64,000 nt of DNA from Auanema rhodensis. Its lineage: Eukaryota; Animalia; Nematoda. The stretch lies in contig OZ059894.1 in assembly GCA_964057225.1 (NCBI GenBank), positions 10,974,001-11,038,000 of the forward strand, given 5' to 3'. Below are positions 1 to 64,000 of the stretch, piece after piece (within the stretch, counting starts at the first letter, position 1; each line of letters opens with the position of its first letter). A program made the position numbers and the translations under genes. The notes under the pieces are model-generated. The model ran no database searches, was not told the DNA's origin, and saw nothing but the letters and a program-made list of their open reading frames with translations.

Positions 1-2
1 CA

Positions 3-2402
3 CTAGAAGTGAGAAACGCAGAAGCAGCACCGTTTGCGTCAGAACCTCACTCAATGAGATACAATAAAAAATACCAAGTGAATCCATTTTTAATCACCGG
101 GACGGTAACACAAAAAGGAAATCGGGTTGAAAATATTGAAATTATTGAAAATACTCAAGAAAGTGAACAAAGTAACAATGTAATACCACTCGAAATCTAT
201 ACACCCAACATGAATATCATCAACGACGCAGGAGACGAAAATGATGCTAATAATACGAACTTAGAACAAGAGGAAGATCAAACAAATGAGATAACTCTTC
301 AAACCGAAAATGAATCCAAACCTTCAAATCTAAATAGATGGTTCAGAACAAAAACACAGGGTAGTCAAGCAGCGGTAAGAAGTTATTTTAAGAAAAATAA
401 AATAAAAACAAATGTTCCAAAAGTAGCTCTTCTTGGAATAATTCCAACGATTGAGGCTACATGCCAATCCTCTGAATTGCTTACAGCGGAAGCATTATAT
501 TTCCCACAATGTAATCCATTAACGACTTTGATAACATTTTTCATACCAATTATACTATTATTTACTATATTAGCAATTTGTAAAAGAGTATTGAAAGCTC
601 ATAAAAATGACCAATATTGGTATAAATTTTTAAATGATAATTGGCAAACGATACAAACCGAAGTTAGAAGTGGAAAACCTAATTCAAAAATATTAACAAG
701 TTCAGACGATGTAGCCGTACAAAAGGAAAACACAGTAGCCACGAAATTTGACAATGTAACTCCAAAATGGAAAAATGATATTCCAGAAACTATTAAAATT
801 CCAAATTACATGAGAACATCATCATTCACTTCATTACAATTATCGATAGCACTCATGGTATTATTAATAACAGTGGAATCTTGTTCAAACTCACATATTA
901 AGCATTCAATAAATATAATTTGCATTAATCGGACAAATTGTTATCAAGAATACGATAATGAAATCAATTTCAATAAAGGCATAAGAGACGCTTGCTTAGA
1001 ATTCATTTACCAAAATAAATCTATCGGTAAAATAGAAATAACGAAAAAACCAACAGAATACATTTGCCAGAAAAGTACGCTATATTATACTCGAGAAAGC
1101 ACAATTCAATACAAAACTCGATATTCCTGTTATGGAACAGGATCTTGTAATCACACTTGTGAAGCTATAAATCCTATTGGACAATTACAAGAATTTGATA
1201 AAGAAGAAGGACCAACACAAGTTGGTTGTGCTAGGCGATGTGGCTCTCTTTTCTGCGGATGTTGGTCTCTAGAAGACGGTTGCTCATTCTATCAAACTGA
1301 ATTTAAACCAATCAATGAAATAGTTTATGAAATAGTAGAATGTGATTCTTGGGAAATGAATATACCATTAGAGGTAAAGTATGATCTATTTAAACACAAA
1401 GCCAATATTAATATTCTTTTAAAACCATACGACACTGTTAATTTTCCAAACTTTAATATAAGCTCAATCTCCCATATTGTACCACCAACCCGATATTTAA
1501 ACACCAAATATGCATTATCAACCATAAACAGTTATTACATGGAACCTCATACTATGAGTGAAGTAGCATGCAAAACCAAAGATCAAACTACAAATGAATT
1601 TAACTCTTGTAAAATACTGAAGTTATGTAACTGTAAAATATCAAAAAGGGAAGAGCTAACATGTACCTGTCCATCTGATAATATTTTCAATCAGGCAAAC
1701 TTATTACCAATGAACACCAAGAACACCCTAATTACCATGAAAGAAAACAAATTAACACTTATTCCTCAAACTGATGAATCAACTGTTGTTCTTCAACTAC
1801 AAGGGAATGTGTCGTCTCGTACCTTCCTGTACGACTTTCCTTGTCGACCGGAATTTAAAAAACTTTCCGGGTGTCACAGCTGTAGAAGAACGGCTGTTGC
1901 CGAGTTTATGTGTATATCACAAAAGGATTCTTGGATCACAATGCAATGTAGTGAGAACATATACATGATTGAATGCGCCCCACACATGCCACTTACTGCT
2001 GTGGAATATTACTCAGAACATTCTGAAATCTATGAAGAATGCTTCGTAACATGTGCTAATGAAAAACACCGCGTGATCATACAAGGAACATTACAATGGG
2101 ATAGTAAAATCCCAGATGTTGAAAAAACAATCATCAACATTGTGACAAATGCTAACACCTGGAGAAACATTTTGGATGTAATTAAAACAAATTGGGCATT
2201 ATCATTATGCTTCCTCCTGATAACTGTTTTTATACCAGTATTATCTTATATAATAGGAGTACAAGCAATAATTGTAATCATCATAATCATACAAAAATTA
2301 ATCGTTCAGATGATAAAAATTGTAATGATCATTACATCATTACTGAGAAAAATGCTCAGGAATCCTAGACACAGAGCTGAGTCTAGCACAAATAAAAATT
2401 AG
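3..2402 (+). CDS. env: C-terminal part of Gag-Pol-Env polyprotein: end of integrase, spacer, short Gn-like segment, phlebovirus Gc-like class II fusion glycoprotein with C-terminal TM
   Basis: Open from the window edge (GTG at 9 is not a real start); signal-like LSIALMVLLITVES|CSNSH; Cys pattern CYGTGSC, CGSLFCGCWSLEDGCSFY, LSGCHSC; hydrophobic C-terminus. Confidence 0.88.
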   Translation, partial: LEVRNAEAAPFASEPHSMRYNKKYQVNPFLITGTVTQKGNRVENIEIIENTQESEQSNNVIPLEIYTPNMNIINDAGDENDANNTNLEQEEDQTNEITLQTENESKPSNLNRWFRTKTQGSQAAVRSYFKKNKIKTNVPKVALLGIIPTIEATCQSSELLTAEALYFPQCNPLTTLITFFIPIILLFTILAICKRVLKAHKNDQYWYKFLNDNWQTIQTEVRSGKPNSKILTSSDDVAVQKENTVATKFDNVTPKWKNDIPETIKIPNYMRTSSFTSLQLSIALMVLLITVESCSNSHIKHSINIICINRTNCYQEYDNEINFNKGIRDACLEFIYQNKSIGKIEITKKPTEYICQKSTLYYTRESTIQYKTRYSCYGTGSCNHTCEAINPIGQLQEFDKEEGPTQVGCARRCGSLFCGCWSLEDGCSFYQTEFKPINEIVYEIVECDSWEMNIPLEVKYDLFKHKANINILLKPYDTVNFPNFNISSISHIVPPTRYLNTKYALSTINSYYMEPHTMSEVACKTKDQTTNEFNSCKILKLCNCKISKREELTCTCPSDNIFNQANLLPMNTKNTLITMKENKLTLIPQTDESTVVLQLQGNVSSRTFLYDFPCRPEFKKLSGCHSCRRTAVAEFMCISQKDSWITMQCSENIYMIECAPHMPLTAVEYYSEHSEIYEECFVTCANEKHRVIIQGTLQWDSKIPDVEKTIINIVTNANTWRNILDVIKTNWALSLCFLLITVFIPVLSYIIGVQAIIVIIIIIQKLIVQMIKIVMIITSLLRKMLRNPRHRAESSTNKN

Positions 2403-2519
2403 AACACTAATCTTACTGTAGTAATAAAAAAAAAAAAAAAAACTTTATTAATTAGCTATAAGAACAGTTTAAAAACACAAAAAAAAAAAAAAAAAAAAAA
2501 CAAAAACAAAACAAAAACA

Positions 2520-2957
2520 CTATATACTTGAAATATCTGGATACCCCTCACCATCATCGTCTGACATCTACAACAATACTTACATTCACAGTTAAAATAT
2601 ATAAGCTTACCTCCTCACGTTCGTGGTGGCGGGGGTTCTTTGCCCTGCAGAATCTGCAGTTGGGAGGCAACGGCATCCTCGAGAACATGTAGATGAGCTG
2701 CTCCCGAGTTGGCTCGACTCCATCCTCCGGATAAAGCTCATCGTCTGTCATCTGCAACAATACTGAGATAAAATAAAATAAACAAATAAATAAATAAATT
2801 AAATTAAATTAAAAAAAAAAAAAAAAAAAAATAATAAGCTTACCGGGCCCTCCCGTATGCGATGAGTATCTTGCGCCTTGCATCGTTCGCATAGTTCATA
2901 TGGACCGAGCTCGTCTTCTCCAATCTCCTCTTCAACCTGATACTGTAATTGTGACAT
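2520..2957 (-). CDS. Predicted antisense spliced accessory gene, 3 exons (2957-2844, 2751-2611, 2567-2520), 100 aa, acidic with two CxxC..H motifs
   Basis: GC-rich islands in A-rich DNA; each exon preceded by TTGTTG(C/T)AG and beginning with ATG; exons 1-2 end at GTAAGCTTAT donors; both introns (92 and 43 nt) phase 0; frame open to TAG at 2522-2520. Confidence 0.75.
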
Positions 2958-3227
2958 CTGCAACAATTACAACTATAAAAATAAAAAAAAATAAAAATAA
3001 AAATAAAATAAAAAATAAAAATAAAGTCAAGAGGGAAGTACAAAAACTTCACGAATACAATAAAAAATTAAATTACTAATCACACGTAGTACAATAGTAA
3101 AAAATATAAACAAAGCAAAAATAGGTCATAAAATAATATAAACAAAAGAAAATCACTACATATAGAAACAAATGCAACAGTTATAAACAAACAAATCTTT
3201 TTATCAAGATCTTCAATCTTTGATAAC

Positions 3228-3375
3228 ATCAAGTTTATTTATCCGAATAATATACATAAAAAGTAATCCTTTGTACAGGCTTTTTATACATTGTATCCGT
3301 AAACACATACTATTCTACAATAAACTAAGGGACGTTTATCATAGGTCAACCCACAGATGCGAACAAATATATAAA
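3228..3375 (+). promoter_or_regulatory. Putative internal promoter of accessory ORF, element A
   Basis: Blocks ATCAAGTTT, TTTGTACAGGCT, CATTGTATC.GTAA, TACAATAAACTAA and TATATAA shared in order with 13912-14066; TATA ~40 nt before ATG. Confidence 0.6.
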
Positions 3376-3409
3376 GAGGGAAACCATTGTTTTTCTCAAT
3401 TCAGTGCTA

Positions 3410-3871
3410 ATGGATGAAATAACGTCCAATTTAAGTGAGAACACTTCCTTTGAGGAAGATCTCAAAAATTATTCTCATCTACCCAACACCACTGCCAACC
3501 TAAGGCAGCTAATGGTTCTAGAGAAAAGGTTTTATGATAACCTCGCCAGCGCTGTCAACCACATTTCCGCGCGCCTGGATAACATCAACAACACACTGAA
3601 TCTAAAGCTCGATAATTTAGCTGTTCAGACGGCTCCTAAAGCCTCCTGCATATTCTGCAACAAGCCTACAGCTGATGGCCATCGTACAGCTGCTTGTCCG
3701 ATTTACCCCTCGTCCCCAGAGCGTACCATACGCTTACACGAATTGGGACTATGCATAAAATGTTTGAACCCAAAACATTCAGCAATGTGCGAAGTATCCT
3801 GCTATAAGTGCAAGGCCGATACTCACCATGGGGTGGTCTGTGGTGACGTCAAACGTAAAAGATATGCATAA
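3410..3871 (+). CDS. Accessory protein: N-terminal coiled-coil-like region, three CCHC-type zinc knuckles, C-terminal KRKR
   Basis: ATG at 3410; CIFC..H....C, CIKC....H...C, CYKC....HH...C; ~80% identical to 14101-14562. Confidence 0.85.
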   Translation: MDEITSNLSENTSFEEDLKNYSHLPNTTANLRQLMVLEKRFYDNLASAVNHISARLDNINNTLNLKLDNLAVQTAPKASCIFCNKPTADGHRTAACPIYPSSPERTIRLHELGLCIKCLNPKHSAMCEVSCYKCKADTHHGVVCGDVKRKRYA

Positions 3872-3880
3872 TGCCGGGAA

Positions 3881-4208
3881 TGTCACGGTCAACGTGAAAA
3901 TACGAACTTTATTGTGTTAACGTTTTGTTGTATTTTTTGTATTAACTCCACCCCCTTTAACCATCTGGTGCCTCCCTATAAAAGGGAGAACCAAATGGTT
4001 AAAATTTTCATGTCTCACCAATTTTGTATTGATTTTAGGATTTCTTGGAATTTCTAGAATCAATCCACTTGTTCACTTTACTGTTGTTGCATTTATTGAA
4101 TAAACCTTTCTTCATTTAACTTGTCTTAACGCATAATACCGCACTCATACGAACCGACTCCATACTTGGACTGATACTTGGAGGTAAAAGTCCAGTTGTC
4201 AAGCGACA
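3881..4208 (+). repeat. 3' LTR of element A (328 bp)
   Basis: Starts TGTC after GCCGGGAA, ends GACA at the 5S junction; TATAAAA ~3977, AATAAA ~4099; partner LTR not in window. Confidence 0.8.
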
Positions 4209-4276
4209 GGCCCAACGTTGCTTGACTTGCCAGATCGGACGGGATGGCGTACTTTCAACGTGGTATGGTCGTAAGC
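4209..4276 (-). pseudogene. 5S: 5S rRNA 5' half (nt 1-68) interrupted by element A
   Basis: Identical to nt 1-68 of array 5S genes; ends at LTR. Confidence 0.92.
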
Positions 4277-4419
4277 AATGTAATATTCTTCATTATCAGC
4301 TATATCACTCTAAATCTTGTTGTTAATAGATACGACCACAAAGAAAACAACAGGAACAGTAACAATAACAAAAAAAAATTTTTTTTTCACCTATGTGTCT
4401 AAAGGTTAGCCATGTATCC

Positions 4420-4421
<2 letters not shown>

Positions 4422-4481
<60 letters not shown>
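4422..4481. repeat. (TA)n microsatellite; a variable-length copy occurs in most array units
   Basis: Direct reading. Confidence 0.95.
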
Positions 4482-4483
<2 letters not shown>

Positions 4484-5181
4484 ACAGTAAAAAGTCCAAT
4501 CAAGAGAGAAATTTTTTCAACACATAGTTGTATCGGTGCTCACACATGTTAAACACAAAAATAATAAAATTAAATTGATTGGAAGAATTCTTTTTCAACT
4601 TTTTTTTCACATCTAACAATCACTGTTTTTGCTCATAACTTTTTTAATTCGCAATTCGTGATCATATATAACAAGTTTCCATCAATATTGATTCTTTTAA
4701 AATTTTTTTTTCATCAATTTTGTACTTACTTACTTCTCTGAAAAATGTTTTACCATGTATCCATTTGGATACATGTTACCAGTTAAAAGAACCATCATGT
4801 TGGAATCATCTCAAACTACGTTTTTATAGGTTTTCCAACATGCTGGACACAAATATTACATTTTTAGAGCAATTGGAACAATTCTTTTTTTTTAACATTC
4901 TTTAACATAAGGGTCCCCCCTACCTCCTTACTTACTTTTTTAAATATCATTGTTTTTCCTCATAACTCGGTTTAAACTCGTTCTAACCCGTTGAAATACG
5001 TCTAGAAAGTCTTTATAACATGCATATGTATGATAGAACTTCATATTTATTGTAATAGAAAATTTTATTTTCAGACGTCTTGGTTAACAATGATATGTTT
5101 TACCCCCTTATAATTTTTATCATAATGTTCCTTATACGGAACGCTCAATGAAACTTGCTTCCAGAAAAATTTCTTTCTATT

Positions 5182-5247
5182 TGTCGCGATAAGCGAGTGA
5201 GTTTGTATAATTTTTTATCTTCAACAATTGTTTTATTTGTTTCTTGT

Positions 5248-5289
<42 letters not shown>

Positions 5290-5539
5290 TTCTTCTTTCT
5301 TCTAACTTCCTAAGTAATTTTTATCCATACCACATGTTGTGTTATACATGTGGCATGACTAACTCTTTGTTTCAGGCTGACGACCGCCCACGAGAAGAGA
5401 TCAGTCTTACATTTTCAACGTTCGCAGTCAGTGATTTTATTCCGTGCTTGTCTTGTTAATTCATCAATAAACCCTTTTCTACATATTCGCTTTGTGTTTT
5501 ACTTCCAACCATACTATACACTTGTGGTATATAGCCACA
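5182..5539 (+). repeat. 5' LTR of element B (358 bp)
   Basis: TG...CA; matches 14593-14974 apart from (CT)n length and two adjacent substitutions. Confidence 0.96.
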
Positions 5540-5542
5540 AAT

Positions 5543-5554
5543 TGGTGCATCGGC
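5543..5554 (+). promoter_or_regulatory. Primer binding site, tRNA-Gly(GCC)
   Basis: TGGTGCATCGGC 3 nt after the LTR, complementary to the tRNA-Gly 3' end GCCGAUGCACCA. Confidence 0.85.
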
Positions 5555-5827
5555 TAGTTTAGATCTTAGCCGCTTTAAGTCCCGCGTGGCAGGTGAGATA
5601 CAACTCGAACCAAGCGTGTTTGAGCAAAAAACATACTTAATAAAAATCGTGGCGATCATAAGTCCACGTCAAGTCACACCAAACAGACTTGAACAATAAG
5701 CAAACTCTGAAATTAGAAACAGAGGTTTCAATTTCCTTACGTTCACATATACTGTGATCACCAAACAAACAAAGAAAAAAGAAAACAAAAAAGGAATATA
5801 AGCATTATTCCTACATCTACAACAAAA

Positions 5828-8800
5828 ATGTCACTCCTTTTTGTCAATCATATCAAACAATCTAACCAGTTTCTTGGAGAACTGCTTACACGATACGAGA
5901 TGGAAGTGAAGGACCTTCCTGGTATTCTGGTAGATTGCGACTTCCACACTGAGGAAGAAGAGGAAACCCTCTCTTGCCTTATCATTCGCTGGACAAAAGT
6001 CCAACACCAATTCAAAGAATCGTTGAAAAATCATCAAGATAACGAGAAAAAATTCCAAAAATTTTACGAAGCATCAGACAAAACGCTTCGTAAAGCATTA
6101 GACGAACAGTACATCGCCTTCACATCCGATGAAGACTTTGAACCCAACATTAAAAAGGTTCAAAACGCCATTATTGAGCTTGACGAACACATCATGAAAG
6201 CCGAACGCATACTTAGAAAGCTGAGAAAAACGCTTCATAAGAATGAATCTGAGCACAACAGCAATTGCTCAACAGAAAACAATGAAACAGAAAACAAATC
6301 GAATGATCAATTTCTGGAAATTATCAAGTCATTCCTACACATCCAACAATCTAGCATCCAAAAACCAGCGATGTCGCTACCTACATTTGATGGCAAACCA
6401 GAGAACTTCAAATCATTCTGGGGCCGTTTTGATAGACTTGTTCATGATAATGAACAGTTTACAACCTTAGAAAAGGTAAACCTACTCTGTGAAAGCCTCA
6501 AAGGCGATTCACAAATAGCAATCCGAGGAATAGAACCCTCTGCTCAAAATTATGAGCTCATGCGTGAAGCATTAGTTTCTGAATTTGGAGACTATTCGTC
6601 GGATATCAATTCTCTTTTAACACAACTACGTAATTTGAGATTTGCAAGCAATAATGCAAAATCATGTAAAGAAACATTTGGGGAAACCAAGGCACTTATC
6701 AGGCAAATTGAAGCAGCCGGAGCTACAGTATCCCGCGAAATGTGTACCGCGATGATTCTCAACAAATTCCCATACCACATCGTGGAAGACATTCTAATTT
6801 ATCCAAACAACTACCATTCCACTAAAGAAATGCTGACAGCTGTAGACCACAAAATCTATTCCTTTTTTCTAAAAGAACAAACAAGAAATAGTCATGAACA
6901 AAAGTTTCGAAATCACAAAGAGAATGTCACATCTGTAGCACATAAAGAAAACTCCGTAGAACAACGGAAAACCCAAACTTGGCCATGTGTTTTCTGCGAC
7001 TCATCCGAACATCGCTTTTATCATTGCACCACATTTGAAACACCAGAGAAAAGAAGACACGGCATCCGCGGAAAGGCCATCTGTTGGATTTGTTTTTCCG
7101 AGAAACACAAAAGTTCCGAATGCAGAAAACAAAAATGTCGAAATTGCCAAGGAGACCATAATTCCTCCTTGTGCTCACAAGGAAGAAAAAACGTGCAAAA
7201 TATCCAAAAAGATAAAGAAACTCCCACAATTAAAAAAGATCAGGCTTTACTGATCACCACAGAAGAATTATTGAATAAAAAAACAACAGAATATAAACAA
7301 GAATCTGACACTAATAATCGAATCCCTACTGAGGCACTTAATGCACCAGTATCGCTTAATCACATTGCCGACACACATAATATTGAAGAAAGTCAAGTAA
7401 TATTACGAACAGCAATGGCGAACATATACAACCACAATAGTAAAAAATATGAGCAAGTACGCATGCTCATAGATGAAGGATCCATGAGATCTTTTATATC
7501 CAAGGACTTATCCACTAAGTTAGGATTGCCCATCCTTGGTTCTCAAAAGAAAACCTTTTACGGTATCGGAGCATTGTCCGAAACGCACGAAGTTCAGGAC
7601 GTAAAGGTAATTATTGGAACCTCAAGTGGATCCCTTATCGTAACAAAACTATTCACCAAACCCATGTTAACCACACCCATACGTTGTCCAAAACTATCTA
7701 AAGAAGACTTGAAATTTATAAAGACAAGAAAAATAAAATTAGCCAATCCACAAACAAACGGAGAATCATTTACTCCGGATATACTGATAGGTATGGATAG
7801 ATACAAACTGTTCATGCATTTAAACGAAGAAACCGAACTCCCCTCACGTATGAGATTGAAAAATTCGGTATTCGGCCACATGATACATGGAGAAGCTCCT
7901 CTTCCCGATGATAATACACAACAAGAAGTAATATTATGCTCTACAGTAGAAGAAATAACAAAAGAAACCTCTCATAAAGAACTCCTCACTAATCTGTTTG
8001 AACTGGATTCTATCGGCATCAATACAGAAAATGCCAACGCAGACCGCACTATTGATTACTATGAAGAATACTCAAAAGATATAAAAATTGAGAACAACCG
8101 CATTATTGCACCGTTCCCGTTAAAAAATAACTTCAAAAATCTTAAAAACAACAAAATGCCCGCGTACCATAGATTCGTATCCCTATGGCGAAAGTTACTG
8201 CACAATCCAGAAATGCTCTCACACTATACTACAACCATTGAAAGTTACCTCAAAGATAACATTGTCGAACAAATTCCCAACAATCACCAGGAGCCTTTAG
8301 AGTTTTATATGCCCCACCATGGGGTTTGGAAGCCCAGCAAGGCTAACCCTCTCAGAATCGTTTTTGACGCCTCCGCTAAACAGAAAGACAGCCCATCGTT
8401 GAATGAGATAATACACACAGGACGATCATTTATCACATATATACACGACATCATGATCTCCTGCAGAACAAGACCAATATTAATAACATGCGATATCAAA
8501 GCCGCATTTTTACAAATACAACTGACAGAGAATCACAAAAATCTATGCAAATTCTTTTGGATAAAAAACAAAGAATACCCAATATCTCACAATAATATCA
8601 TAACCCTTCGATTCAACAGATTACCGTTCGGTATCACTGCATCCCCCAGCGTATTGAACATGGGCATAAAATGGTTCTTAGAATCAAAAGTAGACAACCC
8701 ATTAGCTATGGAAATACTGAACAACTTATACGTTGACAATATCATTCTTACAGCAAATACAACAGCAGAAGCTATAAAGAAATGTAAAGAAACCCAAAAA

Positions 8801-11800
8801 CTATTTACAGAAATAAACATGCATGTTCGCGAATTCTTGTCAAACGACGAACAAGTAATACAGAACCTTCCTGAAGAAGACAGATATCCGAACATGACAA
8901 CCAAAATACTTGGCATATCTTTTAATAAAGAACACGACTCCTTCATTATCCCAATAAAAATAACAACGACTCACACAAGTTACACCAAGAGAATTCTACT
9001 CAGTCAGCTACACTCAATATTTGATCCCATTGGATTAGCAGCACCATTACTGTTACCTCTCAAACTTATCTTGCGAGAAATCATAAACACAAAATTATCA
9101 TGGGACCAACCCATTGAATCAGATAATATCAAACAATGGGAACAACATATTAATCACATTAACAATCAGCAATTGACCATGAAAAGATATTTTAAATTCT
9201 CTGAACATAAAACACAGTTATGGGTCTTTGCTGACGCAAGCAACCAAGCCATGGCCGCATGTTCATATTTCCAAACAAACGAGCAGATTAGTTCTCTGCT
9301 CAACGGTAAATCCCGCATAGCACCCAAAAATAAGACCACAATTCCTCGATTAGAATTATTAGCCATCCGCTTAGCAGTACGAATGGCATTAGCTATTGTA
9401 ACCATATGCCCGAAAGTGGCAAAAGTCAACATTGTAAGCGATAGCAACATCGCGCTATCATGGATTATTTCTCTAAAATCCCTCCCACTGTTCATTAAAA
9501 ATCAAACAAACATTATAAATAAACAGCTACACCAAATCAAACAAGTATGTTGCAATGTAGAATTACATCATGTACAAACCTCGTACAATACTGCAGACAT
9601 CGGATCCCGAGGTGCAGACATCGAGAAACTACAAGATTCCGACTGGATAAAGGGTCCACATTGGTTAACTAAACTTTCCGCTCATAACCCTCTGACATCA
9701 TTCGGCTCGCCTAAGAACTCTAACAGGAATAACGCAGAATCAGAATCGGAGCATCACAATGTGGTCCACATAATTATAGACAATCTTCCAACCGATGATA
9801 TTTGGAACATTCGTGAAAACTATGATGATGTGATCAAAACAATGACAACCGTAGGAAAATTATTCAAAAAATGGTTTCTTAAAGTCCATCCTAACAACGC
9901 CAACAAGTTGCAAAAAATAAAACATCTCACATCAACAGACACGAATACTGTTGAAGACATCAACATAATTGAAAAAATTTTGATCAGTAACAGCCAATCT
10001 AATATGAGCCTCGATGAGCTACAGCAAAGAAATATAAATTTAAAATTCTTCAAAGATACATGGGACATTTATCGCGTAAGAAGTCGTTTACAAAATACTC
10101 TTCTTCCCGAAGAGACAAAAAACCCTATATTCCTTCTCAAAACAAACCCCATAGTTAAAAAACTGATCAACAAAATACACAAAGATAATAATCATCAAGG
10201 CAAAAATTTCACGCTTATTCAACTCAGACAAAAGTTCTATATACCAAAAATAACCGGAGTCATTAAGCAAACATTGAAAAACTGTGTGACATGTAAAAGA
10301 TTTCAATCACATCCTTATGAATTACCAGATATGCCATCGCTACCAAAAGACAGAGCAATTCTTACAAGAGCATTCTTTTCAACAGGGTGTGATCTTATGG
10401 GCCCCTTCACCCTTCGAAATGGGTCTAAAGTCCATATTTGTCTGTTTACATGCATGACAACTAGAGCGGTTCACTTAGAGGTAGTCACCAATCAATCCAC
10501 AGTTGCCTTTATGAATGCATTTAATAGATTTATTTCACGCAGAGGTACTCCAGAAATTATGCGCAGTGACTGCGCAGGAAACTTTATTCTGAGCTCAAAA
10601 ATATTAGAAACCCTTGAAAAAACCTCGGATTACAATGAAAGTAGCATACTAAACACATTAGCTCAAAGAAAAATTAAATGGATATACAGCACTCCGCTAT
10701 CTCCTTGGAAAGGAGGTTGTTGGGAACGCTTAGTAGGTGTCACCAAATCATCCCTCAAAAAATGCTTCGTTCCTAGTCAAATGTCACTAGATGATTTACA
10801 CACAGCTATTGTAAAAATAGAAGCCATAATTAATACACGCCCACTCACTCATCCACACCCAGATAATTTAGATGCTTTACCCATAAGACCAATTGATTTT
10901 TTAACATCAGCAATAAAGTTTTCATTACCAGAAAACAATGATAACACTCATATATTCGATATTCACAGCGATATCCAAACGATTCAATCGACAGAACAAG
11001 CGCTCGAAGCTCTTCAGTTATCAGAAGACTCAGCGTCTAAATTCTGGACACGTTTCCAGGAGGAGTATCTAACTAGTTTAAAAGACATTTTCAAACATAA
11101 AAACAAGAGAAAAAATCACACAAATCTCTTTCCTCACAAGGATGAATTAGTAATAATACAAAACGACATGTCGCCACGAGGAACATGGAAACTAGGTCGC
11201 ATTATTGAAACAATTACTAGTTCAGATGGCAACATACGTTCAGCAAAAGTTGCAACAAGCAACGGAAACATAATTACTCGATCCATCAATCAGCTCTATC
11301 CACTAGAGATAAGATGCAACACTAGCAACAACAAAATCATAGAAGACAACTCACACATAGTCCAAGAAAATAATAGCTCAACAGATAGAATAGCACATAC
11401 TGATACCGTATTAGACAACATACACTCCGATCATCATATAGAACATACAGATGAAACAATACATGAGAACAATAACATAAATGATAGCAACCATAATTAC
11501 GATATTGCATATGAATCAGACAACTCTCAACATGATAATACATACACTCCAGAAACAGAGAATAATGAGGATGCAACAAACGATCGACCTCAAAATAAAA
11601 CAAAACTATCATCAGTGAAAACAGCAAAATATACAGAACAAGATGAGGTCACTGAGAAGGAAAATATAAAAGCCTTCCCACTAAAAATGTCCTATGCCAC
11701 ACACCAAAGAAAAAATAAAATAAACCCAAAAATAGCAGCTGACATAATGAAAGCCCTTTCATTACCGATTATAATTACTTCGACATATGCCGAAGAAATC

Positions 11801-13759
11801 AATAGTTGCAAGGACTCTAACATGTTCACCACAAAACTTATAGCGAATCCTCATTGCTCCCCAGAAATGGCAACATGGACAGTGATAATAACCATTATGG
11901 CAGTTACCCTCATAGTCTCTTGTCTATGCCGCATGGGCTACAGCCAATATAGATATAAGACATGGTCCAAAAACACTCAAACCATGCTCAACATCATGAA
12001 ATTAAAACATAAAACAATCTCCGAACAAGAAGATCATGAAACTGATCAAAAAATAACAGAAGACCACAATGATACGTTGCAATTAAAACAAACGAACACA
12101 CAAGACGCTAATATTGTGGATCATGAAACCTTTCAAAAGCATATTTACCCTATTTTAAACCATACGAGAAAGCCACCAAAATTCTCTCTCTTTACTAGAG
12201 GGTCGCAAACATCTTTACCATCGTTACTGGCAATCATCTTGGCTTTATGTATTGGAAGCTGCAGTTCATGTTCCGATGTTCATGTTCAACACTTCGTTAA
12301 CATACGATGCGATGACAACTTAGCTTGTTATCACGAATACAGTCAAGATATCATATTTTCTCCCGGAACAAAACAATTATGCATTACCATAACGCATTCT
12401 AATCATGAAATTGGTCAATTTAAAATAACTAAACTATATACTGAACATGTCTGCCAAAAGAATACTAGATACTTCACTAGACAGACAACCGTCAACATAT
12501 TGAGCATATTACGATGCCGTCACCGGGGCTCGTGTGACGGAACATGTGAAACTAACTCGCTCCATAATAAAATCGAGGAACTACAACCATATACGTTCCC
12601 TTCACAATCAGGTTGCTTCACATCGTCAGCGAGATTTTACACATGTCCTATGATTTGGACAGATCCTTGTCTTTTCTACAAAATAGAGCATATACCCGTC
12701 ACTGAGGAAGTATACGAAGTCTATACTTGTGATAGTTGGTCCACCCAAACCGTATTTAATATAGAAACAACATTACTCCAGCAGAAAAATAATTACAATA
12801 TCACTCTACAACCTTACACGAAAAATCGTGAACAACTTTTCAATATAACAACGTTATCACAATCACAACCTCCTCCAGAAATGTACACAAAATTATTTTT
12901 TTCCTCCAAAGAAAACACGTACATTACGGATATACACACAAAGGGAATAATTCAATGTGCAACAGAGGAAGCCGCATTAAAACATTTTAATAACTGTACA
13001 GTATCCTCATTCTGCCCTTGCACATTCAATAGATTTGATGAAATAAAATGTAGGTGTGATACCCCTACTTTTGAAAAAATGTCCAATACATCAGACATAA
13101 AATCTCCTAACCAAAACTTTAAAACTAAAGATAACACGTTATCATTCTCTACGAATTTAGACGAAAATTTAGTTACGGTCGATTCATCCCTATTCTTAAA
13201 CTCAGTGATTTTCTCCAACAATTTGCCTTGCGCACCTGCCCTGACAAAACTATCAGGTTGCTACTCCTGCGGGCAGGGTGCATTCGCAGAATTCCAATGC
13301 CTTACGGCAGAAGAAACATGGATTTCTATCGAATGTCAAAAAGAAGTATTCATGATAAAATGCTCTCCAAAAGTAGCAATCACAAAAGTAACAATGAAAA
13401 GAGAAAATTCTCAGATTGATGAATTATGCTATACCACATGCGACAATAAAAAAATTAAGATCATTATTAAAGGAATATTACATCACATAGCAAGCATAGA
13501 TAAAATAAACGAAAGTGACTCAAGTAAGGGTACAGAATCCAAATCCATTGACTTCGCTCCAATCTTCAAGTTAATTTTATCAAAGTTGGGAATCATATTG
13601 ATAGGCGTTGCAATAACCGCCACCATAGGATATGTGGCATGTACACCCATCATGTACTGTGTAGTTTTGAATACAGTCTTAACCACACAATGGATAGCTA
13701 CCAGGATATTCACACTGTGGATAAAATCAAAAGCCTTATTTCGGGATCAAAGATTTTAA
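5828..13759 (+). CDS. gag-pol-env: Gag-protease-RT-RNase H-integrase-Env polyprotein (2643 aa), BEL/Pao family
   Basis: DUF1759-like LPTFDG..FW..F; three CCHC knuckles; protease LIDEGS; RT DIKAAF/RLPFG/YVDN; RNase H FADAS/TIPRLEL; integrase H-H-C-C, DLMG/SDCAG/WERLV; Gc-like Env from CSDVH (~12269). Confidence 0.97.
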   Translation: MSLLFVNHIKQSNQFLGELLTRYEMEVKDLPGILVDCDFHTEEEEETLSCLIIRWTKVQHQFKESLKNHQDNEKKFQKFYEASDKTLRKALDEQYIAFTSDEDFEPNIKKVQNAIIELDEHIMKAERILRKLRKTLHKNESEHNSNCSTENNETENKSNDQFLEIIKSFLHIQQSSIQKPAMSLPTFDGKPENFKSFWGRFDRLVHDNEQFTTLEKVNLLCESLKGDSQIAIRGIEPSAQNYELMREALVSEFGDYSSDINSLLTQLRNLRFASNNAKSCKETFGETKALIRQIEAAGATVSREMCTAMILNKFPYHIVEDILIYPNNYHSTKEMLTAVDHKIYSFFLKEQTRNSHEQKFRNHKENVTSVAHKENSVEQRKTQTWPCVFCDSSEHRFYHCTTFETPEKRRHGIRGKAICWICFSEKHKSSECRKQKCRNCQGDHNSSLCSQGRKNVQNIQKDKETPTIKKDQALLITTEELLNKKTTEYKQESDTNNRIPTEALNAPVSLNHIADTHNIEESQVILRTAMANIYNHNSKKYEQVRMLIDEGSMRSFISKDLSTKLGLPILGSQKKTFYGIGALSETHEVQDVKVIIGTSSGSLIVTKLFTKPMLTTPIRCPKLSKEDLKFIKTRKIKLANPQTNGESFTPDILIGMDRYKLFMHLNEETELPSRMRLKNSVFGHMIHGEAPLPDDNTQQEVILCSTVEEITKETSHKELLTNLFELDSIGINTENANADRTIDYYEEYSKDIKIENNRIIAPFPLKNNFKNLKNNKMPAYHRFVSLWRKLLHNPEMLSHYTTTIESYLKDNIVEQIPNNHQEPLEFYMPHHGVWKPSKANPLRIVFDASAKQKDSPSLNEIIHTGRSFITYIHDIMISCRTRPILITCDIKAAFLQIQLTENHKNLCKFFWIKNKEYPISHNNIITLRFNRLPFGITASPSVLNMGIKWFLESKVDNPLAMEILNNLYVDNIILTANTTAEAIKKCKETQKLFTEINMHVREFLSNDEQVIQNLPEEDRYPNMTTKILGISFNKEHDSFIIPIKITTTHTSYTKRILLSQLHSIFDPIGLAAPLLLPLKLILREIINTKLSWDQPIESDNIKQWEQHINHINNQQLTMKRYFKFSEHKTQLWVFADASNQAMAACSYFQTNEQISSLLNGKSRIAPKNKTTIPRLELLAIRLAVRMALAIVTICPKVAKVNIVSDSNIALSWIISLKSLPLFIKNQTNIINKQLHQIKQVCCNVELHHVQTSYNTADIGSRGADIEKLQDSDWIKGPHWLTKLSAHNPLTSFGSPKNSNRNNAESESEHHNVVHIIIDNLPTDDIWNIRENYDDVIKTMTTVGKLFKKWFLKVHPNNANKLQKIKHLTSTDTNTVEDINIIEKILISNSQSNMSLDELQQRNINLKFFKDTWDIYRVRSRLQNTLLPEETKNPIFLLKTNPIVKKLINKIHKDNNHQGKNFTLIQLRQKFYIPKITGVIKQTLKNCVTCKRFQSHPYELPDMPSLPKDRAILTRAFFSTGCDLMGPFTLRNGSKVHICLFTCMTTRAVHLEVVTNQSTVAFMNAFNRFISRRGTPEIMRSDCAGNFILSSKILETLEKTSDYNESSILNTLAQRKIKWIYSTPLSPWKGGCWERLVGVTKSSLKKCFVPSQMSLDDLHTAIVKIEAIINTRPLTHPHPDNLDALPIRPIDFLTSAIKFSLPENNDNTHIFDIHSDIQTIQSTEQALEALQLSEDSASKFWTRFQEEYLTSLKDIFKHKNKRKNHTNLFPHKDELVIIQNDMSPRGTWKLGRIIETITSSDGNIRSAKVATSNGNIITRSINQLYPLEIRCNTSNNKIIEDNSHIVQENNSSTDRIAHTDTVLDNIHSDHHIEHTDETIHENNNINDSNHNYDIAYESDNSQHDNTYTPETENNEDATNDRPQNKTKLSSVKTAKYTEQDEVTEKENIKAFPLKMSYATHQRKNKINPKIAADIMKALSLPIIITSTYAEEINSCKDSNMFTTKLIANPHCSPEMATWTVIITIMAVTLIVSCLCRMGYSQYRYKTWSKNTQTMLNIMKLKHKTISEQEDHETDQKITEDHNDTLQLKQTNTQDANIVDHETFQKHIYPILNHTRKPPKFSLFTRGSQTSLPSLLAIILALCIGSCSSCSDVHVQHFVNIRCDDNLACYHEYSQDIIFSPGTKQLCITITHSNHEIGQFKITKLYTEHVCQKNTRYFTRQTTVNILSILRCRHRGSCDGTCETNSLHNKIEELQPYTFPSQSGCFTSSARFYTCPMIWTDPCLFYKIEHIPVTEEVYEVYTCDSWSTQTVFNIETTLLQQKNNYNITLQPYTKNREQLFNITTLSQSQPPPEMYTKLFFSSKENTYITDIHTKGIIQCATEEAALKHFNNCTVSSFCPCTFNRFDEIKCRCDTPTFEKMSNTSDIKSPNQNFKTKDNTLSFSTNLDENLVTVDSSLFLNSVIFSNNLPCAPALTKLSGCYSCGQGAFAEFQCLTAEETWISIECQKEVFMIKCSPKVAITKVTMKRENSQIDELCYTTCDNKKIKIIIKGILHHIASIDKINESDSSKGTESKSIDFAPIFKLILSKLGIILIGVAITATIGYVACTPIMYCVVLNTVLTTQWIATRIFTLWIKSKALFRDQRF

Positions 13760-13911
13760 AAGCATAAGAGAAGAATTTCTTGTGGAGATAAAATTTAAAA
13801 TTAAAAATTGAAATAATAATGAAACAAAAGAAAAAGAAAGCATTATGTACGAATATAACCATTGTAATAAAACAATATCATTGTTTTTCTTTCTTTTCAA
13901 TTTATGGTAGT

Positions 13912-14066
13912 ATCAAGTTTCTTTTATCAGTTACATAACACATAACCTTTTGTACAGGCTCTAAAATTCATTGTATCTGTAACAAGATAACCTAAACACA
14001 CCATTGTACAATAAACTAATAGATGTTAATCAGCGTTTAAAGTCCAGATGTAAACATGTATATAAG
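13912..14066 (+). promoter_or_regulatory. Putative internal promoter of accessory ORF, element B
   Basis: Same conserved blocks and TATA as 3228-3375. Confidence 0.6.
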
Positions 14067-14100
14067 GATGCAGCTCATGTTTCTCCTATATTCCATGAAA

Positions 14101-14562
14101 ATGGAAGATATTGTCTCGAATATAATTGAGAATGCTTCCTTTGAGGAAGAGCTCAAAAAATATTCCCATCTACCTAACACTGCTGCCAATCTGAGGCAAC
14201 TAATTGTGCTTGAAAAGAGGCTCTACGAGCACCTAGCTAGCGCGGTGAACCATCTATCCGAACGACTGGACAATATTCAACATTCGTTAAATCTGAAACT
14301 AGACAATTTGACCATTCAGACTGCTCCTAAAGCTTCATGTGTATTCTGCAATAAACCGACAGCTGATGGGCACCGTACTGCGGCCTGTCCGATTTATCCT
14401 TCCTCACCGGAACGCACTCTCCGTCTTCATGAACTGGGGTTATGCATCAGATGTTTGAATCAAAAACATCCAGCGATTTGCGAGGTATCCTGCTATAGAT
14501 GTAAGGCGGATACGCATCATGGAGTGGTTTGTGGTGATATAAAACGTAAAAGACCTTTGTAG
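14101..14562 (+). CDS. Accessory triple-CCHC zinc-knuckle protein
   Basis: Aligns ungapped with 3410-3871 from ATG 14101; the upstream ATG at 14056 overlaps the TATA box and is unlikely to be used. Confidence 0.85.
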   Translation: MEDIVSNIIENASFEEELKKYSHLPNTAANLRQLIVLEKRLYEHLASAVNHLSERLDNIQHSLNLKLDNLTIQTAPKASCVFCNKPTADGHRTAACPIYPSSPERTLRLHELGLCIRCLNQKHPAICEVSCYRCKADTHHGVVCGDIKRKRPL

Positions 14563-14592
14563 GCCTTCTTCTCATTCCCGCATTGCCGGGAG

Positions 14593-14658
14593 TGTCGCGA
14601 TAAGCGAGTGAGTTTGTATAATTTTTTATCTTCAACAATTGTTTTATTTGTTTCTCCT

Positions 14659-14722
<64 letters not shown>

Positions 14723-14974
14723 CTTTCTTCTTTCTTCTAACTTCCTAAGTAATTTTTATCCATACCACATGTTGTGTTATACATGTGGCATGACTAACTC
14801 TTTGTTTCAGGCTGACGACCGCCCACGAGAAGAGATCAGTCTTACATTTTCAACGTTCGCAGTCAGTGATTTTATTCCGTGCTTGTCTTGTTAATTCATC
14901 AATAAACCCTTTTCTACATATTCGCTTTGTGTTTTACTTCCAACCATACTATACACTTGTGGTATATAGCCACA
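14593..14974 (+). repeat. 3' LTR of element B (382 bp)
   Basis: Direct repeat of 5182-5539, preceded by GCCGGGAG. Confidence 0.96.
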
Positions 14975-15044
14975 CTATTTTTTCTTCATATGTACGTACA
15001 ACAAGATTTAGAGTGATATAACTGATAATGAAGAATATGACATT

Positions 15045-15163
15045 GCTTACGACCATACCACGTTGAAAGTACGCCATCCCGTCCGATCTGGCAAGTCAAG
15101 CAACGTTGGGCCCGGTTAGTACTTGGATCGGAGACGGCTTGGGAATCCCGGGTGTCGTAAGCT
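15045..15163 (+). rRNA. 5S: 5S rRNA in an inverted segment (14999-15404)
   Basis: GCTTACGACCATACC...GTGTCGTAAGCT plus T-run terminator; 119 nt. Confidence 0.96.
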
Positions 15164-15496
15164 TTTATATTTTATTTGAAATTTTTTGAAGAAATAAAAA
15201 AGCTTTGATAACTAAAAAAAAGTTGTTGTTAATCGAATGTTTGCTCTAATAACACGACAGAGGTAGTCTTAGATACTGTAAATAACTCGAACACTGTAAA
15301 GTTTGGGCATTTCATTTGTTACTGTTCCTGTTGTTTTCTTTGTGGTCCTAACTATTAACAACAAGATTTAGAGTGATATAACTGATAATGAAGAATATAA
15401 CATTTAGATACGACCACAAAGAAAACAACAGGAACAGTAACAATAACAAAAAAAATTTTTTTTTCACCTATGTGTCTAAAGGTTAGCCATGTATCC

Positions 15497-15538
<42 letters not shown>

Positions 15539-16768
15539 ACAGTAAAAAGTCCAATCAAGAGAGAAATTTTTTCAACACATAGTTGTATCGGTGCTCACAC
15601 ATGTTAAACACAAAAATAATAAAATTAAATTGATTGGAAGAATTCTTTTTCAACTTTTTTTTCACATCTAACAATCACTGTTTTTGCTCATAACTTTTTT
15701 AATTCGCAATTCGTGATCATATATAACAAGTTTCCATCAATATTGATTCTTTTAAAATTTTTTTTTCATCAATTTTGTACTTACTTACTTCTCTGAAAAA
15801 TGTTTTACCATGTATCCATTTGGATACATGTTACCAGTTAAAAGAACCATCATGTTGGAATCATCTCAAACTACGTTTTTATAGGTTTTCCAACATGCTG
15901 GACACAAATATTACATTTTTAGAGCAATTGGAACAATTCTTTTTTTTTAACATTCTTTAACATAAGGGTCCCCCCTACCTCCTTACTTACTTTTATAAAT
16001 ATCATTGTTTTTCCTCATAACTCGGTTTAAACTCGTTCTAACCCGTTGAAATACGTCTAGAAAGTCTTTATAACATGCATATGTATGATAGAACTTCATA
16101 TTTATTGTAATAGAAAATTTTATTTTCAGACGTCTTGGTTAACAATGATATGTTTTACCCCCTTATAATTTTTATCATAATGTTCCTTATACGGAACGCT
16201 CAATGAAACTTGCTTCCAGAAAAATTTCTTTCTATTTTTTCTTCATATGTACGTAGATACTATAGAGAACTATGATAGAAAACTTTAACATTCACGAAAT
16301 CATCATTTCTCATTACGCTACGGAGGTTTAAAAAGCTGTGTTTTACCTTATAATAGACCGGAAAACCCTTGTGTTAAAACTGGACCGTTTTTACACATAT
16401 AAAAATGTCCCGTATTCGGGACCCTAATGTAACTTTTGATTCCCTATATTTTTTTTCATGAAATTTACAATCTACTGTAGAAAGAAGAATTATTTTTATA
16501 AAAACTGTAAATTTTTGAAAAATGAAAACAAAACGAAAACAAAAACAACTTTTTTTTGAACATTTTCTCACACAAGGGTCCCCCCTTACCTACTTTTTTT
16601 CTCATTACTCGTTTCAACCTCATCCGATCACTCTGCAAACATGTTTAATCGTTCTAACTTGTTGAAATACGTCTTAAAAGTCTAAACAACATGCATATGC
16701 ATAATAGAAACCACCCGAATAGGCCCCCACGCACTAAACGAGATATATACATTACCAGTATAGTAATA

Positions 16769-16804
16769 GAACACATATTGAAGATTAATTCGATAAGAAC
16801 AATT
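16769..16804 (-). pseudogene. Degenerate U2 fragment (nt 39-74), present in every unit
   Basis: 33/36 identity to 17232-17267. Confidence 0.85.
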
Positions 16805-17120
16805 TATTGACGTAGAGAATGTTTGTTCCGAAAAACTACAATATTAAACTATAAAAGTAACAAAAGCGTAGAGGCAGCAAAGACATGAATAAACATAAAT
16901 GTAAATACAGAATTACCAGGTAGTACATAAGTATGACAAAAAATTATAAGAAAGCCATGAAAATAGAAGGTTTGTGAACAAATGAGAGGTACATCTTTGA
17001 TCGTATAGTCATTTCTAAACCGTTCGTATGCTGCAGCATCGTCATAAGCGTCACTCAAGTTGAATTTCCATGTGTACTACACGATTTTCATTCTTATTGT
17101 TACATTCTTTCCCTGAGGGA

Positions 17121-17305
17121 ATGGGCCGTTCCCGCCAGCAGTGCAAGAGCGGGTCGACCCGTGAGGTGGAGCTAGCAAGCCAGCATCTACCTCAAGTCTC
17201 AAAAATCGGTTAACCTTATTGTGAACCAATGGAACACATATCGAAGGTTAATTCGATAAGAACGATTACTACACTTTGATCTTAGCCAAAAGGCCGAGAA
17301 GCGAT
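17121..17305 (-). ncRNA. U2: U2 snRNA
   Basis: ATCGCTTCTCGGCCTTTTGGCTAAGATCAAAGTGTAGTA 5' end; stem IIa; Sm site ATTTTTG (17200-17206); stem IV loop TTGCAC; 3' end approximate. Confidence 0.96.
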
Positions 17306-17747
17306 ACAGCATAGCCATGAGTATCAAAGACATCAAGCAAATGTATCGTACTTGTTACGAGTGCACTCTCTCAGTTGAATATAAAAGTGTGGTTTGACAA
17401 TCTTGACTGTACAGGTCATAAATGGCTCATATAAACTGTGGATTTACTCAACTTTTGGACTTATTTTTTTCTTATTCGAAGCGCTGCACTTTTTTCTATT
17501 CTTTTTATTCAAATACTTGTATATAGTTTTATATGTACGGTTGCAAAGTTTCCGAATATTTTATATATTTTTATACAATAATTAGGAGAAGGTTAATACA
17601 ATGAAATCTCCCAACTTTACAGTGTTTGTATTGCTTACAGTATCTAGAACAACCACTCTTGTAATATTAGAGCACATATCAATCAACAACTTTTTCTAGT
17701 TATCAAAGCTTTTTTATTTCTTCAAGATATTTCAAATAAAATATAAA

Positions 17748-17866
17748 AGCTTACGACACCCGGGATTCCCAAGCCGTCTCCGATCCAAGTACTAACCGGG
17801 CCCAACGTTGCTTGACTTGCCAGATCGGACGGGATGGCGTACTTTCAACGTGGTATGGTCGTAAGC
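17748..17866 (-). rRNA. 5S: 5S rRNA
   Basis: 119-nt nematode-type 5S with T-run terminator. Confidence 0.96.
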
Positions 17867-18107
17867 AATGTTATATTCTTCATTATCAGTTATATCACTC
17901 TAAATCTTGTTGTTAATAGTTAGGACCACAAAGAAAACAACAGGAACAGTAACAAATGAAATGCCCAAACTTTACAGTGTTCGAGTTATTTACAGTATCT
18001 AAGACTACCTCTGTCGTGTTATTAGAGCAAACATTCGATTAACAACAACTTTTTTTTAGTTATCAAAGCTTTTTTATTTCTTCAAAAAATTTCAAATAAA
18101 ATATAAA

Positions 18108-18226
18108 AGCTTACGACACCCGGGATTCCCAAGCCGTCTCCGATCCAAGTACTAACCTGGCCCAACGTTGCTTGACTTGCCAGATCGGACGGGATGGCGT
18201 ACTTTCAACGTGGTATGGTCGTAAGC
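18108..18226 (-). rRNA. 5S: 5S rRNA
   Basis: Second copy, 360 bp offset; one substitution. Confidence 0.96.
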
Positions 18227-18368
18227 AATGTCATATTCTTCATTATCAGTTATATCACTCTAAATCTTGTTGTTAATAGATACGACCACAAAGAAAACAA
18301 CAGGAACAGTAACAATAACAAAAAAAATTTTTTTTTCACCTATGTGTCTAAAGGTTAGCCATGTATCC

Positions 18369-18412
<44 letters not shown>

Positions 18413-19593
18413 ACAGTAAAAAGTCCAATCAAGAGAGAAATTTTTTCAACACATAGTTGTTTTTTTTTTAAATATCATTGTTTTTCCTCATAACTCGGTT
18501 TAAACTCGTTCTAACCCGTTGAAATACGTCTAGAAAGTCTTTATAACATGCATATGTATGATAGAACTTCATATTTATTGTAATAGAAAATTTTATTTTC
18601 AGACGTCTTGGTTAACAATGATATGTTTTACCCCCTTATAATTTTTATCATAATGTTCCTTATACGGAACGCTCAATGAAACTTGCTTCCAGAAAAATTT
18701 CTTTCTATTTTTTCTTCATATGTACGTAGATACTATAGAGAACTATGATAGAAAACTTTAACATTCACGAAATCATCATTTCTCATTACGCTACGGAGGT
18801 TTAAAAAGCTGTGTTTTACCTTATAATAGACCGGAAAACCCTTGTGTTAAAACTGGACCGTTTTTACACATATAAAAATGTCCCGTATTCGGGACCCTAA
18901 TGTAACTTTTGATTCCCTATATTTTTTTTCATGAAATTTACAATCTACTGTAGAAAGAAGAATTATTTTTATAAAAACTGTAAATTTTTGAAAAATGAAA
19001 ACAAAACGAAAACAAAAACAACTTTTTTTTGAACATTTTCTCACACAAGGGTCCCCCCTTACCTACTTTTTTTCTCATTACTCGTTTCAACCTCATCCGA
19101 TCACTCTGCAAACATGTTTAATCGTTCTAACTTGTTGAAATACGTCTTAAAAGTCTAAACAACATGCATATGCATAATAGAAACCACCCGAATAGGCCCC
19201 CACGCACTAAACGAGATATATACATTACCAGTATAGTAATAGAACACATATTGAAGATTAATTCGATAAGAACAATTTATTGACGTAGAGAATGTTTGTT
19301 CCGAAAAACTACAATATTAAACTATAAAAGTAACAAAAGCGTAGAGGCAGCAAAGACATGAATAAACATAAATGTAAATACAGAATTACCAGGTAGTACA
19401 TAAGTATGACAAAAAATTATAAGAAAGCCATGAAAATAGAAGGTTTGTGAACAAATGAGAGGTACATCTTTGATCGTATAGTCATTTCTAAACCGTTCGT
19501 ATGCTGCAGCATCGTCATAAGCGTCACTCAAGTTGAATTTCCATGTGTACTACACGATTTTCATTCTTATTGTTACATTCTTTCCCTGAGGGA

Positions 19594-19778
19594 ATGGGCC
19601 GTTCCCGCCAGCAGTGCAAGAGCGGGTCGACCCGTGAGGTGGAGCTAGCAAGCCAGCATCTACCTCAAGTCTCAAAAATCGGTTAACCTTATTGTGAACC
19701 AATGGAACACATATCGAAGGTTAATTCGATAAGAACGATTACTACACTTTGATCTTAGCCAAAAGGCCGAGAAGCGAT
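19594..19778 (-). ncRNA. U2: U2 snRNA
   Basis: Array copy. Confidence 0.95.
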
Positions 19779-20220
19779 ACAGCATAGCCATGAGTATCAA
19801 AGACATCAAGCAAATGTATCGTACTTGTTACGAGTGCACTCTCTCAGTTGAATATAAAAGTGTGGTTTGACAATCTTGACTGTACAGGTCATAAATGGCT
19901 CATATAAACTGTGGATTTACTCAACTTTTGGACTTATTTTTTTCTTATTCGAAGCGCTGCACTTTTTTCTATTCTTTTTATTCAAATACTTGTATATAGT
20001 TTTATATGTACGGTTGCAAAGTTTCCGAATATTTTATATATTTTTATACAATAATTAGGAGAAGGTTAATACAATGAAATCTCCCAACTTTACAGTGTTT
20101 GTATTGCTTACAGTATCTAGAACAACCACTCTTGTAATATTAGAGCACATATCAATCAACAACTTTTTCTAGTTATCAAAGCTTTTTTATTTCTTCAAGA
20201 TATTTCAAATAAAATATAAA

Positions 20221-20339
20221 AGCTTACGACACCCGGGATTCCCAAGCCGTCTCCGATCCAAGTACTAACCGGGCCCAACGTTGCTTGACTTGCCAGATCG
20301 GACGGGATGGCGTACTTTCAACGTGGTATGGTCGTAAGC
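20221..20339 (-). rRNA. 5S: 5S rRNA
   Basis: Array copy. Confidence 0.95.
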
Positions 20340-20580
20340 AATGTTATATTCTTCATTATCAGTTATATCACTCTAAATCTTGTTGTTAATAGTTAGGACC
20401 ACAAAGAAAACAACAGGAACAGTAACAAATGAAATGCCCAAACTTTACAGTGTTCGAGTTATTTACAGTATCTAAGACTACCTCTGTCGTGTTATTAGAG
20501 CAAACATTCGATTAACAACAACTTTTTTTTAGTTATCAAAGCTTTTTTATTTCTTCAAAAAATTTCAAATAAAATATAAA

Positions 20581-20699
20581 AGCTTACGACACCCGGGATT
20601 CCCAAGCCGTCTCCGATCCAAGTACTAACCTGGCCCAACGTTGCTTGACTTGCCAGATCGGACGGGATGGCGTACTTTCAACGTGGTATGGTCGTAAGC
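20581..20699 (-). rRNA. 5S: 5S rRNA
   Basis: Array copy. Confidence 0.95.
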
Positions 20700-20841
20700 A
20701 ATGTCATATTCTTCATTATCAGTTATATCACTCTAAATCTTGTTGTTAATAGATACGACCACAAAGAAAACAACAGGAACAGTAACAATAACAAAAAAAA
20801 TTTTTTTTTCACCTATGTGTCTAAAGGTTAGCCATGTATCC

Positions 20842-20877
<36 letters not shown>

Positions 20878-22058
20878 ACAGTAAAAAGTCCAATCAAGAG
20901 AGAAATTTTTTCAACACATAGTTGTTTTTTTTTTAAATATCATTGTTTTTCCTCATAACTCGGTTTAAACTCGTTCTAACCCGTTGAAATACGTCTAGAA
21001 AGTCTTTATAACATGCATATGTATGATAGAACTTCATATTTATTGTAATAGAAAATTTTATTTTCAGACGTCTTGGTTAACAATGATATGTTTTACCCCG
21101 TTATAATTTTTATCATAATGTTCCTTATACGGAACGCTCAATGAAACTTGCTTCCAGAAAAATTTCTTTCTATTTTTTCTTCATATGTACGTAGATACTA
21201 TAGAGAACTATGATAGAAAACTTTAACATTCACGAAATCATCATTTCTCATTACGCTACGGAGGTTTAAAAAGCTGTGTTTTACCTTATAATAGACCGGA
21301 AAACCCTTGTGTTAAAACTGGACCGTTTTTACACATATAAAAATGTCCCGTATTCGGGACCCTAATGTAACTTTTGATTCCCTATATTTTTTTTCATGAA
21401 ATTTACAATCTACTGTAGAAAGAAGAATTATTTTTATAAAAACTGTAAATTTTTGAAAAATGAAAACAAAACGAAAACAAAAACAACTTTTTTTTGAACA
21501 TTTTCTCACACAAGGGTCCCCCCTTACCTACTTTTTTTCTCATTACTCGTTTCAACCTCATCCGATCACTCTGCAAACATGTTTAATCGTTCTAACTTGT
21601 TGAAATACGTCTTAAAAGTCTAAACAACATGCATATGCATAATAGAAACCACCCGAATAGGCCCCCACGCACTAAACGAGATATATACATTACCAGTATA
21701 GTAATAGAACACATATTGAAGATTAATTCGATAAGAACAATTTATTGACGTAGAGAATGTTTGTTCCGAAAAACTACAATATTAAACTATAAAAGTAACA
21801 AAAGCGTAGAGGCAGCAAAGACATGAATAAACATAAATGTAAATACAGAATTACCAGGTAGTACATAAGTATGACAAAAAATTATAAGAAAGCCATGAAA
21901 ATAGAAGGTTTGTGAACAAATGAGAGGTACATCTTTGATCGTATAGTCATTTCTAAACCGTTCGTATGCTGCAGCATCGTCATAAGCGTCACTCAAGTTG
22001 AATTTCCATGTGTACTACACGATTTTCATTCTTATTGTTACATTCTTTCCCTGAGGGA

Positions 22059-22243
22059 ATGGGCCGTTCCCGCCAGCAGTGCAAGAGCGGGTCGACCCGT
22101 GAGGTGGAGCTAGCAAGCCAGCATCTACCTCAAGTCTCAAAAATCGGTTAACCTTATTGTGAACCAATGGAACACATATCGAAGGTTAATTCGATAAGAA
22201 CGATTACTACACTTTGATCTTAGCCAAAAGGCCGAGAAGCGAT
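22059..22243 (-). ncRNA. U2: U2 snRNA
   Basis: Array copy. Confidence 0.95.
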
Positions 22244-22685
22244 ACAGCATAGCCATGAGTATCAAAGACATCAAGCAAATGTATCGTACTTGTTACGAGT
22301 GCACTCTCTCAGTTGAATATAAAAGTGTGGTTTGACAATCTTGACTGTACAGGTCATAAATGGCTCATATAAACTGTGGATTTACTCAACTTTTGGACTT
22401 ATTTTTTTCTTATTCGAAGCGCTGCACTTTTTTCTATTCTTTTTATTCAAATACTTGTATATAGTTTTATATGTACGGTTGCAAAGTTTCCGAATATTTT
22501 ATATATTTTTATACAATAATTAGGAGAAGGTTAATACAATGAAATCTCCCAACTTTACAGTGTTTGTATTGCTTACAGTATCTAGAACAACCACTCTTGT
22601 AATATTAGAGCACATATCAATCAACAACTTTTTCTAGTTATCAAAGCTTTTTTATTTCTTCAAGATATTTCAAATAAAATATAAA

Positions 22686-22804
22686 AGCTTACGACACCCG
22701 GGATTCCCAAGCCGTCTCCGATCCAAGTACTAACCGGGCCCAACGTTGCTTGACTTGCCAGATCGGACGGGATGGCGTACTTTCAACGTGGTATGGTCGT
22801 AAGC
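22686..22804 (-). rRNA. 5S: 5S rRNA
   Basis: Array copy. Confidence 0.95.
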
Positions 22805-23045
22805 AATGTTATATTCTTCATTATCAGTTATATCACTCTAAATCTTGTTGTTAATAGTTAGGACCACAAAGAAAACAACAGGAACAGTAACAAATGAAAT
22901 GCCCAAACTTTACAGTGTTCGAGTTATTTACAGTATCTAAGACTACCTCTGTCGTGTTATTAGAGCAAACATTCGATTAACAACAACTTTTTTTTAGTTA
23001 TCAAAGCTTTTTTATTTCTTCAAAAAATTTCAAATAAAATATAAA

Positions 23046-23164
23046 AGCTTACGACACCCGGGATTCCCAAGCCGTCTCCGATCCAAGTACTAACCTGGCC
23101 CAACGTTGCTTGACTTGCCAGATCGGACGGGATGGCGTACTTTCAACGTGGTATGGTCGTAAGC
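23046..23164 (-). rRNA. 5S: 5S rRNA
   Basis: Array copy. Confidence 0.95.
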
Positions 23165-23306
23165 AATGTCATATTCTTCATTATCAGTTATATCACTCTA
23201 AATCTTGTTGTTAATAGATACGACCACAAAGAAAACAACAGGAACAGTAACAATAACAAAAAAAATTTTTTTTTCACCTATGTGTCTAAAGGTTAGCCAT
23301 GTATCC

Positions 23307-23344
<38 letters not shown>

Positions 23345-24525
23345 ACAGTAAAAAGTCCAATCAAGAGAGAAATTTTTTCAACACATAGTTGTTTTTTTTT
23401 TAAATATCATTGTTTTTCCTCATAACTCGGTTTAAACTCGTTCTAACCCGTTGAAATACGTCTAGAAAGTCTTTATAACATGCATATGTATGATAGAACT
23501 TCATATTTATTGTAATAGAAAATTTTATTTTCAGACGTCTTGGTTAACAATGATATGTTTTACCCCGTTATAATTTTTATCATAATGTTCCTTATACGGA
23601 ACGCTCAATGAAACTTGCTTCCAGAAAAATTTCTTTCTATTTTTTCTTCATATGTACGTAGATACTATAGAGAACTATGATAGAAAACTTTAACATTCAC
23701 GAAATCATCATTTCTCATTACGCTACGGAGGTTTAAAAAGCTGTGTTTTACCTTATAATAGACCGGAAAACCCTTGTGTTAAAACTGGACCGTTTTTACA
23801 CATATAAAAATGTCCCGTATTCGGGACCCTAATGTAACTTTTGATTCCCTATATTTTTTTTCATGAAATTTACAATCTACTGTAGAAAGAAGAATTATTT
23901 TTATAAAAACTGTAAATTTTTGAAAAATGAAAACAAAACGAAAACAAAAACAACTTTTTTTTGAACATTTTCTCACACAAGGGTCCCCCCTTACCTACTT
24001 TTTTTCTCATTACTCGTTTCAACCTCATCCGATCACTCTGCAAACATGTTTAATCGTTCTAACTTGTTGAAATACGTCTTAAAAGTCTAAACAACATGCA
24101 TATGCATAATAGAAACCACCCGAATAGGCCCCCACGCACTAAACGAGATATATACATTACCAGTATAGTAATAGAACACATATTGAAGATTAATTCGATA
24201 AGAACAATTTATTGACGTAGAGAATGTTTGTTCCGAAAAACTACAATATTAAACTATAAAAGTAACAAAAGCGTAGAGGCAGCAAAGACATGAATAAACA
24301 TAAATGTAAATACAGAATTACCAGGTAGTACATAAGTATGACAAAAAATTATAAGAAAGCCATGAAAATAGAAGGTTTGTGAACAAATGAGAGGTACATC
24401 TTTGATCGTATAGTCATTTCTAAACCGTTCGTATGCTGCAGCATCGTCATAAGCGTCACTCAAGTTGAATTTCCATGTGTACTACACGATTTTCATTCTT
24501 ATTGTTACATTCTTTCCCTGAGGGA

Positions 24526-24710
24526 ATGGGCCGTTCCCGCCAGCAGTGCAAGAGCGGGTCGACCCGTGAGGTGGAGCTAGCAAGCCAGCATCTACCTCAA
24601 GTCTCAAAAATCGGTTAACCTTATTGTGAACCAATGGAACACATATCGAAGGTTAATTCGATAAGAACGATTACTACACTTTGATCTTAGCCAAAAGGCC
24701 GAGAAGCGAT
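24526..24710 (-). ncRNA. U2: U2 snRNA
   Basis: Array copy. Confidence 0.95.
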
Positions 24711-25152
24711 ACAGCATAGCCATGAGTATCAAAGACATCAAGCAAATGTATCGTACTTGTTACGAGTGCACTCTCTCATTTGAATATAAAAGTGTGGTTT
24801 GACAATCTTGACTGTACAGGTCATAAATGGCTCATATAAACTGTGGATTTACTCAACTTTTGGACTTATTTTTTTCTTATTCGAAGCGCTGCACTTTTTT
24901 CTATTCTTTTTATTCAAATACTTGTATATAGTTTTATATGTACGGTTGCAAAGTTTCCGAATATTTTATATATTTTTATACAATAACTAGGAGAAGGTTA
25001 ATACAATGAAATCTCCCAACTTTACAGTGTTTGTATTGCTTACAGTATCTAGAACAACCACTCTTGTAATATTAGAGCACATATCAATCAACAACTTTTT
25101 CTAGTTATCAAAGCTTTTTTATTTCTTCAAGATATTTCAAATAAAATATAAA

Positions 25153-25271
25153 AGCTTACGACACCCGGGATTCCCAAGCCGTCTCCGATCCAAGTACTAA
25201 CCGGGCCCAACGTTGCTTGACTTGCCAGATCGGACGGGATGGCGTACTTTCAACGTGGTATGGTCGTAAGC
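25153..25271 (-). rRNA. 5S: 5S rRNA
   Basis: Array copy. Confidence 0.95.
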
Positions 25272-25512
25272 AATGTTATATTCTTCATTATCAGTTATAT
25301 CACTCTAAATCTTGTTGTTAATAGTTAGGACCACAAAGAAAACAACAGGAACAGTAACAAATGAAATGCCCAAACTTTACAGTGTTCGAGTTATTTACAG
25401 TATCTAAGACTACCTCTGTCGTGTTATTAGAGCAAACATTCGATTAACAACAACTTTTTTTTAGTTATCAAAGCTTTTTTATTTCTTCAAAAAATTTCAA
25501 ATAAAATATAAA

Positions 25513-25631
25513 AGCTTACGACACCCGGGATTCCCAAGCCGTCTCCGATCCAAGTACTAACCGGCCCCAACGTTGCTTGACTTGCCAGATCGGACGGGAT
25601 GGCGTACTTTCAACGTGGTATGGTCGTAAGC
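25513..25631 (-). rRNA. 5S: 5S rRNA
   Basis: Array copy, one substitution. Confidence 0.95.
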
Positions 25632-25773
25632 AATGTCATATTCTTCATTATCAGTTATATCACTCTAAATCTTGTTGTTAATAGATACGACCACAAAGAA
25701 AACAACAGGAACAGTAACAATAACAAAAAAAATTTTTTTTTCACCTATGTGTCTAAAGGTTAGCCATGTATCC

Positions 25774-25817
<44 letters not shown>

Positions 25818-26998
25818 ACAGTAAAAAGTCCAATCAAGAGAGAAATTTTTTCAACACATAGTTGTTTTTTTTTTAAATATCATTGTTTTTCCTCATAACT
25901 CGGTTTAAACTCGTTCTAACCCGTTGAAATACGTCTAGAAAGTCTTTATAACATGCATATGTATGATAGAACTTCATATTTATTGTAATAGAAAATTTTA
26001 TTTTCAGACGTCTTGGTTAACAATGATATGTTTTACCCCCTTATAATTTTTATCATAATGTTCCTTATACGGAACGCTCAATGAAACTTGCTTCCAGAAA
26101 AATTTCTTTCTATTTTTTCTTCATATGTACGTAGATACTATAGAGAACTATGATAGAAAACTTTAACATTCACGAAATCATCATTTCTCATTACGCTACG
26201 GAGGTTTAAAAAGCTGTGTTTTACCTTATAATAGACCGGAAAACCCTTGTGTTAAAACTGGACCGTTTTTACACATATAAAAATGTCCCGTATTCGGGAC
26301 CCTAATGTAACTTTTGATTCCCTATATTTTTTTTCATGAAATTTACAATCTACTGTAGAAAGAAGAATTATTTTTATAAAAACTGTAAATTTTTGAAAAA
26401 TGAAAACAAAACGAAAACAAAAACAACTTTTTTTTGAACATTTTCTCACACAAGGGTCCCCCCTTACCTACTTTTTTTCTCATTACTCGTTTCAACCTCA
26501 TCCGATCACTCTGCAAACATGTTTAATCGTTCTAACTTGTTGAAATACGTCTTAAAAGTCTAAACAACATGCATATGCATAATAGAAACCACCCGAATAG
26601 GCCCCCACGCACTAAACGAGATATATACATTACCAGTATAGTAATAGAACACATATTGAAGATTAATTCGATAAGAACAATTTATTGACGTAGAGAATGT
26701 TTGTTCCGAAAAACTACAATATTAAACTATAAAAGTAACAAAAGCGTAGAGGCAGCAAAGACATGAATAAACATAAATGTAAATACAGAATTACCAGGTA
26801 GTACATAAGTATGACAAAAAATTATAAGAAAGCCATGAAAATAGAAGGTTTGTGAACAAATGAGAGGTACATCTTTGATCGTATAGTCATTTCTAAACCG
26901 TTCGTATGCTGCAGCATCGTCATAAGCGTCACTCAAGTTGAATTTCCATGTGTACTACACGATTTTCATTCTTATTGTTACATTCTTTCCCTGAGGGA

Positions 26999-27146
26999 AT
27001 GGGCCGTTCCCGCCAGCAGTGCAAGAGCGGGTCGACCCGTGAGGTGGAGCTAGCAAGCCAGCATCTACCTCAAGTCTCAAAAATCGGTTAACCTTATTGT
27101 GAACCAATGGAACACATATCGAAGGTTAATTCGATAAGAACGATTA
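26999..27146 (-). pseudogene. U2: U2 snRNA 3' part (from nt 38-40) left by retrotransposon insertion
   Basis: U2 match stops at ...AAGAACGATTA|ATGGTTTATT. Confidence 0.93.
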
Positions 27147-29781
27147 ATGGTTTATTGAATAACTAATGTTATGATACAATAACTAACCAATAAGAAAGAG
27201 CCCAGAACCGGGGAGACGGTCTTACCAGTACAACTTCAAACAGCAAGTGATTAAAAAGTACATAATAAGACAGATTACCAACAGGGGCTAAAACAACTCA
27301 AGAGTCGGGGGAGTGGGTTAAAAAAGTAATGAATAACAAAAAAAAAAAAATGAATACTAAAGCAGAACAATGAAAATTAAATATCAAGTACCGCTATGAT
27401 CAGACAATTTGAGTGCCTACGGCAATGGTGTTAAAAATAAACAACAAAATACATGTACCAATGAAGGTCAGAAAGAAAGAAAAAAAGACAAAAATAAGTA
27501 ATACAAAAAGTAAATACATTACAATCGAATCACAAACAAGTCAATGGATAATTTCTTCTTCATACTGGCTTACACCAGAAACATGTTCCACGTAGATATT
27601 CCTGGCCCACTTGATGGTATCGGCGACGACGAGCTTCTCCATTAGCCGGTTGTAGTGGCTGCTGATCTTGAGTGATCGAAGGGCTTGTCCGTTGAGCGGG
27701 TCCATAGTTCCAAGCATTCCTACGACATACGCTTCTACACTAGTCTTATAACCAAGACATTGGTATTGGCTGGCTATGTCAGCATATTTCCTCTCCTTTA
27801 TCATACGCGCGGCTATCATGGCTTGTCGGCGGTTTTCATAGCTCACTGTAACATCAACGATACTATAGTGTTTTGCGTCATGATTGACCACTACTATGTC
27901 AGGTCGGAGTGTACTATTAATGCCAGGAAGAGGCTGGTTAGTGTAAACTTCTCCGTTTTTAGGCTCTGGCAGTGCTTTGATAAGACGGTCCACGATGTTG
28001 TTGTGGCGGAGTTGGATTGCTCTCGTGTGAGAGTGGCAGTGTCCAAGAACATGTGCAGCAGTTTCGTTGGAGTAACTACACCTGCGGCACTGTTTGTTTC
28101 CTTCTCCGTGTCTTCTACAGCCATTGAGCTGGAGAGTATTGAGTCGAGCCTTGTGGATGAATCGCCAATCAGCAAACCGTATGAAATCTCCCTTCGCCAT
28201 AAAGTGATTGGACGCTTTGTTGAGCATTGTGACATCAAAGACTTTCCCTTGATCCGGTTTTTGAAGAAGGATCCGAAGGTCTTTCAGCCATAATGCACGT
28301 CGCAGGCTTCTGTGGCATAGTGAAGGTGTTAACAGTTGGTTGTTTAGATTGAGTTCTAAACCACTTTCGAGGCATGTCCAGTTAGCGTTGATGAGTTTCT
28401 TGAGTTGACGCATTGCTACTCTTACTCTAGTCCAGATGGAGGAAACATCAGATGTTTCGGTGTCGAAAATGCCATCAACGGAACCGTTGTAATATGCAGC
28501 TGTCTCATCGTTACTGGCTTGACGTTTAATCCTTTTTGATGCTACTTTTTTTGAGTCTTGATGCGCAATATCAGCTACTACAAGATCAGATGACTTCAAA
28601 AGTTGGTAGGCATGAGTGACTTCACAGACGTCTGACAGGTGTTGGAGTCGAGAGAGACCAAGTCCGCCGTAGTTAGTTGGCAGGTAGATTGGTTCAGCAC
28701 TGGCGTTTGGAGGATAGTGCATCCATCTACGGGCACAACGTTTGAGTTCTTTGTCAAAGGCGACTAGTTTACTCTTTGGGACGTGGCCATTCGTCATATG
28801 AAAATTAAGGCAGGGCATCAGGAAGGTGCGTACTGCGTCAGCTTTCTGCCATTCAGCAAGTAAGGATTTGTCAATTTTTTCCAAGTGTTGACTCATAATA
28901 TTCACTGTTGGAACCGCAGACTTATGTAAATGCATTCCAGTAGGGATTCCCAGGTGGGAGTAGCTGTCAAATTTGCTAAGAGCGGGTAGAGAGCAGCTCT
29001 GAAGCATGTATGAAGCTGTTGATATTTTCCCTTTGTCGATCGTCAAAGTGGCGCATTTCGCTGGTTTGAAGGTTAAGCCTGTGAAATTAGCCGCATTTGA
29101 TGCTGCGTCCAACATTTTCTGTAGATCTTCTGATGATGAGGAGACCAGGGCAAGGTCATCGGCGTACGCTAGCACAGCGATGTTGTGGTTGTGTAGCTTA
29201 TAGCCTGTAGAAGTTTCCAAGATGGTTTTAATTAGAGGTTCAATGGCAAGGTTGAACAGGATTGGAGATAGTGGGGATCCTTGTAACACACCTGCGTGAA
29301 CTGGGATGGTCGAAGTGAGTCCGGATCCTGTCTGGATTCTTGTAGAGGCATCTGTGTATAGAGCTCGTACTCGGGATATTGAGGCTTCAGCCATTCCTGA
29401 CCATCTTAGAACGTCTAGCAGAGTTTCGTGTGGCAGCGATCCAAAAGCGTTTGCGAGATCAAGCCAAGCAATTGCAATTTTCTCACGTTTACGTTTAGCG
29501 TCTGCAATGGTACTTTGCAACAAAAAGTTGTGTTCCATGCATCCAGCTTTGGCCACAAAGCCCTTTTGGGAGGGAGAAAGTCTTTTTTCTGCTCTTGCCC
29601 ATGTTAGCAGTCGATGCGTAAGACAAGCTGAGTACGTCTTACCAATTGTGCACGAAAGTGCTATTGGTCGCCAGTTGTTAATGTCAGCTTTATCACCTTT
29701 CTTATGGATGAGGACGGTGGTCGACTCTTTCCAGGAAAAAGGGATGTGTCCTAGCTTGTGTACGGTGTTAAAAATCGCAAA
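27147..29781 (-). mobile_element. 5'-truncated U2-targeting RLE non-LTR retrotransposon (Utopia/NeSL-like), copy 1
   Basis: RT + CCHC + PD-(D/E)xK ORF, ~395-nt 3' UTR ending AATAAACCAT at the U2 junction; 5' end truncated inside RT; left boundary ambiguous by 2 nt, right boundary approximate. Confidence 0.92.
27541..29781 (-). CDS. N-terminally truncated reverse transcriptase / restriction-like endonuclease
   Basis: Frame stays open upstream of 29556 (AIFN..IPFSWKESTTVLIHKKGD..NWRPIAL); WLDLANAFGS, GVLQGSPLSPILFN, YADD, CRRC...H....C, RHN, RPD..D..KERKY. Confidence 0.92.
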   Translation of the reverse strand, partial: FAIFNTVHKLGHIPFSWKESTTVLIHKKGDKADINNWRPIALSCTIGKTYSACLTHRLLTWARAEKRLSPSQKGFVAKAGCMEHNFLLQSTIADAKRKREKIAIAWLDLANAFGSLPHETLLDVLRWSGMAEASISRVRALYTDASTRIQTGSGLTSTIPVHAGVLQGSPLSPILFNLAIEPLIKTILETSTGYKLHNHNIAVLAYADDLALVSSSSEDLQKMLDAASNAANFTGLTFKPAKCATLTIDKGKISTASYMLQSCSLPALSKFDSYSHLGIPTGMHLHKSAVPTVNIMSQHLEKIDKSLLAEWQKADAVRTFLMPCLNFHMTNGHVPKSKLVAFDKELKRCARRWMHYPPNASAEPIYLPTNYGGLGLSRLQHLSDVCEVTHAYQLLKSSDLVVADIAHQDSKKVASKRIKRQASNDETAAYYNGSVDGIFDTETSDVSSIWTRVRVAMRQLKKLINANWTCLESGLELNLNNQLLTPSLCHRSLRRALWLKDLRILLQKPDQGKVFDVTMLNKASNHFMAKGDFIRFADWRFIHKARLNTLQLNGCRRHGEGNKQCRRCSYSNETAAHVLGHCHSHTRAIQLRHNNIVDRLIKALPEPKNGEVYTNQPLPGINSTLRPDIVVVNHDAKHYSIVDVTVSYENRRQAMIAARMIKERKYADIASQYQCLGYKTSVEAYVVGMLGTMDPLNGQALRSLKISSHYNRLMEKLVVADTIKWARNIYVEHVSGVSQYEEEIIH

Positions 29782-30944
29782 TAAAAATTAAAAAAAAAAA
29801 TTTAAAAATAAAAATTTTTTAAATATCATTGTTTTTCCTCATAACTCGGTTTAAACTCGTTCTAACCCGTTGAAATACGTCTAGAAAGTCTTTATAACAT
29901 GCATATGTATGATAGAACTTCATATTTATTGTAATAGAAAATTTTATTTTCAGACGTCTTGGTTAACAATGATATGTTTTACCCCCTTATAATTTTTATC
30001 ATAATGTTCCTTATACGGAACGCTCAATGAAACTTGCTTCCAGAAAAATTTCTTTCTATTTTTTCTTCATATGTACGTAGATACTATAGAGAACTATGAT
30101 AGAAAACTTTAACATTCACGAAATCATCATTTCTCATTACGCTACGGAGGTTTAAAAAGCTGTGTTTTACCTTATAATAGACCGGAAAACCCTTGTGTTA
30201 AAACTGGACCGTTTTTACACATATAAAAATGTCCCGTATTCGGGACCCTAATGTAACTTTTGATTCCCTATATTTTTTTTCATGAAATTTACAATCTACT
30301 GTAGAAAGAAGAATTATTTTTATAAAAACTGTAAATTTTTGAAAAATGAAAACAAAACGAAAACAAAAACAACTTTTTTTTGAACATTTTCTCACACAAG
30401 GGTCCTCCCTTACCTACTTTTTTTCTCATTACTCGTTTCAACCTCATCCGATCACTCTGCAAACATGTTTAATCGTTCTAACTTGTTGAAATACGTCTTA
30501 AAAGTCTAAACAACATGCATATGCATAATAGAAACCACCCGAATAGGCCCCCACGCACTAAACGAGATATATACATTACCAGTATAGTAATAGAACACAT
30601 ATTGAAGATTAATTCCATAAGAACAATTTATTGACGTAGAGAATGTTTGTTCCGAAAAACTACAATATTAAACTATAAAAGTAACAAAAGCGTAGAGGCA
30701 GCAAAGACATGAATAAACATAAATGTAAATACAGAATTACCAGGTAGTACATAAGTATGACAAAAAATTATAAGAAAGCCATGACAATAGAAGGTTTGTG
30801 AACAAATGAGAGGTACATCTTTGATCGTATAGTCATTTCTAAACCGTTCGTATGCTGCAGCATCGTCATAAGCGTCATTCAAGTTGAATTTCCATGTGTA
30901 CTACACGATTTTCATTCTTATTGTTACATTCTTTCCCTGAGGGA

Positions 30945-31129
30945 ATGGGCCGTTCCCGCCAGCAGTGCAAGAGCGGGTCGACCCGTGAGGTGGAGCTAGC
31001 AAGCCAGCATCTACCTCAAGTCTCAAAAATCGGTTAACCTTATTGTGAACCAATGGAACACATATCGAAGGTTAATTCGATAAGAACGATTACTACACTT
31101 TGATCTTAGCCAAAAGGCCGAGAAGCGAT
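30945..31129 (-). ncRNA. U2: U2 snRNA
   Basis: Array copy. Confidence 0.95.
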
Positions 31130-31571
31130 ACAGCATAGCCATGAGTATCAAAGACATCAAGCAAATGTATCGTACTTGTTACGAGTGCACTCTCTCATTT
31201 GAATATAAAAGTGTGGTTTGACAATCTTGACTGTACAGGTCATAAATGGCTCATATAAACTGTGGATTTACTCAACTTTTGGACTTATTTTTTTCTTATT
31301 CGAAGCGCTGCACTTTTTTCTATTCTTTTTATTCAAATACTTGTATATAGTTTTATATGTACGGTTGCAAAGTTTCCGAATATTTTATATATTTTTATAC
31401 AATAATTAGGAGAAGGTTAATACAATGAAATCTCCCAACTTTACAGTGTTTGTATTGCTTACAGTATCTAGAACAACCACTCTTGTAATATTAGAGCACA
31501 TATCAATCAACAACTTTTTCTAGTTATCAAAGCTTTTTTATTTCTTCAAGATATTTCAAATAAAATATAAA

Positions 31572-31690
31572 AGCTTACGACACCCGGGATTCCCAAGCCG
31601 TCTCCGATCCAAGTACTAACCGGGCCCAACGTTGCTTGACTTGCCAGATCGGACGGGATGGCGTACTTTCAACGTGGTATGGTCGTAAGC
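31572..31690 (-). rRNA. 5S: 5S rRNA
   Basis: Array copy. Confidence 0.95.
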
Positions 31691-31931
31691 AATGTTATAT
31701 TCTTCATTATCAGTTATATCACTCTAAATCTTGTTGTTAATAGTTAGGACCACAAAGAAAACAACAGGAACAGTAACAAATGAAATGCCCAAACTTTACA
31801 GTGTTCGAGTTATTTACAGTATCTAAGACTACCTCTGTCGTGTTATTAGAGCAAACATTCGATTAACAACAACTTTTTTTTAGTTATCAAAGCTTTTTTA
31901 TTTCTTCAAAAAATTTCAAATAAAATATAAA

Positions 31932-32050
31932 AGCTTACGACACCCGGGATTCCCAAGCCGTCTCCGATCCAAGTACTAACCTGGCCCAACGTTGCTTGAC
32001 TTGCCAGATCGGACGGGATGGCGTACTTTCAACGTGGTATGGTCGTAAGC
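31932..32050 (-). rRNA. 5S: 5S rRNA
   Basis: Array copy. Confidence 0.95.
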
Positions 32051-32192
32051 AATGTCATATTCTTCATTATCAGTTATATCACTCTAAATCTTGTTGTTAA
32101 TAGATACGACCACAAAGAAAACAACAGGAACAGTAACAATAACAAAAAAAATTTTTTTTTCACCTATGTGTCTAAAGGTTAGCCATGTATCC

Positions 32193-32228
<36 letters not shown>

Positions 32229-33409
32229 ACAGTAAAAAGTCCAATCAAGAGAGAAATTTTTTCAACACATAGTTGTTTTTTTTTTAAATATCATTGTTTT
32301 TCCTCATAACTCGGTTTAAACTCGTTCTAACCCGTTGAAATACGTCTAGAAAGTCTTTATAACATGCATATGTATGATAGAACTTCATATTTATTGTAAT
32401 AGAAAATTTTATTTTCAGACGTCTTGGTTAACAATGATATGTTTTACCCCGTTATAATTTTTATCATAATGTTCCTTATACGGAACGCTCAATGAAACTT
32501 GCTTCCAGAAAAATTTCTTTCTATTTTTTCTTCATATGTACGTAGATACTATAGAGAACTATGATAGAAAACTTTAACATTCACGAAATCATCATTTCTC
32601 ATTACGCTACGGAGGTTTAAAAAGCTGTGTTTTACCTTATAATAGACCGGAAAACCCTTGTGTTAAAACTGGACCGTTTTTACACATATAAAAATGTCCC
32701 GTATTCGGGACCCTAATGTAACTTTTGATTCCCTATATTTTTTTTCATGAAATTTACAATCTACTGTAGAAAGAAGAATTATTTTTATAAAAACTGTAAA
32801 TTTTTGAAAAATGAAAACAAAACGAAAACAAAAACAACTTTTTTTTGAACATTTTCTCACACAAGGGTCCCCCCTTACCTACTTTTTTTCTCATTACTCG
32901 TTTCAACCTCATCCGATCACTCTGCAAACATGTTTAATCGTTCTAACTTGTTGAAATACGTCTTAAAAGTCTAAACAACATGCATATGCATAATAGAAAC
33001 CACCCGAATAGGCCCCCACGCACTAAACGAGATATATACATTACCAGTATAGTAATAGAACACATATTGAAGATTAATTCGATAAGAACAATTTATTGAC
33101 GTAGAGAATGTTTGTTCCGAAAAACTACAATATTAAACTATAAAAGTAACAAAAGCGTAGAGGCAGCAAAGACATGAATAAACATAAATGTAAATACAGA
33201 ATTACCAGGTAGTACATAAGTATGACAAAAAATTATAAGAAAGCCATGAAAATAGAAGGTTTGTGAACAAATGAGAGGTACATCTTTGATCGTATAGTCA
33301 TTTCTAAACCGTTCGTATGCTGCAGCATCGTCATAAGCGTCACTCAAGTTGAATTTCCATGTGTACTACACGATTTTCATTCTTATTGTTACATTCTTTC
33401 CCTGAGGGA

Positions 33410-33594
33410 ATGGGCCGTTCCCGCCAGCAGTGCAAGAGCGGGTCGACCCGTGAGGTGGAGCTAGCAAGCCAGCATCTACCTCAAGTCTCAAAAATCGGTT
33501 AACCTTATTGTGAACCAATGGAACACATATCGAAGGTTAATTCGATAAGAACGATTACTACACTTTGATCTTAGCCAAAAGGCCGAGAAGCGAT
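33410..33594 (-). ncRNA. U2: U2 snRNA
   Basis: Array copy. Confidence 0.95.
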
Positions 33595-34036
33595 ACAGCA
33601 TAGCCATGAGTATCAAAGACATCAAGCAAATGTATCGTACTTGTTACGAGTGCACTCTCTCATTTGAATATAAAAGTGTGGTTTGACAATCTTGACTGTA
33701 CAGGTCATAAATGGCTCATATAAACTGTGGATTTACTCAACTTTTGGACTTATTTTTTTCTTATTCGAAGCGCTGCACTTTTTTCTATTCTTTTTATTCA
33801 AATACTTGTATATAGTTTTATATGTACGGTTGCAAAGTTTCCGAATATTTTATATATTTTTATACAATAACTAGGAGAAGGTTAATACAATGAAATCTCC
33901 CAACTTTACAGTGTTTGTATTGCTTACAGTATCTAGAACAACCACTCTTGTAATATTAGAGCACATATCAATCAACAACTTTTTCTAGTTATCAAAGCTT
34001 TTTTATTTCTTCAAGATATTTCAAATAAAATATAAA

Positions 34037-34155
34037 AGCTTACGACACCCGGGATTCCCAAGCCGTCTCCGATCCAAGTACTAACCGGGCCCAACGTTGC
34101 TTGACTTGCCAGATCGGACGGGATGGCGTACTTTCAACGTGGTATGGTCGTAAGC
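34037..34155 (-). rRNA. 5S: 5S rRNA
   Basis: Array copy. Confidence 0.95.
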
Positions 34156-34396
34156 AATGTTATATTCTTCATTATCAGTTATATCACTCTAAATCTTGTT
34201 GTTAATAGTTAGGACCACAAAGAAAACAACAGGAACAGTAACAAATGAAATGCCCAAACTTTACAGTGTTCGAGTTATTTACAGTATCTAAGACTACCTC
34301 TGTCGTGTTATTAGAGCAAACATTCGATTAACAACAACTTTTTTTTAGTTATCAAAGCTTTTTTATTTCTTCAAAAAATTTCAAATAAAATATAAA

Positions 34397-34515
34397 AGCT
34401 TACGACACCCGGGATTCCCAAGCCGTCTCCGATCCAAGTACTAACCGGCCCCAACGTTGCTTGACTTGCCAGATCGGACGGGATGGCGTACTTTCAACGT
34501 GGTATGGTCGTAAGC
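34397..34515 (-). rRNA. 5S: 5S rRNA
   Basis: Array copy. Confidence 0.95.
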
Positions 34516-35854
34516 AATGTCATATTCTTCATTATCAGTTATATCACTCTAAATCTTGTTGTTAATAGATACGACCACAAAGAAAACAACAGGAACAGTA
34601 ACAATAACAAAAAAAATTTTTTTTTCACCTATGTGTCTAAAGGTTAGCCATGTATCCGTTTATATATATATCAACAGTAAAAAGTCCAATCAAGAGAGAA
34701 ATTTTTTCAACACATAGTTGTTTTTTTTTTAAATATCATTGTTTTTCCTCATAACTCGGTTTAAACTCGTTCTAACCCGTTGAAATACGTCTAGAAAGTC
34801 TTTATAACATGCATATGTATGATAGAACTTCATATTTATTGTAATAGAAAATTTTATTTTCAGACGTCTTGGTTAACAATGATATGTTTTACCCCCTTAT
34901 AATTTTTATCATAATGTTCCTTATACGGAACGCTCAATGAAACTTGCTTCCAGAAAAATTTCTTTCTATTTTTTCTTCATATGTACGTAGATACTATAGA
35001 GAACTATGATAGAAAACTTTAACATTCACGAAATCATCATTTCTCATTACGCTACGGAGGTTTAAAAAGCTGTGTTTTACCTTATAATAGACCGGAAAAC
35101 CCTTGTGTTAAAACTGGACCGTTTTTACACATATAAAAATGTCCCGTATTCGGGACCCTAATGTAACTTTTGATTCCCTATATTTTTTTTCATGAAATTT
35201 ACAATCTACTGTAGAAAGAAGAATTATTTTTATAAAAACTGTAAATTTTTGAAAAATGAAAACAAAACGAAAACAAAAACAACTTTTTTTTGAACATTTT
35301 CTCACACAAGGGTCCCCCCTTACCTACTTTTTTTCTCATTACTCGTTTCAACCTCATCCGATCACTCTGCAAACATGTTTAATCGTTCTAACTTGTTGAA
35401 ATACGTCTTAAAAGTCTGAACAACATGCATATGCATAATAGAAACCACCCGAATAGGCCCCCACGCACTAAACGAGATATATACATTACCAGTATAGTAA
35501 TAGAACACATATTGAAGATTAATTCGATAAGAACAATTTATTGACGTAGAGAATGTTTGTTCCGAAAAACTACAATATTAAACTATAAAAGTAACAAAAG
35601 CGTAGAGGCAGCAAAGACATGAATAAACATAAATGTAAATACAGAATTACCAGGTAGTACATAAGTATGACAAAAAATTATAAGAAAGCCATGAAAATAG
35701 AAGGTTTGTGAACAAATGAGAGGTACATCTTTGATCGTATAGTCATTTCTAAACCGTTCGTATGCTGCAGCATCGTCATAAGCGTCACTCAAGTTGAATT
35801 TCCATGTGTACTACACGATTTTCATTCTTATTGTTACATTCTTTCCCTGAGGGA

Positions 35855-36002
35855 ATGGGCCGTTCCCGCCAGCAGTGCAAGAGCGGGTCGACCCGTGAGG
35901 TGGAGCTAGCAAGCCAGCATCTACCTCAAGTCTCAAAAATCGGTTAACCTTATTGTGAACCAATGGAACACATATCGAAGGTTAATTCGATAAGAACGAT
36001 TA
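35855..36002 (-). pseudogene. U2: U2 snRNA 3' part left by retrotransposon insertion
   Basis: Same junction as 27146. Confidence 0.93.
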
Positions 36003-38638
36003 ATGGTTTATTGAATAACTAATGTTATGATACAATAACTAACCAATAAGAAAGAGCCCAGAACCGGGGAGACGGTCTTACCAGTACAACTTCAAACAGC
36101 AAGTGATTAAAAAGTACATAATAAGACAGATTACCAACAGGGGCTAAAACAACTCAAGAGTCGGGGGAGTGGGTTAAAAAAGTAATGAATAACAAAAAAA
36201 AAAAAAATGAATACTAAAGCAGAACAATGAAAATTAAATATCAAGTACCGCTATGATCAGACAATTTGAGTGCCTACGGCAATGGTGTTAAAAATAAACA
36301 ACAAAATACATGTACCAATGAAGGTCAGAAAGAAAGAAAAAAAGACAAAAATAAGTAATACAAAAAGTAAATACATTACAATCGAATCACAAACAAGTCA
36401 ATGGATAATTTCTTCTTCATACTGGCTTACACCAGAAACATGTTCCACGTAGATATTCCTGGCCCACTTGATGGTATCGGCGACGACGAGCTTCTCCATT
36501 AGCCGGTTGTAGTGGCTGCTGATCTTGAGTGATCGAAGGGCTTGTCCGTTGAGCGGGTCCATAGTTCCAAGCATTCCTACGACATACGCTTCTACACTAG
36601 TCTTATAACCAAGACATTGGTATTGGCTGGCTATGTCAGCATATTTCCTCTCCTTTATCATACGCGCGGCTATCATGGCTTGTCGGCGGTTTTCATAGCT
36701 CACTGTAACATCAACGATACTATAGTGTTTTGCGTCATGATTGACCACTACTATGTCAGGTCGGAGTGTACTATTAATGCCAGGAAGAGGCTGGTTAGTG
36801 TAAACTTCTCCGTTTTTAGGCTCTGGCAGTGCTTTGATAAGACGGTCCACGATGTTGTTGTGGCGGAGTTGGATTGCTCTCGTGTGAGAGTGGCAGTGTC
36901 CAAGAACATGTGCAGCAGTTTCGTTGGAGTAACTACACCTGCGGCACTGTTTGTTTCCTTCTCCGTGTCTTCTACAGCCATTGAGCTGGAGAGTATTGAG
37001 TCGAGCCTTGTGGATGAATCGCCAATCAGCAAACCGTATGAAATCTCCCTTCGCCATAAAGTGATTGGACGCTTTGTTGAGCATTGTGACATCAAAGACT
37101 TTCCCTTGATCCGGTTTTTGAAGAAGGATCCGAAGGTCTTTCAGCCATAATGCACGTCGCAGGCTTCTGTGGCATAGTGAAGGTGTTAACAGTTGGTTGT
37201 TTAGATTGAGTTCTAAACCACTTTCGAGGCATGTCCAGTTAGCGTTGATGAGTTTCTTGAGTTGACGCATTGCTACTCTTACTCTAGTCCAGATGGAGGA
37301 AACATCAGATGTTTCGGTGTCGAAAATGCCATCAACGGAACCGTTGTAATATGCAGCTGTCTCATCGTTACTGGCTTGACGTTTAATCCTTTTTGATGCT
37401 ACTTTTTTTGAGTCTTGATGCGCAATATCAGCTACTACAAGATCAGATGACTTCAAAAGTTGGTAGGCATGAGTGACTTCACAGACGTCTGACAGGTGTT
37501 GGAGTCGAGAGAGACCAAGTCCGCCGTAGTTAGTTGGCAGGTAGATTGGTTCAGCACTGGCGTTTGGAGGATAGTGCATCCATCTACGGGCACAACGTTT
37601 GAGTTCTTTGTCAAAGGCGACTAGTTTACTCTTTGGGACGTGGCCATTCGTCATATGAAAATTAAGGCAGGGCATCAGGAAGGTGCGTACTGCGTCAGCT
37701 TTCTGCCATTCAGCAAGTAAGGATTTGTCAATTTTTTCCAAGTGTTGACTCATAATATTCACTGTTGGAACCGCAGACTTATGTAAATGCATTCCAGTAG
37801 GGATTCCCAGGTGGGAGTAGCTGTCAAATTTGCTAAGAGCGGGTAGAGAGCAGCTCTGAAGCATGTATGAAGCTGTTGATATTTTCCCTTTGTCGATCGT
37901 CAAAGTGGCGCATTTCGCTGGTTTGAAGGTTAAGCCTGTGAAATTAGCCGCATTTGATGCTGCGTCCAACATTTTCTGTAGATCTTCTGATGATGAGGAG
38001 ACCAGGGCAAGGTCATCGGCGTACGCTAGCACAGCGATGTTGTGGTTGTGTAGCTTATAGCCTGTAGAAGTTTCCAAGATGGTTTTAATTAGAGGTTCAA
38101 TGGCAAGGTTGAACAGGATTGGAGATAGTGGGGATCCTTGTAACACACCTGCGTGAACTGGGATGGTCGAAGTGAGTCCGGATCCTGTCTGGATTCTTGT
38201 AGAGGCATCTGTGTATAGAGCTCGTACTCGGGATATTGAGGCTTCAGCCATTCCTGACCATCTTAGAACGTCTAGCAGAGTTTCGTGTGGCAGCGATCCA
38301 AAAGCGTTTGCGAGATCAAGCCAAGCAATTGCAATTTTCTCACGTTTACGTTTAGCGTCTGCAATGGTACTTTGCAACAAAAAGTTGTGTTCCATGCATC
38401 CAGCTTTGGCCACAAAGCCCTTTTGGGAGGGAGAAAGTCTTTTTTCTGCTCTTGCCCATGTTAGCAGTCGATGCGTAAGACAAGCTGAGTACGTCTTACC
38501 AATTGTGCACGAAAGTGCTATTGGTCGCCAGTTGTTAATGTCAGCTTTATCACCTTTCTTATGGATGAGGACGGTGGTCGACTCTTTCCAGGAAAAAGGG
38601 ATGTGTCCTAGCTTGTGTACGGTGTTAAAAATCGCAAA
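36003..38638 (-). mobile_element. 5'-truncated Utopia/NeSL-like element, copy 2 (duplicate of copy 1)
   Basis: Same protein, same 5' truncation and A/T filler as copy 1. Confidence 0.92.
36398..38638 (-). CDS. N-terminally truncated RT / RLE protein
   Basis: Translation identical to copy 1. Confidence 0.92.
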   Translation of the reverse strand, partial: FAIFNTVHKLGHIPFSWKESTTVLIHKKGDKADINNWRPIALSCTIGKTYSACLTHRLLTWARAEKRLSPSQKGFVAKAGCMEHNFLLQSTIADAKRKREKIAIAWLDLANAFGSLPHETLLDVLRWSGMAEASISRVRALYTDASTRIQTGSGLTSTIPVHAGVLQGSPLSPILFNLAIEPLIKTILETSTGYKLHNHNIAVLAYADDLALVSSSSEDLQKMLDAASNAANFTGLTFKPAKCATLTIDKGKISTASYMLQSCSLPALSKFDSYSHLGIPTGMHLHKSAVPTVNIMSQHLEKIDKSLLAEWQKADAVRTFLMPCLNFHMTNGHVPKSKLVAFDKELKRCARRWMHYPPNASAEPIYLPTNYGGLGLSRLQHLSDVCEVTHAYQLLKSSDLVVADIAHQDSKKVASKRIKRQASNDETAAYYNGSVDGIFDTETSDVSSIWTRVRVAMRQLKKLINANWTCLESGLELNLNNQLLTPSLCHRSLRRALWLKDLRILLQKPDQGKVFDVTMLNKASNHFMAKGDFIRFADWRFIHKARLNTLQLNGCRRHGEGNKQCRRCSYSNETAAHVLGHCHSHTRAIQLRHNNIVDRLIKALPEPKNGEVYTNQPLPGINSTLRPDIVVVNHDAKHYSIVDVTVSYENRRQAMIAARMIKERKYADIASQYQCLGYKTSVEAYVVGMLGTMDPLNGQALRSLKISSHYNRLMEKLVVADTIKWARNIYVEHVSGVSQYEEEIIH

Positions 38639-39801
38639 TAAAAATTAAAAAAAAAAATTTAAAAATAAAAATTTTTTAAATATCATTGTTTTTCCTCATA
38701 ACTCGGTTTAAACTCGTTCTAACCCGTTGAAATACGTCTAGAAAGTCTTTATAACATGCATATGTATGATAGAACTTCATATTTATTGTAATAGAAAATT
38801 TTATTTTCAGACGTCTTGGTTAACAATGATATGTTTTACCCCCTTATAATTTTTATCATAATGTTCCTTATACGGAACGCTCAATGAAACTTGCTTCCAG
38901 AAAAATTTCTTTCTATTTTTTCTTCATATGTACGTAGATACTATAGAGAACTATGATAGAAAACTTTAACATTCACGAAATCATCATTTCTCATTACGCT
39001 ACGGAGGTTTAAAAAGCTGTGTTTTACCTTATAATAGACCGGAAAACCCTTGTGTTAAAACTGGACCGTTTTTACACATATAAAAATGTCCCGTATTCGG
39101 GACCCTAATGTAACTTTTGATTCCCTATATTTTTTTTCATGAAATTTACAATCTACTGTAGAAAGAAGAATTATTTTTATAAAAACTGTAAATTTTTGAA
39201 AAATGAAAACAAAACGAAAACAAAAACAACTTTTTTTTGAACATTTTCTCACACAAGGGTCCCCCCTTACCTACTTTTTTTCTCATTACTCGTTTCAACC
39301 TCATCCGATCACTCTGCAAACATGTTTAATCGTTCTAACTTGTTGAAATACGTCTTAAAAGTCTAAACAACATGCATATGCATAATAGAAACCACCCGAA
39401 TAGGCCCCCACGCACTAAACGAGATATATACATTACCAGTATAGTAATAGAACACATATTGAAGATTAATTCGATAAGAACAATTTATTGACGTAGAGAA
39501 TGTTTGTTCCGAAAAACTACAATATTAAACTATAAAAGTAACAAAAGCGTAGAGGCAGCAAAGACATGAATAAACATAAATGTAAATACAGAATTACCAG
39601 GTAGTACATAAGTATGACAAAAAATTATAAGAAAGCCATGAAAATAGAAGGTTTGTGAACAAATGAGAGGTACATCTTTGATCGTATAGTCATTTCTAAA
39701 CCGTTCGTATGCTGCAGCATCGTCATAAGCGTCACTCAAGTTGAATTTCCATGTGTACTACACGATTTTCATTCTTATTGTTACATTCTTTCCCTGAGGG
39801 A

Positions 39802-39986
39802 ATGGGCCGTTCCCGCCAGCAGTGCAAGAGCGGGTCGACCCGTGAGGTGGAGCTAGCAAGCCAGCATCTACCTCAAGTCTCAAAAATCGGTTAACCTTAT
39901 TGTGAACCAATGGAACACATATCGAAGGTTAATTCGATAAGAACGATTACTACACTTTGATCTTAGCCAAAAGGCCGAGAAGCGAT
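39802..39986 (-). ncRNA. U2: U2 snRNA
   Basis: Array copy. Confidence 0.95.
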
Positions 39987-40428
39987 ACAGCATAGCCATG
40001 AGTATCAAAGACATCAAGCAAATGTATCGTACTTGTTACGAGTGCACTCTCTCATTTGAATATAAAAGTGTGGTTTGACAATCTTGACTGTACAGGTCAT
40101 AAATGGCTCATATAAACTGTGGATTTACTCAACTTTTGGACTTATTTTTTTCTTATTCGAAGCGCTGCACTTTTTTCTATTCTTTTTATTCAAATACTTG
40201 TATATAGTTTTATATGTACGGTTGCAAAGTTTCCGAATATTTTATATATTTTTATACAATAATTAGGAGAAGGTTAATACAATGAAATCTCCCAACTTTA
40301 CAGTGTTTGTATTGCTTACAGTATCTAGAACAACCACTCTTGTAATATTAGAGCACATATCAATCAACAACTTTTTCTAGTTATCAAAGCTTTTTTATTT
40401 CTTCAAGATATTTCAAATAAAATATAAA

Positions 40429-40547
40429 AGCTTACGACACCCGGGATTCCCAAGCCGTCTCCGATCCAAGTACTAACCGGGCCCAACGTTGCTTGACTTG
40501 CCAGATCGGACGGGATGGCGTACTTTCAACGTGGTATGGTCGTAAGC
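40429..40547 (-). rRNA. 5S: 5S rRNA
   Basis: Array copy. Confidence 0.95.
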
Positions 40548-40788
40548 AATGTTATATTCTTCATTATCAGTTATATCACTCTAAATCTTGTTGTTAATAG
40601 TTAGGACCACAAAGAAAACAACAGGAACAGTAACAAATGAAATGCCCAAACTTTACAGTGTTCGAGTTATTTACAGTATCTAAGACTACCTCTGTCGTGT
40701 TATTAGAGCAAACATTCGATTAACAACAACTTTTTTTTAGTTATCAAAGCTTTTTTATTTCTTCAAAAAATTTCAAATAAAATATAAA

Positions 40789-40907
40789 AGCTTACGACAC
40801 CCGGGATTCCCAAGCCGTCTCCGATCCAAGTACTAACCGGGCCCAACGTTGCTTGACTTGCCAGATCGGACGGGATGGCGTACTTTCAACGTGGTATGGT
40901 CGTAAGC
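40789..40907 (-). rRNA. 5S: 5S rRNA
   Basis: Array copy. Confidence 0.95.
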
Positions 40908-41049
40908 AATGTCATATTCTTCATTATCAGTTATATCACTCTAAATCTTGTTGTTAATAGATACGACCACAAAGAAAACAACAGGAACAGTAACAATAAC
41001 AAAAAAAATTTTTTTTTCACCTATGTGTCTAAAGGTTAGCCATGTATCC

Positions 41050-41091
<42 letters not shown>

Positions 41092-42272
41092 ACAGTAAAA
41101 AGTCCAATCAAGAGAGAAATTTTTTCAACACATAGTTGTTTTTTTTTTAAATATCATTGTTTTTCCTCATAACTCGGTTTAAACTCGTTCTAACCCGTTG
41201 AAATACGTCTAGAAAGTCTTTATAACATGCATATGTATGATAGAACTTCATATTTATTGTAATAGAAAATTTTATTTTCAGACGTCTTGGTTAACAATGA
41301 TATGTTTTACCCCCTTATAATTTTTATCATAATGTTCCTTATACGGAACGCTCAATGAAACTTGCTTCCAGAAAAATTTCTTTCTATTTTTTCTTCATAT
41401 GTACGTAGATACTATAGAGAACTATGATAGAAAACTTTAACATTCACGAAATCATCATTTCTCATTACGCTACGGAGGTTTAAAAAGCTGTGTTTTACCT
41501 TATAATAGACCGGAAAACCCTTGTGTTAAAACTGGACCGTTTTTACACATATAAAAATGTCCCGTATTCGGGACCCTAATGTAACTTTTGATTCCCTATA
41601 TTTTTTTTCATGAAATTTACAATCTACTGTAGAAAGAAGAATTATTTTTATAAAAACTGTAAATTTTTGAAAAATGAAAACAAAACGAAAACAAAAACAA
41701 CTTTTTTTTGAACATTTTCTCACACAAGGGTCCCCCCTTACCTACTTTTTTTCTCATTACTCGTTTCAACCTCATCCGATCACTCTGCAAACATGTTTAA
41801 TCGTTCTAACTTGTTGAAATACGTCTTAAAAGTCTAAACAACATGCATATGCATAATAGAAACCACCCGAATAGGCCCCCACGCACTAAACGAGATATAT
41901 ACATTACCAGTATAGTAATAGAACACATATTGAAGATTAATTCGATAAGAACAATTTATTGACGTAGAGAATGTTTGTTCCGAAAAACTACAATATTAAA
42001 CTATAAAAGTAACAAAAGCGTAGAGGCAGCAAAGACATGAATAAACATAAATGTAAATACAGAATTACCAGGTAGTACATAAGTATGACAAAAAATTATA
42101 AGAAAGCCATGAAAATAGAAGGTTTGTGAACAAATGAGAGGTACATCTTTGATCGTATAGTCATTTCTAAACCGTTCGTATGCTGCAGCATCGTCATAAG
42201 CGTCACTCAAGTTGAATTTCCATGTGTACTACACGATTTTCATTCTTATTGTTACATTCTTTCCCTGAGGGA

Positions 42273-42457
42273 ATGGGCCGTTCCCGCCAGCAGTGCAAGA
42301 GCGGGTCGACCCGTGAGGTGGAGCTAGCAAGCCAGCATCTACCTCAAGTCTCAAAAATCGGTTAACCTTATTGTGAACCAATGGAACACATATCGAAGGT
42401 TAATTCGATAAGAACGATTACTACACTTTGATCTTAGCCAAAAGGCCGAGAAGCGAT
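42273..42457 (-). ncRNA. U2: U2 snRNA
   Basis: Array copy. Confidence 0.95.
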
Positions 42458-42899
42458 ACAGCATAGCCATGAGTATCAAAGACATCAAGCAAATGTATCG
42501 TACTTGTTACGAGTGCACTCTCTCATTTGAATATAAAAGTGTGGTTTGACAATCTTGACTGTACAGGTCATAAATGGCTCATATAAACTGTGGATTTACT
42601 CAACTTTTGGACTTATTTTTTTCTTATTCGAAGCGCTGCACTTTTTTCTATTCTTTTTATTCAAATACTTGTATATAGTTTTATATGTACGGTTGCAAAG
42701 TTTCCGAATATTTTATATATTTTTATACAATAATTAGGAGAAGGTTAATACAATGAAATCTCCCAACTTTACAGTGTTTGTATTGCTTACAGTATCTAGA
42801 ACAACCACTCTTGTAATATTAGAGCACATATCAATCAACAACTTTTTCTAGTTATCAAAGCTTTTTTATTTCTTCAAGATATTTCAAATAAAATATAAA

Positions 42900-43018
42900 A
42901 GCTTACGACACCCGGGATTCCCAAGCCGTCTCCGATCCAAGTACTAACCGGGCCCAACGTTGCTTGACTTGCCAGATCGGACGGGATGGCGTACTTTCAA
43001 CGTGGTATGGTCGTAAGC
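42900..43018 (-). rRNA. 5S: 5S rRNA
   Basis: Array copy. Confidence 0.95.
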
Positions 43019-43259
43019 AATGTTATATTCTTCATTATCAGTTATATCACTCTAAATCTTGTTGTTAATAGTTAGGACCACAAAGAAAACAACAGGAACA
43101 GTAACAAATGAAATGCCCAAACTTTACAGTGTTCGAGTTATTTACAGTATCTAAGACTACCTCTGTCGTGTTATTAGAGCAAACATTCGATTAACAACAA
43201 CTTTTTTTTAGTTATCAAAGCTTTTTTATTTCTTCAAAAAATTTCAAATAAAATATAAA

Positions 43260-43378
43260 AGCTTACGACACCCGGGATTCCCAAGCCGTCTCCGATCCAA
43301 GTACTAACCGGGCCCAACGTTGCTTGACTTGCCAGATCGGACGGGATGGCGTACTTTCAACGTGGTATGGTCGTAAGC
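43260..43378 (-). rRNA. 5S: 5S rRNA
   Basis: Array copy. Confidence 0.95.
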
Positions 43379-43520
43379 AATGTCATATTCTTCATTATCA
43401 GTTATATCACTCTAAATCTTGTTGTTAATAGATACGACCACAAAGAAAACAACAGGAACAGTAACAATAACAAAAAAAATTTTTTTTTCACCTATGTGTC
43501 TAAAGGTTAGCCATGTATCC

Positions 43521-43556
<36 letters not shown>

Positions 43557-44737
43557 ACAGTAAAAAGTCCAATCAAGAGAGAAATTTTTTCAACACATAG
43601 TTGTTTTTTTTTTAAATATCATTGTTTTTCCTCATAACTCGGTTTAAACTCGTTCTAACCCGTTGAAATACGTCTAGAAAGTCTTTATAACATGCATATG
43701 TATGATAGAACTTCATATTTATTGTAATAGAAAATTTTATTTTCAGACGTCTTGGTTAACAATGATATGTTTTACCCCCTTATAATTTTTATCATAATGT
43801 TCCTTATACGGAACGCTCAATGAAACTTGCTTCCAGAAAAATTTCTTTCTATTTTTTCTTCATATGTACGTAGATACTATAGAGAACTATGATAGAAAAC
43901 TTTAACATTCACGAAATCATCATTTCTCATTACGCTACGGAGGTTTAAAAAGCTGTGTTTTACCTTATAATAGACCGGAAAACCCTTGTGTTAAAACTGG
44001 ACCGTTTTTACACATATAAAAATGTCCCGTATTCGGGACCCTAATGTAACTTTTGATTCCCTATATTTTTTTTCATGAAATTTACAATCTACTGTAGAAA
44101 GAAGAATTATTTTTATAAAAACTGTAAATTTTTGAAAAATGAAAACAAAACGAAAACAAAAACAACTTTTTTTTGAACATTTTCTCACACAAGGGTCCCC
44201 CCTTACCTACTTTTTTTCTCATTACTCGTTTCAACCTCATCCGATCACTCTGCAAACATGTTTAATCGTTCTAACTTGTTGAAATACGTCTTAAAAGTCT
44301 AAACAACATGCATATGCATAATAGAAACCACCCGAATAGGCCCCCACGCACTAAACGAGATATATACATTACCAGTATAGTAATAGAACACATATTGAAG
44401 ATTAATTCGATAAGAACAATTTATTGACGTAGAGAATGTTTGTTCCGAAAAACTACAATATTAAACTATAAAAGTAACAAAAGCGTAGAGGCAGCAAAGA
44501 CATGAATAAACATAAATGTAAATACAGAATTACCAGGTAGTACATAAGTATGACAAAAAATTATAAGAAAGCCATGAAAATAGAAGGTTTGTGAACAAAT
44601 GAGAGGTACATCTTTGATCGTATAGTCATTTCTAAACCGTTCGTATGCTGCAGCATCGTCATAAGCGTCACTCAAGTTGAATTTCCATGTGTACTACACG
44701 ATTTTCATTCTTATTGTTACATTCTTTCCCTGAGGGA

Positions 44738-44922
44738 ATGGGCCGTTCCCGCCAGCAGTGCAAGAGCGGGTCGACCCGTGAGGTGGAGCTAGCAAGCCAG
44801 CATCTACCTCAAGTCTCAAAAATCGGTTAACCTTATTGTGAACCAATGGAACACATATCGAAGGTTAATTCGATAAGAACGATTACTACACTTTGATCTT
44901 AGCCAAAAGGCCGAGAAGCGAT
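44738..44922 (-). ncRNA. U2: U2 snRNA
   Basis: Array copy. Confidence 0.95.
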
Positions 44923-45364
44923 ACAGCATAGCCATGAGTATCAAAGACATCAAGCAAATGTATCGTACTTGTTACGAGTGCACTCTCTCATTTGAATATA
45001 AAAGTGTGGTTTGACAATCTTGACTGTACAGGTCATAAATGGCTCATATAAACTGTGGATTTACTCAACTTTTGGACTTATTTTTTTCTTATTCGAAGCG
45101 CTGCACTTTTTTCTATTCTTTTTATTCAAATACTTGTATATAGTTTTATATGTACGGTTGCAAAGTTTCCGAATATTTTATATATTTTTATACAATAATT
45201 AGGAGAAGGTTAATACAATGAAATCTCCCAACTTTACAGTGTTTGTATTGCTTACAGTATCTAGAACAACCACTCTTGTAATATTAGAGCACATATCAAT
45301 CAACAACTTTTTCTAGTTATCAAAGCTTTTTTATTTCTTCAAGATATTTCAAATAAAATATAAA

Positions 45365-45483
45365 AGCTTACGACACCCGGGATTCCCAAGCCGTCTCCGA
45401 TCCAAGTACTAACCGGGCCCAACGTTGCTTGACTTGCCAGATCGGACGGGATGGCGTACTTTCAACGTGGTATGGTCGTAAGC
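45365..45483 (-). rRNA. 5S: 5S rRNA
   Basis: Array copy. Confidence 0.95.
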
Positions 45484-45724
45484 AATGTTATATTCTTCAT
45501 TATCAGTTATATCACTCTAAATCTTGTTGTTAATAGTTAGGACCACAAAGAAAACAACAGGAACAGTAACAAATGAAATGCCCAAACTTTACAGTGTTCG
45601 AGTTATTTACAGTATCTAAGACTACCTCTGTCGTGTTATTAGAGCAAACATTCGATTAACAACAACTTTTTTTTAGTTATCAAAGCTTTTTTATTTCTTC
45701 AAAAAATTTCAAATAAAATATAAA

Positions 45725-45843
45725 AGCTTACGACACCCGGGATTCCCAAGCCGTCTCCGATCCAAGTACTAACCGGGCCCAACGTTGCTTGACTTGCCAG
45801 ATCGGACGGGATGGCGTACTTTCAACGTGGTATGGTCGTAAGC
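45725..45843 (-). rRNA. 5S: 5S rRNA
   Basis: Array copy. Confidence 0.95.
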
Positions 45844-47196
45844 AATGTCATATTCTTCATTATCAGTTATATCACTCTAAATCTTGTTGTTAATAGATAC
45901 GACCACAAAGAAAACAACAGGAACAGTAACAATAACAAAAAAAATTTTTTTTTCACCTATGTGTCTAAAGGTTAGCCATGTATCCGTTTATATATATATA
46001 TATATATATATATCAACAGTAAAAAGTCCAATCAAGAGAGAAATTTTTTCAACACATAGTTGTTTTTTTTTTAAATATCATTGTTTTTCCTCATAACTCG
46101 GTTTAAACTCGTTCTAACCCGTTGAAATACGTCTAGAAAGTCTTTATAACATGCATATGTATGATAGAACTTCATATTTATTGTAATAGAAAATTTTATT
46201 TTCAGACGTCTTGGTTAACAATGATATGTTTTACCCCCTTATAATTTTTATCATAATGTTCCTTATACGGAACGCTCAATGAAACTTGCTTCCAGAAAAA
46301 TTTCTTTCTATTTTTTCTTCATATGTACGTAGATACTATAGAGAACTATGATAGAAAACTTTAACATTCACGAAATCATCATTTCTCATTACGCTACGGA
46401 GGTTTAAAAAGCTGTGTTTTACCTTATAATAGACCGGAAAACCCTTGTGTTAAAACTGGACCGTTTTTACACATATAAAAATGTCCCGTATTCGGGACCC
46501 TAATGTAACTTTTGATTCCCTATATTTTTTTTCATGAAATTTACAATCTACTGTAGAAAGAAGAATTATTTTTATAAAAACTGTAAATTTTTGAAAAATG
46601 AAAACAAAACGAAAACAAAAGCAACTTTTTTTTGAACATTTTCTCACACAAGGGTCCCCCCTTACCTACTTTTTTTCTCATTACTCGTTTCAACCTCATC
46701 CGATCACTCTGCAAACATGTTTAATCGTTCTAACTTGTTGAAATACGTCTTAAAAGTCTAAACAACATGCATATGCATAATAGAAACCACCCGAATAGGC
46801 CCCCACGCACTAAACGAGATATATACATTACCAGTATAGTAATAGAACACATATTGAAGATTAATTCCATAAGAACAATTTATTGACGTAGAGAATGTTT
46901 GTTCCGAAAAACTACAATATTAAACTATAAAAGTAACAAAAGCGTAGAGGCAGCAAAGACATGAATAAACATAAATGTAAATACAGAATTACCAGGTAGT
47001 ACATAAGTATGACAAAAAATTATAAGAAAGCCATGAAAATAGAAGGTTTGTGAACAAATGAGAGGTACATCTTTGATCGTATAGTCATTTCTAAACCGTT
47101 CGTATGCTGCAGCATCGTCATAAGCGTCACTCAAGTTGAATTTCCATGTGTACTACACGATTTTCATTCTTATTGTTACATTCTTTCCCTGAGGGA

Positions 47197-47381
47197 ATGG
47201 GCCGTTCCCGCCAGCAGTGCAAGAGCGGGTCGACCCGTGAGGTGGAGCTAGCAAGCCAGCATCTACCTCAAGTCTCAAAAATCGGTTAACCTTATTGTGA
47301 ACCAATGGAACACATATCGAAGGTTAATTCGATAAGAACGATTACTACACTTTGATCTTAGCCAAAAGGCCGAGAAGCGAT
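47197..47381 (-). ncRNA. U2: U2 snRNA
   Basis: Array copy. Confidence 0.95.
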
Positions 47382-47823
47382 ACAGCATAGCCATGAGTAT
47401 CAAAGACATCAAGCAAATGTATCGTACTTGTTACGAGTGCACTCTCTCATTTGAATATAAAAGTGTGGTTTGACAATCTTGACTGTACAGGTCATAAATG
47501 GCTCATATAAACTGTGGATTTACTCAACTTTTGGACTTATTTTTTTCTTATTCGAAGCGCTGCACTTTTTTCTATTCTTTTTATTCAAATACTTGTATAT
47601 AGTTTTATATGTACGGTTGCAAAGTTTCCGAATATTTTATATATTTTTATACAATAATTAGGAGAAGGTTAATACAATGAAATCTCCCAACTTTACAGTG
47701 TTTGTATTGCTTACAGTATCTAGAACAACCACTCTTGTAATATTAGAGCACATATCAATCAACAACTTTTTCTAGTTATCAAAGCTTTTTTATTTCTTCA
47801 AGATATTTCAAATAAAATATAAA

Positions 47824-47942
47824 AGCTTACGACACCCGGGATTCCCAAGCCGTCTCCGATCCAAGTACTAACCGGGCCCAACGTTGCTTGACTTGCCAGA
47901 TCGGACGGGATGGCGTACTTTCAACGTGGTATGGTCGTAAGC
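47824..47942 (-). rRNA. 5S: 5S rRNA
   Basis: Array copy. Confidence 0.95.
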
Positions 47943-48183
47943 AATGTTATATTCTTCATTATCAGTTATATCACTCTAAATCTTGTTGTTAATAGTTAGG
48001 ACCACAAAGAAAACAACAGGAACAGTAACAAATGAAATGCCCAAACTTTACAGTGTTCGAGTTATTTACAGTATCTAAGACTACCTCTGTCGTGTTATTA
48101 GAGCAAACATTCGATTAACAACAACTTTTTTTTAGTTATCAAAGCTTTTTTATTTCTTCAAAAAATTTCAAATAAAATATAAA

Positions 48184-48302
48184 AGCTTACGACACCCGGG
48201 ATTCCCAAGCCGTCTCCGATCCAAGTACTAACCGGGCCCAACGTTGCTTGACTTGCCAGATCGGACGGGATGGCGTACTTTCAACGTGGTATGGTCGTAA
48301 GC
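48184..48302 (-). rRNA. 5S: 5S rRNA
   Basis: Array copy. Confidence 0.95.
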
Positions 48303-49647
48303 AATGTCATATTCTTCATTATCAGTTATATCACTCTAAATCTTGTTGTTAATAGATACGACCACAAAGAAAACAACAGGAACAGTAACAATAACAAAAA
48401 AAATTTTTTTTTCACCTATGTGTCTAAAGGTTAGCCATGTATCCGTTTATATATATATATATATCAACAGTAAAAAGTCCAATCAAGAGAGAAATTTTTT
48501 CAACACATAGTTGTTTTTTTTTTAAATATCATTGTTTTTCCTCATAACTCGGTTTAAACTCGTTCTAACCCGTTGAAATACGTCTAGAAAGTCTTTATAA
48601 CATGCATATGTATGATAGAACTTCATATTTATTGTAATAGAAAATTTTATTTTCAGACGTCTTGGTTAACAATGATATGTTTTACCCCCTTATAATTTTT
48701 ATCATAATGTTCCTTATACGGAACGCTCAATGAAACTTGCTTCCAGAAAAATTTCTTTCTATTTTTTCTTCATATGTACGTAGATACTATAGAGAACTAT
48801 GATAGAAAACTTTAACATTCACGAAATCATCATTTCTCATTACGCTACGGAGGTTTAAAAAGCTGTGTTTTACCTTATAATAGACCGGAAAACCCTTGTG
48901 TTAAAACTGGACCGTTTTTACACATATAAAAATGTCCCGTATTCGGGACCCTAATGTAACTTTTGATTCCCTATATTTTTTTTCATGAAATTTACAATCT
49001 ACTGTAGAAAGAAGAATTATTTTTATAAAAACTGTAAATTTTTGAAAAATGAAAACAAAACGAAAACAAAAACAACTTTTTTTTGAACATTTTCTCACAC
49101 AAGGGTCCTCCCTTACCTACTTTTTTTCTCATTACTCGTTTCAACCTCATCCGATCACTCTGCAAACATGTTTAATCGTTCTAACTTGTTGAAATACGTC
49201 TTAAAAGTCTAAACAACATGCATATGCATAATAGAAACCACCCGAATAGGCCCCCACGCACTAAACGAGATATATACATTACCAGTATAGTAATAGAACA
49301 CATATTGAAGATTAATTCCATAAGAACAATTTATTGACGTAGAGAATGTTTGTTCCGAAAAACTACAATATTAAACTATAAAAGTAACAAAAGCGTAGAG
49401 GCAGCAAAGACATGAATAAACATAAATGTAAATACAGAATTACCAGGTAGTACATAAGTATGACAAAAAATTATAAGAAAGCCATGACAATAGAAGGTTT
49501 GTGAACAAATGAGAGGTACATCTTTGATCGTATAGTCATTTCTAAACCGTTCGTATGCTGCAGCATCGTCATAAGCGTCATTCAAGTTGAATTTCCATGT
49601 GTACTACACGATTTTCATTCTTATTGTTACATTCTTTCCCTGAGGGA

Positions 49648-49795
49648 ATGGGCCGTTCCCGCCAGCAGTGCAAGAGCGGGTCGACCCGTGAGGTGGAGCT
49701 AGCAAGCCAGCATCTACCTCAAGTCTCAAAAATCGGTTAACCTTATTGTGAACCAATGGAACACATATCGAAGGTTAATTCGATAAGAACGATTA
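49648..49795 (-). pseudogene. U2: U2 snRNA 3' part left by retrotransposon insertion
   Basis: Same junction as 27146. Confidence 0.93.
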
Positions 49796-50903
49796 ATGGT
49801 TTATTGAATAACTAATGTTATGAAACAATAAATAACCAATAAAAAAGAGCCCAGAATCGGGGAGACGGTATTACCAGTACAACTTAAAACAGCAAGTGAT
49901 TAAAAAGTACAAAATAAAACACATTACCAACAGAGGCTAAAACGACTCAAGAGTCGGGGGAGTGGGTTAAAAAAAGTAATGAATAACAAAAAAAATGAAT
50001 AATAAAGCAGAACAGTGAAAAGTAAATATCAAGTGCCGCTATGATCAAACAATTTGAGTGCCTACGGCAATGGTGTTAAAAATAAACAACAAAATACATG
50101 TACCAATGAAGGTCAGAAAGAGAGAAAGAAAAAAGACAAAAATAAGTAATACAAAAAGTAAAAAATATATTACAATCAAATCACAAACAAGTCAATGGAT
50201 AATTTCTTCTTCATACTGCCTTACACCAGAAACATGTTCCACGTAGATATTCCTGGCCCACTTGATGGTATCGGCGACGACGAGCTTCTCCATTAGCCGG
50301 TTGTAGTGGCTGCTGATCTTGAGTGATCGGAGGGCTTGTACGTTGAGCGGGTCCATAGTTCCAAGCATTCCTACGACATACGCTTCTACACTAGTCTTAT
50401 AACCAAGACATTGGTATTGGCTGGCTATGTCAGCATATTTCCTCTCCTTTATCATACGCGCGGCTATCATGGCTTGTCGGCGGTTTTCATAGCTCACTGT
50501 AACATCAACGATACTACAGTGTTTTGCGTCATGATCGACCACTACTATGTCAGGTCGGAGTGTACTATTAATGCCAGGAAGAGGCTGGTTAGTGTAAACT
50601 TCTCCGTTTTTAGGCTCTGGCAGGGCTTTGATAAGACGGTCCACGATGTTGTTGTGGCGGAGTTGGATTGCTCTCGTGTGAAAGTGGCAGTGTCCAAGAA
50701 CATGTGCAGCAGTTTCGTTGGGGTAACTACACCTGCGGCACTGTTTGTTTCCTTCTCCGTGTCTTCTACAGCCATTGAGCTGGAGAGTATTAAGTCGAGC
50801 CTTGTGGATGAATCGCCAATCAGCAAACCGTATGAAATCTCCCTTCGCCATAAAGTGATTGGACGCTTTGTTGAGCATTGTGACATCAAAGACTTTCCCT
50901 TGA
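49796..50903 (-). mobile_element. Heavily 5'-truncated Utopia/NeSL-like element, copy 3 (independent sequence variant)
   Basis: Only CCHC+RLE region and 3' UTR; many substitutions versus copies 1/2; different 5' junction. Confidence 0.92.
50192..50902 (-). pseudogene. C-terminal CCHC + RLE fragment of the retrotransposon ORF
   Basis: QGKVFDVTMLNK...CRRC..H..C, RPDIVV..D, KERKY. Confidence 0.9.
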
Positions 50904-50949
50904 TACTACACGATTTTCATTCTTATTGTTACATTCTTTCCCTGAGGGA

Positions 50950-51134
50950 ATGGGCCGTTCCCGCCAGCAGTGCAAGAGCGGGTCGACCCGTGAGGTGGAG
51001 CTAGCAAGCCAGCATCTACCTCAAGTCTCAAAAATCGGTTAACCTTATTGTGAACCAATGGAACACATATCGAAGGTTAATTCGATAAGAACGATTACTA
51101 CACTTTGATCTTAGCCAAAAGGCCGAGAAGCGAT
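50950..51134 (-). ncRNA. U2: U2 snRNA (intact, directly upstream of copy 3)
   Basis: Array copy. Confidence 0.95.
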
Positions 51135-51576
51135 ACAGCATAGCCATGAGTATCAAAGACATCAAGCAAATGTATCGTACTTGTTACGAGTGCACTCTCT
51201 CATTTGAATATAAAAGTGTGGTTTGACAATCTTGACTGTACAGGTCATAAATGGCTCATATAAAATGTGGATTTACTCAACTTTTGGACTTATTTTTTTC
51301 TTATTCGAAGCGCTGCACTTTTTTCTATTCTTTTTATTCAAATACTTGTATATAGTTTTATATGTACGGTTGCAAAGTTTCCGAATATTTTATATATTTT
51401 TATACAATAATTAGGAGAAGGTTAATACAATGAAATCTCCCAACTTTACAGTGTTTGTATTGCTTACAGTATCTAGAACAACCACTCTTGTAATATTAGA
51501 GCACATATCAATCAACAACTTTTTCTAGTTATCTAAGCTTTTTTATTTCTTCAAGATATTTCAAATAAAATATAAA

Positions 51577-51695
51577 AGCTTACGACACCCGGGATTCCCA
51601 AGCCGTCTCCGATCCAAGTACTAACCGGGCCCAACGTTGCTTGACTTGCCAGATCGGACGGGATGGCGTACTTTCAACGTGGTATGGTCGTAAGC
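51577..51695 (-). rRNA. 5S: 5S rRNA (only one in this unit)
   Basis: Array copy; 360-bp sub-repeat missing. Confidence 0.95.
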
Positions 51696-51837
51696 AATGT
51701 CATATTCTTCATTATCAGTTATATCACTCTAAATCTTGTTGTTAATAGATACGACCACAAAGAAAACAACAGGAACAGTAACAATAACAAAAAAAATTTT
51801 TTTTTCACCTATGTGTCTAAAGGTTAGCCATGTATCC

Positions 51838-51879
<42 letters not shown>

Positions 51880-53060
51880 ACAGTAAAAAGTCCAATCAAG
51901 AGAGAAATTTTTTCAACACATAGTTGTTTTTTTTTTAAATATCATTGTTTTTTCTCATAACTCGGTTTAAACTCGTTCTAACCCGTTGAAATACGTCTAG
52001 AAAGTCTTTATAACATGCATATGTATGATAGAACTTCATATTTATTGTAATAGAAAATTTTATTTTCAGACGTCTTGGTTAACAATGATATGTTTTACCC
52101 CCTTATAATTTTTATCATAATGTTCCTTATACGGAACGCTCAATGAAACTTGCTTCCAGAAAAATTTCTTTCTATTTTTTCTTCATATGTACGTAGATAC
52201 TATAGAGAACTATGATAGAAAACTTTAACATTCACGAAATCATCATCTCTCATTACGCTACGGAGGTTTAAAAAGCTGTGTTTTACCTTATAATAGACCG
52301 GAAAACCCTTGTGTTAAAACTGGACCGTTTTTACACATATAAAAATGTCCCGTATTCGGGACCCTAATGTAACTTTTGATTCCCTATATTTTTTTTCATG
52401 AAATTTACAATCTACTGTAGAAAGAAGAATTATTTTTATAAAAACTGTAAATTTTTGAAAAATGAAAACAAAACGAAAAAAAAAAAAACTTTTTTTTGAA
52501 CATTTTCTCACACAAGGGTCCCCCCTTACCTACTTTTTTTCTCATTACTCGTTTCAACCTCATCCGATCACTCTGCAAACATGTTTAATCGTTCTAACTT
52601 GTTGAAATACGTCTTAAAAGTCTAAACAACATGCATATGCATAATAGAAACCACCCGAATAGGCCCCCACGCACTAAACGAGATATATACATTACCAGTA
52701 TAGTAATAGAACACATATTGAAGATTAATTCGATAAGAACAATTTATTGACGTAGAGAATGTTTGTTCCGAAAAACTACAATATTAAACTATAAAAGTAA
52801 CAAAAGCGTAGAGGCAGCAAAGACATGAATAAACATAAATGTAAATACAGAATTACCAGGTAGTACATAAGTATGACAAAAAATTATAAGAAAGCCATGA
52901 AAATAGAAGGTTTGTGAACAAATGAGAGGTACATCTTTGATCGTATAGTCATTTCTAAACCGTTCGTATGCTGCAGCATCGTCATAAGCGTCACTCAAGT
53001 TGAATTTCCATGTGTACTACACGATTTTCATTCTTATTGTTACATTCTTTCCCTGAGGGA

Positions 53061-53245
53061 ATGGGCCGTTCCCGCCAGCAGTGCAAGAGCGGGTCGACCC
53101 GTGAGGTGGAGCTAGCAAGCCAGCATCTACCTCAAGTCTCAAAAATCGGTTAACCTTATTGTGAACCAATGGAACACATATCGAAGGTTAATTCGATAAG
53201 AACGATTACTACACTTTGATCTTAGCCAAAAGGCCGAGAAGCGAT
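53061..53245 (-). ncRNA. U2: U2 snRNA
   Basis: Array copy. Confidence 0.95.
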
Positions 53246-53687
53246 ACAGCATAGCCATGAGTATCAAAGACATCAAGCAAATGTATCGTACTTGTTACGA
53301 GTGCACTCTCTCATTTGAATATAAAAGTGTGGTTTGACAATCTTGACTGTACAGGTCATAAATGGCTCATATAAACTGTGGATTTACTCAACTTTTGGAC
53401 TTATTTTTTTCTTATTCGAAGCGCTGCACTTTTTTCTATTCTTTTTATTCAAATACTTGTATATAGTTTTATATGTACGGTTGCAAAGTTTCCGAATATT
53501 TTATATATTTTTATACAATAATTAGGAGAAGGTTAATACAATGAAATCTCCCAACTTTACAGTGTTTGTATTGCTTACAGTATCTAGAACAACCACTCTT
53601 GTAATATTAGAGCACATATCAATCAACAACTTTTTCTAGTTATCAAAGCTTTTTTATTTCTTCAAGATATTTCAAATAAAATATAAA

Positions 53688-53806
53688 AGCTTACGACACC
53701 CGGGATTCCCAAGCCGTCTCCGATCCAAGTACTAACCGGGCCCAACGTTGCTTGACTTGCCAGATCGGACGGGATGGCGTACTTTCAACGTGGTATGGTC
53801 GTAAGC
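53688..53806 (-). rRNA. 5S: 5S rRNA
   Basis: Array copy. Confidence 0.95.
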
Positions 53807-54047
53807 AATGTTATATTCTTCATTATCAGTTATATCACTCTAAATCTTGTTGTTAATAGATACGACCACAAAGAAAACAACAGGAACAGTAACAAATGAA
53901 ATGCCCAAACTTTACAGTGTTCGAGTTATTTACAGTATCTAAGACTACCTCTGTCGTGTTATTAGAGCAAACATTCGATTAACAACAACTTTTTTTTAGT
54001 TATCAAAGCTTTTTTATTTCTTCAAAAAATTTCAAATAAAATATAAA

Positions 54048-54166
54048 AGCTTACGACACCCGGGATTCCCAAGCCGTCTCCGATCCAAGTACTAACCGGG
54101 CCCAACGTTGCTTGACTTGCCAGATCGGACGGGATGGCGTACTTTCAACGTGGTATGGTCGTAAGC
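54048..54166 (-). rRNA. 5S: 5S rRNA
   Basis: Array copy. Confidence 0.95.
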
Positions 54167-55519
54167 AATGTCATATTCTTCATTATCAGTTATATCACTC
54201 TAAATCTTGTTGTTAATAGATACGACCACAAAGAAAACAACAGGAACAGTAACAATAACAAAAAAAATTTTTTTTTCACCTATGTGTCTAAAGGTTAGCC
54301 ATGTATCCGTTTATATATATATATATATATATATATCAACAGTAAAAAGTCCAATCAAGAGAGAAATTTTTTCAACACATAGTTGTTTTTTTTTTAAATA
54401 TCATTGTTTTTCCTCATAACTCGGTTTAAACTCGTTCTAACCCGTTGAAATACGTCTAGAAAGTCTTTATAACATGCATATGTATGATAGAACTTCATAT
54501 TTATTGTAATAGAAAATTTTATTTTCAGACGTCTTGGTTAACAATGATATGTTTTACCCCCTTATAATTTTTATCATAATGTTCCTTATACGGAACGCTC
54601 AATGAAACTTGCTTCCAGAAAAATTTCTTTCTATTTTTTCTTCATATGTACGTAGATACTATAGAGAACTATGATAGAAAACTTTAACATTCACGAAATC
54701 ATCATTTCTCATTACGCTACGGAGGTTTAAAAAGCTGTGTTTTACCTTATAATAGACCGGAAAACCCTTGTGTTAAAACTGGACCGTTTTTACACATATA
54801 AAAATGTCCCGTATTCGGGACCCTAATGTAACTTTTGATTCCCTATATTTTTTTTCATGAAATTTACAATCTACTGTAGAAAGAAGAATTATTTTTATAA
54901 AAACTGTAAATTTTTGAAAAATGAAAACAAAACGAAAACAAAAACAACTTTTTTTTGAACATTTTCTCACACAAGGGTCCCCCCTTACCTACTTTTTTTC
55001 TCATTACTCGTTTCAACCTCATCCGATCACTCTGCAAACATGTTTAATCGTTCTAACTTGTTGAAATACGTCTTAAAAGTCTAAACAACATGCATATGCA
55101 TAATAGAAACCACCCGAATAGGCCCCCACGCACTAAACGAGATATATACATTACCAGTATAGTAATAGAACACATATTGAAGATTAATTCGATAAGAACA
55201 ATTTATTGACGTAGAGAATGTTTGTTCCGAAAAACTACAATATTAAACTATAAAAGTAACAAAAGCGTAGAGGCAGCAAAGACATGAATAAACATAAATG
55301 TAAATACAGAATTACCAGGTAGTACATAAGTATGACAAAAAATTATAAGAAAGCCATGAAAATAGAAGGTTTGTGAACAAATGAGAGGTACATCTTTGAT
55401 CGTATAGTCATTTCTAAACCGTTCGTATGCTGCAGCATCGTCATAAGCGTCACTCAAGTTGAATTTCCATGTGTACTACACGATTTTCATTCTTATTGTT
55501 ACATTCTTTCCCTGAGGGA

Positions 55520-55704
55520 ATGGGCCGTTCCCGCCAGCAGTGCAAGAGCGGGTCGACCCGTGAGGTGGAGCTAGCAAGCCAGCATCTACCTCAAGTCTCA
55601 AAAATCGGTTAACCTTATTGTGAACCAATGGAACACATATCGAAGGTTAATTCGATAAGAACGATTACTACACTTTGATCTTAGCCAAAAGGCCGAGAAG
55701 CGAT
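55520..55704 (-). ncRNA. U2: U2 snRNA
   Basis: Array copy. Confidence 0.95.
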
Positions 55705-56146
55705 ACAGCATAGCCATGAGTATCAAAGACATCAAGCAAATGTATCGTACTTGTTACGAGTGCACTCTCTCATTTGAATATAAAAGTGTGGTTTGACAAT
55801 CTTGACTGTACAGGTCATAAATGGCTCATATAAACTGTGGATTTACTCAACTTTTGGACTTATTTTTTTCTTATTCGAAGCGCTGCACTTTTTTCTATTC
55901 TTTTTATTCAAATACTTGTATATAGTTTTATATGTACGGTTGCAAAGTTTCCGAATATTTTATATATTTTTATACAATAATTAGGAGAAGGTTAATACAA
56001 TGAAATCTCCCAACTTTACAGTGTTTGTATTGCTTACAGTATCTAGAACAACCACTCTTGTAATATTAGAGCACATATCAATCAACAACTTTTTCTAGTT
56101 ATCAAAGCTTTTTTATTTCTTCAAGATATTTCAAATAAAATATAAA

Positions 56147-56265
56147 AGCTTACGACACCCGGGATTCCCAAGCCGTCTCCGATCCAAGTACTAACCGGGC
56201 CCAACGTTGCTTGACTTGCCAGATCGGACGGGATGGCGTACTTTCAACGTGGTATGGTCGTAAGC
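56147..56265 (-). rRNA. 5S: 5S rRNA
   Basis: Array copy. Confidence 0.95.
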
Positions 56266-56506
56266 AATGTTATATTCTTCATTATCAGTTATATCACTCT
56301 AAATCTTGTTGTTAATAGATACGACCACAAAGAAAACAACAGGAACAGTAACAAATGAAATGCCCAAACTTTACAGTGTTCGAGTTATTTACAGTATCTA
56401 AGACTACCTCTGTCGTGTTATTAGAGCAAACATTCGATTAACAACAACTTTTTTTTAGTTATCAAAGCTTTTTTATTTCTTCAAAAAATTTCAAATAAAA
56501 TATAAA

Positions 56507-56625
56507 AGCTTACGACACCCGGGATTCCCAAGCCGTCTCCGATCCAAGTACTAACCGGGCCCAACGTTGCTTGACTTGCCAGATCGGACGGGATGGCGTA
56601 CTTTCAACGTGGTATGGTCGTAAGC
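56507..56625 (-). rRNA. 5S: 5S rRNA
   Basis: Array copy. Confidence 0.95.
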
Positions 56626-57978
56626 AATGTCATATTCTTCATTATCAGTTATATCACTCTAAATCTTGTTGTTAATAGATACGACCACAAAGAAAACAAC
56701 AGGAACAGTAACAATAACAAAAAAAATTTTTTTTTCACCTATGTGTCTAAAGGTTAGCCATGTATCCGTTTATATATATATATATATATATATATCAACA
56801 GTAAAAAGTCCAATCAAGAGAGAAATTTTTTCAACACATAGTTGTTTTTTTTTTAAATATCATTGTTTTTCCTCATAACTCGGTTTAAACTCGTTCTAAC
56901 CCGTTGAAATACGTCTAGAAAGTCTTTATAACATGCATATGTATGATAGAACTTCATATTTATTGTAATAGAAAATTTTATTTTCAGACGTCTTGGTTAA
57001 CAATGATATGTTTTACCCCCTTATAATTTTTATCATAATGTTCCTTATACGGAACGCTCAATGAAACTTGCTTCCAGAAAAATTTCTTTCTATTTTTTCT
57101 TCATATGTACGTAGATACTATAGAGAACTATGATAGAAAACTTTAACATTCACGAAATCATCATTTCTCATTACGCTACGGAGGTTTAAAAAGCTGTGTT
57201 TTACCTTATAATAGACCGGAAAACCCTTGTGTTAAAACTGGACCGTTTTTACACATATAAAAATGTCCCGTATTCGGGACCCTAATGTAACTTTTGATTC
57301 CCTATATTTTTTTTCATGAAATTTACAATCTACTGTAGAAAGAAGAATTATTTTTATAAAAACTGTAAATTTTTGAAAAATGAAAACAAAACGAAAACAA
57401 AAACAACTTTTTTTTGAACATTTTCTCACACAAGGGTCCCCCCTTACCTACTTTTTTTCTCATTACTCGTTTCAACCTCATCCGATCACTCTGCAAACAT
57501 GTTTAATCGTTCTAACTTGTTGAAATACGTCTTAAAAGTCTAAACAACATGCATATGCATAATAGAAACCACCCGAATAGGCCCCCACGCACTAAACGAG
57601 ATATATACATTACCAGTATAGTAATAGAACACATATTGAAGATTAATTCGATAAGAACAATTTATTGACGTAGAGAATGTTTGTTCCGAAAAACTACAAT
57701 ATTAAACTATAAAAGTAACAAAAGCGTAGAGGCAGCAAAGACATGAATAAACATAAATGTAAATACAGAATTACCAGGTAGTACATAAGTATGACAAAAA
57801 ATTATAAGAAAGCCATGAAAATAGAAGGTTTGTGAACAAATGAGAGGTACATCTTTGATCGTATAGTCATTTCTAAACCGTTCGTATGCTGCAGCATCGT
57901 CATAAGCGTCACTCAAGTTGAATTTCCATGTGTACTACACGATTTTCATTCTTATTGTTACATTCTTTCCCTGAGGGA

Positions 57979-58163
57979 ATGGGCCGTTCCCGCCAGCAGT
58001 GCAAGAGCGGGTCGACCCGTGAGGTGGAGCTAGCAAGCCAGCATCTACCTCAAGTCTCAAAAATCGGTTAACCTTATTGTGAACCAATGGAACACATATC
58101 GAAGGTTAATTCGATAAGAACGATTACTACACTTTGATCTTAGCCAAAAGGCCGAGAAGCGAT
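57979..58163 (-). ncRNA. U2: U2 snRNA
   Basis: Array copy. Confidence 0.95.
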
Positions 58164-58605
58164 ACAGCATAGCCATGAGTATCAAAGACATCAAGCAAAT
58201 GTATCGTACTTGTTACGAGTGCACTCTCTCATTTGAATATAAAAGTGTGGTTTGACAATCTTGACTGTACAGGTCATAAATGGCTCATATAAACTGTGGA
58301 TTTACTCAACTTTTGGACTTATTTTTTTCTTATTCGAAGCGCTGCACTTTTTTCTATTCTTTTTATTCAAATACTTGTATATAGTTTTATATGTACGGTT
58401 GCAAAGTTTCCGAATATTTTATATATTTTTATACAATAATTAGGAGAAGGTTAATACAATGAAATCTCCCAACTTTACAGTGTTTGTATTGCTTACAGTA
58501 TCTAGAACAACCACTCTTGTAATATTAGAGCACATATCAATCAACAACTTTTTCTAGTTATCAAAGCTTTTTTATTTCTTCAAGATATTTCAAATAAAAT
58601 ATAAA

Positions 58606-58724
58606 AGCTTACGACACCCGGGATTCCCAAGCCGTCTCCGATCCAAGTACTAACCGGGCCCAACGTTGCTTGACTTGCCAGATCGGACGGGATGGCGTAC
58701 TTTCAACGTGGTATGGTCGTAAGC
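58606..58724 (-). rRNA. 5S: 5S rRNA
   Basis: Array copy. Confidence 0.95.
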
Positions 58725-58965
58725 AATGTTATATTCTTCATTATCAGTTATATCACTCTAAATCTTGTTGTTAATAGTTAGGACCACAAAGAAAACAACA
58801 GGAACAGTAACAAATGAAATGCCCAAACTTTACAGTGTTCGAGTTATTTACAGTATCTAAGACTACCTCTGTCGTGTTATTAGAGCAAACATTCGATTAA
58901 CAACAACTTTTTTTTAGTTATCAAAGCTTTTTTATTTCTTCAAAAAATTTCAAATAAAATATAAA

Positions 58966-59084
58966 AGCTTACGACACCCGGGATTCCCAAGCCGTCTCCG
59001 ATCCAAGTACTAACCGGGCCCAACGTTGCTTGACTTGCCAGATCGGACGGGATGGCGTACTTTCAACGTGGTATGGTCGTAAGC
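58966..59084 (-). rRNA. 5S: 5S rRNA
   Basis: Array copy. Confidence 0.95.
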
Positions 59085-60429
59085 AATGTCATATTCTTCA
59101 TTATCAGTTATATCACTCTAAATCTTGTTGTTAATAGATACGACCACAAAGAAAACAACAGGAACAGTAACAATAACAAAAAAAATTTTTTTTTCACCTA
59201 TGTGTCTAAAGGTTAGCCATGTATCCGTTTATATATATATATATATCAACAGTAAAAAGTCCAATCAAGAGAGAAATTTTTTCAACACATAGTTGTTTTT
59301 TTTTTAAATATCATTGTTTTTCCTCATAACTCGGTTTAAACTCGTTCTAACCCGTTGAAATACGTCTAGAAAGTCTTTATAACATGCATATGTATGATAG
59401 AACTTCATATTTATTGTAATAGAAAATTTTATTTTCAGACGTCTTGGTTAACAATGATATGTTTTACCCCCTTATAATTTTTATCATAATGTTCCTTATA
59501 CGGAACGCTCAATGAAACTTGCTTCCAGAAAAATTTCTTTCTATTTTTTCTTCATATGTACGTAGATACTATAGAGAACTATGATAGAAAACTTTAACAT
59601 TCACGAAATCATCATTTCTCATTACGCTACGGAGGTTTAAAAAGCTGTGTTTTACCTTATAATAGACCGGAAAACCCTTGTGTTAAAACTGGACCGTTTT
59701 TACACATATAAAAATGTCCCGTATTCGGGACCCTAATGTAACTTTTGATTCCCTATATTTTTTTTCATGAAATTTACAATCTACTGTAGAAAGAAGAATT
59801 ATTTTTATAAAAACTGTAAATTTTTGAAAAATGAAAACAAAACGAAAACAAAAACAACTTTTTTTTGAACATTTTCTCACACAAGGGTCCCCCCTTACCT
59901 ACTTTTTTTCTCATTACTCGTTTCAACCTCATCCGATCACTCTGCAAACATGTTTAATCGTTCTAACTTGTTGAAATACGTCTTAAAAGTCTAAACAACA
60001 TGCATATGCATAATAGAAACCACCCGAATAGGCCCCCACGCACTAAACGAGATATATACATTACCAGTATAGTAATAGAACACATATTGAAGATTAATTC
60101 GATAAGAACAATTTATTGACGTAGAGAATGTTTGTTCCGAAAAACTACAATATTAAACTATAAAAGTAACAAAAGCGTAGAGGCAGCAAAGACATGAATA
60201 AACATAAATGTAAATACAGAATTACCAGGTAGTACATAAGTATGACAAAAAATTATAAGAAAGCCATGAAAATAGAAGGTTTGTGAACAAATGAGAGGTA
60301 CATCTTTGATCGTATAGTCATTTCTAAACCGTTCGTATGCTGCAGCATCGTCATAAGCGTCACTCAAGTTGAATTTCCATGTGTACTACACGATTTTCAT
60401 TCTTATTGTTACATTCTTTCCCTGAGGGA

Positions 60430-60614
60430 ATGGGCCGTTCCCGCCAGCAGTGCAAGAGCGGGTCGACCCGTGAGGTGGAGCTAGCAAGCCAGCATCTACC
60501 TCAAGTCTCAAAAATCGGTTAACCTTATTGTGAACCAATGGAACACATATCGAAGGTTAATTCGATAAGAACGATTACTACACTTTGATCTTAGCCAAAA
60601 GGCCGAGAAGCGAT
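60430..60614 (-). ncRNA. U2: U2 snRNA
   Basis: Array copy. Confidence 0.95.
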
Positions 60615-61056
60615 ACAGCATAGCCATGAGTATCAAAGACATCAAGCAAATGTATCGTACTTGTTACGAGTGCACTCTCTCATTTGAATATAAAAGTGTG
60701 GTTTGACAATCTTGACTGTACAGGTCATAAATGGCTCATATAAACTGTGGATTTACTCAACTTTTGGACTTATTTTTTTCTTATTCGAAGCGCTGCACTT
60801 TTTTCTATTCTTTTTATTCAAATACTTGTATATAGTTTTATATGTACGGTTGCAAAGTTTCCGAATATTTTATATATTTTTATACAATAATTAGGAGAAG
60901 GTTAATACAATGAAATCTCCCAACTTTACAGTGTTTGTATTGCTTACAGTATCTAGAACAACCACTCTTGTAATATTAGAGCACATATCAATCAACAACT
61001 TTTTCTAGTTATCAAAGCTTTTTTATTTCTTCAAGATATTTCAAATAAAATATAAA

Positions 61057-61175
61057 AGCTTACGACACCCGGGATTCCCAAGCCGTCTCCGATCCAAGTA
61101 CTAACCGGGCCCAACGTTGCTTGACTTGCCAGATCGGACGGGATGGCGTACTTTCAACGTGGTATGGTCGTAAGC
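61057..61175 (-). rRNA. 5S: 5S rRNA
   Basis: Array copy. Confidence 0.95.
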
Positions 61176-61416
61176 AATGTTATATTCTTCATTATCAGTT
61201 ATATCACTCTAAATCTTGTTGTTAATAGTTAGGACCACAAAGAAAACAACAGGAACAGTAACAAATGAAATGCCCAAACTTTACAGTGTTCGAGTTATTT
61301 ACAGTATCTAAGACTACCTCTGTCGTGTTATTAGAGCAAACATTCGATTAACAACAACTTTTTTTTAGTTATCAAAGCTTTTTTATTTCTTCAAAAAATT
61401 TCAAATAAAATATAAA

Positions 61417-61535
61417 AGCTTACGACACCCGGGATTCCCAAGCCGTCTCCGATCCAAGTACTAACCGGGCCCAACGTTGCTTGACTTGCCAGATCGGACG
61501 GGATGGCGTACTTTCAACGTGGTATGGTCGTAAGC
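61417..61535 (-). rRNA. 5S: 5S rRNA
   Basis: Array copy. Confidence 0.95.
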
Positions 61536-61677
61536 AATGTCATATTCTTCATTATCAGTTATATCACTCTAAATCTTGTTGTTAATAGATACGACCACAA
61601 AGAAAACAACAGGAACAGTAACAATAACAAAAAAAATTTTTTTTTCACCTATGTGTCTAAAGGTTAGCCATGTATCC

Positions 61678-61713
<36 letters not shown>

Positions 61714-62894
61714 ACAGTAAAAAGTCCAATCAAGAGAGAAATTTTTTCAACACATAGTTGTTTTTTTTTTAAATATCATTGTTTTTCCTCATAACTCGGT
61801 TTAAACTCGTTCTAACCCGTTGAAATACGTCTAGAAAGTCTTTATAACATGCATATGTATGATAGAACTTCATATTTATTGTAATAGAAAATTTTATTTT
61901 CAGACGTCTTGGTTAACAATGATATGTTTTACCCCCTTATAATTTTTATCATAATGTTCCTTATACGGAACGCTCAATGAAACTTGCTTCCAGAAAAATT
62001 TCTTTCTATTTTTTCTTCATATGTACGTAGATACTATAGAGAACTATGATAGAAAACTTTAACATTCACGAAATCATCATTTCTCATTACGCTACGGAGG
62101 TTTAAAAAGCTGTGTTTTACCTTATAATAGACCGGAAAACCCTTGTGTTAAAACTGGACCGTTTTTACACATATAAAAATGTCCCGTATTCGGGACCCTA
62201 ATGTAACTTTTGATTCCCTATATTTTTTTTCATAAAATTTACAATCTACTGTAGAAAGAAGAATTATTTTTATAAAAACTGTAAATTTTTGAAAAATGAA
62301 AACAAAACGAAAACAAAAACAACTTTTTTTTGAACATTTTCTCACACAAGGGTCCCCCCTTACCTACTTTTTTTCTCATTACTCGTTTCAACCTCATCCG
62401 ATCACTCTGCAAACATGTTTAATCGTTCTAACTTGTTGAAATACGTCTTAAAAGTCTAAACAACATGCATATGCATAATAGAAACCACCCGAATAGGCCC
62501 CCACGCACTAAACGAGATATATACATTACCAGTATAGTAATAGAACACATATTGAAGATTAATTCGATAAGAACAATTTATTGACGTAGAGAATGTTTGT
62601 TCCGAAAAACTACAATATTAAACTATAAAAGTAACAAAAGCGTAGAGGCAGCAAAGACATGAATAAACATAAATGTAAATACAGAATTACCAGGTAGTAC
62701 ATAAGTATGACAAAAAATTATAAGAAAGCCATGAAAATAGAAGGTTTGTGAACAAATGAGAGGTACATCTTTGATCGTATAGTCATTTCTAAACCGTTCG
62801 TATGCTGCAGCATCGTCATAAACGTCATTCAAGTTGAATTTCCATGTGTACTACACGATTTTCATTCTTATTGTTACATTCTTTCCCTGAGGGA

Positions 62895-63079
62895 ATGGGC
62901 CGTTCCCGCCAGCAGTGCAAGAGCGGGTCGACACGTGAGGTGGAGCTAGCAAGCCAGCATCTACCTCAAGTCTCAAAAATCGGTTAACCTTATTGTGAAC
63001 CAATGGAACACATATCGAAGGTTAATTCGATAAGAACGATTACTACACTTTGATCTTAGCCAAAAGGCCGAGAAGCGAT
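62895..63079 (-). ncRNA. U2: U2 snRNA (one substitution near 62933)
   Basis: Array copy; GTCGACACGTG instead of GTCGACCCGTG. Confidence 0.94.
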
Positions 63080-63521
63080 ACAGCATAGCCATGAGTATCA
63101 AAGACATCAAGCAAATGTATCGTACTTGTTACGAGTGCACTCTCTCATTTGAATATAAAAGTGTGGTTTGACAATCTTGACTGTACAGGTCATAAATGGC
63201 TCATATAAACTGTGGATTTACTCAACTTTTGGACTTATTTTTTTCTTATTCGAAGCGCTGCACTTTTTTCTATTCTTTTTATTCAAATACTTGTATATAG
63301 TTTTATATGTACGGTTGCAAAGTTTCCGAATATTTTATATATTTTTATACAATAATTAGGAGAAGGTTAATACAATGAAATCTCCCAACTTTACAGTGTT
63401 TGTATTGCTTACAGTATCTAGAACAACCACTCTTGTAATATTAGAGCACATATCAATCAACAACTTTTTCTAGTTATCAAAGCTTTTTTATTTCTTCAAG
63501 ATATTTCAAATAAAATATAAA

Positions 63522-63640
63522 AGCTTACGACACCCGGGATTCCCAAGCCGTCTCCGATCCAAGTACTAACCGGGCCCAACGTTGCTTGACTTGCCAGATC
63601 GGACGGGATGGCGTACTTTCAACGTGGTATGGTCGTAAGC
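63522..63640 (-). rRNA. 5S: 5S rRNA
   Basis: Array copy. Confidence 0.95.
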
Positions 63641-63881
63641 AATGTTATATTCTTCATTATCAGTTATATCACTCTAAATCTTGTTGTTAATAGTTAGGAC
63701 CACAAAGAAAACAACAGGAACAGTAACAAATGAAATGCCCAAACTTTACAGTGTTCGAGTTATTTACAGTATCTAAGACTACCTCTGTCGTGTTATTAGA
63801 GCAAACATTCGATTAACAACAACTTTTTTTTAGTTATCAAAGCTTTTTTATTTCTTCAAAAAATTTCAAATAAAATATAAA

Positions 63882-64000
63882 AGCTTACGACACCCGGGAT
63901 TCCCAAGCCGTCTCCGATCCAAGTACTAACCGGGCCCAACGTTGCTTGACTTGCCAGATCGGACGGGATGGCGTACTTTCAACGTGGTATGGTCGTAAGC
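63882..64000 (-). rRNA. 5S: 5S rRNA
   Basis: Array copy; 5' end at window edge. Confidence 0.93.

What the first reader, a model, noticed from the sequence alone, without database searches (positions are those of the whole stretch)
17255..17275. All U2 copies are altered in a near-invariant motif exactly at the transposon insertion site
Seen: every copy reads AAAGUGUAGUA-AUC-GUUCUUAUC. Known: human, yeast and C. elegans U2 read GUGUAGUA-UCU-GUUCUU; these bases belong to the branchpoint-interacting stem-loop and include pseudouridylation sites, and this is the Utopia target region. The rest of the RNA looks functional (stem IIa pairs, Sm site intact). Inference: either a host escape mutation that the element has tracked (arms race in a core spliceosomal RNA) or a specialised U2 variant with different branch-site behaviour.
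Basis: partly seen in the sequence, partly recalled or inferred. Interest (0 to 1): 0.82.

Follow-up and report, generated by a model that had tools for sequence, protein, structure and literature searches.

The report
Nematode U2 altered at retrotransposon site
Every U2 spliceosomal RNA gene in this nematode array reads AUC instead of the almost universal UCU, exactly where a U2-specific jumping gene inserts; a second nematode genus with the same kind of element is also altered there, so a link is plausible but unproven.

Summary
Positions 17-64 kb hold a tandem array with a unit of about 2.47 kb (one U2 gene plus two 5S genes). All 16 intact U2 genes read GUAGUA-AUC-GUUCUU. They are one homogenised sequence (15 identical, 1 SNP), not 16 independent cases. 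Three units carry 5'-truncated Utopia-type elements (RT, CCHC, RLE) joined to U2 from nt 38 onward. These represent two independent insertions and one duplicate.

The rest of the RNA scores as a full U2 (148 bits). A one-nucleotide register shift keeps the branchpoint-interacting stem-loop at the predicted stability of the normal ecdysozoan form.

UCU is canonical in C. elegans, in Trichinella and in the Utopia hosts whose junctions I read in Kojima & Jurka 2015. A JGI metagenome scan found no AUC form.

Mesorhabditis spiculigera also hosts Utopia. No U2 copy next to its elements has UCU. They read CA, UAA and other forms, and one old junction still reads UCU.

My best reading is that AUC-U2 is this lineage's working U2 and that the change arose at the element's nick site. 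An arms race is possible but untested.

The scan has noted the same AUC form at other loci of this genome.

The parts
17264..17266 (-). AUC triplet (U2 nt 40-42) replacing the canonical UCU (vertebrate nt 39-41)
17116..17305 (-). intact U2 snRNA gene, copy 1 (reference copy)
   Evidence: Rfam RF00004 148.4 bits
19589..19778 (-). intact U2 copy, identical to copy 1
22054..22243 (-). intact U2 copy, identical
24521..24710 (-). intact U2 copy, identical
30940..31129 (-). intact U2 copy, identical (upstream of insertion 1)
33405..33594 (-). intact U2 copy, identical
39797..39986 (-). intact U2 copy, identical
42268..42457 (-). intact U2 copy, identical
44733..44922 (-). intact U2 copy, identical
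47192..47381 (-). intact U2 copy, identical
50945..51134 (-). intact U2 copy, identical (upstream of insertion 3)
53056..53245 (-). intact U2 copy, identical
55515..55704 (-). intact U2 copy, identical
57974..58163 (-). intact U2 copy, identical
60425..60614 (-). intact U2 copy, identical
62890..63079 (-). intact U2 copy with one SNP (G147T), AUC kept
   Evidence: 143.1 bits
26994..27146 (-). head-less U2 (nt 38-190) downstream of insertion 1
27147..29814 (-). 5'-truncated Utopia-type element, insertion 1: RT, CCHC finger, PD..D RLE motif, 3' UTR ending ...AATAAACCAT(TA). ORF 27541-29556, 671 aa
   Evidence: Pfam RVT_1; homologues; boundaries; sequence
35850..36002 (-). head-less U2 downstream of insertion 2
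36003..38671 (-). insertion 2 (approximate ends), a segmental duplicate of insertion 1. The surrounding 7.8 kb is 99.82% identical
49643..49795 (-). head-less U2 downstream of insertion 3
49796..50893 (-). insertion 3: a shorter 5'-truncated copy, 96.8% identical to insertion 1 (independent event). Its 5' end abuts the spacer GTGTAGTA at about 50894-50904
16769..16810 (-). fossil junction present in every unit: ...AATAA(A) followed by a decayed U2 tail starting ATTGTTCTTATCG
   Evidence: 88-90% to U2 nt 38-78
17075..17082 (-). spacer GTGTAGTA, a possible fossil U2 head, repeated in every unit

Best explanation
The AUC form is the working, housekeeping U2 snRNA of this nematode lineage. It is carried in U2-5S tandem arrays and kept uniform by concerted evolution. 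[quoted passage not shown] The change is best read as one extra A after GUAGUA plus loss of one U. The upper BSL pairs (U-A, G.U, A.C) can re-form one nucleotide further 3'. That leaves all six GUAGUA bases in the loop and gives the same marginal stability as the normal ecdysozoan BSL. At least one conserved pseudouridine position is lost or moved. The change sits at the base where the Utopia endonuclease nicks and reverse transcription starts. I infer that it arose there, as a small repair or junction scar of that process, and then spread through the arrays. The element still uses the site. Its 3' junction is set by flanking conserved sequence, and probably by the U2 tail carried on read-through transcripts. 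Shown: the sequence state, the junctions, the uniformity of copies and the pairing arithmetic. Inferred: expression, sole-U2 status, scar origin and the element's mode of recognition.
For: All 16 intact copies are full-scoring U2 genes with AUC, and upstream regions are near-identical. The junctions lie at nt 38 in two independent insertions plus a fossil junction in every unit. BSL pairs are taken from PMC13019295. The shifted-register BSL evaluates at +3.9 kcal/mol against +4.0 for the ecdysozoan UCU form and +6.4 if the register is not shifted. UCU is canonical in C. elegans, in Trichinella and in the Utopia hosts whose junctions I read in PMC4640811 S1, parts 2-3. No AUC-type U2 was found among 241 million JGI metagenome records. 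In seven Utopia-adjacent loci of Mesorhabditis spiculigera, none of 12 head-plus-tail U2 copies has UCU. Two families with intact GUAGUA and compensatory stem IIb changes read CA and UAA. Junction bases after one element family's end vary (ACA, A, ATAA, ACT, AACA, AAA). One old junction still reads A-UCU-GUUCUU, so that lineage changed after Utopia arrived. Runs of coded organism A, and of B, C and D, hold 79-93% of the gene's sampled 31-mers. Probable RNA runs of A hold 64%. Earlier scan notes report AUC at other loci of this genome.
Against: There is no direct evidence of expression. There is no genome-wide census, so a canonical U2 elsewhere is not excluded. The state in organisms B-D is ambiguous, because losing 3 of 14 words fits either a UCU copy or an unrelated SNP. 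AUC does not resemble the element's own 3' end (...CCATTA), so it is not an obvious scar, and junctions in this window are uniform. The Mesorhabditis loci were chosen through Utopia proteins, so they over-sample damaged U2 copies. Free-energy values for an isolated 22-mer say little about a protein-bound, modified RNA. Only four nematode lineages were compared.
Confidence: 0.45

Rival explanations
1. Arms race. The AUC change was selected because it lowers cleavage or priming by Utopia. The element's DNA-binding and endonuclease module then adapted, so host and element are chasing each other inside a core spliceosomal RNA.
For: The change lies at the nick site in an otherwise near-invariant motif. 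A second Utopia-bearing genus has several different sequences at the same site while keeping BSL pairing through double changes. An old Mesorhabditis junction still reads UCU. The element inserts into the new target form.
Against: Trichinella and the arthropod, echinoderm and alligator Utopia hosts whose junctions I read keep UCU despite many insertions. There is no measure of cleavage preference. No full-length element lies in the window, so the DNA-binding fingers cannot be examined. Junction heterogeneity in Mesorhabditis supplies a purely mutational route to the same pattern.
Confidence: 0.15
2. Unlinked drift. Nematodes recognise branch sites loosely, so these three bases are weakly constrained. 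AUC is a neutral lineage-specific substitution spread by concerted evolution, and its position at the Utopia site is coincidence.
For: C. elegans lacks a strong branch-site consensus (established knowledge) and lacks the otherwise universal pseudouridine at the position equivalent to vertebrate 34 (PMC1276797). BSL stability is unchanged by the variant. All copies are one homogenised sequence.
Against: C. elegans and Trichinella keep UCU. The rest of the 5' 60 nt stays conserved in both variant genera, and the changes cluster at the nick site. The metagenome scan found only two hits, both looking like degenerate plant-type U2 fragments, with a non-U at this position.
Confidence: 0.25
3. Minor or specialised variant, or a silenced array. 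The AUC arrays are a variant class, or dead targets that soak up insertions, while a canonical U2 encoded elsewhere does most splicing.
For: Only 64 kb of the genome was readable here. Variant snRNA genes are known in animals (established knowledge).
Against: AUC is the amplified form, with 16 intact full-scoring copies and conserved upstream regions. Probable RNA runs hold most of the gene's words.
Confidence: 0.1

Closest known systems
Canonical U2 snRNA (Rfam RF00004; human, yeast, C. elegans)
   Same: It is full length. Stem-loop I, GUAGUA, stem IIa/IIb, the Sm site and stem-loops III/IV are all present. It has the extra A before GUGUAGUA that the fly and C. elegans sequences also show.
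   Different: It reads AUC where the consensus has upper-case UCU. One BSL pair (A29-U41) is lost and the upper stem shifts by one nucleotide. At most one U remains where C. elegans has two pseudouridines.
Utopia, the U2-gene-specific RLE non-LTR retrotransposons (Kojima & Jurka 2015, PMC4640811)
   Same: It has RT, a C-terminal CCHC finger and a PD..D endonuclease. It lies in the same orientation as U2. The downstream U2 starts at nt 38/39. The upstream U2 head is deleted, the copies are 5'-truncated, and the 3' end carries an AATAAAC...TA motif as in Utopia-1_DPo. The protein homologues come from listed Utopia hosts.
   Different: The target reads AUC rather than UCU. The nearest relatives are Diploscapter elements at only about 57% amino-acid identity. 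The host array links U2 to 5S genes.
R2 in 28S rDNA arrays
   Same: It is a site-specific RLE element living in a tandem array of an essential RNA gene. Intact units are maintained by array turnover.
   Different: I know of no report of a 28S target change at the R2 site (from memory, not searched here). In this case the target motif itself differs from the universal form.
Engineered human BSL mutants (PMC13019295)
   Same: Changes to BSL pairing near the loop alter how much branch-site complementarity is needed. The AUC form frees the last A of GUAGUA from the stem, much like loop-proximal destabilising mutants.
   Different: Those are laboratory mutants on the 5' strand of an orthogonal U2. 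This is a natural, fixed change on the 3' strand.

Membership tests
U2 spliceosomal snRNA (RF00004) | Covariance-model score above gathering, with a full-length match | tested here: met
   148.4 bits against 46, model positions 1-192, 16 copies
U2 spliceosomal snRNA (RF00004) | GUAGUA branch-point recognition sequence and an Sm site | tested here: met
   Both are present in the alignment
U2 spliceosomal snRNA (RF00004) | Conserved UCU after GUAGUA (3' strand of the BSL) | tested here: not met
   AUC in all copies. A shifted BSL is still possible
U2 spliceosomal snRNA (RF00004) | Expressed, Sm-bound and incorporated in spliceosomes | not testable with these tools
The only support is word shares in probable RNA runs
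Utopia non-LTR retrotransposons | Reverse transcriptase with a C-terminal CCHC finger and a PD..D/ExK restriction-like endonuclease | tested here: met
   RVT_1 hit. The CX2CX12HX4C and RPD-X13-D motifs were read from the translation of 27780-28090. Homologues cover 99% of the ORF
Utopia non-LTR retrotransposons | Insertion in U2 genes with the downstream U2 starting at about nt 39, in the same orientation | tested here: met
   Tails identical to nt 38-190 follow the element end in three copies
Utopia non-LTR retrotransposons | Phylogenetic placement of the RT inside the Utopia clade | tested here: inconclusive
   The best named hits are from published Utopia hosts (Dendroctonus, turtles) and from Centruroides. 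Nematode hits are Mesorhabditis and Diploscapter. No tree was built
Utopia non-LTR retrotransposons | N-terminal zinc fingers of a full-length element | not testable with these tools
   All three copies in the window are 5'-truncated
Host-parasite arms race at a target site | The variant target is cut less well by the ancestral enzyme, and the element carries matching changes | not testable with these tools
   This needs biochemical assays and full-length elements

The most novel reading that the evidence does not exclude
In rhabditid nematodes that carry Utopia, the three bases at the element's nick site in U2 are being repeatedly rewritten (AUC here; CA and UAA in Mesorhabditis). The BSL is preserved by register shifts or compensatory changes. 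This would be a conflict between a site-specific retrotransposon and a core spliceosomal RNA, with possible effects on branch-site selection and on U2 pseudouridylation.
Probability: 0.18. Interest if true: 0.85.

Novelty: new variant of a known kind. Interest (0 to 1): 0.6.

Why it matters
U2 nt 39-41 are treated as invariant from yeast to human. They belong to the stem-loop that gates branch-site recognition, and they carry conserved pseudouridines. A natural animal U2 with a different sequence there, apparently as the main gene form, offers three things. It is a ready-made experiment on how much the BSL sequence matters compared with its structure. It is a test case for co-evolution of modification guides. 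It may also be the first example of a site-specific retrotransposon leaving a mark on, or driving change in, the essential RNA it targets.

Tried and rejected
I worked from nt 34 onward or with local scripts only. Expression, minor UCU copies and the state in organisms B-D were therefore not tested.
2. The JGI metagenome scan for any non-U after GUAGUA gave two hits, both looking like degenerate plant-type U2 fragments, and no AUC. The number of canonical U2 genes in that collection could not be counted, so there is no denominator.
3. The IMG/VR scan with the 18-mer from nt 34 gave seven hits with no U2-like sequence after the 18-mer, which I take as chance matches. The Utopia protein found no relatives in IMG/VR.
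4. An exact look-up of the element's ORF found nothing on record.
5. The Diploscapter contigs L001 and L002 end before the U2 junction.
6. A literature search for the AUC motif found nothing in a U2 context.
7. Unconstrained RNA folding of the BSL region is uninformative, because the canonical form also folds at about 0 kcal/mol.
8. The fossil junction in each unit (AATAA-ATTG...) fits an AUC target with one C-to-T change, or a UCU target with one deletion. It does not date the change firmly.
9. The species could not be named. The retroelement hits point only to clade V nematodes.

Full report
**What is there.** Positions 17-64 kb of the window hold a tandem array. The unit is about 2465 bp and carries one U2 snRNA gene and two 5S rRNA genes, all on the minus strand. 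Rfam reports 16 full-length U2 genes at 143-148 bits against a gathering score of 46, and three partial ones at 87.7 bits. A motif scan finds GUGUAGUA-AUC-GUUCUUAUC in all 16 intact genes and no UCU form anywhere in the window. In the model alignment, the three AUC positions are the only mismatches to upper-case consensus in the 5' half, apart from one extra A before GUGUAGUA. Fly and C. elegans U2 also have that extra A, as printed in PMC4640811 S1. Fifteen copies are identical over 190 nt and one has a single change at nt 147. The 150 nt upstream differ by at most one base. 'All copies' therefore means one sequence spread by concerted evolution.

**The insertions.**
- The three partial U2 genes are identical to nt 38-190 and directly follow the 3' end of a non-LTR element.
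- The element has an RT domain (Pfam). The translation also shows a CX2CX12HX4C finger and an RPD-X13-D endonuclease motif.
- Its named homologues include published Utopia hosts (Dendroctonus, turtles), plus Centruroides, Mesorhabditis and Diploscapter.
- All three copies are 5'-truncated, and each is associated with deletion of the upstream U2 head, the promoter and the 5S genes.
- Insertions 1 and 2 lie in a 7.8 kb segment duplicated at 99.82% identity. Insertion 3 is 96.8% identical to insertion 1 and has a different 5' end. There are therefore two independent events.
- Every unit also carries a decayed junction plus U2 tail in its spacer.
- Kojima & Jurka state that U2 downstream of Utopia starts at nt 39 and that the head is often deleted.

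**How unusual AUC is.**
- The Utopia paper's supplement prints junctions for arthropod, echinoderm, alligator and Trichinella hosts, and all of them read (U)CUGUUCUU. The C. elegans reference line also reads UCU.
- C. elegans U2 carries pseudouridines at the equivalents of vertebrate positions 37, 39, 41, 43 and 44, and the region is called highly conserved (PMC1276797).
- A scan of JGI metagenome contigs for any U2 with a non-U after GUAGUA returned two hits. Both look like degenerate plant-type U2 fragments, and neither is AUC.
- No paper in the library holds the AUC motif in a U2 context.

**Structure.** The 2026 human BSL study gives these pairs: G25-C45, A26-U44, U27.U43, C28-G42, A29-U41, A30.C40, G31.U39 and U32-A38. 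UCU is thus the 3' strand of the upper stem. Read as an A inserted after GUAGUA plus one U lost, the AUC form can re-make U-A, G.U and A.C one nucleotide further 3', with all of GUAGUA in the loop. The evaluated energy is +3.9 kcal/mol. The ecdysozoan UCU form gives +4.0, and the AUC form gives +6.4 if the register is not shifted. These numbers only show that pairing potential is kept. The real BSL is protein-bound and modified. By analogy with loop-proximal mutants in that study, freeing the last A might lower the need for branch-site complementarity. That is inference.

**A second genus.** I fetched seven loci of Mesorhabditis spiculigera through its Utopia proteins.
- They hold 12 U2 copies with both head and tail, and none has UCU.
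- Two families keep an intact GUAGUA and differ by compensatory changes in stem IIb, which suggests both are under constraint. One reads CA (Rfam 126 bits). The other reads UAA.
- In both families the A.C mismatch of the canonical BSL becomes a U-A pair through changes on both strands.
- After the end of one element family, the few bases before GUUCUU vary among copies: ACA, A, ATAA, ACT, AACA and AAA.
- One old junction still reads A-UCU-GUUCUU.
- Mesorhabditis was therefore canonical when Utopia was already inserting. The site has since diversified, and the insertion process itself makes small differences at these bases.
- Caveat: these loci were picked through the element, so damaged copies are over-sampled.

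**What could not be done.** The look-up of sequencing runs showed that runs of coded organism A hold 86-93% of 14 sampled words of the gene. Expression, a possible canonical copy elsewhere and the triplet in B-D remain open. A loss of three words fits either a UCU copy or an unrelated SNP. Earlier notes of this scan report AUC at other loci of the same genome, up to 1.2 Mb away, and none of the notes my searches returned reports a canonical copy. These are unchecked leads.

**Reading.** The most likely reading is that AUC-U2 is this lineage's working U2. The change is structurally tolerated through a register shift. It probably arose at the Utopia nick site and was then spread by array homogenisation. 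Selection for escape is possible and would be the interesting case. It is weakened because Trichinella and the arthropod, echinoderm and alligator hosts keep UCU. Unlinked drift remains a serious rival, because only four nematode lineages could be compared. A minor-variant or dead-array reading is the least likely.

Noticed in passing
window 5828-13759 (+) and 9-2402 (+): A BEL/Pao-type LTR retroelement has a single 2643-aa ORF that runs from gag-like DUF1759 through Pao protease and integrase into a phlebovirus G2-like envelope. A second envelope-only ORF lies upstream. The nearest named relatives are strongylid nematode elements at 37-40% identity.
   Followed up: partly
window 50894-50904: The 5' end of insertion 3 abuts the GTGTAGTA that sits in the spacer of every unit. 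An intact U2 remains upstream, and about 2.2 kb is deleted (the rest of the spacer, both 5S genes, the U2 promoter and the U2 head).
   Followed up: partly
window 24521-33594 vs 33405-42457: An insertion-bearing block of about 7.8 kb is duplicated at 99.82% identity. The array therefore has a higher-order repeat that copies a disrupted unit along with intact ones.
   Followed up: yes
L003:5086-5274, L018:about 5970-6160, L006:about 6185: Mesorhabditis spiculigera has two U2 families that differ by compensatory changes in stem IIb and by the bases after GUAGUA (CA vs UAA). Both also have an unusual stem-loop I.
   Followed up: partly
L018:13159: One junction of an older Utopia subfamily in Mesorhabditis keeps the canonical A-UCU-GUUCUU, followed by a truncated tail. 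The same truncated tail follows a CA-type head at L008:8248.
   Followed up: no
window 15045-15163 (+) and 4198-4276 (-): A lone 5S gene in the opposite orientation sits at the edge of the array, and a partial 5S (51 bits) lies within the retroelement region.
   Followed up: no
window 30480-30500 and 29830-29890 (also in every unit): A stretch of about 65 nt (...gacgtatttcaac...gttagaacga...) occurs twice in the unit spacer at about 84% identity. Its origin is unknown.
   Followed up: no
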